A stretch of DNA of 50,913 nt from Nitrospiraceae bacterium (GCA_035607135.1 DATNCR010000348.1:1-50913); one strand, 5' to 3'. Counted from the first letter of the stretch, positions 1 to 50,913 are shown. Notes: generated by a model from the sequence alone, not told the origin. Made by a program: numbers and translations.

Positions 1-504
1 CAGCAAACTCAACCAGATTTTGCCGTCCTGGATGTGATGATGCCACTGCTCAATGGGTTGGATGTCATTCGAGAAATCCGACGTATCTCGCCGCAAACCA
101 AGTCTCTCCTCTTGACCATGCATACCGACGATGCCTTTGTCCTGGAGTCGCTGAGCGCCGGAGCGAAGGGTTATCTCTTGAAAACACAAGCGATCGATGA
201 CGTGGTTCGAGCCATTCGCGAGGTCTCGAAGGGATCATTTTATTTGAGCCCAAGTATTTCACAAACAGTCATCCAAGCCTATCTTGCGAAAACCAATCTG
301 CCTTCCGACCCTCTGACATCCAGGGAACGAGAAGTACTCCAACTCGTAGCGGAAGGGATGACGACCAAAAAGGTGGCCAGCTTGCTGGGCGTAAGCATCA
401 AGACCGCCGAATGTCACCGCCATCGAATCATGGATAAGCTGGACATCCATGACACGGCCAGTTTGGTCCGGTACTCTATTCGACGCCGCTTGATTGAACC
501 GTAA
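1..504 (+). CDS. NarL/FixJ (LuxR-type HTH) response regulator, 5' end cut by the window edge
   Basis: Frame 1 is open from base 1. PDFAVLDVMMPLLNG matches the receiver phospho-Asp region. The C-terminal LTSREREVLQLVAEGMTTKKVASLLGVSIKTAECHRHRIMDKL matches a LuxR/GerE helix-turn-helix. Confidence 0.85.
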   Translation, partial: QQTQPDFAVLDVMMPLLNGLDVIREIRRISPQTKSLLLTMHTDDAFVLESLSAGAKGYLLKTQAIDDVVRAIREVSKGSFYLSPSISQTVIQAYLAKTNLPSDPLTSREREVLQLVAEGMTTKKVASLLGVSIKTAECHRHRIMDKLDIHDTASLVRYSIRRRLIEP

Positions 505-519
505 AGCCCGCACGAGATT

Positions 520-1221
520 GTGTCTGCAATGGCCAAGATCCTGGTCGTCGAAGACATGGAGAGTGTGGTCAAGCTCCTGCGAATGCTATTGGAGCGTGAG
601 GGTTTTGAGGTGACCGTTGCTCAAGACGGCCTGGAAGCATTGGAAGCCGTCCGGCGGGACAAGCCTGACCTCGTGCTGCTGGATTTGTTACTGCCGGAAT
701 TGGATGGGTTAGAAGTCTGCAGACGCATTCGGCACGATCCGCTTACCGCTCATGTGCCTATCATTATCCTTAGCGGCAAGGATGAAGTAGCCGACAAGGT
801 CATCGGGCTGGAAATCGGCGCCGACGATTATATCACCAAGCCCTTCGAGGCCGATGAATTGATCGCACGCATTAAGGGCCGATTGCGCCGTGCCGCGCCG
901 ACCGATCCGGCGCGCGTGCTCAAGGTGGGAAGTCTCGAGATGCAACTCGATCGTCATACGATCACGCTGCGCGGCAAGCCCATCCATCTCACGTCGAAGG
1001 AATTCAATCTCCTCAGGATGCTCATCATGACCAATGGCCGGGTCCTAAGTCGGGATGCCTTGTTTGAATCGGTCTGGGGGCATCACAAGGATGCGGGTCT
1101 GCAATCCCGTACCATCGACGTGCACATCCGCAGCCTTCGGAATAAGCTAGGTCCGGAAGCGTCCCGAATCTTCACCGTCCGAAATGTAGGCTATCGGCTC
1201 GATCCGGCCCCACAAAAATAA
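520..1221 (+). CDS. OmpR/PhoB-family response regulator (receiver plus winged-helix domain)
   Basis: KILVVEDM...PDLVLLDLLLPELDG is a receiver domain. LTSKEFNLLRML...TVRNVGYRL is a winged-helix trans_reg_C domain. ATG at 529 (MAKILVV) is an alternative to the GTG at 520. Confidence 0.9.
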   Translation: MSAMAKILVVEDMESVVKLLRMLLEREGFEVTVAQDGLEALEAVRRDKPDLVLLDLLLPELDGLEVCRRIRHDPLTAHVPIIILSGKDEVADKVIGLEIGADDYITKPFEADELIARIKGRLRRAAPTDPARVLKVGSLEMQLDRHTITLRGKPIHLTSKEFNLLRMLIMTNGRVLSRDALFESVWGHHKDAGLQSRTIDVHIRSLRNKLGPEASRIFTVRNVGYRLDPAPQK

Positions 1222-1364
1222 GTTCGTAGCGCGCTCCATTCACTCGCATCTTTTTCCCCAAGGGAGTCGCAGCTCCACGAGTCCCCCGGATTTACACACG
1301 TTGTTACACATACTTTCTCAGAGTCGAGTCGCTAAGACCCTCCACCGAATCCCATGATAGACTC

Positions 1365-3770
1365 CTACTCTGCTGTCCCGACTCGACTGAGCCGCGCGAT
1401 ACCTTGCATCGTCGTTGATTGGTATCGGGTAAAGGTTCCCCCTACGAAAATGTCGCCGCCGGCGTCTGGCGCGCGCTCGATAGATCTGACAAAGCCGTTA
1501 AATCCCGCTCCCACCATGAATGAGGGATCACGCATACCAGATTGATTGAGCCGCACGATACCCGGTGACGCCGTTCCATTGACAGTGGTGAATGTCCCGC
1601 CCACATAGAGTCCGGCAGCTTCTTCAGAAATTGCCATGGAAAAGACGACTCCATCCAACGTGACTAAATTGAAGCCCACGTCAATACGGCCATCGGGGTT
1701 GAGTCTGACAATATGACTTTGGTATGTGCCATTGGGATTCGTTGTCAAGGAGGCGACCATCAGATTGCCGCTCCCGCTGAGTATGGTCATGGTGACCGCT
1801 TGGCTACCATACGGCTCGGGCGCGGCAAAACTTTCATCCACTGTTCCGTCACGATTCAAGCGAAGCAATTGAGCCAATCCACCCAGGGGCTGAAACCGCA
1901 CATAGATATCGCCGCTGCCATCCAAGGTTGGCACGATTTGACGCACAATACCTGGCGGAAGCGTTAAGTCGAATCCGCGATCACGTGAACCGTCGGGATG
2001 GATCCGCACGGCTCCATTGACAGTCATCCCGTTATAGGAACTGAATTGGCCTCCGGCATAGAGGTCGGTGGTGTCGTCTTCAGCAGCTGCGATGGTCTCG
2101 ATCACGCTTCCGATGTTGAATTCAGGTGTGAACGTGCTATCCCGTGTGCCACTCGGCAGGAGCCGTACAAGTGGAGAGACCGGCTGGCCGTCATATGCGG
2201 AAAAATCTCCCCCCACATACAGGCGTGCGGTACCGTCTCGTGATGCCAGGGGAATCACTCGGAATCCAAGTCCTCCGAAGCCGGATCCCGACGAAAAGGT
2301 CGTGTCGGGTTGGCCCGTGGCGGTCAATCGTGTCACGTGGTTCGTGATCGCCCCGTTATACGAAGTAAAGAGGCCGGTGGCATAGAGCGACCCACCTCCA
2401 ACATTGACTGGAGCTACATTGATCGGGAAGCCATTGCCATTAAATCCTGATCCCGTGAGAGTTCCGCTGTCCTGCGTGCCGTCGCTGTTTAATCTCACGA
2501 ATTGATTCACGCCCGTCCCGTTCGCGGCCAGGAATTGGCCTCCCACATATACATCTCCGCTCCCGTCCAGCGTGCCAGCGATGTCCTTGACGGGGCCATC
2601 GAATTGGACCGCCATGAATGTGGGATGACGTGTGCCATCGGCTTTAAATCGCACGACCTGTATGTTATGCAGGCTCATTTCCTGTGCAACAAACCAGTCC
2701 CCGCTGCCATCGATCGCTTTGGCCAATGCCATCACCGTACTGGCCAAGTCGATTTGTGGGCGTGGCGAGGTGAGATCCAACGCTCCGTTCGGATTGATAC
2801 GCACGAGTCCTCGGATAGGGTTGACGAATGGCAGCGGATCAGTGAGATTCGCCAGATTGACGACGGCGAACAGATCGCCACTGCCGTCGTTCACGGGGAC
2901 CAGGAGGCTGATCGCCGACCCTTCGATCAAGCCATCTCCCGGTATGTCAAAACTCGGATCCAGGGTCCCATCGACATTGAGACGGAATGCACCAATGGAG
3001 CGATATCCTGCCGGGCTCACCTGGGCAAAGATCACGCCGTACACTTTTTTGCTGCCGTCGTTGACGGGCACGATGCGCCAGACATGGAGGTCCGTACTGA
3101 TGTCCAGGGACCGTGCATCAAACGTCGGATCTAGGTCGCCATTTGGGAGCAGCCGCACGACAGCGCCTACCGGCGTGCCATTATATTGTCCTTCCACGGC
3201 AGCATACAGACGAGCGGATCCATCGCCGACCGGGGTGAGGCTGCGGACCACCGGCTTAAAGAGGGGGTTAGAAGGAATGACGAACCATTTTGCGGTAACC
3301 GTGGCCAGGGCAAAAACTGGATTGATGGTGCCATCAGCGTGTACTCTCCGGATATGACCGATATCCATAGTCGCGCTATTTTCGTCTCCCAAAGAATAAT
3401 CCGCCACATACAGATCGCCACTGCCATCATCGACGAGTGCCATACTGGCAATATTCCCGGCGACTGAATCGGCTAGCGTGAACCCTGCATTGAGGCGTCC
3501 ATTCGGGCGCAACCGCACGATTGGTCTGACCATCCGATCGCCGTAGGTAGTGAAATCGCCCAACACATAGACATCACCGCTGCCATCGGGAATCGGAAGA
3601 ATTTGAGTCACCGGTTCATTAAACCCTCGGGCCTGATTAAATCCTGCGCCTGGATTGCTGGCAGTCGGCGGAAGGCTCGCACCACTCCCTCCGCTACTGC
3701 CGCATCCGGACCAGCACATCAAGAGGAAAGGAAGAACGCAGCCAGTCAGCGCCCGCATTGCTCGTGTCAT
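1365..3770 (-). CDS. Delta-60-repeat (beta-propeller-like) surface lipoprotein
   Basis: Lipoprotein-type signal MTRAMRALTGCVLPFLLMCWSGC. More than 10 copies of the repeat G-x-F-x-x-Y-(N/D)-G...(V/I)-R-L-x-x-(D/N/S)-G-x-x-D-x-x-F, for example GGQFSSYNGMTVNGAVRIHPDGSRDRGF. The longer ORF start at 3833 is possible but lacks a signal peptide. Confidence 0.72.
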   Translation of the reverse strand: MTRAMRALTGCVLPFLLMCWSGCGSSGGSGASLPPTASNPGAGFNQARGFNEPVTQILPIPDGSGDVYVLGDFTTYGDRMVRPIVRLRPNGRLNAGFTLADSVAGNIASMALVDDGSGDLYVADYSLGDENSATMDIGHIRRVHADGTINPVFALATVTAKWFVIPSNPLFKPVVRSLTPVGDGSARLYAAVEGQYNGTPVGAVVRLLPNGDLDPTFDARSLDISTDLHVWRIVPVNDGSKKVYGVIFAQVSPAGYRSIGAFRLNVDGTLDPSFDIPGDGLIEGSAISLLVPVNDGSGDLFAVVNLANLTDPLPFVNPIRGLVRINPNGALDLTSPRPQIDLASTVMALAKAIDGSGDWFVAQEMSLHNIQVVRFKADGTRHPTFMAVQFDGPVKDIAGTLDGSGDVYVGGQFLAANGTGVNQFVRLNSDGTQDSGTLTGSGFNGNGFPINVAPVNVGGGSLYATGLFTSYNGAITNHVTRLTATGQPDTTFSSGSGFGGLGFRVIPLASRDGTARLYVGGDFSAYDGQPVSPLVRLLPSGTRDSTFTPEFNIGSVIETIAAAEDDTTDLYAGGQFSSYNGMTVNGAVRIHPDGSRDRGFDLTLPPGIVRQIVPTLDGSGDIYVRFQPLGGLAQLLRLNRDGTVDESFAAPEPYGSQAVTMTILSGSGNLMVASLTTNPNGTYQSHIVRLNPDGRIDVGFNLVTLDGVVFSMAISEEAAGLYVGGTFTTVNGTASPGIVRLNQSGMRDPSFMVGAGFNGFVRSIERAPDAGGDIFVGGTFTRYQSTTMQGIARLSRVGTAE

Positions 3771-3900
3771 AGTCAATCTTTTCGGCGGGTCGGCAATTGA
3801 ATCCCGAGCAGCTCGGCTCGGTGAGATTGGCATATTGACGTGAAATCAGAGGTACAAATCACTGCGGCGAGGCCCGGAACACTCTCACAGTACCTATCCT

Positions 3901-4821
3901 CTATATCACTGGCCCAAAATGATCTGACCATTGCCGGGCGAGGATTGCGCCACTTTGATGCAGACGTCTTGCCTCCTCGATAGACAATGGTGAAAACGTT
4001 CTGGCACGGCGAAGGTTCTGTTTGAGTTCATCATGGGTCACCATGCCAATCACAGCGCAGCTTACCTGTGGTTGGCTTAAGGCATATCGGAACGCCAGGT
4101 CATGATGTTCAGGCGGCATTTGGGAATGACTTACAGTCGCTGGCGGAGGATCCTTGGCGCCGCCGAAGACCTTCATGGCGATTAATCCGATATTGCCATG
4201 AGCGGCAGCCGGCCATACGTGCTCCTCGAAATTGTAGGTATGGCGATCCGCAAAATTGACCGCATTCAATAACACATCCACATCAACATGGCGTATAGCG
4301 GAAAGAAATCGCGATGGTCGACTATGTCCGGATAATCCTACGAACCGCGTCAGGCCAAGCGCCTTAGCTTTCATGAGCGCGGCATAGGTGCCTGACTTGC
4401 TAAAGACCGTTTGTGGATCCATTCTGTCATCGCCGACACTATGCACGAAAACCAAATCGGCATAATCTGTCCCCAGTTCCCGCAGATTCCGATCCAGCAG
4501 TCGTAGGGCTCGTTCTCCTTCAGGCTCGAAACACTTGGTCACCAAAAATACTTGACGACGGACATGCTTGAGCACATGACTAAGCTGGATCTGGGCCTTC
4601 CCATAGCCGGCGAATTCAGGCGCAGTGTCGAAGTATGTAATTCCTTGACAGTATGCTGTTTCATAGAGATCGACCGCCTCTCTCATTGTTAGACGTTGTC
4701 CGGCAGCTGCGGTGCCGAATCCGAGAATGGGCAGTTCAACCCCGGTCTTGCCGAGTACACGCTTGGGCAATGTCCCCGAGGATCTTTGAATACCGAACAT
4801 TGGCATAGCATAAGTCTTCAT
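3901..4821 (-). CDS. Aldo/keto reductase family oxidoreductase
   Basis: 306-aa ORF with LGKTGVELPILGFGT...GITYFDTAPEFAGYGKAQ...GLSGHS, which are typical AKR motifs. Confidence 0.82.
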   Translation of the reverse strand: MKTYAMPMFGIQRSSGTLPKRVLGKTGVELPILGFGTAAAGQRLTMREAVDLYETAYCQGITYFDTAPEFAGYGKAQIQLSHVLKHVRRQVFLVTKCFEPEGERALRLLDRNLRELGTDYADLVFVHSVGDDRMDPQTVFSKSGTYAALMKAKALGLTRFVGLSGHSRPSRFLSAIRHVDVDVLLNAVNFADRHTYNFEEHVWPAAAHGNIGLIAMKVFGGAKDPPPATVSHSQMPPEHHDLAFRYALSQPQVSCAVIGMVTHDELKQNLRRARTFSPLSIEEARRLHQSGAILARQWSDHFGPVI

Positions 4822-4923
4822 GCGTATTGCGAAACTCGGAATTCCCCGAGTGCATGAACAAGCTCGCTGCTTATCTTATATGTTCTTTTCTCCAAACCGT
4901 CCCTCATTGAAAGGTCTGGCCAG

Positions 4924-4955
4924 AAAAAAGGCTCGACACCATTTGGTACCGAGCC
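4924..4955 (-). terminator. Rho-independent terminator downstream of the 5068-6438 gene
   Basis: The minus-strand RNA reads GGCUCGGUACC-AAAU-GGUGUCGAGCC followed by UUUUUU. This is an 11-bp stem (two G-U pairs) that is well paired only on the minus strand. It lies about 110 nt after the stop at 5068. Confidence 0.6.
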
Positions 4956-5067
4956 TGCTTCGGATTTCCGCAAAGTCTCTACTGCGTTTGCGCCACATGC
5001 CCTTGCGTTTCCCCTGAGGCCATCGCGTTGTGCACAAGGATCCGTTGTGCTTTCACGGCATGGCCTC

Positions 5068-6438
5068 TCAGCTACCAGGCTTTACAAGCTCTACAATGAA
5101 CGTGTCGATGCGAGTCCCGATTCCAAAATCTCCCTTAGAGGACCCCAGTGTGCCATCCCAATAACTGGAAAAGAGGGCCCAGCGGCCGTCATTGGAGATT
5201 TGCGCAAACGCCTCCCCAAAATAACCGCCTCCGCCATTGTGATTGTGGGCAAATCGCCAGACAGTATTGGACCCATCGCAGGCCGCCATGATGATCTCCC
5301 CATACCATGGCAAGGGACCTGGAGGCGGGGTGATGTTGTACCGCGAAAACAAAATCGGTGCGTTGGGATTTGTTGAAGCATTGAACCAAGAACTATGCTC
5401 TGCATCGTACCATCCAATAGTTCCCGATGGCTGCATCAGATAGATATACTTGGCGGCATCCGTCATGTTATTCGGATCTCGAATCATCGCGCCGCGCGAA
5501 TCCCTCCCATTCGTTGATCCAGATCCATTCACCAATTTTCCATCACCCAACGCGATGTGTCCCGCCCAGACGCCCTTTGCCAAGGACCAGGTATTCGTGT
5601 TGAGGTTCAGCACCGCGATCCCCTTTCCCCAGCTCTGCCGCACAAATTGCACGGCGAGCCAAGATCCACCGGCACTGCCGGCGATCGAATGAATGCCGAT
5701 GGTCTGACCGGAGGCCGCGGTCGGCCAGTTGGAATCGGTCTGAGCGATGCCATTGATCGTCCGTTTTACAATGTCGATGAATTTATTTTGAGTGGGGTTG
5801 CCAGGGTCGATGCAGAATAGTTTCGTATATGTGTCCTGGGTACCAGCTCCCGCCACCGAACAGACCCAGTTGTCTCGACCAGCCACCGCGACATGCCAGG
5901 TGACGGGATCGTTAGTGGGTGGCCCGCCCAGATTTATCGTGGTATCCGTGGATATGTTGTATTTGCCCAGCTGATTGCCATTGAGAAAATAGAGGACGTG
6001 AGGATCCACCGCGGACCATTCCCAAAAATGGTTAATGTTCAACGGATGTAACGAGGGTTGAGACGATCCGCCGCCAACGTTGAAGTTGACGGGATCAAAC
6101 GTGACCCACCAAGACTTACCGTTCGCACTCATCAGTTTCAGTGCGGTCGAATCAGCGTTCCAGGTTCTGAAGAACCCGGCATCGCCAGGAATCAAGGACA
6201 TCCCTCCTGCCGTATTGGCGTCGGTAACCCGTAGGATGCGGGAGCCAAAAGTCGGATCTGCCAATATGGAGTTCGCTGGCCCTAAGGCAGGCGGAGGAGG
6301 GATAGGTTTTGGATCAACTCCCGTGTAGCCGGAATACACAGAGGGGGCAGTAACGGCTGAGGCGGGGAGTGCCAGGCTCAAGAGCAAGAAACATAGGATC
6401 AGGCTGAAGGGTATAGCGATGCTGGTGCGTATTTTCAT
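5068..6438 (-). CDS. Secreted hypothetical protein, probably beta-propeller-like; resembles the 7248-8645 gene product at its ends
   Basis: Signal peptide MKIRTSIAIPFSLILCFLLLSLALPASA with GGAGG upstream. Shares DPTFGSRILRVTDANT and a C-terminal ISNDGRWALFSSYW-type motif with the neighbouring protein. I recognise no catalytic family. Confidence 0.65.
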   Translation of the reverse strand: MKIRTSIAIPFSLILCFLLLSLALPASAVTAPSVYSGYTGVDPKPIPPPPALGPANSILADPTFGSRILRVTDANTAGGMSLIPGDAGFFRTWNADSTALKLMSANGKSWWVTFDPVNFNVGGGSSQPSLHPLNINHFWEWSAVDPHVLYFLNGNQLGKYNISTDTTINLGGPPTNDPVTWHVAVAGRDNWVCSVAGAGTQDTYTKLFCIDPGNPTQNKFIDIVKRTINGIAQTDSNWPTAASGQTIGIHSIAGSAGGSWLAVQFVRQSWGKGIAVLNLNTNTWSLAKGVWAGHIALGDGKLVNGSGSTNGRDSRGAMIRDPNNMTDAAKYIYLMQPSGTIGWYDAEHSSWFNASTNPNAPILFSRYNITPPPGPLPWYGEIIMAACDGSNTVWRFAHNHNGGGGYFGEAFAQISNDGRWALFSSYWDGTLGSSKGDFGIGTRIDTFIVELVKPGS

Positions 6439-6491
6439 GATGTGCGCCTCCTGCCGCTAAGCCGATACTCTTACAAATCACTGGGGATCAT

Positions 6492-6522
6492 AAAAGGCCC
6501 GACGTCTTTTCGGTACCGAGCC
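6492..6522 (-). terminator. Second, degenerate copy of the GGCTCGGTACC terminator-like hairpin, in the 5' leader of the 5068-6438 gene
   Basis: The minus-strand RNA reads GGCUCGGU...GACGUCGGGCC followed by UUUU. About 27 of 31 nt match the 4924-4955 element in the same orientation. It ends about 54 nt upstream of the start codon at 6438. Confidence 0.4.
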
Positions 6523-7247
6523 TTTCACCTCTAATTTTGCCACGCTGCCACTGCGCGTCATGAGTTCGCAGTGTTTGAGTTTCGTATTTCCGAAGGCGCG
6601 TTCTCCGATAGTCGGAGCTTTATCACCAATGCGCCCATACATCGCGTCCTGGTTCAGTTAAAAAGTCATATGGCGTTTCACCATTTCTTCACCTCTCGTC
6701 AACTGTTCTGCTGTAGGCACTTGCCTAGAGCAGAAGAACGATGTGTGACTCATAGGTCAAGTCTCATCTCCTACGGTCCCATGGGAAACCATCAATCTTT
6801 CCCTTCCTCTTCACCGCTCATGCGCAGCATATTTGGTTCTGACCCTCCGCGTCCTACGACGGCACATACCTTGCTTGGTTACCACATGGTAGACCGAATG
6901 AGTGAATGACGGCGTCAGCTGTCATGACGCGGGTGCTGTGCCGACAATTGGATGAGGCATCACTAGGACGACAAATCTGGGAGGCAATCGCCTGGAAGCG
7001 TTTCAAAGTCTCTTCACAATTACTCTAATTGTTCTTTATTGAGCGACACGATTGCTGCAGTCGAACCGAGACTTTTCCATCTGCTCGGCTGTTTCCCGTC
7101 CCAGTTCGATCGGAAATTCCATCTATGGCACGTGAATAATCTTTACTATTTCTTAACGTACTTTTTCCCATTTTCTGACATTGGATTTACATGTTTTCAC
7201 TGACGATCCGTCCAACGATGTTAGATTCAACTACCCGGAGGAAGGTT

Positions 7248-8645
7248 ATGTCGCTCATGGCACTGAGTCAGATAATTCTTCGAAGCGCGCTGCTAGGTTC
7301 ATTACTCCTGGTTTCGACCGCAGGCACGGGAATGGGACAGGTGTCCAGTGTATTCCCCGGTGGTTGGGTGGAACACCAAGGCACGGCTACGCGCGCACGC
7401 TTCAGCGCTTCGCAAATTCAATCGTTCGTCCCTCCTACGCGTGGTCCTTTCACATTTCCCTCTCCCTATAATACGAAAGCCATCCGCATTACTGATGCGT
7501 CGGATTGTGGAGGCACCGATTGCGTCGCCTACGTCGGCTATTCATATTGGCGCAATACCAATGCGCACGAAGGCGGCAATGACATGTGGATTTTTCTGGG
7601 GTTGAACAGTGCAAAGGGGGGAGGGGGTCCGACGCTCTTCAAATTGGACAAGACCACCGATAACATCACGAAGGTCGGCCCTCTTTTCCCAGCCGGTAGC
7701 AAATTCGTCAGTAATACCGGAGAAGGATGGTATTTCAGCGCCAGTCGGGAAAATAAACTCTATCTGAACGACGGTCCCAAGATGCTGCGCTACGACGTGG
7801 TCTCGCACCTCTTCGACACCGTCTTCGATATCACCGCACACTTCGGGAGTAACCGGTATATCTGGCAAATGCATTCCAGCAATGACGATATGGTTCACAG
7901 CGCCACCTTGCGCGTCTCGAATACCGATGAGGATCTGGGGTGCTTGGTCTATAGTGAAAAGACTCAACAGTTTTCATTTTTCGCCAAGCAGGGCACCTTC
8001 GATGAATGTCATATCGATAAAAGTGGACGGTTCTTGCTGATTGAAGAGAATATCGACAATCTCTACGACGTGGAGAATGTCTTCATCGACTTGCAGACTG
8101 GAGCCCAGAAGACCGTGTACGATCAAGACGGCGCCGTGGCCCATGTCGATATGGGGTACGGGTACGTGGCCGGCTCCGATAATTGGAATCCCTTACCGAA
8201 TGCCTCCGTCACATGGACCTTCACGCCGACGTGGACGAAGGGACCAGTAGATTTTTACAACGTGAATTGGAATGTGTCGCAAGTCAACCATCTCTCTCAT
8301 CAAAATGCCAAAGCCTCCATTCCGATGAAGCAGCAGTTCGCCTGTGGCAGTAGCGCTGATCGCGGCGTGGTTCAAAACGAGCTCGTCTGCTTTCGACTCG
8401 ACACGAGCTATGACCAACTGGTCGTGGCCCCGATCATGACGAACCTGGATGCGCCCGGTGGGGGAACCGATTATGCCAAGACCCCGAAGGGCAACCTGGA
8501 TATCAGCGGGAAATATTTCATCTGGACAACCAACCTCGGTGGTAACAGGTTGGACGCGTTTCTGGTAATGGTTCCCTCTCAAAGGTTGTTGGCACCAGGA
8601 GATCTGACTCCGCCTGTCGCCCCTAACAATTTAAAAGTAACCTAA
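7248..8645 (+). CDS. Secreted hypothetical protein, probably beta-propeller-like; resembles the 5068-6438 gene product at its ends
   Basis: GGAGGAAGG lies 3 nt before the ATG at 7248. Signal peptide MSLMALSQIILRSALLGSLLLVSTAGTG. Motifs YNTKAIRITDAS and DISGKYFIWTTNLGG parallel those of the 5068 gene product. The ORF-track start at 7191 is less likely. Confidence 0.65.
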   Translation: MSLMALSQIILRSALLGSLLLVSTAGTGMGQVSSVFPGGWVEHQGTATRARFSASQIQSFVPPTRGPFTFPSPYNTKAIRITDASDCGGTDCVAYVGYSYWRNTNAHEGGNDMWIFLGLNSAKGGGGPTLFKLDKTTDNITKVGPLFPAGSKFVSNTGEGWYFSASRENKLYLNDGPKMLRYDVVSHLFDTVFDITAHFGSNRYIWQMHSSNDDMVHSATLRVSNTDEDLGCLVYSEKTQQFSFFAKQGTFDECHIDKSGRFLLIEENIDNLYDVENVFIDLQTGAQKTVYDQDGAVAHVDMGYGYVAGSDNWNPLPNASVTWTFTPTWTKGPVDFYNVNWNVSQVNHLSHQNAKASIPMKQQFACGSSADRGVVQNELVCFRLDTSYDQLVVAPIMTNLDAPGGGTDYAKTPKGNLDISGKYFIWTTNLGGNRLDAFLVMVPSQRLLAPGDLTPPVAPNNLKVT

Positions 8646-8724
8646 CGCAGGTCCCTTGTCACATTGTCGAGAGTCCATTTCCAAAGACTGCAGATCCTGC
8701 ACCTCACGCCGCAGTCCGGTCTTT

Positions 8725-9963
8725 CTAAGCCTCCTTCTTCGACTTCTGCCATTGCCAGGACGACGGTATCACAACCGGTTCGGCGGGTCGCTGCGTCCTA
8801 TCCCATGTCGGCCTTGCCAGGCCGAACATGAATTTGAGCGACCCCATCGCGAGTGCGCAGTTCAACACAACAAAATACCGCGCCGCAACTGCCGCCTGGC
8901 CGATGAACGGAATTTCACGTAGTCGCCCTCCGGAGAGACCTAAGCCATAGACCGCTATCTGGATGACCAACATTCCCCAAGAAACCCAATGATCGAGTAG
9001 CCACAAGTTGCCGGCCATCGCTGCCAGCAGAATCCATGGTCCGAGCAACCGGAGCACCTTATGCGACCAGTACGCCAGCGACACGACTCCATGCTGGGGA
9101 AGCAATAGACGCCAGGTCACGCTCATCACATGCGCAATTCCAGCTCCGGTTCTGACTCGTCGATAAAATTCATCCGTCACACGCTGAGCCATGAGCTGAT
9201 AGGCACGTGCCGCAGCATAAAGGATCACGTCACCGCCCCTGTGCAACCGGATGAGCATCGGTTCTAGGAGGTCATCCGCCATCGTTTGAGGGGGCAGTGG
9301 CTGATAGTCCTTCCGTCTAATTGCATAGATCGCTCCACTCGCACCGAGTCCCGCTCCAAGCCGAGATTCACTCAGCTTTAAGAACATTTCATATCGCCAA
9401 TAGAGCCCATCCGCGCTGCCAGAAGTGCCCGGACTTTGAAGCTCCAGCTTACCTCCGATCACAGAGGCGGTGGGATACTGATGGAAGCCTGTCATCAACT
9501 GCTTGATCGAATCAGGATAGAACATGGTTGCCGCGTCAGTAAAAACAAGAAATTGCCCAGTGGCTTGCCCTACGAGGTCATTGAGGACGCTCGCCTTCCC
9601 CCTCCGGTCTGAGAAGGCCGCAAGCTGGACCTTGGCGGATAGATACCGTCCAACCTCGTCATTCGTCCTGTCGGTTGATCCATCCGAACCGACCAGAATC
9701 TGCAGTCGGGCATTCGGATAATCCTGTTCCAACAGATTCTGTATTCGACGCGAAATGACCGCTTCCTCGTTATGAGCGGAAATAATGACCGAGACGGACG
9801 GCCACCGTCTCGGCCGGCCTGACGGCATTTTCAAGGGCGCCCGCATTTTCCCGACAAACCACAATACACTCGGATAACCAATGTACGTGTACACGATCAA
9901 TCCAAGCGCCAACAGCGTCACGAGTGCGGGCACCGTATGGAGTTCGGAGAAGATTGAAAGCAT
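8725..9963 (-). CDS. Membrane-bound family-2 glycosyltransferase (last gene of the EPS operon)
   Basis: N-terminal TM segment, then SVIISAHNEEAVISRRIQNLLEQDYP...VGSDGSTDRT...VFTDAAT (GT-A fold with a DxD-like motif) and C-terminal TM helices. Confidence 0.85.
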   Translation of the reverse strand: MLSIFSELHTVPALVTLLALGLIVYTYIGYPSVLWFVGKMRAPLKMPSGRPRRWPSVSVIISAHNEEAVISRRIQNLLEQDYPNARLQILVGSDGSTDRTNDEVGRYLSAKVQLAAFSDRRGKASVLNDLVGQATGQFLVFTDAATMFYPDSIKQLMTGFHQYPTASVIGGKLELQSPGTSGSADGLYWRYEMFLKLSESRLGAGLGASGAIYAIRRKDYQPLPPQTMADDLLEPMLIRLHRGGDVILYAAARAYQLMAQRVTDEFYRRVRTGAGIAHVMSVTWRLLLPQHGVVSLAYWSHKVLRLLGPWILLAAMAGNLWLLDHWVSWGMLVIQIAVYGLGLSGGRLREIPFIGQAAVAARYFVVLNCALAMGSLKFMFGLARPTWDRTQRPAEPVVIPSSWQWQKSKKEA

Positions 9964-10030
9964 GATTATTGGGAGGCGTGCGGCGGAACGGGCGCGGTGA
10001 AGCCACTACGAGACGATCAGGCCGGATCAA

Positions 10031-10888
10031 TCACGACTTCTGTATTTCAAACACACGAATAGCGGCATAGTACTCAAGCATAGGAAAGCGGGCGAGCATC
10101 GCGCGATCCCAACGGCGGATCGGCAACAATCTGTTTCGGAGAAACGGTAGATGACCTGATGCCCTCAAAAACGGCAACTCGAAGCTCCTCGATCGTCCGA
10201 GGGTAAACTCCTTGCAGAACACCCCGATTTCCGTGAGGGTTAACGGCCGTTCGTACGGCGACACATTCGCGGGAAGATGGAATGGAAGCAATTTCCGCAA
10301 AGCCCGCAAGGTTGGTGAACTACGCACTGGCTCGCTAAAGATCGCCCTTCCTCCGACGCGAAGTACTCGATACACTTCCCGGGCCGCCTGATCCAAGTCG
10401 AGATGGTGCAGAATCATCATGCCGAACACCACATCTACGGATTCATCGGGGCAGGGCACTTCATAGGCGGAGGCCACGCTGAGGCGTACACCGTTCGTCA
10501 CCCCGTTGATGTCCATCCGCTGTTGGTTGATGGCGATAAGCTCGGGTGAGATATCAAGGGCATGGACATGCGCGCCTCGTTTGCTGAGCAGGATCGTATT
10601 TTCGCCCCAGCCACAGCCATACTCCAGCACTTCTAGATTTCTGACATTACCTAGTAGATGAAATGCATACTCCAGGTGAAACAGTGTATCCGGTGGCGGA
10701 TTCACATATCTCGCCAGGTTGTCTTCGGTCGCACGTAAGGACGCTCGATCGGCTTGTTGGGCTTCTGCGGCGCTACGCCGTATCTCCGCCAATTCCCAGT
10801 CTCGTAAACCGTCCTGATCCCCGGAACGAGGGAGATGCTCAGCCCTCGCAGTGTCTCGCATGGCCGTGGATGAGAAACTTTCCTGCAT
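10031..10888 (-). CDS. Class I SAM-dependent methyltransferase
   Basis: VLEYGCGWGENT is the motif I glycine-rich loop, followed by DVVFGMMILHHL. AGGAGG lies 6 nt before the ATG at 10888. The ORF-track start at 10993 would overlap the upstream gene by 86 nt. Confidence 0.8.
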   Translation of the reverse strand: MQESFSSTAMRDTARAEHLPRSGDQDGLRDWELAEIRRSAAEAQQADRASLRATEDNLARYVNPPPDTLFHLEYAFHLLGNVRNLEVLEYGCGWGENTILLSKRGAHVHALDISPELIAINQQRMDINGVTNGVRLSVASAYEVPCPDESVDVVFGMMILHHLDLDQAAREVYRVLRVGGRAIFSEPVRSSPTLRALRKLLPFHLPANVSPYERPLTLTEIGVFCKEFTLGRSRSFELPFLRASGHLPFLRNRLLPIRRWDRAMLARFPMLEYYAAIRVFEIQKS

Positions 10889-10907
10889 ACGTCGCCTCCT
10901 GTTTCTT

Positions 10908-12590
10908 TCAGTCGCGCATGCCAATTGTTCGCCGCTTGTCGAGGGGTTCCTGTGGAGGCTGCCAGACACAGATGTTCTCCTGGCGAGCCGCAATCCCTAT
11001 CGCAGCACAGAGAGTCTTGACATCAACACCAGGGATTTCTTGAGAAGCTGCGCCGGATGGGATCAATTTGTAATCTCCACTCGACCAGTTCACGAATGGG
11101 ACGGTCTGCACCGATTCGGGGAAGAAATTGCCGTTCGGATAGCGCTGCGGATCCCCACCGATGATGACATTATGTGTCACCACCGCACCTGGAAAATGCC
11201 GTTCTAACGTTCCGATTCCAACACCGGTGCCGGCTCCTTCCATGCCGTATTCGTTGTGCGGCGTAATGTTGAACCTATAGACAAATCCTTCATGCGGGTC
11301 TCCCTCTGCCATAAGAATATGCCCGGTTTGGAAGGCGGTGTTGTGTGCGATCACGACATCCTTCGTGCCCCGCAACAGCTGAAACAACCGCCCTTTCCCT
11401 CCCCACCGAGGTCCATTGATATCGTCGAAGAGATTGTTCTGAATCAGTATCCGCTTGGCTTGTCCGCTGGGCGGATGGCGGTCATCGAATCCCATGATGT
11501 TGATCCCGTTTGGACTGTGACGAACGATGTTATTCGTGAAGGTGACATCTTCGATCACGGCCCATGGCGATCCTCCCTCCTCGTTCCGCACGGTAAACGT
11601 GATGCCATATCCATATCCGGGAAGCGGATGCTGCCAGTTATGTTCGAAAAGATTTCCATCCACTACCACACGGCGCGCGTTCTTCAACTCTAATAAAATC
11701 TTTACCTGCCAGTTGCTGCCGTCATGCTCCGGCTCGCCTGGTTTCCAGGACAGCGGTTTGCTAATATGATTCCCTCGGATTTCGATATCGGATGGTACGA
11801 GATCGCGAATCTTCGGATCTCCCCCGCCAAAGAGGAGATTTTCTCCGGCTCCCTGCAGGAAGTTATTGACCACTTTGAACGGCCCGCTCCCGCCCCATCC
11901 GGCTATCGCCTGTGAATCCTGGCCCACTTCTTTAAAGTCTGAAAAATACGAATCAATGACAGCGAGGGACCGACCATTCATCGCGAGCCCACGGCGCGAG
12001 CCTTTCAGCGGATCGCCATGTACGAAACAGCGATCGAGAATGATATGGTGCGGCAACTCTTCAATGGATTGATCCATATTGTTGCCAAGCATGACGAGGT
12101 CCCGAAGAAATGTATCCTCCGCCGGTCTGACTTCAATCCCGATGAAGCGGAAGTGATGCGCACCCTTGTGCGCAATAATGACACCGTATCGATCGGACAC
12201 GAGCTTGGGCATTTTGGCGGCATGTAATGGATTCACGCGTGATCCCGGCGAGGGAAAGTCACGGCCAACAGCGCTGGATCGGACGGTGATCCACCCTGCT
12301 CCCTGTTTCTTATTGGGTAGAGTGAACGGACCTCTGTATATGGCGCCAGCCTCCAACACAATCTCATCGCCAAGTTGTGCCTGATCGAGCGTATCCTGAA
12401 CATCACCACCCGGGGGGACAGACCAAGTACGACCCGTCGAATGGACGAGCGCGACATCCACGAATTCCTTGGGCAATTTCGGGAGAGTATCCACAACCGG
12501 CCTCTCGTTCTGCATTGCCGCCAATACCCACGATGAACCGATGGGCAGCCATAGTAACACCCCCGCCACAATGACCGAAGACAGTCTCAT
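10908..12590 (-). CDS. Secreted right-handed beta-helix protein (putative EPS glycanase or lyase)
   Basis: Signal peptide MRLSSVIVAGVLLWLPIGSSWVLA. LQ-x-A-x-LGDEIVLEAGAIYRGPF is the usual N-terminal cap of beta-helix lyases and hydrolases. Repeated N-N/H-N turns occur (VVNNFLQGAGENLLFGG, TFTNNIVRHS, LIQNNLFDD, VIAHNTAF). The ATG at 12590 overlaps the upstream stop (ATGA) and is preceded by GGAGG. Confidence 0.7.
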   Translation of the reverse strand: MRLSSVIVAGVLLWLPIGSSWVLAAMQNERPVVDTLPKLPKEFVDVALVHSTGRTWSVPPGGDVQDTLDQAQLGDEIVLEAGAIYRGPFTLPNKKQGAGWITVRSSAVGRDFPSPGSRVNPLHAAKMPKLVSDRYGVIIAHKGAHHFRFIGIEVRPAEDTFLRDLVMLGNNMDQSIEELPHHIILDRCFVHGDPLKGSRRGLAMNGRSLAVIDSYFSDFKEVGQDSQAIAGWGGSGPFKVVNNFLQGAGENLLFGGGDPKIRDLVPSDIEIRGNHISKPLSWKPGEPEHDGSNWQVKILLELKNARRVVVDGNLFEHNWQHPLPGYGYGITFTVRNEEGGSPWAVIEDVTFTNNIVRHSPNGINIMGFDDRHPPSGQAKRILIQNNLFDDINGPRWGGKGRLFQLLRGTKDVVIAHNTAFQTGHILMAEGDPHEGFVYRFNITPHNEYGMEGAGTGVGIGTLERHFPGAVVTHNVIIGGDPQRYPNGNFFPESVQTVPFVNWSSGDYKLIPSGAASQEIPGVDVKTLCAAIGIAARQENICVWQPPQEPLDKRRTIGMRD

Positions 12591-13744
12591 GGGACCTCCG
12601 CAAGCCGCGATTGAATAACGTCGCACATCTCCGATACTCGTGATTCCCAACTTTCGCTTCTCATCGCCTCCACACGTCGGCGATCGTTCTCAGGCGATCG
12701 TTCCTTCAGCGCCAAGGCAATGGCCTCTAAAAATCCTGGCTCATTGACCGCTATGTGCACGAGGCCGTTGTATCGTACGACCTCCGGCAACGGCGTCGAT
12801 ACCACTGGCAGGCCGGCTGCGAGATATTCGCGCAACTTAAGCGGATTGACCCGCAACGTGAGTTCGTTCATGCGAAACGGGATCAAGCCGACATCGAATG
12901 CTCGGCAATAGGCAGGAAGCGACGAGTACGGTTGCTGCCCTAAGAGATGCACATTCGAGAGGCCCGCCAGCATGGACAGATCCGTCTGTACTTTCCCCAC
13001 CAGGGCGAACGACCAGTGCGGACGCGCTCGCGCCAGCGCTCCGATCATGTCCAGGTCCACCCAATCGGCCAGCAGGCCAAAAAAACCAATCACAGGTCTG
13101 GGCAAGCGCACGATCTCCTCCGGTATCCTGGTCGCCGGGTCCAGCGCACGGCTGAAATGCGCGACATCGACTCCATGAGGAATGAAGTAGGTCCTTGGAT
13201 TGACCTGCCGCCGTTCTATGCAGAGTTTTTCAGCCGATGTAAATACCGCATCGGCGCGTCGGATGAGATCCTGCTCCATCCTGACAATGACGTCCTTCGG
13301 CACGCCGCTGAACTCTGAGTATTCATCGACACAATGGTAGATCACCATCCGTTCGTTCAGCCGACCCAGCAGCCAATTGACGTTCGGCAAAAAGGACCAG
13401 AGCAGTGGCCGATGAAGGTCAAGCCGACGGCACAACTGGCGCAGCCAAGCCGCCAAGATCAGGCGGTTCAGGTGTTCAGCCGCCGCAACGCCTGGAAGAG
13501 GCAAGACCGGAGGATCCATGACGAAGATATTCGGTTCCACTTGTTGACAACCTGCGGCAATGCGCCGTAGCTTGACGACCAATCGCCGAAGATCGCTCGC
13601 GCCGACCGTTGGACGCCGCATGCCGATCGAGTTCACCCACAGCACGCGATTCTGTTTGGACAGAATTCGCATGATATGTTTTTTGCTCGTGGGATCGCCC
13701 TGCCAATCCTGAGAGATACAAATAATTGATCTGCCTTCGATCAT
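12587..13744 (-). CDS. Family-1 (GT-B, GT4-like) glycosyltransferase
   Basis: SIICISQDWQGDPTSKKH is an N-terminal motif common in this GT clade. The C-terminal FDVGLIPF...NPLKLREYLAAGLPVVST is a GT-B nucleotide-sugar binding motif. AAGGAG lies 6 nt before the ATG at 13744. Starts at 13747 and 13777 are alternatives. Confidence 0.8.
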   Translation of the reverse strand: MIEGRSIICISQDWQGDPTSKKHIMRILSKQNRVLWVNSIGMRRPTVGASDLRRLVVKLRRIAAGCQQVEPNIFVMDPPVLPLPGVAAAEHLNRLILAAWLRQLCRRLDLHRPLLWSFLPNVNWLLGRLNERMVIYHCVDEYSEFSGVPKDVIVRMEQDLIRRADAVFTSAEKLCIERRQVNPRTYFIPHGVDVAHFSRALDPATRIPEEIVRLPRPVIGFFGLLADWVDLDMIGALARARPHWSFALVGKVQTDLSMLAGLSNVHLLGQQPYSSLPAYCRAFDVGLIPFRMNELTLRVNPLKLREYLAAGLPVVSTPLPEVVRYNGLVHIAVNEPGFLEAIALALKERSPENDRRRVEAMRSESWESRVSEMCDVIQSRLAEVP

Positions 13745-14114
13745 CATCCGCTCCTTGCTATGCCCATGTGCGAACATCCCTCACACGACAATGATCTGTC
13801 GAGCTCAAGGGAATGCCTGCTTCATATGCGCGGTGCTCGTCGCGGTCTCGTCGGAAACCGTCCGGAGACATGCCAATTCTGTTCGGTCAAATTCTAGGCG
13901 TTGGATTTTGAATTGGAAGATCGCGGGTTCGAGCGTCAAATACGCTTCGGATCGAAGACTGTCAACCTGATCACGTCATGCAAACTCGCAAGAGACCATC
14001 GGAGCCGCAAACGTTTCCATGGCCGACGCATAGGCGCCGGTGACGGTCGGCAGACAACTCGTGTCATTCCCAGAAGAAGCCTGCCGACGATCAACGCCGC
14101 AGCGGCCATTGCTC

Positions 14115-16055
14115 TCATGATCTCCACGCTGCCACTTCCGGCATTGAACCATACGAATCAGCGCCCGGATCCTCGCCATCGAGAAACACCCGGTGCCACA
14201 ACTCCAAATTCATGAGCAACCACAATCGATCGGTATGGACACGATGGCCGCTTCGGTGCTCCTCCACCAGCCGCTCGATGGCGACCTGATTAAAGAGGCC
14301 TCGGGCAAGGGCACGCGGTCCAAGTATGAGATCCTTCACCGTCGGCCAATAGGGGCCCTGTAGCCACCGGCCCAACGGAACTGGAAACCCCATCTTGGGT
14401 CTCTTCAATATCTCCTGCGGAATGAGATGGCGAACTGCGTTCCGCAAGACCGCTTTGGTTTCCCACCCATGCAGGCGGAATTGACCAGGCATCGCTCCGA
14501 CCATGTCGACCAGTTCATGGTCCAGGTAAGGTACGCGGCTCTCGATTGAGGCCGCCATGCTCATCTGATCTTGTTTCATGAGCAACTCCACTAGATGCGT
14601 TTGCAAATCCACATAACTCATGCGTTCGAGGAAACCCTCCCGATGTTCATCCCAGTATCGAAGTCCATGGGCGTGGGGATCGCGGGACGTGAGGGCCCCT
14701 CTCTCCTTGATCACCTCTCGTCGCAACGCTGCGGGAAATACGGAAAAATTATCGAAAAATACTCCTCGCGGACCGGGCGGATAGGCCAGAAACGAGCGCT
14801 CGGCATAGCGGCGGATTCCCCTCGGAAGAACTCCCAGCATCCGCGCCACCCCACCACGTATGGTTTCCGGGGTCGCGGCCCAATACAGACGACCCAACCG
14901 CTCGTTCAGTTCCGTGACACGATAGCGATAGTCGTAGCCGAGAAAGAGTTCGTCGGCTCCTTCACCAGTAAGGACGACTTTGACATGCTGCTGCGCCAGT
15001 CTTGACACAAAGTAAAGCGGCACGCTGGAGTTGAAGGCGATCGGTTCATCTTCGTGCCAGACCAGGCGAGGGAGCGCCTGAAAGAATTGCTGTGGCGAGA
15101 CGAGGACCTCATGATACTCCGCTCCCACCGATCGGGCGGCAAGCTGCGCATAGGGCAATTCATTGGCTTCGGTTTCAGAAAATCCAACTGAGAAGGCATG
15201 TACAGGACTCTGCGAAGCCGATGTCATCAATGCGGCAAGCGCCGTGGAGTCCAATCCACCTGAAAGGAACAGCCCTACGGGGACATCACTCATCAGATGG
15301 CTGCTCACCGCAGATTCCAGTTTGGCACGGACTTCACAGCCTCGCTCTTCGATGTCGGCGGAGGAGCGATCGTTCCGCACAGGGGGACACCAATACCGCC
15401 GCTCGCGAAAGCCTTCGGTGGTGGACCAGGATAGTGTATGGCCGGGAAGCAGCTTGCGCACACGCCGAAAGAACGTTTCTTCGCCTGCGACGAATCGGGA
15501 GGCTAAAAACTCGGGCAGAATCTCTTCGTTGAATTCCGGCCGAAACGCTTCCGCAGCCAGGATCCCCTTAATCTCCGAAGCGAATAGCAGCTCATGGTCC
15601 GTACAGGCATAATAGAGCGGCTTGATGCCCAGGCGATCGCGCGCCAGCAGCAGCCGGCTTTGCCCACGGTCCCAGAGTGCAAATGCAAACATCCCATGCA
15701 ACCGTTCGACGCACCGGTCTCCCTCTTCCTCGTATAGGTGCAAAATTGTTTCAGTATCACTACGAGTCTGGTAGCGATGTCCTTTCGCTTCCAGTTTCGG
15801 ACGCAGCTCTGAGTGATTATAAATTTCTCCGTTGAACACGATCCAGACCGACTCGTCCTCATTGGCCATGGGCTGATGTCCCCCCTTGACGTCCACGATC
15901 GCCAAACGGCGATGCGCGAATCCAACCGGCCCATCTGACCAAAGACCGGCCCCATCGGGGCCACGATGACGCTGCACATCGCGCATGCGGATCAGGCGGT
16001 TCTCCTCGACCCGATCACGCATAGAGAAATTCACGATGCCTGCAATTCCACACAT
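14115..16055 (-). CDS. asnB: Asparagine synthase (glutamine-hydrolysing) family amidotransferase, EPS-locus type
   Basis: N-terminal MCGIAGI is the Ntn catalytic Cys. LSGGLDSTALAAL is a PP-loop. The ORF is 646 aa. Confidence 0.9.
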   Translation of the reverse strand: MCGIAGIVNFSMRDRVEENRLIRMRDVQRHRGPDGAGLWSDGPVGFAHRRLAIVDVKGGHQPMANEDESVWIVFNGEIYNHSELRPKLEAKGHRYQTRSDTETILHLYEEEGDRCVERLHGMFAFALWDRGQSRLLLARDRLGIKPLYYACTDHELLFASEIKGILAAEAFRPEFNEEILPEFLASRFVAGEETFFRRVRKLLPGHTLSWSTTEGFRERRYWCPPVRNDRSSADIEERGCEVRAKLESAVSSHLMSDVPVGLFLSGGLDSTALAALMTSASQSPVHAFSVGFSETEANELPYAQLAARSVGAEYHEVLVSPQQFFQALPRLVWHEDEPIAFNSSVPLYFVSRLAQQHVKVVLTGEGADELFLGYDYRYRVTELNERLGRLYWAATPETIRGGVARMLGVLPRGIRRYAERSFLAYPPGPRGVFFDNFSVFPAALRREVIKERGALTSRDPHAHGLRYWDEHREGFLERMSYVDLQTHLVELLMKQDQMSMAASIESRVPYLDHELVDMVGAMPGQFRLHGWETKAVLRNAVRHLIPQEILKRPKMGFPVPLGRWLQGPYWPTVKDLILGPRALARGLFNQVAIERLVEEHRSGHRVHTDRLWLLMNLELWHRVFLDGEDPGADSYGSMPEVAAWRS

Positions 16056-16065
16056 ACTGTGAATC

Positions 16066-16096
16066 CTCCTGCACGACGATCGTCTGGTCTCCGATC
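16066..16096. repeat. Two exact 10-bp direct repeats ACGATCGTCT spaced 21 bp apart, just upstream of the asnB-like start
   Basis: The copies are at 16066-16075 and 16087-16096, read directly from the sequence. They contain the palindromic core CGATCG. Confidence 0.6.
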
Positions 16097-16253
16097 ACGA
16101 TCGTCTCGTCTCGGTCATGATGCAGCATGAATCCGGGATGACGGAGCTTCGATCAGGCACCGGATACAGCAAAGTTACGATTCGAAGCGGGAAAGGGGCG
16201 GAAACCGAATAGCGCACCACGGGAACGCCAATCGGTGCACAAAGCCAGCTAGG

Positions 16254-18185
16254 TTAGACCCTCTGCGGTACGCTGCGGCGAGTGGTCGATGCAGGCCTAA
16301 AGGATTGCGTTGGTCTAGCACGGACAGAACCATCCAAGAATGTCCGGCACCACAATTCGAAGGAAATGAGCGTCCACACCTGGAAATCTAGGGGACGTCC
16401 TTGCTCGTGATTTCGGACCAATGCTTCAATTGCGTGCCTATCGAAAATTCCGCGCCGTCGACAGGTTTCCGACAGAATGGTGTCTCGTACGAGCGGACCC
16501 AGCTGCTTGCGCAGCCACGATCCGATTGGAGGTGCAAATCCTTGCTTAGGGCGATCCAATATAGGATCGGGAAGTAAGCCTCTCAGGGCCTGTACGAAGA
16601 TATGTTTGGTCCGTCCGTTCTTCAGTTTCATCCCGACAGGAATCCTTGCGGCAAATTCCACGAAGGTGTGATCGAGCAAGGGTACTCGGGCTTCCAGACT
16701 ATGCGCCATACTCATGCGATCCACCTTGGTCAGGATGTCAAGGGGAAGATAGTGGTCCAGATCCATTGATTGAAGTTCAGACAGCCAGTGTCCAGTTCCA
16801 TTCTTCTTCAAACGCTCAATCCTCGATTGCTCCGTGGAGCAATTCACCAGATGGGCCATGGCTTCTCTCGTCATCACACGATACCGGTCGCTTCGCTTAA
16901 AGAGGGTGACGGCATCGAGATAGCGCTCCGGACCAGGTAAAGAAAAATGATGCAACCAGTTCTTTCCCCTCATGCCGACCGGCATCGCACTGGAAAGGCA
17001 TCCCAGCGTATCTCTTGCGACGGCGGGTAGAAACCTGGCCCAGCGTTCCCGGCTCTCGACGACATACTCGGTGTATCCGGCAAATAGTTCGTCACCACCG
17101 TCCCCAGACAGCACCACCTTGACGTGTTGCGCCGCCATCTTTGAGACCATATACGTGGGGATCGCAGAGGAATCTCCGAACGGCTCGTCAAGATCCCAGG
17201 CGAGATCGGTCAGCACTTCCATCACATCCGGCTCCAGGATTAATTCGTGATGATCGGTGCCCAATCGATCTGCCACCATCCGTGCAAAGGGGAGTTCGTT
17301 AAAACCTTCGTCGCGGAACCCGATGGAAAATGTTTTGACGCAGCCGGTTCCAACTGCCGACATCGCTGCGACTACAGCGCTCGAATCCGTGCCGCCACTG
17401 AGAAACGCTCCCACCGGCACATCACTCACCATATGCAACTTGACAGATTCCAGAAGATGCGCCCGTAACTCCTCGGCCACATCCTCTTCGGACCGGCCGA
17501 TCTGTGGCTCGAACCTTACGTTCCAATAGCGCTCGATCTTCGGTTCGCTCCCGAGTGAGAGAGAGAGCCGATGTCCCGGTTCCAGTTTCTTTACGCCCTC
17601 GACAATGCTGTCCTGCTCCGGGGTTGTCTTGTACGCCAGCAAATGGTCGAGCGCACTCCAGTTGAGTGTCCGGTCTACATCGGGGATCTGCAAGATCGCT
17701 TTCAGCTCCGATCCGAAGAGCAGGCGACCCTGGACTATGGCGTAATACAAGGGTTTGATGCCCAATCTGTCCCGTACAAGCAGCAGACGTCTCCGACGGA
17801 CATCCCAGAGGGCGAACGCAAACATCCCCCGTAAGCGCTCCACGCAATGGTCTCCCAGCTCTTCGTACAAATGGACGATCACTTCCGTGTCCGTCACAGT
17901 GGAGAACTCATGGCCACGCTTGATCAGCTCGCTGCGAAGGTCCCGGTAATTATATATTTCTCCGTTCAAGACTACCCAGACGCTGCGATCTTCGTTGCAT
18001 ACCGGTTGGTGCCCCGTGTGCAAATCGATGATGCTTAACCGCCGCATTGCCAGACCGATCTCTTGCGTGAGATAGATCCCTTCATCATCGGGACCCCGCG
18101 CGATCATCGCGGCACACATCGCACGCAACTCTTCTTCCATCACCGGAGGTCCAGTCACGCTCATAATTCCGGCTATGCCGCACAT
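16254..18185 (-). CDS. asnB: Asparagine synthase (glutamine-hydrolysing) family amidotransferase, second paralog
   Basis: MCGIAGI N-terminus, LSGGTDSSAVVAAM PP-loop, 643 aa. It is clearly divergent from the 14115-16055 copy. Confidence 0.9.
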   Translation of the reverse strand: MCGIAGIMSVTGPPVMEEELRAMCAAMIARGPDDEGIYLTQEIGLAMRRLSIIDLHTGHQPVCNEDRSVWVVLNGEIYNYRDLRSELIKRGHEFSTVTDTEVIVHLYEELGDHCVERLRGMFAFALWDVRRRRLLLVRDRLGIKPLYYAIVQGRLLFGSELKAILQIPDVDRTLNWSALDHLLAYKTTPEQDSIVEGVKKLEPGHRLSLSLGSEPKIERYWNVRFEPQIGRSEEDVAEELRAHLLESVKLHMVSDVPVGAFLSGGTDSSAVVAAMSAVGTGCVKTFSIGFRDEGFNELPFARMVADRLGTDHHELILEPDVMEVLTDLAWDLDEPFGDSSAIPTYMVSKMAAQHVKVVLSGDGGDELFAGYTEYVVESRERWARFLPAVARDTLGCLSSAMPVGMRGKNWLHHFSLPGPERYLDAVTLFKRSDRYRVMTREAMAHLVNCSTEQSRIERLKKNGTGHWLSELQSMDLDHYLPLDILTKVDRMSMAHSLEARVPLLDHTFVEFAARIPVGMKLKNGRTKHIFVQALRGLLPDPILDRPKQGFAPPIGSWLRKQLGPLVRDTILSETCRRRGIFDRHAIEALVRNHEQGRPLDFQVWTLISFELWCRTFLDGSVRARPTQSFRPASTTRRSVPQRV

Positions 18186-18360
18186 AGGTTATGGTTCCTT
18201 ATAGAGTGAGTGAAGTCGATTCGGATTGGCACACCGGGAATATGGGAAGTCAGAAGATCAACATGACTGGCGTTCTCACCTGTATAACCCAGCGCCTCAG
18301 GGATCTGATGGCAAGCATGCGGCACGGACAGATGCGAATACGGTCAGACTCACGTGTCTG

Positions 18361-19599
18361 CTATTCGTCATGAACTTTCAGTCCAACCCGTATCCCACCT
18401 TTTATGAGTAGGCGATAGATACCCCTACTTTGAATCCTAGGAAGCAGCCTAAATTTGAAGCGATGCAAGAATCGGCTGCTCGCACGGTTTGGAAAGACGA
18501 ATAGCCAGAAGTGGGGCCGCACATGTTCCGTCCAGCTCATCTTCCAACGCTCGACCGCTCCAAGAAAATCAACCTCGTCGTATTTCAGGCTCCACGCATC
18601 CTCCAGTAAGCGCCAGCACAGCATATGGGATGGCGCGCTGTTCGAGAAGTGCGGATCATAGCCCGATTTCAACACATAGAGCTTGTTATGAAAGAGCAGA
18701 GTAATTTGCACGGAGATTCGTTCGCCCTTCACCGTCAAAAAGTAGAGACGTAACCATCCTTGTCGAGCCGCCAGCAGCATGAGTCTTCGATAAAAGGCCT
18801 CTCGGCCGGCGTGACAGAGAATGGCTGTTCCGGCCTTCTGTTTCCAGGCCGCTCCTTCCAGCCTCAATGCATCGTCTATTGCCTGAGACAAATTCTCTTC
18901 TCCTTGAACGATTTCATGACTCACCGTACCGAGTCGGCTCAAGCCCTTCAGCCTCCCTTTTAAATTTGATAGGTGCTTGCGCGAAAGACCTTTCTCATAT
19001 TCGGCCCATGAGCGAACAATGGGTATGTAGGGACTGTTGTTCGATGCCCAGGTACCGACCAGGAACTTGTCGTCGATGGCCAACAGAGGGAGCATCTCCA
19101 GTGCCTGAGCGCCAGGAATTAATTGCCGTAGTTCAAACACATCCCACTCCTTTGAATGGGAGGCTAAAAATTTCCAGATCGCACGGCAGGCCTCCTCCGG
19201 GCGACGCGTCAGGATGAAATCGAACCGCTCAGTGTAGACATTGGCAATCCCCCGAAGGCGCCGCACCGGGCATCCATACATCCGGCCACGATCCAGCATC
19301 AGGGGAGCGAGCGCTATCGTCTTGGTCCCTTCCGTGACAAGGATGATAAACAGGCTTCCTTCCGGTTTAAAACAATCCCACCAGCTGCAGATCCATTCAT
19401 GACGGATGAAGGGGTGATCAATTCCCGCTTCTTCGACAAGCCGATTCCAAACCGACTCCAATCCGACGAAGGCCTCATAGTCTCGAAGCAGTTCAACCTG
19501 CAAGTCCACAGCCGGTATTTCCACGGTGGACGCCATTTTGAATTCCTCCGGATGTTCCGGTTCCAACGGTTGGACCTGAACCATCGACCCTGTTTTCAT
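18361..19599 (-). CDS. CelD/FemAB-like GNAT acyltransferase (Acetyltransf_6-type), paralog 1
   Basis: By my eye roughly half of its residues match the 20923-22131 product (LESVWNRLVEEAGI..PF.RHEW, PVRRLRGI.NVYTERFDFIL, GWLR.YFLT..G.RI.V...LLF.N..Y.LKSGYDP). GAGGA lies 7 nt before the ATG at 19599. A GTG at 19701 that overlaps the upstream stop is an alternative start. Confidence 0.7.
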   Translation of the reverse strand: MKTGSMVQVQPLEPEHPEEFKMASTVEIPAVDLQVELLRDYEAFVGLESVWNRLVEEAGIDHPFIRHEWICSWWDCFKPEGSLFIILVTEGTKTIALAPLMLDRGRMYGCPVRRLRGIANVYTERFDFILTRRPEEACRAIWKFLASHSKEWDVFELRQLIPGAQALEMLPLLAIDDKFLVGTWASNNSPYIPIVRSWAEYEKGLSRKHLSNLKGRLKGLSRLGTVSHEIVQGEENLSQAIDDALRLEGAAWKQKAGTAILCHAGREAFYRRLMLLAARQGWLRLYFLTVKGERISVQITLLFHNKLYVLKSGYDPHFSNSAPSHMLCWRLLEDAWSLKYDEVDFLGAVERWKMSWTEHVRPHFWLFVFPNRASSRFLHRFKFRLLPRIQSRGIYRLLIKGGIRVGLKVHDE

Positions 19600-19697
19600 G
19601 GCTCGTTCCTCTGTCCCACTCCGGACTACGCCCGGAGGCCCCGACATGACGCGACCCTGATCAAACACTTCGAGATATACAAAGGCGGATACATGGA

Positions 19698-20930
19698 TCA
19701 CGCAATCCGGGATTCAGCATGAACGGCCTCTGAAAACGGCAAGACGATATCAAGCTCTCTCACCTGCCGCGCCATATAATCGATGTGTGGCCATGTGATG
19801 TCCTGATGGATTGGCAGTTCCAAGACATGCCGGCGAAGATAACGAGCGTCAGGGCCTTCATGTCCCGCCACAGAGGGGTCGCCCTCATTCCATAGTTCCG
19901 TCGCCATCACGCCCCGCTGCGCCAAGCTCCGGGATGCCTGCGTCTTATTCGCGACCAGGAGCGGAAAAAACAATGGACAGACCCCCGGCGGCAAATCTGC
20001 ACGTACGGCGGCGTGATGAGGCAATTGCTCTTGTAGCCTGAGAAAGTTTTCCCGTCGACGACGATGAATGGTCTTGTAATCCAGCCCAGTGAACAAGCGT
20101 CTCGACCAGGATGCCATGCCGATGCCGACATGCGACGGATTGAAGCCGGTATCGCCGACAGGCACTCGTTCGACATGCAATCTATTCAGCAGGCGGCCGA
20201 TACCCTGTTTCACATCCACCAGTCGACGCCCTGTTACAGGATAACGACTGCGGAATCGCTCGATCCCAAGTTCGGCGAGACGTCCGGCGACAAACATCTT
20301 CCCGCCCCGTCGCAGCGGCAATCTGGTTATTCCCTTGAACACGTTTTGATTCTGGACCAACACGCCGCCGTCCGGGAGCGGGAGCGTTTTATAGAGGCAA
20401 AACACTGCGTAATCGCCGAATGTCCCGACCGGTTGGCCGCCGAGGTCCGTCAGCATGGCCAACGCGCAATCTTCGACCAGCACCAGGCCGGATTCCATGC
20501 AGAGGATGCGAAGCTGCTCCATCGGTTGGGGCCAACCGGCATAATGGATGACGAAGAAGACCTGCGCGTTGTGCTCCCGAATGAGATGGCGTAACGTTTT
20601 CCGGTTCATTTCAAAATCATGTGCGACCGGGTACCATATGATCTGTGCGCCGGCAGCACGGATGGCCCGTACCTCGTTGCCCATATGGTAATCGGGCACC
20701 AACACGACCCGACGGCCACTCCGCACGAGCTCTCTGAACAGGTAATAGATCGCGCTCCGGGCGGTATGGAAAAATGTCGTATCGGCCGCGTTCAAGGGAA
20801 AGGGCAGATCCTGCTTGTCATGGGCATATAATTCGTGCAAACCGAGGCCCTGCCATGCGGGAAGATACATTGCCTGTTCCTCCGCTCTACGAACCGAATG
20901 CCGGGACAGGACGTCTAAGAGACTAATCAT
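19698..20930 (-). CDS. DegT/DnrJ/EryC1-like PLP-dependent enzyme (sugar aminotransferase-like, divergent)
   Basis: FHTARSAIYYLF...VLVPDYHMGNEV...VIHYAGWPQPMEQL...AVFCLYKTLPLPDGGVLV has the fold-type I layout, with a candidate PLP lysine in YKTLP. Confidence 0.65.
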   Translation of the reverse strand: MISLLDVLSRHSVRRAEEQAMYLPAWQGLGLHELYAHDKQDLPFPLNAADTTFFHTARSAIYYLFRELVRSGRRVVLVPDYHMGNEVRAIRAAGAQIIWYPVAHDFEMNRKTLRHLIREHNAQVFFVIHYAGWPQPMEQLRILCMESGLVLVEDCALAMLTDLGGQPVGTFGDYAVFCLYKTLPLPDGGVLVQNQNVFKGITRLPLRRGGKMFVAGRLAELGIERFRSRYPVTGRRLVDVKQGIGRLLNRLHVERVPVGDTGFNPSHVGIGMASWSRRLFTGLDYKTIHRRRRENFLRLQEQLPHHAAVRADLPPGVCPLFFPLLVANKTQASRSLAQRGVMATELWNEGDPSVAGHEGPDARYLRRHVLELPIHQDITWPHIDYMARQVRELDIVLPFSEAVHAESRIA

Positions 20931-22131
20931 GCTGTACCGTCACATCCATATGCGTGGCGACGCGCCGTAACGGCGCGTAGATGCGGCTTTCTCTAATGCG
21001 TGGGATGAGGCTGGCCTTGAGATAGTGCAACAATCGAGACTTGGGACGCTTCGGAAACGCGAACAACCAGAAGTGTCGGCGCCGATCCCTGGCCCAATTT
21101 AATTTCCATCGCTCTGTATTGCCGAGGAAATCGATTTCGTCAAACTTGAGACTCCAGGCTTCCTCGAGAATTTTGTGACAGAGCAGATGCCCCGGAGAAT
21201 AGGCCGCATACTCGGGATCGTATCCCGATTTGAGCATATAGATTCTGTTCCGGAAAAGTAGTGCAATACGGACGGCAATTCGCTTGCCACCCAACGTCAA
21301 AAAATAGATCCTGAGCCACCCCTGCTGGCCTGCGGTTTGGAGAATTTGCCGATAAAAAGCCCGGCTATCCGACCGACTTCGGATCGCAGTGCCGCCCTCA
21401 TCTTTCCAGGCCACGGCTTCTAGGTTCAAGGCCTCCTCGAGATCCGCATCGAGCCGGGCGTTCGAGACAACGACATCCAAACCCAGTGGCGCCGACGTCT
21501 CCAAATGATGCTGGGATTTTCGAATGTTGGCACGATGGCCTTTTTTGAGACTGCTGAAGTAGGTCTCCCATGGTTGCCGGACCGGAATATAAGGGGATTC
21601 CGTTGAAAGCCATTCCGTCAGGAGCAATCGACGCTCGATTTCCAGTCTCGGCAGATACCCGATCACTTCACTATCTTCCGGCAACTGCCGGAGTTCGAGC
21701 ACATCCCATTCGGAAGCATGATCAGCCAAATAGGTCCAGATGGCGATGCAGCAATCAGCGGGGCGGACGGAGAGAATAAAATCGAACCGCTCCGTGTATA
21801 CATTCGTGATTCCCCGCAAGCGCCGAACGGGAATCCCATACATCTTGACTCGATCCCGCATAAGGGGAGCGATCGCGATCGGATGCCCGCCCTCACACAC
21901 GATGACAATGTTGAACGTTCCACCATGGTCGAAACACTCCCACATCGCGCGGATCCATTCATGCCGTACGAATGGAAACGCTATGCCTGCTTCCTCCACC
22001 AGACGATTCCATGTCGACTCAAGCTCGATGAAGGCTCCGTAATCCGTGACCACTTCGACAGACAGAGCGCGAGCCGGCGGTTGCAACACGTCCGGGAGTT
22101 CCGCGACTAAGGCAACAGAATTATGCCGCAC
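20923..22131 (-). CDS. CelD/FemAB-like GNAT acyltransferase (Acetyltransf_6-type), paralog 2
   Basis: See paralog 1 for the shared motifs. The only in-frame starts are GTG or TTG (22131, 22089, 22086). The 22131 start overlaps the upstream gene by 11 nt. Confidence 0.7.
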   Translation of the reverse strand: MRHNSVALVAELPDVLQPPARALSVEVVTDYGAFIELESTWNRLVEEAGIAFPFVRHEWIRAMWECFDHGGTFNIVIVCEGGHPIAIAPLMRDRVKMYGIPVRRLRGITNVYTERFDFILSVRPADCCIAIWTYLADHASEWDVLELRQLPEDSEVIGYLPRLEIERRLLLTEWLSTESPYIPVRQPWETYFSSLKKGHRANIRKSQHHLETSAPLGLDVVVSNARLDADLEEALNLEAVAWKDEGGTAIRSRSDSRAFYRQILQTAGQQGWLRIYFLTLGGKRIAVRIALLFRNRIYMLKSGYDPEYAAYSPGHLLCHKILEEAWSLKFDEIDFLGNTERWKLNWARDRRRHFWLFAFPKRPKSRLLHYLKASLIPRIRESRIYAPLRRVATHMDVTVQHD

Positions 22132-23236
22132 GATGAATGCCTTCCATACGTCGCATGTGATTCCCTGCCATTATGTCGTTGTACAATGTCGACCATTGGC
22201 TACCCACCCGGCTCCATGAATATCGGTCCAGTTGCGCGTAGGCCTGGGACGCCATCGACCGCGCGCGATCAGGATATTCCAGCAAACGCGTGGCAGCGGC
22301 AGCCATCGCAGCAGAGTCTCTCTCCGGCACGATCGTACCGGTGACACCGTCTTCAAGCATATTGACGATATCCCCGACACCGGTGCTGACAACGGGCAGA
22401 CCGGACGCGATCGCTTCAAGAATGGACAGTGGTTGATTGTCGATGAGTGAGGAATTCAGAAAGATATCCGCGCCGTCATGGACCGACGGCATGTCCGCGG
22501 GGTCGACGGCCCCTAGGAATCGAATCCCTTCGATCCCTAGCGATCGGCACAATCGTTTCAATTCTGTTTCCTGGCTCCCGGCGCCGACGATTGAAAGCGT
22601 GGCCTCGGGGTACCTCGTCTTAAGAAGCGCGTAGGCTCGAATCGTGTGATCCACTCCATAGTACCATTCGAAGTTTCGTATGGAGAGGAACTTAGGACGT
22701 AGCGGCTTCCGCACGCGATACTGAAACCGCTCGATATCGATCGTATTATGGATGACGCGGGCTCGGTATCCGTAAGTGGCAAATACGCGCCGTAGGTACT
22801 CGGACGGAACCACGATTTCGTCGACGAGCTTCAGCCACGGATGGATGAGCCGACCCCAATGAGCGAGATGATCTTCCGCCTCGCCGCTATGGTAATTAAG
22901 CACCACGGGTTTGCCGAACAGTCGACCTGATAGAAGGGCCGGGAGCGGCGCGAGGAGAAACGACCAGTACGAGGCCGAGGAGGCTTGCACGATGTCGGAA
23001 CGGCGGAGCCGGATCAGACCGGGAAGATACAGGCACTGATTGACGAGAGTTCGAATGTAGGGCACTCGCCTCACCCATCTGAACCGGCGAGAAAATTCCG
23101 GATCAATGGGAATGAACTGCACCTCGTACCCTTCCCCTTTGAGTTGTTCGGTCAGCATCGACGCATGCAACGCTTGACCACCGAATGTTCTCGCACTGGG
23201 GGCAATGAGTGCGATCTTGGGTCGAGCAAGCATCAC
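22121..23236 (-). CDS. Family-4 (GT-B) glycosyltransferase
   Basis: IALIAPSARTFGGQALHA...GADIFLNSSLIDNQPLSILEAIASGLPVVSTGVGD matches the E-x7-E region. It has an ATGA overlap with the flippase stop. Confidence 0.85.
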   Translation of the reverse strand: MMLARPKIALIAPSARTFGGQALHASMLTEQLKGEGYEVQFIPIDPEFSRRFRWVRRVPYIRTLVNQCLYLPGLIRLRRSDIVQASSASYWSFLLAPLPALLSGRLFGKPVVLNYHSGEAEDHLAHWGRLIHPWLKLVDEIVVPSEYLRRVFATYGYRARVIHNTIDIERFQYRVRKPLRPKFLSIRNFEWYYGVDHTIRAYALLKTRYPEATLSIVGAGSQETELKRLCRSLGIEGIRFLGAVDPADMPSVHDGADIFLNSSLIDNQPLSILEAIASGLPVVSTGVGDIVNMLEDGVTGTIVPERDSAAMAAAATRLLEYPDRARSMASQAYAQLDRYSWSRVGSQWSTLYNDIMAGNHMRRMEGIHRAA

Positions 23237-24705
23237 GGGCTAGTCCTCGGTATCGACGAGAAACGTCGGGACATCCAATCCAGTAAGACATCCCATTCGC
23301 TTTTTCGAATCAAACCCACGGTCCATGCCAACAGAAGATAACCACCCCCATAGATCAGGCTGATTACAGCGAGGCGGATCACCAAGGAAGTCGGCCCCTG
23401 GGACGCCATCCACACAGCCGGCAAGGACGCCGCGAGCGCTGCCGCTCCGATGCCCCCGAGGTCGCGCCAGGGAAGAAGACGTCCGACCCCCACATGCCAG
23501 CAGGACATCATTTTCGCGAGCCCCATCGCTTTGCCGACCGCTAAGGCCAGTATGGTGACCAGCACGGCGCCGACCAACCCCATGCCGCTCAAGAACCAAT
23601 ACATGCTACCGGCCACGACGGCCACCCGCACAATGTTGATCACGAGGAGAAATCTCATCTGCGCATAGACGCGAAGCAAGCCGTCTATCGGAATCGCCGC
23701 GAACAGAATCGCAAACGACCACGCCATAAAGACCGGAACACTGGCCGCATAGGCCTCGGTGAAAAGAAAGACGATCAGATCGTGCGCCACGACGAGTAAC
23801 AGCGCCACCAGAGGGAAAAACACGAGGGCCAATTTCCTCACTGTATCGTGCCACATGACGATGATCGTGGATTCTCGCCCATCGCGGATGGCCTGCACCA
23901 TGCCGACCATCATGACATTGACGACCGATGTGCTGACGACTTCCACCAGCGGAACCTGAAGGCATCCGACCGAATAGACCGCGAACGTGGCCGCATCGAA
24001 TACAGAAGACACGACATATTGGTGCAATGTTTCCTGTCCCGTTAGAAACAGCACATACACCGCGAATGGTAAACTGTAGGCAGCCTGCCGCATCAGCAAG
24101 GTCCAGTTGGGTCGCAGCGCATCTCCGAATTCCCTGATGCAATACCAGAGGGTCGTTCCAAGACGGATCGCCGCGAACACGATCGCGCCGTACAGCATAC
24201 TGGCCAAGGTATGAAACACGAGCACCGGAGTGAGGATCAGCAACGCACGACTGGTATCGGACAGGCCGTAGGATGCGGCGGCTGTGCCGTAGTGATGACG
24301 GGCCGTCATCACGACTTCTAGCACATAGGACGCGAGCATCAAGAGGAAAAATACTGCCAGCAGCGGCATGAGGGCAGCCAGTGACGGGTTATTCATCCAT
24401 CCGGCAACGACATCTGCCCCCACAAAGAGCAACCCTCCGCAGAGTAGGCCTATGAGCCCCAGTACCACAATCGAATTACAGACGTACTTGCCCCCGTCTT
24501 CCCCCGCGCCGGGCAGAAAATAAAACAAGTTTTCAGACATCCCCACCTGTGCGAGACTTAAGATGGTCCCGTAGAGTAAGAACACCTGCTTATATGTCCC
24601 AAATTCCTCTTGGCCGAATATGCGTACAAGAATAAGAGGCAAGAGGAATAAGACGACATAGCCAATCGTCCGCCCAGCCATAATGGTCACTGCGGGTTTA
24701 AACAT
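23233..24705 (-). CDS. Wzx-type oligosaccharide flippase (MOP superfamily polysaccharide biosynthesis protein)
   Basis: About 12-14 predicted TM helices that begin right after MFKPAVTIMAGRTIGYVVLFLLPLILVRIFGQEEFG. The start at 24705 overlaps the upstream stop (ATGTTTAA). The 50-aa Arg-rich extension of the ORF-track model is unlikely to be real. Confidence 0.8.
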   Translation of the reverse strand: MFKPAVTIMAGRTIGYVVLFLLPLILVRIFGQEEFGTYKQVFLLYGTILSLAQVGMSENLFYFLPGAGEDGGKYVCNSIVVLGLIGLLCGGLLFVGADVVAGWMNNPSLAALMPLLAVFFLLMLASYVLEVVMTARHHYGTAAASYGLSDTSRALLILTPVLVFHTLASMLYGAIVFAAIRLGTTLWYCIREFGDALRPNWTLLMRQAAYSLPFAVYVLFLTGQETLHQYVVSSVFDAATFAVYSVGCLQVPLVEVVSTSVVNVMMVGMVQAIRDGRESTIIVMWHDTVRKLALVFFPLVALLLVVAHDLIVFLFTEAYAASVPVFMAWSFAILFAAIPIDGLLRVYAQMRFLLVINIVRVAVVAGSMYWFLSGMGLVGAVLVTILALAVGKAMGLAKMMSCWHVGVGRLLPWRDLGGIGAAALAASLPAVWMASQGPTSLVIRLAVISLIYGGGYLLLAWTVGLIRKSEWDVLLDWMSRRFSSIPRTSP

Positions 24706-25882
24706 CGTGGCTATCTCCGTGGCGTTCCGATTGTCGTGGTGGCGGGTTCGAGATATCCTCTCCGATGGCTCGATCATCCTTCGGCGTCGAGGCCGCAGCC
24801 CTTCCATTATGATCATGCGCGCAGGGAGACCAGAGGTCATACAGACGGTTCGCATGGCAACTCATGAGGGCCGCTGAAAACTGTCCGGCTCCATCTACAC
24901 ATGACCGCTCCCACAACAATGTACGGGGAATTGTCAGGCCGGGATGCCTCCGGTCGCGGCGGAGACAGGTTCCGTAGCCGAAGCGATATCCCGCCTTGGC
25001 AACCGCCGACACCACAGCAGCGTTGAAACGTCCATCCGGATATGCAAAATGTGCGATGGGTCGATTCAGCTTGTCGCGGAGCGTGAACCTCGATTCCACT
25101 GTCTGGGAGGTCACCTGGTCGTCGCTTTCTTCCGTGAGGAGCGCATGCGTTTGCGTATGTGATCCGATGGTCATACCGGAATCGGCGATGGTCCGTACCA
25201 TCTCCCAGTCCAAGGTCTGCATCTCCGGATAGTCACCGGGATCGATTCGACATACGGTTTCCAGTGCCTCGATCACACGCCGCAAGGTCTTCTGGGGAAG
25301 GGTGGTGAACAGCCACCGCATCGTGCGGAAGGCATCGTCGAGCCGTCCGCCGCCATTATAGGCGCCGATATGGATATCATTCGCACCGAGAAAACGTTGA
25401 AATCTCTCCTCGGAATGGCCGAAGAGGGGAAGAACTTTCTCAAGAAGGAGATACGTTTTGTCATAGATCTGAAGTTCAGGACTGCCTGTGGCCTCGGTGA
25501 CGATGAACATCCCTGCCGGTATGCCTTTTTGCTTCAACAACGGCAGGGCTAGGTGATAGACCCCGGCATAGCCATCGTCGAAGGTCACTGCCGCCGAAGG
25601 CTGCCCGAACGGATCGCCATGCTCCAACCGGGCACCGAGTTCGTCCAAGTTGATGAAGCGGTATCGGCGCCCGATCCAGTCCAACTGACTCTCCAACATA
25701 TTCAGGCTGATCAAATTCGGATTTTTCGCGAGCCCGGGCCGAGCGTGAACGTCTTCCACGACCCCGTGATAGGCGAGAACAAGCGGCAAGGCCTTGGTCC
25801 CCGTCCAGGACGCGACGGCACGATCAGTGCCCGTCCAGCCCAGCGCAGCGGCAACCCCGTTCTTCATAAGAGTTTTCAACAT
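24698..25882 (-). CDS. Polysaccharide deacetylase (NodB homology domain)
   Basis: AVTFDDGYAGVY is the TFDDG motif 1, followed by GSHTQTH and FAYPDG motifs. Confidence 0.85.
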   Translation of the reverse strand: MLKTLMKNGVAAALGWTGTDRAVASWTGTKALPLVLAYHGVVEDVHARPGLAKNPNLISLNMLESQLDWIGRRYRFINLDELGARLEHGDPFGQPSAAVTFDDGYAGVYHLALPLLKQKGIPAGMFIVTEATGSPELQIYDKTYLLLEKVLPLFGHSEERFQRFLGANDIHIGAYNGGGRLDDAFRTMRWLFTTLPQKTLRRVIEALETVCRIDPGDYPEMQTLDWEMVRTIADSGMTIGSHTQTHALLTEESDDQVTSQTVESRFTLRDKLNRPIAHFAYPDGRFNAAVVSAVAKAGYRFGYGTCLRRDRRHPGLTIPRTLLWERSCVDGAGQFSAALMSCHANRLYDLWSPCAHDHNGRAAASTPKDDRAIGEDISNPPPRQSERHGDSHDV

Positions 25883-25979
25883 GCGGACGAGGGGAACTGG
25901 TGATCGGTGATGAAATCGAACAAGAAGAGTTCTGGGTCGCTAGGCGCTCAATCGCTGAGACGAACTAATGAGGTCTCCG

Positions 25980-27638
25980 CTAATGGCCGCCATCGGCGAC
26001 GTATGCGCCGCGTTTCCAGGCAATAGCTCGGTCCAACATGGCTTGGGGAAGCAGCCGGCGGGCGGCTGATTTGGCTCGACCATCGAGTGCCACTGCCGCT
26101 CGGCACAGAATGCCTCCGATGGAAGGCGGAAACATCTGTATCCGGACCAACTCGCGCGATTCGCTGGCCCAGAGCGCCTTGTATGTCTCTGTTCCATGCA
26201 GCAGGTCGTAGTCTTCAACTCCTTCCGTCACCGCGTGCTTGATTGCCAACCCCATGGTGACCAAACCCACGCTCTGCTGCCGATAGGCGGGATCGAATCC
26301 GGACTGATAGAAGTAAAAGCGGCGACGGTAGAGAAATCCATAGAGTGCTCCGATGGGACGGCCGTCCAGCCTGAGGATGAACAGGCGGAGCCAGCCTCGT
26401 TCAAGGGCAGTACGGCTGAACGCGTCGTGAAAGGCTTGCATGGTCGGCGAGCGCAATGTCTCGGAACCTCCCCGTTGATCCCAGCGCAAATTGTGAAGGT
26501 CGAGCAGATTCCGCAGAGCCTCCGGCCGTTGCTCCTCGTGCTCCACCACGCCGAACGTCAAGGTACCGAGTTTATGAAGGTTCTTCAGGCGCCGGTTGAA
26601 ATTGTACCGATGCTGCGATCCCAAACCGGAGAGGTACGATTCCCACGTATGTCCCTTTAACGGAATATGAGGAGACACATCGATAATACGGCGCTGCGCG
26701 ATCCATCCAGCTTGCTCGAGTTCCTGCACCAATCCGGCAGCGAGCGCGTCCTTTGCGTTGAGATGGCTGAAGGTCATCATCGACCGGCGTCCGTTAAAAT
26801 ATTCCGTCAGACTCCGGCTCACTTGTTGCTCATGTCCACGCCGGATGACGATGTCCAAATAATCAGAGCCAACCAGGCCGCTCCCGAGGAATTGCAGCGA
26901 TCGGGACGGCAGGAAGCCTCCGAACCGGTTGCGCTCGCTGAACAGAGGCGCCAGTCCGAGTAGCCGGCTATGGCGCCGTACGGTCGTGATCGCTAGCGTT
27001 CGTTCGGTGGAAAAATGCCGCCACCAAGTCTCGAGCCACTCTCGCGTGAGAAACAGGCAATCGGCATCGCTGTCGTTCAACAGCTCGGCCCATTCTTCCG
27101 CCAAATGCGGGAGCTGGCTTGGATCCTTGATGCTGGTCACCAAGAGGTTATCCGTCGACCGATAGGACAGCGCATCCGCCTCCTCAGGAGGTTGCAGGCA
27201 ACTGTAATCCGCAATATCGATGTCTGTTCGAACCACCTTCGCCGGAATCCCTGCGACAACCGTTCGAGGAGGGACATCCTCCAGCACAACGGCATTCGCC
27301 CCGATCACCGATTCGGTACCGATGGAAATGGGCCCGAGCAGCTTCGCGCCTGCTCCGATGACACAGCGGTCTTCGATCACCGGCACGCCCCACCGACGAG
27401 ACCGCCCGCCGACTGTCACTTGATGGCCGAACGTGACAAACTTTCCGATTTTACAGCGTTCGTGCAGTACCACTCCTATGCCTCCATAGGCGAACTCCGT
27501 TCCCTCGCCGATCTCCGTGGACATCGGAATGACCGCGTTGTACAGCACGCAGATGGCCTGGTACATCAACCTGGGAACCACCGGAATACGACGGCGATAA
27601 CACCAATGACCGACTCGATAGAAGGAAAGCGCGTTCAT
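25980..27638 (-). CDS. Fusion protein: N-terminal hexapeptide (LbH) serine-acetyltransferase-like O-acetyltransferase plus C-terminal CelD/FemAB-like GNAT domain
   Basis: Residues 1 to about 140 (YRVGHWCYRRRIPVVPRLMY...IGEGTEFAYGGIGVVLHERCKIGKFVTFGHQVTVGG...VIGAGAKLLGPISIGTESVIGANAVV) look like a CysE/EpsC-type LbH domain. Residues from about 170 to 552 (FLTREWLETWW...GWLRLFILRLDGRPIGALYGFLYRRRFYFYQSGFDP) look like an Acetyltransf_6 domain. Confidence 0.75.
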   Translation of the reverse strand: MNALSFYRVGHWCYRRRIPVVPRLMYQAICVLYNAVIPMSTEIGEGTEFAYGGIGVVLHERCKIGKFVTFGHQVTVGGRSRRWGVPVIEDRCVIGAGAKLLGPISIGTESVIGANAVVLEDVPPRTVVAGIPAKVVRTDIDIADYSCLQPPEEADALSYRSTDNLLVTSIKDPSQLPHLAEEWAELLNDSDADCLFLTREWLETWWRHFSTERTLAITTVRRHSRLLGLAPLFSERNRFGGFLPSRSLQFLGSGLVGSDYLDIVIRRGHEQQVSRSLTEYFNGRRSMMTFSHLNAKDALAAGLVQELEQAGWIAQRRIIDVSPHIPLKGHTWESYLSGLGSQHRYNFNRRLKNLHKLGTLTFGVVEHEEQRPEALRNLLDLHNLRWDQRGGSETLRSPTMQAFHDAFSRTALERGWLRLFILRLDGRPIGALYGFLYRRRFYFYQSGFDPAYRQQSVGLVTMGLAIKHAVTEGVEDYDLLHGTETYKALWASESRELVRIQMFPPSIGGILCRAAVALDGRAKSAARRLLPQAMLDRAIAWKRGAYVADGGH

Positions 27639-28942
27639 GACGATATTGTGTGCCGGCCGGCTTCAGGATTGTGGAGACTGCCTCGCGGAGCCGAACGCCC
27701 CGATCGAGTGCGACTGAGGAGATCATGATAGAGCTGCTCCGTCGTCGCGACAGCCCGATCGAGGGAATAGCGGGAAAATACCAGCTGCCTTCCGGCGTGA
27801 CCCAAGTTCGCAGCCAGCTCTCCGTTCTCCAACAAACGGCAGATCGCGCCGGCCAATGCGTCTGCATCGGCTGGTGGCACCAGTAGTCCGTTCACACCGT
27901 CTTCGACAATTTCAGGGGTCCCGCCGACGCGTGTCGCCACGACCGGGAGGCCAGCCGCCAATGATTCTAGGAGTGAATTTGAAAGTCCTTCTAATCCGAG
28001 CGAGGGATGAACCGAAACCGTCAACGCTGACAACAGCTCCGGCACATCCAGCCGAAAACCAGTGAAGATCACTCGATCTTGCAACCCCAGAGTGATGGCC
28101 AGCTGCTTGAGTTCCTCCCGGTAGCCTTGGTCGATTTTGTTATCACCGACAATGACAAATCGGATTCGCGGGATCCGGGCTGCAACCAGGGCAGCGGCCC
28201 GCAGAAAGTATTCGTGCCCCTTGATTTTCATCAGCCGTGACACAACACCGACGACGGGAGTTCCCGACGGAATGTTCCATTCCTGGCGTACACGCTCGCC
28301 GGTATGGGGAATCCGGAACCGCTCGGTATCGACGCCATTGGGGATCACCGTCAAATAATCCGGACTATAGCCTCGTCGTATCAAATCCTTCTTGATCGCT
28401 TCGGCATTCATCACGATGTGATCGGCCAGTCGGAGACAGACCTTTTGGACTTCATGCTGCCAGGGAGTCCAAATATCGCCGATGTCACGCACCGAGCCGA
28501 TAATCACCGGTACGCCGGCAAAGCGGGCTGCGGGAATTGCAAAGACGTTTGGGTAGAAGCTATATGTATGAAGGATCTGAATGCCCTGCCGGCGCAGGTT
28601 CCGTCCGAACTCCATCTGTTTCCTCAGCGTGGCATATCCATACAAGCGGCGGATTTTGTACTCCGCAATCGACCAGGATTGTGCATGACATTCGGCTAAC
28701 AATTCCCCCACCCGGTGCAAACAGGCGAACTGCAGGTCGAACCGCCGAGGGTCCAACCCCTTGCTGATGTTGACAACCTGCCGCTCCGTCCCTCCGATGG
28801 CAAAGAGCGTGACGAACTTCATCAGTCTAATCCGTTCACAACGGGCGTGAGAAAACGGCTCAGCGGGCAACAAATTTGTCGTAGCCGCGGACTCAGCGGA
28901 TGGCGAAAGCCTGAGAGAGTCCGATGGAATTAATCCTGACAT
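27635..28942 (-). CDS. Family-4 (GT-B) glycosyltransferase
   Basis: MKFVTLFAIGGTERQVV...VGVVSRLMKIKGHEYF...EGLSNSLLESLAAGLPVVATRVGGTPEIV. The ATG at 28942 has GAGGA 4 nt upstream and overlaps the upstream stop by 13 nt. The ATG at 28822 (MKFVTLF) is the alternative, homology-like start. Confidence 0.82.
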   Translation of the reverse strand: MSGLIPSDSLRLSPSAESAATTNLLPAEPFSHARCERIRLMKFVTLFAIGGTERQVVNISKGLDPRRFDLQFACLHRVGELLAECHAQSWSIAEYKIRRLYGYATLRKQMEFGRNLRRQGIQILHTYSFYPNVFAIPAARFAGVPVIIGSVRDIGDIWTPWQHEVQKVCLRLADHIVMNAEAIKKDLIRRGYSPDYLTVIPNGVDTERFRIPHTGERVRQEWNIPSGTPVVGVVSRLMKIKGHEYFLRAAALVAARIPRIRFVIVGDNKIDQGYREELKQLAITLGLQDRVIFTGFRLDVPELLSALTVSVHPSLGLEGLSNSLLESLAAGLPVVATRVGGTPEIVEDGVNGLLVPPADADALAGAICRLLENGELAANLGHAGRQLVFSRYSLDRAVATTEQLYHDLLSRTRSGRSAPRGSLHNPEAGRHTISS

Positions 28943-30288
28943 GGAGTCCTCATCGATCGTGAGACGGCATGCGCGGCGAGCGCAAGGGCCGCAAGATAAT
29001 AGAAATACGGATGATAGCTGACTGGATGGAACAGGGCGGCCAAGGTAAACGCCAACAAACTGATCTGAATTCCTTCCGCGAGCTGACCTAAGGTTTTCAT
29101 GTCCGGGGACCTCGCGGCTCGTTGCTGCACCTGAATTGTGCTCTTCAGGCACGCTACCAATAACGCGACAAACACCAAGACCCCCGGGACACCCAGATCC
29201 AAGGTCAATTCCAAAAATACATTGTGCACCGGCCTCCATCCGCCTCCCCGCGCCTCATTCATGGCCAGCACATTCATGCCCACACCCGCTCCAACGATGG
29301 GCGACGAGAAGGCATGCTTCATCGCGATCATCATGTCTGTCCACCGTTCACCCGCGGAGCCGGTCGAATCGGCTTCCGTGTGGATGATCGTGCTCATGCG
29401 ATCGAAGTACGTCGACGGCAACAGGGGTACACAGAGCAAGACCACGACTAAGAGGCCATACATCCATACTCGCTCGGCGCGGCGACGCAGCTTCCACATA
29501 TAGACAAGAATGATGGCCCCCAACGTAAGGAACCCACCCCGGGAAAACGTCAGAATGACGGTGAGCCCTTCCAGAGCCAGCATGCCCAACAACGTTGCCC
29601 TGACTGCCGCGTGCATGCTGCTCAAGAGGAGTGCCGCGGTCAGCGGGATGATGATGTTGACCATGAGGGCCAAGTCGTTCGGATTTTTCGTCAGGGCCCC
29701 TTCGTTCCCAACCACGCGATCTTGATTGGCGGCCTGATCGATGAACACGCCCGACGCATAATTATAAATCGTAAACATCGCGAGCCCGACCGCCATGAGA
29801 CTCAGGCTCCAGGCCACTTGGCGCAGCCGGAGGAGAGTCACGGCCGTATGGCTCAACAACCAAAAGATCGCGAGTGTCTTAAAGTACTGCCCGGTCAGGA
29901 AGGCCACGCTGCCGCCCGGCCAGATCGAGAAGGGCACCGTTACTATGGCCCAGCCAGCCAAGGCGCCGATCAGCCATAATTGCCGGACGCGCATGAACAG
30001 CGGCGCGCCATGATTGATTCGATCTATGAGATAGGCACCGATGCCGATCACGGCCGGAATCATCGCCGGCCTCACCGATTCGAGTGCAGGGAAATAGGCT
30101 TGCGGGGAAAACAGGAGGACCGCCGTGAAGACGATCGTAGCCCAAAACGGAACCCCGCTATGAGGGGGCGCCCACGTCCCAGAGTCGGCTTGTCCGGCGC
30201 GCCAATCGGCTTGAGTCCGTTCAGCCCTCCACCATCCACTGCTGGTCTGTTCCATGAGCGAGTCCCGCATATGGTCCTTACACCGCAT
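28930..30288 (-). CDS. O-antigen ligase/Wzy-like polymerase (Wzy_C domain membrane protein)
   Basis: About 10-12 TM helices, with LTFSRGGFLTLGAIILVYMW and a long periplasmic loop (THTEADSTGSAGERW), as in Wzy/WaaL-family proteins. Confidence 0.7.
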   Translation of the reverse strand: MRCKDHMRDSLMEQTSSGWWRAERTQADWRAGQADSGTWAPPHSGVPFWATIVFTAVLLFSPQAYFPALESVRPAMIPAVIGIGAYLIDRINHGAPLFMRVRQLWLIGALAGWAIVTVPFSIWPGGSVAFLTGQYFKTLAIFWLLSHTAVTLLRLRQVAWSLSLMAVGLAMFTIYNYASGVFIDQAANQDRVVGNEGALTKNPNDLALMVNIIIPLTAALLLSSMHAAVRATLLGMLALEGLTVILTFSRGGFLTLGAIILVYMWKLRRRAERVWMYGLLVVVLLCVPLLPSTYFDRMSTIIHTEADSTGSAGERWTDMMIAMKHAFSSPIVGAGVGMNVLAMNEARGGGWRPVHNVFLELTLDLGVPGVLVFVALLVACLKSTIQVQQRAARSPDMKTLGQLAEGIQISLLAFTLAALFHPVSYHPYFYYLAALALAAHAVSRSMRTPCQD

Positions 30289-31366
30289 CCAATCGCTCGT
30301 CAGCCGTGACGTCCGCCTGGGGGACCGGCGGCTTTTCAGGACCTGCCTGCCGGCTCTCCTGTCCGAGAATCACGATCTTGATTGTCATGAGGAGGATGCG
30401 AAGGTCCAACCACATCGAGAAATATTTGATGTAGTGCAAGTCGTAGCACATCTTCTCCGTCTCTTCCTCGAGACTATTGGCATATCCGTAACGGACCTGC
30501 GCCCAGCCGGTAATGCCGGGCAGCACCATCGAACGGAATCCGTAGAACGGAATGCGATCCATGAAGAGGTTATAGTTGGACGCCGGATGCGGACGAGGCC
30601 CGACCAGGTTCATGTGACCCAGGAGCACGTTCACGAGCTGTGGCACTTCATCCAGCCGGAACTTCCGCAGCCATCGTCCGACCCGCGTGATGCGATCGCC
30701 ATTGTCTTTCACCCATTCGGAAGTCCGCTCCGCGGCCGGATGCATGGTGCGAAACTTCACGAGGGGAAACCGCCTGCCATTCTTCCCGATCCGTTCCTGT
30801 ACGAATAGCACCGGCCCGGAAGAATCGATTTTGATGAGCAGAGCAATGGCGGCAAGAAGAGGGGCGCACAGCAGAAGTCCGACCGCCGACAAGACCACGC
30901 TCATGACCCGCTGGAGCGCGCAATGAATAGCACGGTGGCGCAATTCATTGGCATAGAGAAGATAACTTGGATACAGCCGATCAAGAGCCAGCTTTCCGGT
31001 AAGCCGCTCGTACACATGCAGTGCCTCCTCAATGACGATGCCCCGTCGCTTGGCTTCAAGAAGGGCCTCGATCGGGACCCGCCCCCTGCGTTCGACTAAC
31101 GCCACCACAATGCGATGGGGCTGCGTGTTTGGTTGTAATTGCAGGTCATCCGGCCCAGGGATCACACTTCCGTTTTTCAGGGCTCGGCACGGATTGCCGA
31201 GTTCCGCGCCTTCCAGCACCCGATAGCGAGGCCGCTTCTTCAGTTCGGCGATCACCGTACGGGCCACTTCGCTTTTGCCTAGAACCAGCACAGTCTCGAC
31301 CATATCTCGTGACCTCAGTATGAGCCAGGACGGCTCGCCAATAGCGCAGCGACTGTCACCGTCCAC
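30278..31366 (-). CDS. Polyprenyl-phosphate glycosyl-1-phosphate transferase (bacterial sugar transferase, priming enzyme); N-terminal region appears truncated or frameshifted
   Basis: The catalytic domain is LLSAVGLLLCAPLLAAIALLIKIDSSGPVLFVQERIG.NGRRF...KFRTM...DEVPQLVNVLLGHMNLVGPRPH...VLPGITGWAQV. Only a Rossmann-like linker (VLVLGKSEVARTVIAEL) lies upstream of it. The usual 4-TM N-terminal block is absent from this frame. Confidence 0.85.
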   Translation of the reverse strand: MDGDSRCAIGEPSWLILRSRDMVETVLVLGKSEVARTVIAELKKRPRYRVLEGAELGNPCRALKNGSVIPGPDDLQLQPNTQPHRIVVALVERRGRVPIEALLEAKRRGIVIEEALHVYERLTGKLALDRLYPSYLLYANELRHRAIHCALQRVMSVVLSAVGLLLCAPLLAAIALLIKIDSSGPVLFVQERIGKNGRRFPLVKFRTMHPAAERTSEWVKDNGDRITRVGRWLRKFRLDEVPQLVNVLLGHMNLVGPRPHPASNYNLFMDRIPFYGFRSMVLPGITGWAQVRYGYANSLEEETEKMCYDLHYIKYFSMWLDLRILLMTIKIVILGQESRQAGPEKPPVPQADVTADERLDAV

Positions 31367-31528
31367 GTGCCGGCGAGACTGAGCCTTGACAACGCATCGG
31401 ACAGTGTGCCGACGGACAGGAGCGCAATTCCCAAGGCCGCGGCGGCCGACCGTGATCGCGAAAGATGAAATGCAAAGCTCGAGATGAGTGGCACGGTGTC
31501 GTAGAGCACGTATGAGAGTGGAATGTGT

Positions 31529-31545
31529 GGAACTTCGAAAGTTCC
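31529..31545 (-). promoter_or_regulatory. Perfect 7-bp stem / 3-nt loop hairpin immediately after the tyrosine-kinase stop codon
   Basis: GGAACTT-CGA-AAGTTCC read directly. It starts 4 nt downstream of the TAG at 31549-31551. No U-tract follows. Confidence 0.5.
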
Positions 31546-31548
31546 GGC

Positions 31549-32370
31549 CTATGCGGATTGAGACGGAAGGAAGTAGGGCTGATATTTATAGGACTTCACG
31601 AGGCCGTCATCACTATTAAACACCAGGCCCACCAGCTTCGACGGGCCGAGGATGTCCAGCGCTTCTCCTACTTCTTTACGCGAGGTCTTGTGGGCGCAGA
31701 CCACCATAACAAACCCATCCACGTTGCGCCCGATCGTCAAACAGTCCGGTGTCAGCATCAGCGGTGCGGTATCAAGGATGATCCAATCAAAATCGCGGCG
31801 GGCTTCGTCGATCAGTTCCGAGAAGCGAGACGACTTAAATATTTCATGCGGCATCACTTGGGAGCGTCCGGCCGTTACGAGAGACAAATTCCATCCTGGC
31901 AGTCGGTGCACAATATCGTTCAGGCTCAACGCAGGATTGATAATCGCATCCCGAAACCCGAGCAACTGCGGGTCTCTCAAACCCAATTGTGCCGGGATCG
32001 ACGACTTCCGGAAATCGATATCAATCAAGACCACACGCACATCTGGAGACTGCGCGAATGCGCCGGCCAGGTTAATCGATGTCATCGTTTTTCCGTCTCC
32101 GAGCGTCGGGCTGGAGATGGCCACGACCTGGAACAGGCCACTGTGGCGACGCTGTTCCAACATCAGGCTCAGGGTCCGGTATTGCTCGGCCTCCATGGTG
32201 GCTGGCGAGACCAGACTGACCAGGTGATCGTCGGGTTTCAGCAGTCCAATGGCCTCAGGGACCGATGCTTCCCTGCGGACGGCAATGCCGCCATAGGACC
32301 GACCGGAGGCACAAGACTCCAACGACGCTTGTAAGGCGGGATTAATATGTTCATTCATGGCCGACGACAT
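31549..32370 (-). CDS. BY-kinase (CpsD/CapB-type tyrosine autokinase, stand-alone ATPase subunit)
   Basis: Walker A is AISSPTLGDGKTMTS, Walker A' is VVLIDIDFRKS and Walker B is DWIILDTAP. The short C-terminal tyrosine cluster is SYKYQPY. Confidence 0.85.
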   Translation of the reverse strand: MSSAMNEHINPALQASLESCASGRSYGGIAVRREASVPEAIGLLKPDDHLVSLVSPATMEAEQYRTLSLMLEQRRHSGLFQVVAISSPTLGDGKTMTSINLAGAFAQSPDVRVVLIDIDFRKSSIPAQLGLRDPQLLGFRDAIINPALSLNDIVHRLPGWNLSLVTAGRSQVMPHEIFKSSRFSELIDEARRDFDWIILDTAPLMLTPDCLTIGRNVDGFVMVVCAHKTSRKEVGEALDILGPSKLVGLVFNSDDGLVKSYKYQPYFLPSQSA

Positions 32371-32400
32371 CCTCCTTCACGAGAGGCGAGCGTCTCGTTG

Positions 32401-34002
32401 TTAACGAGTTTGCTGTGGCGGTGGTTTGTTTTCGCTCAACATCCAGACTAAGGACTCATTCTCCCATCCCAGGTAAAACGACGCGCCCACGACCAATACC
32501 AGACTGACGATCGAGGCGGCAGCGCGCAAGGTCGCCCGCGCATAGCGGTTCCGGCGCTCCCGCTTCGTCACAATCGCCGGAATGCGCACCAAGATCGGGA
32601 CCCGCGTAAACGCGCGAAGACTGTCCACATCGTGAAAAGATTTGTCGCGATATTCCATCCACATGATGATGGCCATGGCGAGCCCGAATGACAGCACCAA
32701 TCCGCCGAGAATCAGCTTCAATCGACTAGGGGCGATCGGGGCTTTTGAAGGCATCGCTGGATCAATGATCTTCATTTGACCGCTATACTTGGTTTGCTCC
32801 ATGTTTTCAGCCAGTTGGGCGTCTTCAAATCGTTGCAGAACGGAGGAATACATGTCGCGCGTCATCTTGTGATCGCGATCCAGTTGTTGAAACTCCTGCG
32901 CATGATGGGGCGACCGTTCGACCCGGTGCTGATAGGCAGCCAGCTCCCGTCGTAAACGTTGCTCTTCCGCTTCCAAATTCTTTAAATCACGGTCCAGGTC
33001 GCGTAGCGCATGCTTAATCTCGTCCGGGCTGACCAGCAAGGCCGCCGCCTGAGCGGGATCGAGCCGGGCCTCCAAGGCAGTGTCGGCGAGCGCTTTTTCG
33101 ATCGCTGCAATCTCGTCCTGAACGCGGCGGACATCCGGATGCTTCGGATTCGCCCGGGTCCGTAACTCCGTCAGCTCGGTGCGGAGTTTTTCCAGATGAT
33201 ATGGCAATGAATCGGGACTCACCGCAGGGGCTGCGACGCCAGAGTTGATGTCGAATAATTGCTTGCCTAACCGTTCACGTCGCTCCACGATCCGCATCTG
33301 TCGCTCGCTGTTCAAGCCCAGCTCCTGATTGAGCCTTCCAAGAGTCGCCAGGTTCACTTCAACCTGTTCAGGCAGTTCCCCCATATTGCGTAGCTTAAAC
33401 GCTGCGATTGCCCGCTCCTGTTCATCATATCGATGCTTGATCTCATCGACCTGCCTTTTTAAGAGCGTGGTCGCATCGGATGCCTGCCGGTTGCGCATTT
33501 GGAGATTTTCTTCGACGTATTGGGCCGCCAGCGTGTTCGCGACCTTCGCCACCGTCTCCGGATCCCGGCCGCGATAGCTCACTTTGAAACCAAACGTGTT
33601 GTCGCGCCCATACACTTGGCGCTGCAATTCCTTCACCTCGAGTGTGAGGTCGCGGCGCATCCGGTCTGCAATGGCTTCATCATGCGTCCGTTTCCGAAGG
33701 TCCGGATAGAGATCGAAACGAGTCACCAGTGCCAGCAGGCTGGACCGATTCAAGAGCTTTTCGCGAATCATGTTCAAGCGCGTATCCGCTTCGCCGGTCA
33801 CGGATGATTTCACGAACCCTTCGGGAATCTGCTGTTGTTCCACGAGCACCGTGGCGGTGGAACTGAAGAGATCGGGCAAGGACAGAGTCATGCTCAGTGT
33901 TGCGGCCATTGGCACAGAAAAAAACAAGAGCCCCAGCCATTTGCGGCGGCTCCAGACTTCGACCGCCAGACTCACGATCGATCGTGCTTCAGTATCCTGC
34001 AT
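32401..34002 (-). CDS. Polysaccharide co-polymerase / chain-length determinant (Wzz-type, two TM segments plus long coiled-coil periplasmic domain)
   Basis: N-terminal TM segment (WLGLLFFSVPMAATLSMTL), a long coiled-coil region rich in heptad repeats, a proline-rich segment PAMPSKAPIAPSRLK, then a second TM segment (LILGGLVLSFGLAMAIIMW). Confidence 0.8.
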   Translation of the reverse strand: MQDTEARSIVSLAVEVWSRRKWLGLLFFSVPMAATLSMTLSLPDLFSSTATVLVEQQQIPEGFVKSSVTGEADTRLNMIREKLLNRSSLLALVTRFDLYPDLRKRTHDEAIADRMRRDLTLEVKELQRQVYGRDNTFGFKVSYRGRDPETVAKVANTLAAQYVEENLQMRNRQASDATTLLKRQVDEIKHRYDEQERAIAAFKLRNMGELPEQVEVNLATLGRLNQELGLNSERQMRIVERRERLGKQLFDINSGVAAPAVSPDSLPYHLEKLRTELTELRTRANPKHPDVRRVQDEIAAIEKALADTALEARLDPAQAAALLVSPDEIKHALRDLDRDLKNLEAEEQRLRRELAAYQHRVERSPHHAQEFQQLDRDHKMTRDMYSSVLQRFEDAQLAENMEQTKYSGQMKIIDPAMPSKAPIAPSRLKLILGGLVLSFGLAMAIIMWMEYRDKSFHDVDSLRAFTRVPILVRIPAIVTKRERRNRYARATLRAAASIVSLVLVVGASFYLGWENESLVWMLSENKPPPQQTR

Positions 34003-34027
34003 CGTTTCCTCCTCGAACTACGGCGAA

Positions 34028-34681
34028 CTACGGCACGACGATGATGTCGCCCGGTTGGAGAAAGAAATTTTCCAACGCGCCGTTATTCGACACGACTTTG
34101 TTGTAGTTGAAAGGAATCTGCCGCATGGTTTTGCCTTCCGGACGAAGGACAACGATCCGGCCCCGCCCGGCAAATTCTCCGAATCCTTCGGCCATGGCCA
34201 AGATGTCAAGTACAGTGGCCCGTCCCTTCAGTTCATGCCGCCCGGTTCTTTTGACTTCGCCGATCACGGACACTTTGAAACTATGCACTTCGCGCACGAT
34301 GACCGACACTTCCGGGGACGGCACGTATTCGGCCAGTTTCTTCAGGAGGACACTCCGCAGCTGCGTCGGCGTCAAGCCGGCTGCCTGCACGTCGTTGACG
34401 AGGGGGAGAGAGATTTTCCCGTCCGGCCGGACGGGCACGGTCCGACTGATGGCGGTATTGTTCCACACGGAGATATCGAGCACGTCCTCCGGTCCTATAC
34501 GGTAATCGCCGATTTCTTGTGCTTGAGCCAGCGAATGATCTGCCTCCGAGGCGGTCGAACTCGCGGAACTCGAAGAGGGACCAGGTGGGTTGGAAGCAAC
34601 CGGAGGCGGGTCGCCCGCATAGCATAGCGTTCCACCTAGATAACAGATGGCCAGAAATACGAACATGCGTGGTGTCATCAT
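34028..34681 (-). CDS. Outer-membrane polysaccharide export protein (Wza/OPX family, Poly_export plus SLBB)
   Basis: Lipoprotein-like signal sequence, then YRIGPEDVLDISVWNN (PES motif) and a C-terminal LQPGDIIVVP (SLBB). The ATG at 34681 overlaps the upstream stop (ATGA). Confidence 0.85.
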   Translation of the reverse strand: MMTPRMFVFLAICYLGGTLCYAGDPPPVASNPPGPSSSSASSTASEADHSLAQAQEIGDYRIGPEDVLDISVWNNTAISRTVPVRPDGKISLPLVNDVQAAGLTPTQLRSVLLKKLAEYVPSPEVSVIVREVHSFKVSVIGEVKRTGRHELKGRATVLDILAMAEGFGEFAGRGRIVVLRPEGKTMRQIPFNYNKVVSNNGALENFFLQPGDIIVVP

Positions 34682-35940
34682 GCTTCTCCTTCCGAAGCGA
34701 TATTCCACCGTGACGGATATGAGAACTCCAACCGGAGCCAGTACACATTGCGGGCGATGACGATGTTATCGGCGGAGCCTCCCCCGGTCGGCACAAAGTT
34801 TCCTTCCTGATAACTGAGATACGCTGATCCTTTCGCCGTCACGAATTGATTGAATTGATAGGCCGCTTCAATATATCCGGTATAAATGGTCGAATCGAAT
34901 GAGCTGTTTCGAATCCAAGTCGCCATCGGCGCGGCGGTCACTGTGAAATGCTTGAACAGCTCCTGCCTGGCACTGATCGAAATACTGTCGGTTTGTGTGC
35001 CGCCGACCGTACCCACAATCGTCGTGATGGCGCTAATATATGACAGCCCGATTTCTCCATTGGGAATGCGCTGACTGAGGCGCACAAAAGCCTCCGGACG
35101 ATTGTCCAATTGACCCCTGGTAAAGCGGGGACCGGCCCGTACATCCATCCGGGTATCCGATGAAAATTCGTGTCCCCAGGACAGCTGCATGGCATGTGAC
35201 TGGAACGAAGCGGGATTACCGAGAAATCCAAGGGATCCATTAGGATCCACATCAAAGGTGAAATACCGTCCGACATAGGCGGGTCCCAACGTATCGTGGG
35301 GGCCAAATCTGTGTTCGAGGCTCGCGTTGATAATGTTCGAATTGATCTCTACTCCTCTGAACATATCCTTGGCGAATGCGTATTGGCCGATCAGTTTCGT
35401 GCTTTGATCAATCCGATACTCCGCTGTCGGATTGACGAAATACCGCTCAGTGCGAAATCGTGCCGTCTGCGCCGAGGTCAGGATGTTTAATTCGAACGGG
35501 GTATTCGTCTGCGCGTATCCTACGGTGGTTCCGACCGTCCAGCTGGTCGAGGGACGCCAGCGGGTATCTACCGTTCCAAATTGCCGTTGCTGCGCCGTGC
35601 TCAATTGGTCCAGCTTGCTATAGACTTCAGAATCAAAACGGTAGTCGCCGACGATCGTGAAGGGTGTGGATTGGTAGCTCGCTTGCAACCCAGGCGTCAC
35701 CCGAAGAAACACGTCCTCCTGCTTTCGCCCTTGACGTGCGAAAAAGACATTGTCGTCATACACTACGCCAGTGGCGATCCAGGGCATGATGTATACATCT
35801 TCCGGAACTTTGCCGCCTGACATCACAGTGGGCGCCATAGGCGAACGGGGAATGCCTTGGATCATCTGAGCCGATCCGATCGCCGGGAGGAACATGACCA
35901 CAAAAACAATACCTCCGACGATGCCCCAATCGTCACGCAT
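34678..35940 (-). CDS. Outer-membrane beta-barrel protein of the type associated with PEP-CTERM/EPS export loci
   Basis: Signal peptide (IVFVVMFLPAIGSAQ), alternating amphipathic beta-strand pattern throughout, aromatic-rich strand ends, 420 aa. The family assignment is by position and composition only. Confidence 0.55.
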   Translation of the reverse strand: MRDDWGIVGGIVFVVMFLPAIGSAQMIQGIPRSPMAPTVMSGGKVPEDVYIMPWIATGVVYDDNVFFARQGRKQEDVFLRVTPGLQASYQSTPFTIVGDYRFDSEVYSKLDQLSTAQQRQFGTVDTRWRPSTSWTVGTTVGYAQTNTPFELNILTSAQTARFRTERYFVNPTAEYRIDQSTKLIGQYAFAKDMFRGVEINSNIINASLEHRFGPHDTLGPAYVGRYFTFDVDPNGSLGFLGNPASFQSHAMQLSWGHEFSSDTRMDVRAGPRFTRGQLDNRPEAFVRLSQRIPNGEIGLSYISAITTIVGTVGGTQTDSISISARQELFKHFTVTAAPMATWIRNSSFDSTIYTGYIEAAYQFNQFVTAKGSAYLSYQEGNFVPTGGGSADNIVIARNVYWLRLEFSYPSRWNIASEGEA

Positions 35941-35995
35941 GAGTACCCGCCTTATCTATACCGAGCGATTCGGAAGACTTGCCCCAAGCCCCCCG

Positions 35996-36640
35996 TCACG
36001 CTGCCACGGCAGAGACGCAGTCTATTTCGACCGCAACGCTACGTTGAAACAAATTCACAGACAGCACTAATAGGCCCTTGCCGGCATGCCGATCGATGAG
36101 AATCCCTTCCACACCCGCCAGCGGTCCTTCCGTTATCCGCACACGTTGCCCGGCACGCAGGTAGGGATGAGGTGTCGCCTGGATGTTGGAATCCACCAAG
36201 ACGCGGATTGCATCGATTTCATTGTCCGGAACTGCCGCCAGGCTACCCTTCTCGCCACTTAAGATGCAAACCAACCCTCGTGCACTCAACAGCTCGGCAT
36301 AGCGTCGGTCTGTCATTTGGTCGCGTACAAACAGATAACCCGGAAACATCGGCGTCAGAATGCGGTGGCGCACGCCCGCACGTCGAGACCATATGGATAA
36401 CTTCGGAAGAAATGTCTCAAATCCTTTGGCAATGAGCTGGTCATGGACAAGTTGTTCGCAACGACTGTGCGTCCATAAGGCCCACCAGTGTTCTTGCACA
36501 ATACAGCTTGCCTTCGCACAATCGATTCCCATACGGTTGTCAGTACTCACATAATCTAGCAAGGCTTCGCCCCCTTCGGTTTTGGACATGTCCCCAATTC
36601 CGAATTCATTTTCCTGTTCTCGCGCCTTCAGTCGCGTCAA
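35996..36640 (-). CDS. NusG-family paralog (RfaH/UpxY-like operon-specific antiterminator), first gene of the EPS operon
   Basis: The NGN domain is WWALWTHSRCEQLVHDQLIAKGFETFLPKL...MFPGYLFVR. The KOW motif is GQRVRITEGPLAGVEGIL. The start is uncertain; ATGs at 36589 and 36532 are alternatives. Confidence 0.8.
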   Translation of the reverse strand: MTRLKAREQENEFGIGDMSKTEGGEALLDYVSTDNRMGIDCAKASCIVQEHWWALWTHSRCEQLVHDQLIAKGFETFLPKLSIWSRRAGVRHRILTPMFPGYLFVRDQMTDRRYAELLSARGLVCILSGEKGSLAAVPDNEIDAIRVLVDSNIQATPHPYLRAGQRVRITEGPLAGVEGILIDRHAGKGLLVLSVNLFQRSVAVEIDCVSAVAA

Positions 36641-37161
36641 CTCTGCCTGTACGAGATGACTCGCGGCCTCAACGTTCGGGGGAACATTGTCCTATTGCCA
36701 TCCAGGCGTCACATTAATCTAGTTCAGACAGTCGCACTATCCATTAGACTATTGAAACTGAGGGGGGGAAACTACGGACGTCGATAAACAAACATAGATT
36801 TCATAGCGTTAGCTAGGGTTCATCCCAGGTGCAATGGAGAAGAGAAGGTGCAGTGACCTGATTACGATTCGTTTCCCTTGAAGGGTGCCCACTTGCCAGC
36901 ACCAGATGAACTGGTCAACCATAATCCACCGTGGGGCGCAATCGGTCGGATCAGTCGGACAATGGTTGCCGCGATACGCAGGGCAGACACCCTTCTATCT
37001 TGAATTGATCGACTCGTTGCCTATGGTACGGACGTCTTGCGTATCGGCGGATCATTCAGGAATTTCCCGATGACGTTGTGCCCGTGCCCGCAATACCTGG
37101 AATGAGAGACTGGGAGCGGTGAAGCAGTGCCGTTGGTCATTCGATGGCATTGCTGAGAAGT

Positions 37162-38079
37162 CTACATCACATCATATGGGTTCACACCCCAACAACTGTC
37201 AATCACTTCGATCTGGCCCACACGACCATAGGTATGCGTCCCTCTTAGGTGGCGACTCCATGTCGGTTCGAAGGTGGCTAGCCGTTGATGCACAATTCGC
37301 TTCGGGTCGAGTTGGATGATTTCATCGAGCGAGAAGGAATACCCGTACACAGGAATTCCGCATTGAGTCGGACGGATGAGCCGGCCATCGACACGGATAA
37401 TTGGCCCGGCGCCGCGCCCCTTACCCGGAGGATACAGGGGGCTGACTGGATGCGGTTCCCACGGTCCCGCCAGATCGTCCGCCATAAATACATGCGTATA
37501 ACCATCGCGAGTCCCCTGCTCGGGCAACGTCGTGAAAAAATACCAGCGCCCTTCAAACTCCAAGGGCGTCGTATCATAGCCTGCATGATCAAAGAGCACT
37601 TTGTGAAGACGCCATTGAAACGGAAACCTCACTGATCGATACAGCTCGATCGTGTGATGTTCGGCTGTTTCCGGCAACATATAGATGTCGTCCTTATGGC
37701 GGAAGACCAGTGGATATGACACATGATAGGGCCTGGTGAGCACAGGCATAAAGCCATCGACGCTGCCATCCTCCGACAGTTCTGCGGCGAGAATGGTCTG
37801 TGCTCTATTGGTTGCGTGCAGGTAATCTTCCACAAAAAGCCAGATTCGCCCTTCATGCTCAAACAGCATCGGATCGGCATAGAAATGCCCCCTCGGCGAG
37901 TCGATCCACCGGAATGCCGATAGGGCCTGAAGTCCATCATCTAAGAGTGAGGTCTTCGAGACCCGAAGGCCCACACGCCAATGATGAAGGGAATGTCGGA
38001 GCGAATGGAGGACGGTTTGCGAGAGTAGCTTTTTAACAAAGCGCTCGCCTGTCTTAAGCCGTGTACTCATCCAGTGCAT
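37162..38079 (-). CDS. Hypothetical protein with a GH43-like 5-bladed beta-propeller / GINT1-N-terminal-like signature
   Basis: FYADPMLFEHEGRIWLFVEDY...YHVSYPLVFRHKDDIYMLPE...EGRWYFFTT...GPWEPHPVSP. The repeated hydrophobic-aromatic blades resemble proteins annotated as the glucosamine inositolphosphorylceramide transferase family. This is recalled from memory, not verified. Confidence 0.4.
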   Translation of the reverse strand: MHWMSTRLKTGERFVKKLLSQTVLHSLRHSLHHWRVGLRVSKTSLLDDGLQALSAFRWIDSPRGHFYADPMLFEHEGRIWLFVEDYLHATNRAQTILAAELSEDGSVDGFMPVLTRPYHVSYPLVFRHKDDIYMLPETAEHHTIELYRSVRFPFQWRLHKVLFDHAGYDTTPLEFEGRWYFFTTLPEQGTRDGYTHVFMADDLAGPWEPHPVSPLYPPGKGRGAGPIIRVDGRLIRPTQCGIPVYGYSFSLDEIIQLDPKRIVHQRLATFEPTWSRHLRGTHTYGRVGQIEVIDSCWGVNPYDVM

Positions 38080-38358
38080 GTGACCCTCATCTGCTTTCCA
38101 TATGGCTTATGTACAGAGGCGATCAGACTGTATTTCACAAATATGCTCAATCCACGATCTTTGGTCTCAGGTACATGCCGGCACTGAATGGTTCGCTTTT
38201 TCTCTCTCAACTATCAAGCCAGCGATGACCGCAGGCAAAATACCATCCTCGCCTCGCAGAGTCGCATGCGAGGCCCCAGCTCGTAGATCCGTTTTGATGT
38301 CCCATTGTCGGCGCTAAATCGGAGCGGAATGACTAGTAAATACCCGAGTATAAGTCGT

Positions 38359-38378
38359 TCTTAACCCCTCTTAACCCT
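38359..38378. repeat. Tandem 10-bp direct repeat TCTTAACCC(C/T) x2 in a divergent promoter region
   Basis: TCTTAACCCC TCTTAACCCT read directly. The 10-mer CTTAACCCTT recurs at 48823-48832, upstream of the porin gene. Confidence 0.5.
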
Positions 38379-38523
38379 TTGAAACCGATACAGACAGGTC
38401 ATCGACACAGCCCGAGCAATCAACAAAACTAGGGATTTTCCTAATTACCTCCATGAGAGCACTTAGTGCTATTGGACTATAGCGTTCGGAAATCCGACTC
38501 CACATCCCACTCACGAGTATCCG

Positions 38524-38877
38524 ATGCACATATCGGCAGTCATTGTTTTGAGGTGTGTCTGTCTTCTCATCTTTCCCTTCCTAGGAGTGTTGGGATGCGG
38601 TGGGGAGGGTGGATCTGGAGACGCACCCATTGTCGCACCGCCTGGAGCAACGGCGACCCTATCATGGGATGCAATGCCCGGCTCCACTGTTTTGGGATAC
38701 AAGATTTACTGGGGAACTTCTTCGCATAAGTATCAAGCAAGCACAGATGTGGGCCAAAATACCAGTCACACGTTTTCCAACCTTCAGCACAACACCGAAT
38801 ATTTTTTTGCAGTAACTGCGTATAACTCCGGCGGGGAGAGTTCGTTTTCAACTGAAGTGACCTGGCTTCTTCATTAA
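38524..38877 (+). CDS. Small fibronectin type III domain lipoprotein
   Basis: Lipobox LGVLGC. LSWDAMPGSTVLGYKIYWGTS...TSHTFSNLQHNTEYFFAVTAYNSGGESSFS is a textbook FN3 strand pattern. Confidence 0.75.
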   Translation: MHISAVIVLRCVCLLIFPFLGVLGCGGEGGSGDAPIVAPPGATATLSWDAMPGSTVLGYKIYWGTSSHKYQASTDVGQNTSHTFSNLQHNTEYFFAVTAYNSGGESSFSTEVTWLLH

Positions 38878-38996
38878 GTTCACACTGGATGTCCTGTTCG
38901 CCAGACTTTAATTTTCGATCGCGAGCTTCGACATGAGAAAGGAATGGCATAAATCAGCGGACACCATGGCCGGCTTGTAGCTTCTGAATAGACGCG

Positions 38997-40715
38997 ATGG
39001 CCTATATGGCACTTACACTCTGCATGATTCCTCTTGCGCGAACCGTATTGCTCTCTCTGATGTGCCTCCTGTCTGGTTGTATCTCTCTAGTTCAGGGATC
39101 GAAAATGCCCATCGTGGTCGGAGAAATTGAATTCGATCCGCCGACAATCCACACCGTTGGTCTCAGTCTCCAGATTCTGGAAGGCGGCAATACATCCACG
39201 GCTACGGTTCACGTTGCGTATCGACGAATCGGGTCATTCAGATGGATAGAGGCCTTTCCGCTGCAGCGTGTGCGGACCGACATGCTATCCGCGGTCGTCC
39301 GGACTCCATTTCCGATCGCCGAACAATTCGCCGGCAGCATCTTCGACCTGAATGCCAATGACGGCTATGAGGTGAAACTTCTGATCAGCGAAGGGGACGG
39401 TCGCCGGACGTTGAGAACGGGAACGATCCATACTAGAGCGGAGCCCCCTGATAACCCGGCCAACCCGCATATGGTGGCCGTAGATTCAGACCGGACTTTG
39501 GCCGAAGCACTCTCTAGCGCAAACCCCGGAGACGTCATTACGCTCCGAGCCGGTACATATACATGGCCGATTACCCTTGATCGTAACGGGACGGTGGAGA
39601 ATCCGATCATCGTCAGAGGGACGAGCCCTGATCGCACCGTCCTTGAGGCGATCGGCGCGCCGCACGGTGTCGTGATTTTAGCGTCTCACGTGGTGATCGA
39701 AGACATGACGATCAGAGGGAGTGTCTGGGGTATTCGAATCGATGATGCTGATGACGTGGTCGTTCGACATACGATCATCGAGGAGGTTCAATACGGGATC
39801 GATGGGCGAAGTGGCCTGAACAGAAATTTTTATCTCTGCGACAATGTTCTGGAAGGGAACGGCGTAAACTGGCCGGATACCAGTTCACGCACATGGAATT
39901 ATGAAGGCATTGTCGTCACCGGCACCGGGCATGTCATCTGTCACAATACTCTTTCGGGATTCGGCGATGCACTCGGCCTCTCGGAGCCGACCGTGATCCC
40001 GAATCGGGCCATCGATTTCTATGGAAACGATGTCTTATGGGGTGGGGACGACGGGATTGAACTCGATTACACTGAGCGCAATGTCCGGGCGTTTCGCAAT
40101 CGCCTGGGCAATGTCGGGATGGGCATCAGTTTCCAGCCAATCTGGGGAGGGCCCGCCTATGCATTCAGAAATGTCATTTACAACACAGCAAATGCGCCCT
40201 ACAAACTCAACCAGGACCCCAGCGGATTCCATATTTGTCATAACACGTCGATCCGCTCAGGATGGGCCTGGACTCAGTATGGCACCTTCGCATCTAATTT
40301 CTTTTTCTACAATAATTTGACGGTCGGCACGTACAACGGCGTCGATATGACTCCGGTCATCCAATTGGCCCACATCGATTACAATGGCTGGAGTCCGGAC
40401 GGACAATTCAAATTCACTCAGGGATGGAACGGGTTTAAGACACTGCAAGAACAATCTCCCTATGAACACCATGGCATTCTATTAACTCAGCCGATATTCG
40501 AACATACGATCTCAATCCCACCATTATTCGCGGCATTCATGCCACCTATTGACGACGCCGGTCTCCATGATCGAAGTAATGCCGTGGATGCTGGCATGCT
40601 TGCGCCGAATATCAACGATCACTATACGGGCCACGCTCCTGATCTAGGTGCCATCGAACGCGATCACGCTAAAATTCAGTATGGAGTACGCAGAAGCCAT
40701 ACGAGTGTTCACTAG
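38997..40715 (+). CDS. Right-handed beta-helix lipoprotein (putative polysaccharide lyase or hydrolase)
   Basis: Lipobox LLSGC. LAEALSSANPGDVITLRAGTYTWPITL is the cap motif. Repeated beta-helix turns occur (VIEDMTIRGSVWGIRIDD, VVRHTIIEEVQYGID, YLCDNVLEGNG, ICHNTLSGFGD, AFRNRLGNVGMGIS, AFRNVIYNT). Confidence 0.7.
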   Translation: MAYMALTLCMIPLARTVLLSLMCLLSGCISLVQGSKMPIVVGEIEFDPPTIHTVGLSLQILEGGNTSTATVHVAYRRIGSFRWIEAFPLQRVRTDMLSAVVRTPFPIAEQFAGSIFDLNANDGYEVKLLISEGDGRRTLRTGTIHTRAEPPDNPANPHMVAVDSDRTLAEALSSANPGDVITLRAGTYTWPITLDRNGTVENPIIVRGTSPDRTVLEAIGAPHGVVILASHVVIEDMTIRGSVWGIRIDDADDVVVRHTIIEEVQYGIDGRSGLNRNFYLCDNVLEGNGVNWPDTSSRTWNYEGIVVTGTGHVICHNTLSGFGDALGLSEPTVIPNRAIDFYGNDVLWGGDDGIELDYTERNVRAFRNRLGNVGMGISFQPIWGGPAYAFRNVIYNTANAPYKLNQDPSGFHICHNTSIRSGWAWTQYGTFASNFFFYNNLTVGTYNGVDMTPVIQLAHIDYNGWSPDGQFKFTQGWNGFKTLQEQSPYEHHGILLTQPIFEHTISIPPLFAAFMPPIDDAGLHDRSNAVDAGMLAPNINDHYTGHAPDLGAIERDHAKIQYGVRRSHTSVH

Positions 40716-41107
40716 GTCAGTATGTGGTGGATTGTTAAACAGCCATAGGAAAATAGGTCTGATGTGGAAAGGCCAGGAAATGTTATTGAAAGCGATTGTC
40801 GATCAGACACAGAGCATCTCTGCAATTCAAGGCGGAGTCTACTGCGTTGTGTATTCGTCGAGCAGTATAAGGGCACAGTCCCTGGACACAACAGGCGCTG
40901 CAGGTATGGTAGACCTTCTGCAAAACGGGAAGTCATGGTTCAAAAAAAACCGTTCTCAGTTGTGGAGTACGAACGAATCCGCTAAGGTCTTCTCCAACAG
41001 GCTGTGTACCCGAATCCTATAATGTCATCGCCGCGGTTTTCCTGCATGTTCATGACGACCGGCACGATATCCAGGGTAGATTTATCCATGCTGATCGAGG
41101 CTAGCCA

Positions 41108-42208
41108 GTGAAGCAGATTGATCTGATTGCAGGTGCGCGGCCCAATTTCATGAAGATTGCGCCAATTATCGATGCCTTACACGCCGCCAGGACGCGAGGC
41201 AGTGCGTTGTATTTTCGTCTGATCCATACAGGCCAACATTACGATCGCGCCATGTCCGGAAGCTTCTTCGAGGACCTCGGAATCCCTGATCCGGACATCA
41301 ATCTGGAAGTGGGCTCGGGTACTCAAGCCGAACAAACTGCCGCCATCATGGTGAACTATGAAAAGGTCCTGCTCAAGCAGAAGAGCGACCTGTGCTTGGT
41401 CGTGGGGGATGTCACCTCGACCATGGCCTGTTCCATCGTCGCGCGAAAGCTGGGAGTGCCGGTGGCACATGTGGAAGGCGGCATACGTTCAGGCGACTGG
41501 ACCATGCCCGAGGAAATAAACCGGGTGGTAACTGACTCCATCACGAACTGGTTCTTCACCACTAGCCAAACCGCCAATGACAATCTGCGCCGCGCCAGTG
41601 TCTCTGACGATCGCATCTTTTTCGTTGGCAATACGATGATTGACACCCTGCTCAAGCAGTTGCCGCGCTTGCGCCCGCCAGCCTGTTGGGGATCGCTGAA
41701 TCTCACACCACGCAATTACTTCGTCATCACCTTGCATCGCCCAGCAAATGTGGATGAAGCCCATCAATTACTCCACCTACTGCATGCCATCGTTGAAGGC
41801 ACGCGCGGCTTGCCGGTCGTGTTTCCCGTCCATCCTCGCACCGCCAAGAACCTACGCGATCTCGACAGCAAGATGCCGCAGCTGAATTATGTCGATCCCC
41901 TCGGCTACTTAGAATTCAACTACCTGGTGAAACATGCCCGGGGCGTCATCACTGATTCTGGCGGCATCACAGAGGAAACGACCGTACTTGGGATACCCTG
42001 CATGACCCTGCGTGACAATACCGAGCGCCCCGAGACCATCACGATTGGAACCAACGAACTGATCGGAACTGATCCAAGCAAGCTGGCACCTGCGCTGGCA
42101 CGATTGATGGCGGGGCAGTGGAAAACTGGGGCCATTCCTCCGAAATGGGACGGCAAGGCAGCAGAGCGGATTGTCCAGCATCTTGAACGCTTACTGCTAT
42201 TGAAATAG
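41108..42208 (+). CDS. wecB: UDP-N-acetylglucosamine 2-epimerase (non-hydrolysing)
   Basis: GARPNFMKIAPI...IHTGQHYD...VVGDVTSTMAC...HVEGGIRS...VTDSGGITEETTVLGIPCMTLRDNTERPE. GTG start. Confidence 0.92.
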   Translation: MKQIDLIAGARPNFMKIAPIIDALHAARTRGSALYFRLIHTGQHYDRAMSGSFFEDLGIPDPDINLEVGSGTQAEQTAAIMVNYEKVLLKQKSDLCLVVGDVTSTMACSIVARKLGVPVAHVEGGIRSGDWTMPEEINRVVTDSITNWFFTTSQTANDNLRRASVSDDRIFFVGNTMIDTLLKQLPRLRPPACWGSLNLTPRNYFVITLHRPANVDEAHQLLHLLHAIVEGTRGLPVVFPVHPRTAKNLRDLDSKMPQLNYVDPLGYLEFNYLVKHARGVITDSGGITEETTVLGIPCMTLRDNTERPETITIGTNELIGTDPSKLAPALARLMAGQWKTGAIPPKWDGKAAERIVQHLERLLLLK

Positions 42209-42449
42209 CCTGACTCGCACACTTCATACGTACTGCCGTATGGCTCACCGAATACTGCTTTTGATCGAGGCAGATCTCTCTGAACGGTTTACGGCGTGAG
42301 AAAAACCGTTGGGTTAACAGATACGGTTCATTGACCGCAAGGTTTTGAGGGCTGACATCGGTGCCGCACACCTCGCAGTGTGATCAAAAAGGCGGCGTTT
42401 TTACCCGCCCAACCCAGAGGCGAGAAGATACCCCCCACATTTCGTGTGA

Positions 42450-42482
42450 CCGTTCGCCTTTGCAATGGGGCCTGGCGAACGG
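42450..42482. repeat. 9-bp perfect inverted repeat CCGTTCGCC / GGCGAACGG with a 15-nt loop
   Basis: Read directly. The right arm can alternatively pair with the downstream GTTCG (CGAAC-GGA-GTTCG), giving mutually exclusive hairpins. Confidence 0.5.
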
Positions 42483-42609
42483 AGTTCGAACAGCGGGCCG
42501 CTCACTCAACCGTCGATGTCCACTAAACCGGGGGAAGTCCAGTTTTGGGAACAAGCAGAGGTGGCAGCAATAATCACTCTCGCGAACCTCCTACCCTCAG
42601 GCGGGTCCC

Positions 42610-42638
42610 TTGACACCTTCTCACAGTCGGCCTAGCCT
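42610..42638 (+). promoter_or_regulatory. Candidate sigma-70 promoter for the cupredoxin gene
   Basis: TTGACA (42610-42615), a 17-nt spacer, then TAGCCT (42633-42638), about 75 nt upstream of the ATG at 42714, which itself has AGGAGG 8 nt upstream. Confidence 0.35.
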
Positions 42639-42713
42639 ACGTATGCAAGCAACGTCTTACAACATGGAGCAAGTAGATCGGACAGGGCAATCTTTAGCAA
42701 GGAGGGATGAGTT

Positions 42714-43235
42714 ATGCGTTGCGTTACCGTCATAACCGGGATCGTTGCCACACTCGCCTTCGCTGGGACGGCGAGCGCCGGGTCGATTGAGGACAAGGCG
42801 CAAGAGAAATTTGTTTCGGCCCAATCAAGAGGTGTTGATGTGGCCATTGATATCAGCGAGAAAGCCTTTCAGATCACAAAAGGGGGAACGGAGCGTGGTT
42901 TTACTCTCATGGCCGGGTCGCCGACCGTCATCCAACTTCGCAACAGGGATGACGTAACGCATGAGTTTGTATCCACACTATTCCACGATGTCCCGTTCCG
43001 CATTTCGGGCAACGCCACGCTCATCAAGACAGCACGAGCATCCGGAGTGCGCCTCGATCCAGGGCAAACGGTGACCCTTGAGTTCAATGCCCCGCTGGCT
43101 AAGGAGGACCAATTTGGCGCCGTGGAATCCAGCTATGATGTCTTCTGGTGCAACGTCCATGGAAAGGATCATGGACATAAGATGCGCGGGGAATTGCTGA
43201 TCCTAGAAACCAGGGGTGAGATCGGCGGTGGATAA
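42714..43235 (+). CDS. Periplasmic cupredoxin-like (type-1-copper-like) protein, paralog 1
   Basis: Signal peptide ...ATLAFAGTASA. Candidate ligand set: His in VTHEFVS, then FWCNVHGKDHGHKMRGELLILE (Cys-x2-His-x7-Met), as in Cupredoxin_1-type domains. Confidence 0.6.
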   Translation: MRCVTVITGIVATLAFAGTASAGSIEDKAQEKFVSAQSRGVDVAIDISEKAFQITKGGTERGFTLMAGSPTVIQLRNRDDVTHEFVSTLFHDVPFRISGNATLIKTARASGVRLDPGQTVTLEFNAPLAKEDQFGAVESSYDVFWCNVHGKDHGHKMRGELLILETRGEIGGG

Positions 43236-43323
43236 TGTCATGAAGGCTCAGGTCATCGTACCCCGGGTGGTTTGATCGGTTTGTCCAACTCGATTCCCTT
43301 GACGCTTCTGACTGCTTCGTCTG

Positions 43324-43347
43324 TCCCTCTGGTCAACCTCAGAGGGA
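43324..43347 (+). terminator. Hairpin between the two cupredoxin genes (possible partial terminator)
   Basis: TCCCTCTG-GTCAACCT-CAGAGGGA, an 8-bp perfect stem, followed within 10 nt by CATTTTAT. Confidence 0.35.
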
Positions 43348-43474
43348 AACTGCTCATTTTATGATCGAACCCTTTCTCTGACAAGAATGGCTGGTACAAT
43401 ACAGCGGCGAGACAAACCAGAGCCGGACTCTTCACCACGGAATGCGTTCGTAACAACAAGGAAGAGGCGAACAC

Positions 43475-43963
43475 GTGCTATCACGATGGCCATTGACGGT
43501 GTTAGTGATCCCGCTCGCGCTAGGGCTAGGGATGGGTGGAATAGGTTCGGCCGAGGAGTCGCTGTATGACCCCGATGTGGTCCTTGTGATGAAGGACAAA
43601 GGTTTTCACGTGATCAAAGGTGCACAATCAGGGAATACGCTGTCTAAGCCAGCCTTCTCGTTACCAGTCGGGAGGGATCTCGTCATCCAGCTCAACAATG
43701 AGGACGAGGTGGCGCATGAGTTCGTCTCGCCATTGCTCATGAAGGCGGAGGACCTTCAGATCTCAGGCCGGGCGACCCTCGTGTATACCCATACCGCCTT
43801 CGGGGTTCGGGTTGAGCCGCACGACAGCGTGATGCTTCGCTTTGATATCCCGGACGCCGGCTTTGATCAGTTTCATTTTTGGTGCAATATCCATGGGAAG
43901 TTTGTTGGTGACACCATGCGAGGGGAGATCTTTATCCTGAATGCGAAACCATCATCCAAGTAA
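43475..43963 (+). CDS. Periplasmic cupredoxin-like protein, paralog 2
   Basis: GTG start preceded by AAGGAAGAGG, then a signal peptide. VAHEFVS...FWCNIHGKFVGDTMRGEIFIL has the same His / Cys-x2-His-x7-Met spacing as paralog 1. Confidence 0.6.
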   Translation: MLSRWPLTVLVIPLALGLGMGGIGSAEESLYDPDVVLVMKDKGFHVIKGAQSGNTLSKPAFSLPVGRDLVIQLNNEDEVAHEFVSPLLMKAEDLQISGRATLVYTHTAFGVRVEPHDSVMLRFDIPDAGFDQFHFWCNIHGKFVGDTMRGEIFILNAKPSSK

Positions 43964-44092
43964 CCGGACTTCGAGACGTGCGAGTGCGGATTGGCAGAAT
44001 AGAGGAAGTCAGGAAACAGGACGGAGTGTGATGGATGCCATGGCACCGATGACGATGTGCTTGTCTGAAGCAGGTTCTGCCTCAGAGCGCTG

Positions 44093-44689
44093 ATGAAGAG
44101 GCTTACCATGTTCAAGAGAACAACAGGACGGATCCTTGGTGGACTCTGTGCCGTCATGGTTGCCGGTGTCGCAGTCGATGCCGCGCAGGCGGGCGAGACG
44201 GCGGGCATTCCACCTGAAATGGTGGCAGAGTACATTCATGCGGTCGTTCAGGCCGATCGGACCCTCTATTCCACCCATGTCGTGGAGCGGCTGCACGAAC
44301 TCAAAATCCCTGTCGCGGTGGAAGAATGGAAAGCGAGGGGGACGTTGCCTCTTCCCGCGCAAATGCTACAGATGGCTGGTCAAGAAATTCAGGGGCTCGG
44401 ACTCGGACTTCGCATCCGGTTGGCCAGCCTGGGGCCAATTTACAAAAAAAACGGGCCTGCGGATCAGTTCGAACGGGCGGGCCTGGAAGCGGTGGCAAAG
44501 AATCCCAGGAAGCCCTATACGGGAATCATTACCGAAGGTGACAAACGTTTTTTTAAGGCGATATTTGCGGACCGGGCCGTTTCCATCACCTGTGTCGCCT
44601 GCCATAACAGCCATGAGCTGAGCACAAAACGGGATTACAAGCTCTACGATGTGATGGGAGGAATTATCATTTCGTTTCCAGTCCAATAA
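44093..44689 (+). CDS. Periplasmic c-type haem protein, DUF3365 (Tll0287-like) family
   Basis: Signal peptide ...VAGVAVDAAQA, a single CxxCH motif (CVACH), and an MVAEYIHAVVQADRTLYSTHVV region typical of DUF3365. Confidence 0.62.
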   Translation: MKRLTMFKRTTGRILGGLCAVMVAGVAVDAAQAGETAGIPPEMVAEYIHAVVQADRTLYSTHVVERLHELKIPVAVEEWKARGTLPLPAQMLQMAGQEIQGLGLGLRIRLASLGPIYKKNGPADQFERAGLEAVAKNPRKPYTGIITEGDKRFFKAIFADRAVSITCVACHNSHELSTKRDYKLYDVMGGIIISFPVQ

Positions 44690-44712
44690 TCCCATTCCGC
44701 GCATACCGTAAT

Positions 44713-44734
44713 GTCCTGGTGTCTCCACCGGGAC
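44713..44734. terminator. Stem-loop between convergent genes (possible bidirectional terminator, no U-tract)
   Basis: GTCCTGGTG-TCTC-CACCGGGAC, a 9-bp stem (one G-U pair) with a tetraloop. It lies 24 nt after the stop at 44689 and 57 nt after the sodC stop. Confidence 0.3.
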
Positions 44735-44790
44735 TCGAGGAAGAAACCGGACACCTCGACCATTATCGGCTCAGCGAGTTCACATACAAA

Positions 44791-45318
44791 TCAGGGGGCT
44801 TGAATGACGCCACAAGCCCAACGTATCCCTCCACCGCCCAATGGAGCCGGTTGATCCGCGTAATTATCTCCTCCTGCATGGATCATGAGCGCGCGGCCCA
44901 TAAGGTCGGCCATCTTCACACGTGGTGCCAATACAGGACTGGCATTGCCATTTGCATCAGCAGACAATGCAGGCAAATCCCCAAGGTGACCGTCGCGCCA
45001 GGGCGCACTATGGCGTTTGCTGCCTGCTGGATCATAGTGGCCGCCAGCAGCTAATGCAGGCATTTTTTTGCCGTCTTTTTCCTTCGGCTCGCAACTCGGG
45101 TTTTCATGCACATGGAACCCATGTAACCCCGGTGGTAGACCGGTGATGGCGGGGCTGAACTCGAGGCCGTATTGCGTTTCACTGATTGTGACTTGCCCAA
45201 TCCCTTTGCCGACACCATTCTCATCAACAAGATTCATCTGAACCCCAGTATCTGCTTGTGCAGCAGCACTTACAGACAGTGCGCACAGGAACAAAAAAAA
45301 TGGAATCTGCTTTTTCAT
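44791..45318 (-). CDS. sodC: Periplasmic Cu/Zn superoxide dismutase
   Basis: Signal peptide [22 protein letters not shown], then GFHVHE, GGHYDP, GDLP, HAGGDNY and [12 protein letters not shown] motifs. The 30-aa upstream extension in the ORF track is not needed. Confidence 0.95.
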
Positions 45319-45506
45319 GGCGTTCCTCCGTTTTGTCCAATCTGTTTCATGATGAACTGCCCTGTCGATGAGCGCGCATATTCTCCTGAATTCAAAATCG
45401 CATGTCACTGGGACACTATCGGAATTATTTGTTTTTGAGCCAGCGGAAACGCTAGATAGGTGATGGGGAGGGCTGACTCTATCCTCGAAAGGTATTTCCC
45501 TGATCC

Positions 45507-45555
45507 GGGGTACCTATTGCCGGAGGAGGTTGTGATTACGAGCAATAGGTACCCC
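45507..45555. repeat. 14-bp perfect inverted repeat GGGGTACCTATTGC / GCAATAGGTACCCC with a 21-nt loop
   Basis: Read directly from the sodC / HEAT-protein divergent intergenic region. The loop contains GGAGGAGG. An AT-rich tract (ATATTTTTATAT) follows. Confidence 0.65.
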
Positions 45556-45632
45556 TCCATATTTTTATATGTCCCACTATTGCAGAAGCCGTCAAACAAG
45601 TAGCTACGGTAGCCTCAACCTCCGATGACGGG

Positions 45633-45638
45633 TATAAT
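45633..45638 (+). promoter_or_regulatory. Consensus -10 box (TATAAT) upstream of the HEAT-repeat gene
   Basis: TATAAT lies 41 nt before the ATG at 45679. A weak -35 (TAGCCT) sits 17 nt upstream. This placement argues against the ORF-track start at 45625. Confidence 0.3.
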
Positions 45639-45678
45639 CAGGTCGCATGCGTCATTCATCGCCCATATACTGGTTAGG

Positions 45679-46770
45679 ATGTGCATGATACGCATTGCCC
45701 TGCTGCTCTCAGCACTGGCTTTTAATGTTGTGGCACTTCCCTCTCCTCCTTCATGGGCCTACCGAGACTACTTCACGATGGAACAGAAAGCGCTACTGGA
45801 GAAGATTCAAACCCTGCGTGTTGAGGCGATTGCCCTTACAGACCAGGGGGCCGTTGACGCTGCGCCGATTACTGAGCTTGTCGCTCGCCGGATCGGCGAA
45901 TTGGATTTCACGGTTGTACGAGAGGCCGGTAAACCCCATGACGCTGTGGTCAAAGTAAAATGCGAACAGCGAAAAACCTGGGAAGGTACCACTTCTGCTG
46001 GCGGGGATGCGGATTTGCCCGATGCCCCGTCGCGACTGTGGAAAGGCCCCGCCTGTCAGATGACCTATCTTCTCGGTGACATGAAGGTCAAATGGCAGAA
46101 AGAAATCCGAACCGAGTTTGAAGATGCGGCGCTAGCCGCGCAATCGGCCAATGCAGGAGATCCTGGAATCTATGCCCTGGGCAAATTGAGGGACGTGTTC
46201 GAGACATATGAACTTCCCTTGTTGCTGGCCGCTGAATGGGGTCAGTCGGCGAGGCTTCTCAGGTTGCTTGATCGATCCGATACATCGAAGGCCAGAAAAT
46301 TGAAAATTATTTCTCTCTTAGGCGAGATGCAAGCCGACGAGGCCTTACCGAAATTGAAAGAGGCGCTGAGAGATCGTGACCTGGCGAAACACGCGATTGG
46401 GGCGATGAGCAATCTTGGCAAAGAGGGTATTCCTCTGTTCGTTGAAACCATGAATACGTCACCGGACCTCGATGTGCAAGCCACGGCAGCCAAGGGGTTG
46501 GGCCAACTCGGCGGAATGCGTGGGGACGCTTCAGTCGTGCTGCCGCTATTGGCCAAGCTCAAGGATCCAAAGACGGACTGGTCCGTACTCACGGAAGTGG
46601 CCTGGGCCTTGGGAAAAATTCCGGACAAACGTTCGATCCAACCGCTCTACGATCTCGACAAGACACTACAAGCTATACGCGATCCGGAGAACGTCCCGTT
46701 GAAGAAACTCAAAGAAGCGGTGTTTTGGGCGATCAAACAATGTGATCTGTGGGACAATACAGTTAATTGA
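45679..46770 (+). CDS. Secreted HEAT-repeat (PBS-lyase HEAT-like) protein
   Basis: Signal-like N-terminus MCMIRIALLLSALAFNVVALPSPPSWA. The C-terminal half has repeated ALPKLKEALRDRD..., VQATAAKGLGQLGG..., VLPLLAKLKDPKTDWSVLTEVAWALGKI... helical pairs. Confidence 0.62.
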   Translation: MCMIRIALLLSALAFNVVALPSPPSWAYRDYFTMEQKALLEKIQTLRVEAIALTDQGAVDAAPITELVARRIGELDFTVVREAGKPHDAVVKVKCEQRKTWEGTTSAGGDADLPDAPSRLWKGPACQMTYLLGDMKVKWQKEIRTEFEDAALAAQSANAGDPGIYALGKLRDVFETYELPLLLAAEWGQSARLLRLLDRSDTSKARKLKIISLLGEMQADEALPKLKEALRDRDLAKHAIGAMSNLGKEGIPLFVETMNTSPDLDVQATAAKGLGQLGGMRGDASVVLPLLAKLKDPKTDWSVLTEVAWALGKIPDKRSIQPLYDLDKTLQAIRDPENVPLKKLKEAVFWAIKQCDLWDNTVN

Positions 46771-47056
46771 CCATCCTCTGAGAGGTCCTCATCGTCCTCT
46801 GAGTCGGCCGAGAGCCGGCCCGAAGACTACACGCTGGACACAGTCCCTTCCTCGAATCCCCCTTTCCACCCTCACGATGTGTTGAAGCGGATCACGCTCC
46901 ATAGGGTTTCATCCTCATCCTCACATTGAGTCTCTGAGCGAATCGAGACACCGCGTGTCCATGGGCAAAAGAGGCTGTCTTGGCAGACTCAGGGCGGGCG
47001 GGTGAACTAGACGCCGGAGTGGGGCGGGTAAGAAGAGCGGCCTTTTCCGCGTCCTA

Positions 47057-48763
47057 CTAGAAGTTCACCCAGAGTTGCGCATAGGCCCAATCCTGATCGG
47101 TGTTGGTGCCCAGATTCTCCTTAATATACGAACCGGCGAAGAGGTGACCATAGCCGGCTTGGAAGGACAACTTGCCATCCATGAAAAAGCGCGTCCAAAT
47201 GAAGTCCAATTCGTTGCCAAGGTGCCGCTTGGTATTGTCCGTCCTTGAAAAGACATACACACCCTGTGCGGCACGGTACCAGTTGTCCTTCGTATTGGCC
47301 AGGTTCAGACTGGTGGCCCAAATTTCAATATGATCATCCTTGGTAGGACGGAATTGGAGATTAATCGAAGGCTTCATCATGTTCTTCCAGGCTATGGTAT
47401 CCATATAGCCCATGTGAATATGGTTGGTCCCCCACAAGTTCTCAAACGTGTTGGCAGATTTACAATCAGTGTTCCCACCGATCGTGCAGTTTGCCCTGCC
47501 ATCACCGGAGGCATAGTCAAAGTTGATGGCCAACCGAGGTTTCCAATCCCATTCGTACACGGTATAGCCGATCCAGGTTCTGGTCGCCCAGGCATTGATG
47601 TGGAGATACTTTTGGTTGCCATAACCTGCGCTAGGCCCACCGTTGTCGCCCATCTCACCGAACTGGTAGATCGTCTCGTTGTATCCGTCAAAGTTGCCTT
47701 TCCGCAGCTCGATCCGGCTTCCGACCATATGACGAGTCTGATTCGAGTGCTTCGGTGTACCGAGACCCTGGTTGCTGTTGTCCCCCGAGTTGTACCGGTT
47801 GGAATAGAGGATGTAGTAGGGTTCGATTACAAATCCCGGCACCGACTTGATCTGGTTATAGAACACGATCACGTCGGAATCGATGTTCGCGCTGCCGTTA
47901 TTCAGTTTGGGGTTCGTGCTACCAGAAACAGGAAGGTTCGTCGTAAGCGCGCCGAGAGGCGATCCTTGCCCGAGGTCGGATTCAGAGGCGCGGAACCAAC
48001 CAAGGTGGCTATCCCAGGCCTTGGTACTATATTGCAACATGACCCCGTCAAAGGAGAATCCCGTGTTGGACCAGTCGAAGGCGCCGAATATCGATTGGCT
48101 GCCGAACACCACATATTGCCGGCCAGCCTTCACGCTCAGGTCTTGGATCCCCGCGAAATTCCGAATCAACATATAGCCGGCTCGGACGCCCAGGACGCCG
48201 CCGTTCCCGAAGCCAGTCCCGGTCGCTCCGCTATTGGTCCTCTGATTGTCATTGAGCGGGGTACCCTGGAGCCCGTTGCCACCCCACACGGCTGAGTGGA
48301 TGAGCTCCAAGTAGAAATTCACGTCAGGTGAGAGGTCATAGCCGAAACCCAAACGCGTCTTCTGTAGGGCAAAGGACTCATTCGCCTTGCCCGCTTCTCC
48401 ATTCGCAGTCGTGCCGCTGTTTGGACTGTTGCAGGCCGCATTGCCCACGGGCGCGGCGGCGCTGGTGACCATGGCGCTACCGAAGCAGGTATTGTTCCGA
48501 AATTCGTACCGCACGCGAAGGTCGGCGCGCATCCAGAACTTCGTGATGTCGAAATTCTTCCCGATCTTCGGATCGTAGAGTTCGTAGGCTTCTTTGTCCG
48601 GAATGGCTCGAGCCACGACGGCGGCATGGGTAATTTTTTCGCCCGGCGGCAATTCATAGGCGGCCTGAGCCGGGGTCGATACACATGACATCACCGCTGC
48701 CATCCCAGCGACACTCCAGTAGGTGGACAGACCTGTCCACCGTATTTGTCTTATGATTCTCAC
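47057..48763 (-). CDS. Outer-membrane porin, alginate-export (AlgE-like) family
   Basis: Signal peptide ...CVSTPAQA, amphipathic beta-strands along the whole length, and a C-terminal aromatic signature ...YAQLWVNF. Confidence 0.65.
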   Translation of the reverse strand: MRIIRQIRWTGLSTYWSVAGMAAVMSCVSTPAQAAYELPPGEKITHAAVVARAIPDKEAYELYDPKIGKNFDITKFWMRADLRVRYEFRNNTCFGSAMVTSAAAPVGNAACNSPNSGTTANGEAGKANESFALQKTRLGFGYDLSPDVNFYLELIHSAVWGGNGLQGTPLNDNQRTNSGATGTGFGNGGVLGVRAGYMLIRNFAGIQDLSVKAGRQYVVFGSQSIFGAFDWSNTGFSFDGVMLQYSTKAWDSHLGWFRASESDLGQGSPLGALTTNLPVSGSTNPKLNNGSANIDSDVIVFYNQIKSVPGFVIEPYYILYSNRYNSGDNSNQGLGTPKHSNQTRHMVGSRIELRKGNFDGYNETIYQFGEMGDNGGPSAGYGNQKYLHINAWATRTWIGYTVYEWDWKPRLAINFDYASGDGRANCTIGGNTDCKSANTFENLWGTNHIHMGYMDTIAWKNMMKPSINLQFRPTKDDHIEIWATSLNLANTKDNWYRAAQGVYVFSRTDNTKRHLGNELDFIWTRFFMDGKLSFQAGYGHLFAGSYIKENLGTNTDQDWAYAQLWVNF

Positions 48764-49022
48764 AAGGGTCCTCCTATGAATTCACATACGGGTATGGGAG
48801 ACCAGTATTAACTAGCCTTCTCCTTAACCCTTGCGACCAATTGTGTTGTTCTTGAGAACTTGCTGACACCAGTCAGAGGATGCCCTTCGACGAGCGTGAT
48901 GATAACCGTATTCTTCAAACTGGTGAGGTGAAAGAGTCCTGCGGCAGGCACAGTGGGTGTCGACATTCACACGGGCTCTATCTCAGAACAGCTCATCTTC
49001 ACATGCTGATCTGGAGCTACAC

Positions 49023-49322
49023 TCACACCGGATTCGATGATCCCTTCGAATCTTCTGGTTTCTCTGCCGGGGTGGTGACGGCATTGATCTGCTCTTCTGC
49101 GTCTTTGATCGAGGCCTGAAAGTCCTGCTCAACCATCTTCACTTCCTGCTGGATCATGTTGAGCTCCGGCTCCACCGACTTCCGCAAATCTTCTGCTGTT
49201 TCTTTGAACCCCTTGACCGCTTTCCCGACCTGACGAGCGACTTCAGGCAGCTGCTTGGGGCCAAACAGCAAGAATGCAATCACCAAAATAATGAGAACTT
49301 CGCCGATGCCCAATCCAAACAT
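49023..49322 (-). CDS. TatA/E-family twin-arginine translocase subunit (TatB-like second copy)
   Basis: MFGLGIGEVLIILVIAFLLFGPKQLPEVARQVGKAVKGFKE is the TM segment, the FG-P hinge and the amphipathic helix. A longer acidic helical tail follows. Confidence 0.85.
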   Translation of the reverse strand: MFGLGIGEVLIILVIAFLLFGPKQLPEVARQVGKAVKGFKETAEDLRKSVEPELNMIQQEVKMVEQDFQASIKDAEEQINAVTTPAEKPEDSKGSSNPV

Positions 49323-49407
49323 GGTTCATAACCAATGATACGTGATCGGGGATAGGTGATCGGTTCGGACTGCGTCGGCTTATCACTGGTCACCCATCAC
49401 CGCACTT

Positions 49408-49677
49408 TCAACCTTGCTTGACCTGCTTCTCCGATTGAGCCTGGGCCGTGCCCGGTGGGGTGTTCTGAGCTTGCGAGACCTGTGAAGGTGGGGCTTCAGG
49501 CGCATCGGACGGAGGAGGTGTTACGTCGATCGCATCGGCCTCATTGACACTCTTCTTGAATCCTTTGATGGCCTTTCCAAGCCCCTCACCCAATTGCGGA
49601 ATTTTACCGGCGCCGAAAATGATCAAGACGATGAACAGAATCAACATCAATTCCATCCATCCAAACGATCCAAACAT
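49408..49677 (-). CDS. tatA: Twin-arginine translocase subunit TatA
   Basis: MFGSFGWMELMLILFIVLIIFGAGKIPQLGEGLGKAIKGFKKS, then a Pro/Gln-rich tail. The upstream 19-aa extension in the ORF track is unlikely to be real. Confidence 0.9.
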   Translation of the reverse strand: MFGSFGWMELMLILFIVLIIFGAGKIPQLGEGLGKAIKGFKKSVNEADAIDVTPPPSDAPEAPPSQVSQAQNTPPGTAQAQSEKQVKQG

Positions 49678-49868
49678 CAGTCGCTCGCTTTCTCTTCTTG
49701 TCCCACCTAGGTCCACTCGCCTCGCAGCATTCAATCGATCGAGCGGTGGGAACTTTCCTCATACGAGGAGAAGGCTGTAAAGGCTATAGAAGAACTACTA
49801 CTGAGTCAAGCAGAAATTCGGCAAAAAGTCTAGGGGGTTGGCTCCAGCAGGCTACAGGAGCGCTCTTC

Positions 49869-49913
49869 TGGTCTATCCGGTCTGGTTGGTCTATCTAGTC
49901 CATCTCGTCTATT
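49869..49913. repeat. Five tandem degenerate 9-bp units (consensus TGGTCTATC)
   Basis: TGGTCTATC CGGTCTGGT TGGTCTATC TAGTCCATC TCGTCTATT read directly. The array is intergenic, about 190-235 nt upstream of the tatA start. Confidence 0.55.
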
Positions 49914-49968
49914 TACCAGATGAAGCGGATTGACCAGAGAAACCACACGAACACGATAGGCTGGCGGT

Positions 49969-50895
49969 TTAGTTCGGCGTCCTGCTCGAAGACTCGCGCG
50001 GCCTGACGTAGGCATGAAAGTAATCCACAGGGCTCGGTGGAGCGGTCAAGGCAATCATGAACGACTGAGAATCATAGCCGATGTCTTCAAGATCCTTCGA
50101 GGCCAACGCCAATTCTTCCTCTGTCAGATAGGCGACAGTATCTGGCATGCCTGTCGGCGTGAGCGAGCGCACAAGGGCCTGGAGCGCATCGCGCTCCTCC
50201 GGCGGCATCTCCAACGGAATGGGGAAGTCCAGATGGCGCACATAGGGGCTCCGATAGGTCTCATTCAATGCGCGGAGGGTCTTGAGCATCAAGCGGTCCT
50301 GCTCCCACGGCGCCATTCTCGTACCGGCAGACGGATGGGTGGCGATGAGGTCCATGAGCGTCAAGACGTTGGTGCCCAAGCTGCGCCCCACGAACTCGCG
50401 CTGGCTTTCCATGGTCATCGTGCCGACCTCCAACTGCTTGGCGACTGCTTCGGCTAACGCAAAGTTGACCATGAAGCTCTGTTGCCCGCCAAATTGGCCA
50501 TAGCAGGGCTTCTCCGGATCATTCAACACCTGCATATCTGCGGTACCCGCGTCGAAACTGCTGAACCCGATCGCCCCGGGGGCCAGGAGGCGCTTGGCTT
50601 CCTTGATCGTAGCATAGGCTCCCAGATTGACGGGAACGACGACATGTTCATCAATACGTTTGAGAAACTCTGTGATTGTTTTTCTGTAGGGCACCTCTTT
50701 CCATTCGACCGTCCGATATTCACGTTCCCACACCAGGTCGTCGAGGAAGGGGGGAAAGCCCTTGAGCGCGTTCATATCCATGGCATCGAACGCCCGGACA
50801 AAGGTCGCCCAGTCAGCAATCTTCCCATGTAAGGCTTCGCTCAAATTCGGTCGAAGGAACTCTTCTTCAATATCGTTCGCCTGGCGCGACATCAA
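49969..50895 (-). CDS. Hypothetical cytoplasmic protein; family not recognised; may continue past the window edge
   Basis: 308-aa ORF with ordinary composition and no signal peptide or TM segment. The reading frame stays open for the remaining 18 nt of the window. An ATG at 50892 is the first canonical start. Confidence 0.5.
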   Translation of the reverse strand: MMSRQANDIEEEFLRPNLSEALHGKIADWATFVRAFDAMDMNALKGFPPFLDDLVWEREYRTVEWKEVPYRKTITEFLKRIDEHVVVPVNLGAYATIKEAKRLLAPGAIGFSSFDAGTADMQVLNDPEKPCYGQFGGQQSFMVNFALAEAVAKQLEVGTMTMESQREFVGRSLGTNVLTLMDLIATHPSAGTRMAPWEQDRLMLKTLRALNETYRSPYVRHLDFPIPLEMPPEERDALQALVRSLTPTGMPDTVAYLTEEELALASKDLEDIGYDSQSFMIALTAPPSPVDYFHAYVRPRESSSRTPN

Positions 50896-50913
50896 TTTTG
50901 TCGGAAGATCGTT

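Follow-up and report, generated by a model that had tools for sequence, protein, structure and literature searches.

The cassette described here is a set of cytoplasmic tailoring enzymes within a Wzx/Wzy-dependent exopolysaccharide (EPS) operon of a Nitrospira-like bacterium. In the reading that we prefer, to which we give a probability of roughly 0.55, these enzymes expose sugar amines, re-acylate them, probably with amino acids, and amidate a carboxylate, following the same logic as the Wbp/Vim pathway known from Porphyromonas gingivalis and Tannerella forsythia. That the polymer bears amide or amino-acyl groups, as the original prediction had suggested, holds up as the most plausible reading. 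We infer the following scheme for its chemistry, which takes in the substrates, the acyl donor (aminoacyl-tRNA or acyl-CoA), the sequence of steps and the product.

Overall, the pathway would comprise two pairs of enzymes that make an amine and then N-acylate it, together with an amidation. The CE4 deacetylase would N-deacetylate a HexNAc or HexNAc-uronic residue, carried either by a nucleotide sugar or by an undecaprenyl-PP-linked repeat unit, and G3, the type-B FemX-like GNAT protein encoded next to the deacetylase, would re-acylate the resulting amine, probably with an amino acid. The DegT-like enzyme would place a second amine on a keto-sugar, and the type-A proteins G1 and G2 would acylate this amine or extend the substituent. 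The glutamine-dependent AsnBs would convert one or two carboxylates to primary amides, acting either on C-6 of a uronic acid, where WbpS acts, or on the acidic side chain of an attached amino acid. The LbH domain would add an acetyl group, and Wzx would flip the unit once decorated.

Gene content and conservation of the cassette

The analysed stretch of 50,913 nucleotides (the window) encodes the cassette on its minus strand (Table 1). All domains named in the original prediction (two AsnB, three PF13480, one DegT-like, one CE4 and one LbH) are real and lie where it had placed them, and the PF00733 profile matches both AsnBs, while PF01041 matches the DegT-like protein above its cutoff. The LbH acetyltransferase had been counted as a separate gene, but the domain is fused to the third GNAT protein at its N-terminal end. 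Nor do modifying enzymes fill all 13 kb, as had been claimed: the 13.5-kb range also includes the GT4 and Wzx genes, and tailoring takes up ca. 10.6 kb. In a sequence scan, the tailoring enzymes have neither a transmembrane (TM) segment nor a signal peptide, and they are located in the cytoplasm as far as can be judged from sequence.

Table 1. Features of the window, with positions counted from its first nucleotide.
Feature	Coordinates	Strand	Assignment and profile matches
AsnB1	14115..16055	-	Glutamine-dependent AsnB-family amidotransferase; PF00733 332 bits, GATase_7 172 bits
AsnB2	16254..18185	-	WbpS-like, conserved AsnB copy of the cassette; PF00733 353 bits
G1	18361..19701	-	Type-A tandem-GNAT; PF13480 88.7 bits
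DegT-like PLP enzyme	19698..20930	-	Fold type I, divergent; PF01041 55.5 bits (cutoff 19.8)
G2	20923..22131	-	Type-A tandem-GNAT, FemX-like fold (model); PF13480 116.2 bits
GT4 glycosyltransferase	22121..23236	-	Glyco_trans_1_4 and Glycos_transf_1, ~102 bits
Wzx-type flippase	23233..24855	-	PF13440 and PF01943 matches
CE4 polysaccharide deacetylase	24698..25882	-	PF01522 83.3 bits
LbH-GNAT fusion (G3)	25980..27638	-	Hexapep 46 bits; PF13480 130.3 bits
Assembly/export genes	27635..36640	-	Same operon; profile matches, with XrtA/PEP-CTERM-type models as best NCBIfam matches
UDP-GlcNAc 2-epimerase	41108..42208	+	Divergent from the operon; PF02350 326 bits

Homologues that are 100% identical exist in public data (P0001 and P0121), and 80 genome loci carry the same set of genes; the cassette genes are therefore real and conserved rather than chance ORFs. 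The likely starts are at 19599 (M35) for G1, at 20870 for the DegT-like gene, giving a protein of 390 aa, and at 24705 for Wzx. P0001, which is identical to the DegT-like protein, has a length of 390 aa. The assembly and export genes encode, in gene order, GT4, Wzy, a polyprenyl-phosphate glycosylphosphotransferase, a tyrosine kinase, a chain-length determinant, an OPX export protein, an outer-membrane protein and an UpxY-like antiterminator. The UDP-GlcNAc 2-epimerase may supply the precursor sugar.

The 80 related loci span about nine phyla, with lineages comprising Nitrospirota, Acidobacteriota, NC10, Rokubacteria, Binatia, Gammaproteobacteria, Planctomycetota, Acidimicrobiia and Schekmanbacteria, and their core order is GNAT-A, DegT-like, GNAT-B, deacetylase, Wzx, AsnB, GT4. 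A G3-type GNAT gene (GNAT-B) is directly followed by the deacetylase gene in 59 of 60 loci. An AsnB gene of either the AsnB1 or the AsnB2 type occurs in 50 of the 53 loci with at least 8 kb downstream, mostly as the AsnB2 type in the locus maps, and Wzx, which in the window has 10 TM-like windows, is found in 47 of 53. The GT4 glycosyltransferase of Table 1 is no tailoring enzyme, yet its syntenic position makes it a regular part of the cassette.

Both AsnBs match the Asn_synthase and GATase domains (PF00733 and PF13537), and both begin with MCGIAG; thus, the Cys2 nucleophile is intact in each. AsnB1, which is 42% identical to AsnB2, is a second, accessory copy. The XrtA/PEP-CTERM amidotransferase model TIGR03108 is the best NCBIfam model for both (643 bits for AsnB2, 555 bits for AsnB1), with neither reaching its curated cutoff of 816.9 bits. 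The deacetylase contains the TFDDG, HTQTH and AYPDG motifs, lacks a signal peptide and TM segments, and is analogous to the CE4 enzymes VimE and HfsH.

Tandem-GNAT proteins and their acyl donor

The three GNAT proteins had been assigned to an Acetyltransf_6/FemAB fold. The first half of this assignment is borne out by PF13480 (Acetyltransf_6), whose gathering cutoff of 22 bits is exceeded by G1, G2 and G3, and the AF2 model of G2 (pLDDT 87) is a FemX-like tandem GNAT; the FemAB profile itself, however, falls short, as G2 scores 16.4 bits (E = 0.0043) against PF02388, below the gathering cutoff of 24 bits, and G1 and G3 do not match at all. A few homologues (P0208, P0212) have a precomputed PF02388 match. 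When the G2 model was compared with solved structures using Foldseek, FemX (6snr and 1ne9) ranked at the top (TM 0.53-0.64, probability 1.00), the ten best PDB neighbours were all aminoacyl-tRNA-dependent transferases (FemX, Sbb17/Sba18), and FemA and MprF came next. In its predicted structure, G2 therefore has a tandem-GNAT fold resembling FemX/FemA. Identity to FemX, FemA, FemB and MprF is only 10-13%, no PDB sequence match of the GNATs was found by phmmer or profile search, and the acceptor of FemX or MprF is lipid II or phosphatidylglycerol, whereas here it would be a polysaccharide precursor.

G1 and G2 are 49% identical, and we propose that they arose by a Nitrospira-specific duplication of the type-A GNAT; FemX, FemA and FemB, paralogues that act consecutively, offer a model for this pair. 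Some G2 orthologues have an extra classical GNAT domain (PF00583). In the fusion protein, the LbH domain (residues 1-140, with Hexapep at residues 86-118) is of the serine-O-acetyltransferase/EpsC type (NF041874 EpsC, 123 bits), and the type-B tandem GNAT G3 occupies residues ~165-552 (PF13480 at residues 342-487), with 26% identity between this part and G2. Such a fusion is confined to 18 of 78 loci. All three GNAT proteins have strongly basic C-terminal tails; the final 45 residues of G1 carry a net charge of +9.

The same logic could operate with an acyl-CoA donor (acetyl, crotonyl, hydroxyacyl or malonyl), so that the FemX-like GNATs would install unusual N-acyl groups and no amino acids, a possibility that we consider rather unlikely but take seriously. 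The only NCBIfam match of the GNATs, and the one characterised protein that they match at the sequence level, is BspF, a PF13480 protein reported to be an acyl-CoA (crotonyl) transferase, and all 24 GNATs match it, which weighs against the amino-acid reading. So does the failure of TIGR03019 (VimA/pepcterm_femAB) to match any of 24 type-A and type-B GNATs from 9 lineages, even at E<=10, assuming that NCBIfam release 20 includes this model, as it does the sister models TIGR03006 and TIGR03108. At ranks 12-34, the structural matches of G2 include the AcCoA-binding tandem GNAT of the clavulanic acid pathway, and in some loci (L067, L055) the DegT-like gene adjoins a gene for an AMP-forming ligase, an enzyme that activates acyl groups. 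These points are countered by the nearest structural neighbours of G2, all ten of which depend on aminoacyl-tRNA, and by the finding that the FemAB-like VimA sets the attached amino acid in the one glycan pathway with product data (PMC7468200). Moreover, the canonical Q/RxxGxG/A CoA-pyrophosphate motif appears to be missing from the C-terminal GNAT segment (YMLKSGYDPEYAAYSPGHLL).

The DegT-like enzyme and its pairing with the GNATs

The DegT-like protein is a member of PF01041 by score, by its fold type I structure and by its PLP lysine. Foldseek searches with its AF2 model (pLDDT 88) returned PseC, WecE, ArnB and TlmJ at the top (TM ~0.6); in the alignments, an invariant lysine (ORF residue K181) falls on the PLP lysine of TlmJ, 3uwc and WecE, and the sequence EDCA falls on the EDxA motif. 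No orthology to characterised sugar aminotransferases such as WbpE, PseC, WecE or ArnB was found, the best NCBIfam equivalogs scoring ~50 bits against cutoffs of 375-630. Because the PF01041 alignment is partial (profile positions 64-192 of 360, the N-terminal half) and identity to solved aminotransferases is 13-20%, other PLP chemistry is possible, which counts against the preferred reading.

The gene was originally predicted to form, with G1 and G2, a dedicated three-gene unit. The pairing of GNAT and DegT-like genes is well supported: the DegT-like gene has a GNAT neighbour in 68 of 69 loci and two of them, one per side, in 56 of 69, a type-A GNAT gene adjoins the DegT-like gene in 88 of 96 cases, and all nine long DegT-like representatives examined are fusions with PF13480, in both orders. 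The flanking by G1/G2 paralogues does not extend beyond Nitrospira; elsewhere, the DegT-like gene is followed by one for a G3-type GNAT. Nor is the triad obligatory, because the cultured N. moscoviensis has kept the GNATs and is missing the DegT-like gene, a further point against the preferred reading.

Instead of aminating a keto-sugar, the DegT-like enzyme could modify the group that the neighbouring GNAT attaches, for example through transamination or beta-elimination of an attached amino acid, or could provide a donor in the form of a non-proteinogenic amine or acid. The absence of a WbpA/WbpB-type dehydrogenase/oxidase or a 4,6-dehydratase from the window ORFs scanned speaks for such a role and against the preferred one, as does the irregular occurrence of keto-sugar-forming genes in the related loci; the very divergent C-terminal half, beyond the matched profile positions, also favors it, and GNAT fusions in both orders would also fit two successive steps on a single substituent. 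We nevertheless regard this role as improbable, since the overall fold, the aligned PLP lysine and the EDxA motif match sugar aminotransferases best, pairs of aminotransferase and N-acyltransferase are canonical in sugar pathways (WbpE/WbpD, PglE/PglD, PseC/PseH), and the keto-sugar could come from an enzyme encoded outside the window.

Relation to known glycan systems

The original prediction knew of no characterised pathway with this combination of enzymes, which is incorrect: the Wbp/Vim enzymes combine a DegT (WbpE), an LbH (WbpD), a CE4 (VimE), a FemAB-like (VimA) and an AsnB protein (WbpS) (Veith et al. 2020, PMC7468200). In that pathway, VimE, then VimA, then WbpS lead to 2-N-seryl-3-N-acetylglucuronamide; VimA determines whether Ser or Gly is attached, and deletion of WbpS yields the acid in place of the amide (PMC7468200). 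The cassette resembles this "linking sugar" pathway, so that a precedent for joining DegT-like, GNAT, deacetylase and AsnB proteins is known, but the GNAT and DegT-like families differ. The same enzyme classes are present, with the 2-epimerase optional, WbpS falls in the TIGR03108 family, and deacetylation, re-acylation and then amidation of an amino-uronic sugar is the order that we propose for the cassette. In contrast, the window has three GNATs, none matching the VimA model, and its DegT-like protein is of a remote subfamily, with no WbpE orthologue. WbpA (UDP-GlcNAc 6-dehydrogenase) and WbpB (3-oxidase), which belong to the keto-uronic supply, are absent from the window, and the Wbp/Vim genes are Bacteroidota LPS genes, as opposed to a Nitrospirota Wzx/Wzy EPS operon. 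WbpA/WbpB or another keto-sugar-making enzyme may be encoded elsewhere in the genome.

Deacetylase, FemAB and AsnB together are already known to characterise PEP-CTERM EPS loci, as NCBIfam model names also indicate, and AsnB insertions in a Rubrivivax PEP-CTERM EPS cluster with this trio abolished biofilm (PMC3684757); the authors of PMC7468200 have already pointed out clusters similar to Wbp/Vim in PEP-CTERM loci. XrtA/PEP-CTERM loci (Haft 2006, PMC1569441; Rubrivivax, Thauera and Rhodoferax, PMC3684757) have in common with the window the deacetylase, a FemAB-related protein, one to three AsnBs, GT4 and UDP-GlcNAc 2-epimerase, as well as the set of PCP, tyrosine kinase, OPX and outer-membrane protein, and XrtA-system models are the best NCBIfam matches of the window's AsnB, PGT, chain-length, kinase, export and Wzy proteins. 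These matches, however, are all below curated cutoffs, save that to TIGR03025 (generic EPS sugar transferase). The window also lacks an exosortase (no Pfam/NCBIfam match), a PEP-CTERM protein (no PEP-CTERM-like C-terminus in a six-frame scan) and a TIGR03019 match, its deacetylase matches the XrtA-specific model TIGR03006 with E=0.034 only, and it adds a DegT-like gene and a second GNAT type.

These loci bear on whether the cassette makes a rare linking sugar with a free amino-acyl amine, to which a sortase-like enzyme would couple proteins covalently or which would cross-link chains, with the bulk polymer left undecorated. The Wbp/Vim product has this role, which its authors also proposed for VimA-like genes in exosortase loci (PMC7468200), and the XrtA/PEP-CTERM-type best matches of the export and assembly genes point the same way. 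Given the sub-cutoff scores of those matches, and the absence of an exosortase or PEP-CTERM protein both from the window and from the extra ORFs examined in related loci, we judge this role doubtful. Precedents for linking sugars are T9SS A-LPS anchoring and the proposal for PEP-CTERM/exosortase systems.

The preferred reading has a further parallel in the holdfast of Caulobacter crescentus, where a cytoplasmic CE4 deacetylase (HfsH) and a FemX-like tandem-GNAT N-acyltransferase (HfsK) act on an adhesive polysaccharide (PMC5362036), although neither an AsnB nor a DegT-like protein partners these enzymes there. HfsK is described as having a basic C-terminal extension needed for membrane association, and G1, G2 and G3 resemble it in their basic tails.

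Domain content and operon setting

All of the domains named in the original prediction were recovered by Pfam/NCBIfam searches where it had placed them: two AsnB amidotransferases, three PF13480 GNATs (G1, G2 and G3), a DegT-like PLP enzyme, a CE4 deacetylase (Deac) and an LbH acetyltransferase. The Pfam DegT match spans only the N-terminal half of the model (55.5 bits). The LbH domain had been counted as a protein of its own; however, it makes up the first 140 residues of the G3 protein rather than a separate gene. Likewise, the stretch described as 13 kb of modifying enzymes holds about 10.6 kb of tailoring genes, the range also including a glycosyltransferase (GT4) and the Wzx flippase.

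The region from 14115 to 27638 belongs to a single long minus-strand operon (ca. 38079 to 8725) in a window with a G+C content of 52-59%, and the nearest relatives of the encoded proteins are found in Nitrospira and Nitrospiraceae MAGs. A GINT1_N/GH43-like protein at the 5' end is followed by an UpxY-family NusG-like antiterminator, an outer-membrane protein, an OPX export protein, a chain-length determinant, a tyrosine kinase, an initiating phosphoglycosyl transferase, Wzy, a GT4 and then the region itself; 3' of it lie a TuaH-like GT4, a beta-helix protein, a methyltransferase and a GT2 (all minus strand; Pfam/NCBIfam). Promoter-like and terminator-like sites inside the region are as numerous as expected by chance, which fits a single transcription unit. 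The roughly 520 nt of non-coding DNA between the first two genes of the operon could hold an antiterminator target element. The window contains no tRNA genes and no Rfam families.

Features of the window and their positions
Feature	Position	Strand	Remarks
822-aa protein	1365-3833	-	seven DUF5122 beta-propeller repeats
ORF, 456 aa	5068-6438	-	zero Pfam/NCBIfam matches
ORF, 484 aa	7191-8645	+	zero Pfam/NCBIfam matches
Right-handed beta-helix protein, ~575 aa	10908-12650	-	one of two flanking the cassette
AsnB1 amidotransferase	14115-16055	-	
AsnB2 amidotransferase	16254-18185	-	
G1, type-A tandem GNAT	18361-19701	-	PF13480
DegT-like PLP enzyme	19698-20930	-	
G2, type-A tandem GNAT	20923-22131	-	PF13480
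GT4 glycosyltransferase	22121-23236	-	
Wzx flippase	23233-24855	-	
Deac, CE4 deacetylase	24698-25882	-	
LbH-G3, type-B GNAT	25980-27638	-	PF13480
UpxY-family NusG-like antiterminator	35996-36640	-	96 bits vs cutoff 100
GINT1_N/GH43-like protein	37162-38079	-	Pfam/NCBIfam; operon 5' end
Right-handed beta-helix protein, ~575 aa	38997-40715	+	chondroitinase-B and NosD-like matches
AlgE-type 'Alginate_exp' outer-membrane porin	47057-48763	-	110 bits; 9 kb upstream of operon

Conservation of the gene pairs and natural fusions

A search with a DegT-like profile yielded 240 genome loci, the best 80 of which were kept. These span Nitrospirota, Acidobacteriota (Bryobacterales, Vicinamibacterales and Polarisedimenticolia), NC10, Rokubacteria, Binatia, Gammaproteobacteria, Planctomycetota, Acidimicrobiia and Schekmanbacteria, and the cassette is found in at least nine phyla. 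Mapping the window proteins onto the loci revealed a co-directional core of GNAT-A, DegT-like, GNAT-B, deacetylase, Wzx, AsnB and GT4, usually preceded by export and assembly genes like those of the window. Where both flanks were available, PF13480 genes stood on both sides of the DegT-like gene in 56 of 69 loci and on at least one side in 68; loci with at least 8 kb of downstream sequence carried the deacetylase (51/53), Wzx (47/53) and AsnB (50/53); and because the loci were chosen via the DegT-like protein, these counts are uninformative on DegT-less cassettes. Two gene pairs are particularly tight: the deacetylase begins no more than 400 nt after a G3-type GNAT in 59 of 60 testable loci, and A-type GNATs lie beside the DegT-like gene in 88 of 96 cases. 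Gene order is rearranged in the lineage of the window (LbH-G3, Deac, Wzx, GT4, G2, DegT, G1, AsnB2, AsnB1), yet both pairs are kept.

A cassette that lacks the DegT-like gene occurs in the cultured N. moscoviensis (locus L081, CP011801 2474314-2495528). Its order is two adjacent type-A GNATs, a Methyltransf_21 protein, a 461-aa MBL-fold protein, LbH-G3, Deac, Wzx, AsnB, GT4 and a heparinase II/III-like protein.

The original prediction treated G1, DegT and G2 as a dedicated unit, and Rosetta-stone fusions strongly support a GNAT-DegT unit. An exhaustive profile search (E ≤ 1e-30) placed 1,476 clusters at 50% identity in the DegT-like subfamily. Among the top 150 representatives, 11 are at least 650 aa long, and all nine long representatives that were scanned are fusions of DegT-like and PF13480 domains, in both orders (DegT-GNAT in proteins P0242, P0243, P0247 and P0264; GNAT-DegT in P0272, P0302, P0266, P0327 and P0348). 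A further protein (P0347, 559 aa) is a PF00583-DegT fusion, with a classical GNAT as the partner. The cassette is real and well conserved, and the functional idea first attached to it, a polymer with amide-linked or amino-acyl substituents, is reasonable.

Motifs and folds of the tailoring enzymes

Both AsnB proteins start with MCGIAG, indicating that the Ntn glutaminase cysteine is intact in each. They share 42% identity, and the best model for both is TIGR03108, the WbpS/XrtA amidotransferase family (643 and 555 bits; cutoff 817). The CE4 motifs TFDDG, HTQTH and AYPDG are kept in Deac. The DegT-like family has an invariant lysine (K181 of the ORF) and an EDCA motif, which in a PDB profile search align with the PLP lysine and EDxA of TlmJ, 3uwc and WecE; its AF2 model (pLDDT 88) matches PseC, WecE, ArnB and perosamine synthase with a TM of ca. 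0.6 at 13-20% identity.

G1 and G2 are paralogues (49% identity). The GNAT part of G3 is only 26% identical to G2, so the GNATs fall into two ancient types, A and B. The suspected likeness to the Fem fold was borne out for G2, whose AF2 model (pLDDT 87) is a tandem GNAT with FemX of S. aureus and W. viridescens among its closest PDB folds, alongside Sbb17 and Sba18, both aminoacyl-tRNA-dependent peptide synthases. FemA and the aminoacyl-PG synthase domains of MprF rank next, and CoA-dependent tandem GNATs lower. Neither the G2 sequence nor a G1/G2 profile gave a meaningful match against all PDB chains; the Fem link of G1 and G2 thus comes from fold comparison only. All three GNATs have strongly basic C-terminal tails (net charge +9 in G1, +7 in G2 and +5 in G3), reminiscent of the C-terminal extension required for membrane association of HfsK (PMC5362036), although RNA binding would fit equally. 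Transmembrane segments and signal peptides are absent from every tailoring enzyme, which places the chemistry in the cytoplasm, ahead of flipping by Wzx.

Precedents, proposed function and accessory genes

To our knowledge, no glycan pathway other than the Wbp/Vim "linking sugar" pathway of Porphyromonas gingivalis and Tannerella forsythia has a FemAB-like enzyme demonstrated to set an amino-acyl substituent on a sugar. The original prediction knew of no characterised pathway with the enzyme combination seen here, but the Wbp/Vim pathway has it (PMC7468200). In P. gingivalis, T9SS cargo is attached to 2-N-seryl-3-N-acetylglucuronamide, and the T9SS linking sugar of T. forsythia is 2-N-glycyl-3-N-acetylmannuronic acid; exchange of vimA between the two exchanges Ser for Gly, and deletion of the AsnB homologue PGN_1234 (WbpS) leaves an acid in place of the amide (PMC7468200). 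The proposed order is WbpA, WbpB, WbpE (DegT), WbpD (LbH), VimE (CE4 deacetylase), VimA (FemAB-like, TIGR03019) and WbpS, and the same authors had already noted clusters of vimA-like, deacetylase, asnB and exosortase genes in PEP-CTERM loci (PMC7468200). An EPS cluster of Rubrivivax, Thauera and Rhodoferax encodes a 2-epimerase, a PEP-CTERM-type deacetylase, a FemAB-related protein and three AsnB proteins, and transposon insertion in its AsnB genes abolishes biofilm formation (PMC3684757). The Caulobacter holdfast is shaped jointly by the deacetylase HfsH and the FemX-like HfsK (PMC5362036). The cassette thus has precedent, as a variation on the Wbp/Vim and PEP-CTERM-type decoration theme, but with different GNAT and PLP families, in different phyla, with an embedded flippase and no exosortase.

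Deac with GNAT-B resembles VimE with VimA, which expose and re-acylate the 2-amine; DegT-like with GNAT-A resembles WbpE with WbpD, which install an amine and acylate it; and AsnB resembles WbpS. Because the two tight gene pairs and AsnB map onto this logic, we propose that the cassette makes, in the cytoplasm, an N-(amino)acylated, amidated amino sugar, probably amino-uronic, within the EPS repeat unit. Substrates, donors and product we infer from the observed domains, folds, motifs, location, synteny and fusions: Deac would expose an amine for GNAT-B to re-acylate, the DegT-like enzyme would put in a second for GNAT-A, and AsnB would amidate as WbpS does, with G1 and G2 acting on different positions or consecutively, like FemX, FemA and FemB.

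Several observations count against this Wbp/Vim-like proposal. A keto-sugar-forming partner (WbpA, WbpB or a 4,6-dehydratase) was found neither in the window nor recurrently among 20 unassigned ORFs of related loci, which instead gave heparinase II/III-like, ATP-grasp, FAD oxidoreductase, AMP-ligase, LLM monooxygenase and M48 peptidase proteins, as well as NHL-repeat proteins, CofD, a formyltransferase and extra Wzy genes. The DegT-like protein is highly diverged, and none of 24 GNATs matched the VimA model TIGR03019 (NCBIfam scan, E ≤ 10), so the idea that they are VimA orthologues was dropped. Their sole NCBIfam match and only characterised sequence relative, the PF13480 effector BspF, is described as an acyl-CoA enzyme; the BspF paper was the only relevant work on PF13480 found. 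Finally, Pfam/NCBIfam searches of all large ORFs and a six-frame motif scan detected no exosortase or PEP-CTERM substrate in the window, and the label of a PEP-CTERM system was rejected on this ground; we found no literature link of true Nitrospira to exosortases.

A SAT-like role for LbH, O-acetylating a transferred serine for PLP beta-replacement, was set aside because the LbH fusion is confined to 18 of 78 loci, whereas the DegT-like/GNAT pair is general. We also consider, as an unlikely elaboration, a 'peptido-exopolysaccharide' in which aminoacyl-tRNA-dependent Fem-like ligases, working successively or in parallel, would extend two different sugar amines of the EPS repeat unit with amino-acyl or short peptide stems. 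The CE4 deacetylase would expose one of these amines, and the DegT-like enzyme, fused or adjacent, would install the other. AsnB would amidate the acidic groups, and the free amines would serve to bind proteins covalently or to cross-link chains in the biofilm matrix of Nitrospira, Acidobacteriota and further phyla that are abundant in the environment.

In soils and wastewater, Nitrospira and Acidobacteriota are major builders of biofilms and flocs. If the Wbp/Vim-like proposal is true, amino-acylated, amidated amino-uronic sugars would be widespread in environmental EPS and not peculiar to Bacteroidota LPS. The fusions of DegT-like and PF13480 domains would be compact targets for biochemistry and, with the breadth of the cassette, make the long-open donor question of VimA/HfsK-type enzymes experimentally approachable.

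Related loci vary around the core. Many G2 orthologues of ca. 600 aa (P0140-P0150, P0153) carry an extra C-terminal classical GNAT (PF00583/PF13302; RimJ/RimL/RimI-like in the JGI annotation), which in locus L011 stands alone as a 231-aa ORF (9180-9875) flanked by G2 and the DegT-like gene, and which the window lacks; it could N-acetylate the transferred amino acid. Variable inserts also adjoin the DegT-like gene. In the gammaproteobacterial L067 (5955-9971), the GNAT upstream is replaced by a 362-aa protein with no Pfam match together with an LLM-class flavin monooxygenase and an AMP-forming ligase; ORFs corresponding in size and position occur in L072. An AMP-forming ligase also lies between 379-aa and 362-aa ORFs upstream of a retained G1-type GNAT in L055 (Binatia, 4527-8762), and an ATP-grasp ligase and an FAD oxidoreductase adjoin the DegT-like gene in L041 (Nitrospirae MAG, 11368-13970). 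The DegT-like/G3-type GNAT unit is tandemly duplicated around a deacetylase in L070 (Rokubacteria, 4919-10639).

ORFs of ca. 460-780 aa often follow the AsnB/GT4 or GNAT genes (L001, L002, L006, L007, L013, L067, L072, L076, L077, L081). They are confirmed as heparinase II/III-like in L001 and L002 (scanned) and L081, and assigned by size and position elsewhere; the window has no such ORF. These proteins are possible lyases or uronate C5-epimerases, and such activities would point to uronic acids in the polymer. The two beta-helix proteins flanking the cassette may likewise be polysaccharide lyases or epimerases, and the Alginate_exp porin may mark a second acidic-polysaccharide system. Homologues of the minus-strand beta-helix protein (48-54% identity) recur 3' of the cassette in Vicinamibacterales loci. 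In Bryobacterales/Terriglobia, large NHL-repeat/TIG-domain proteins lie just upstream of GT2 and GNAT-A in L025, L034 and L035 (scanned), and ORFs of similar size occur in L038, L040, L042, L046 and L048.
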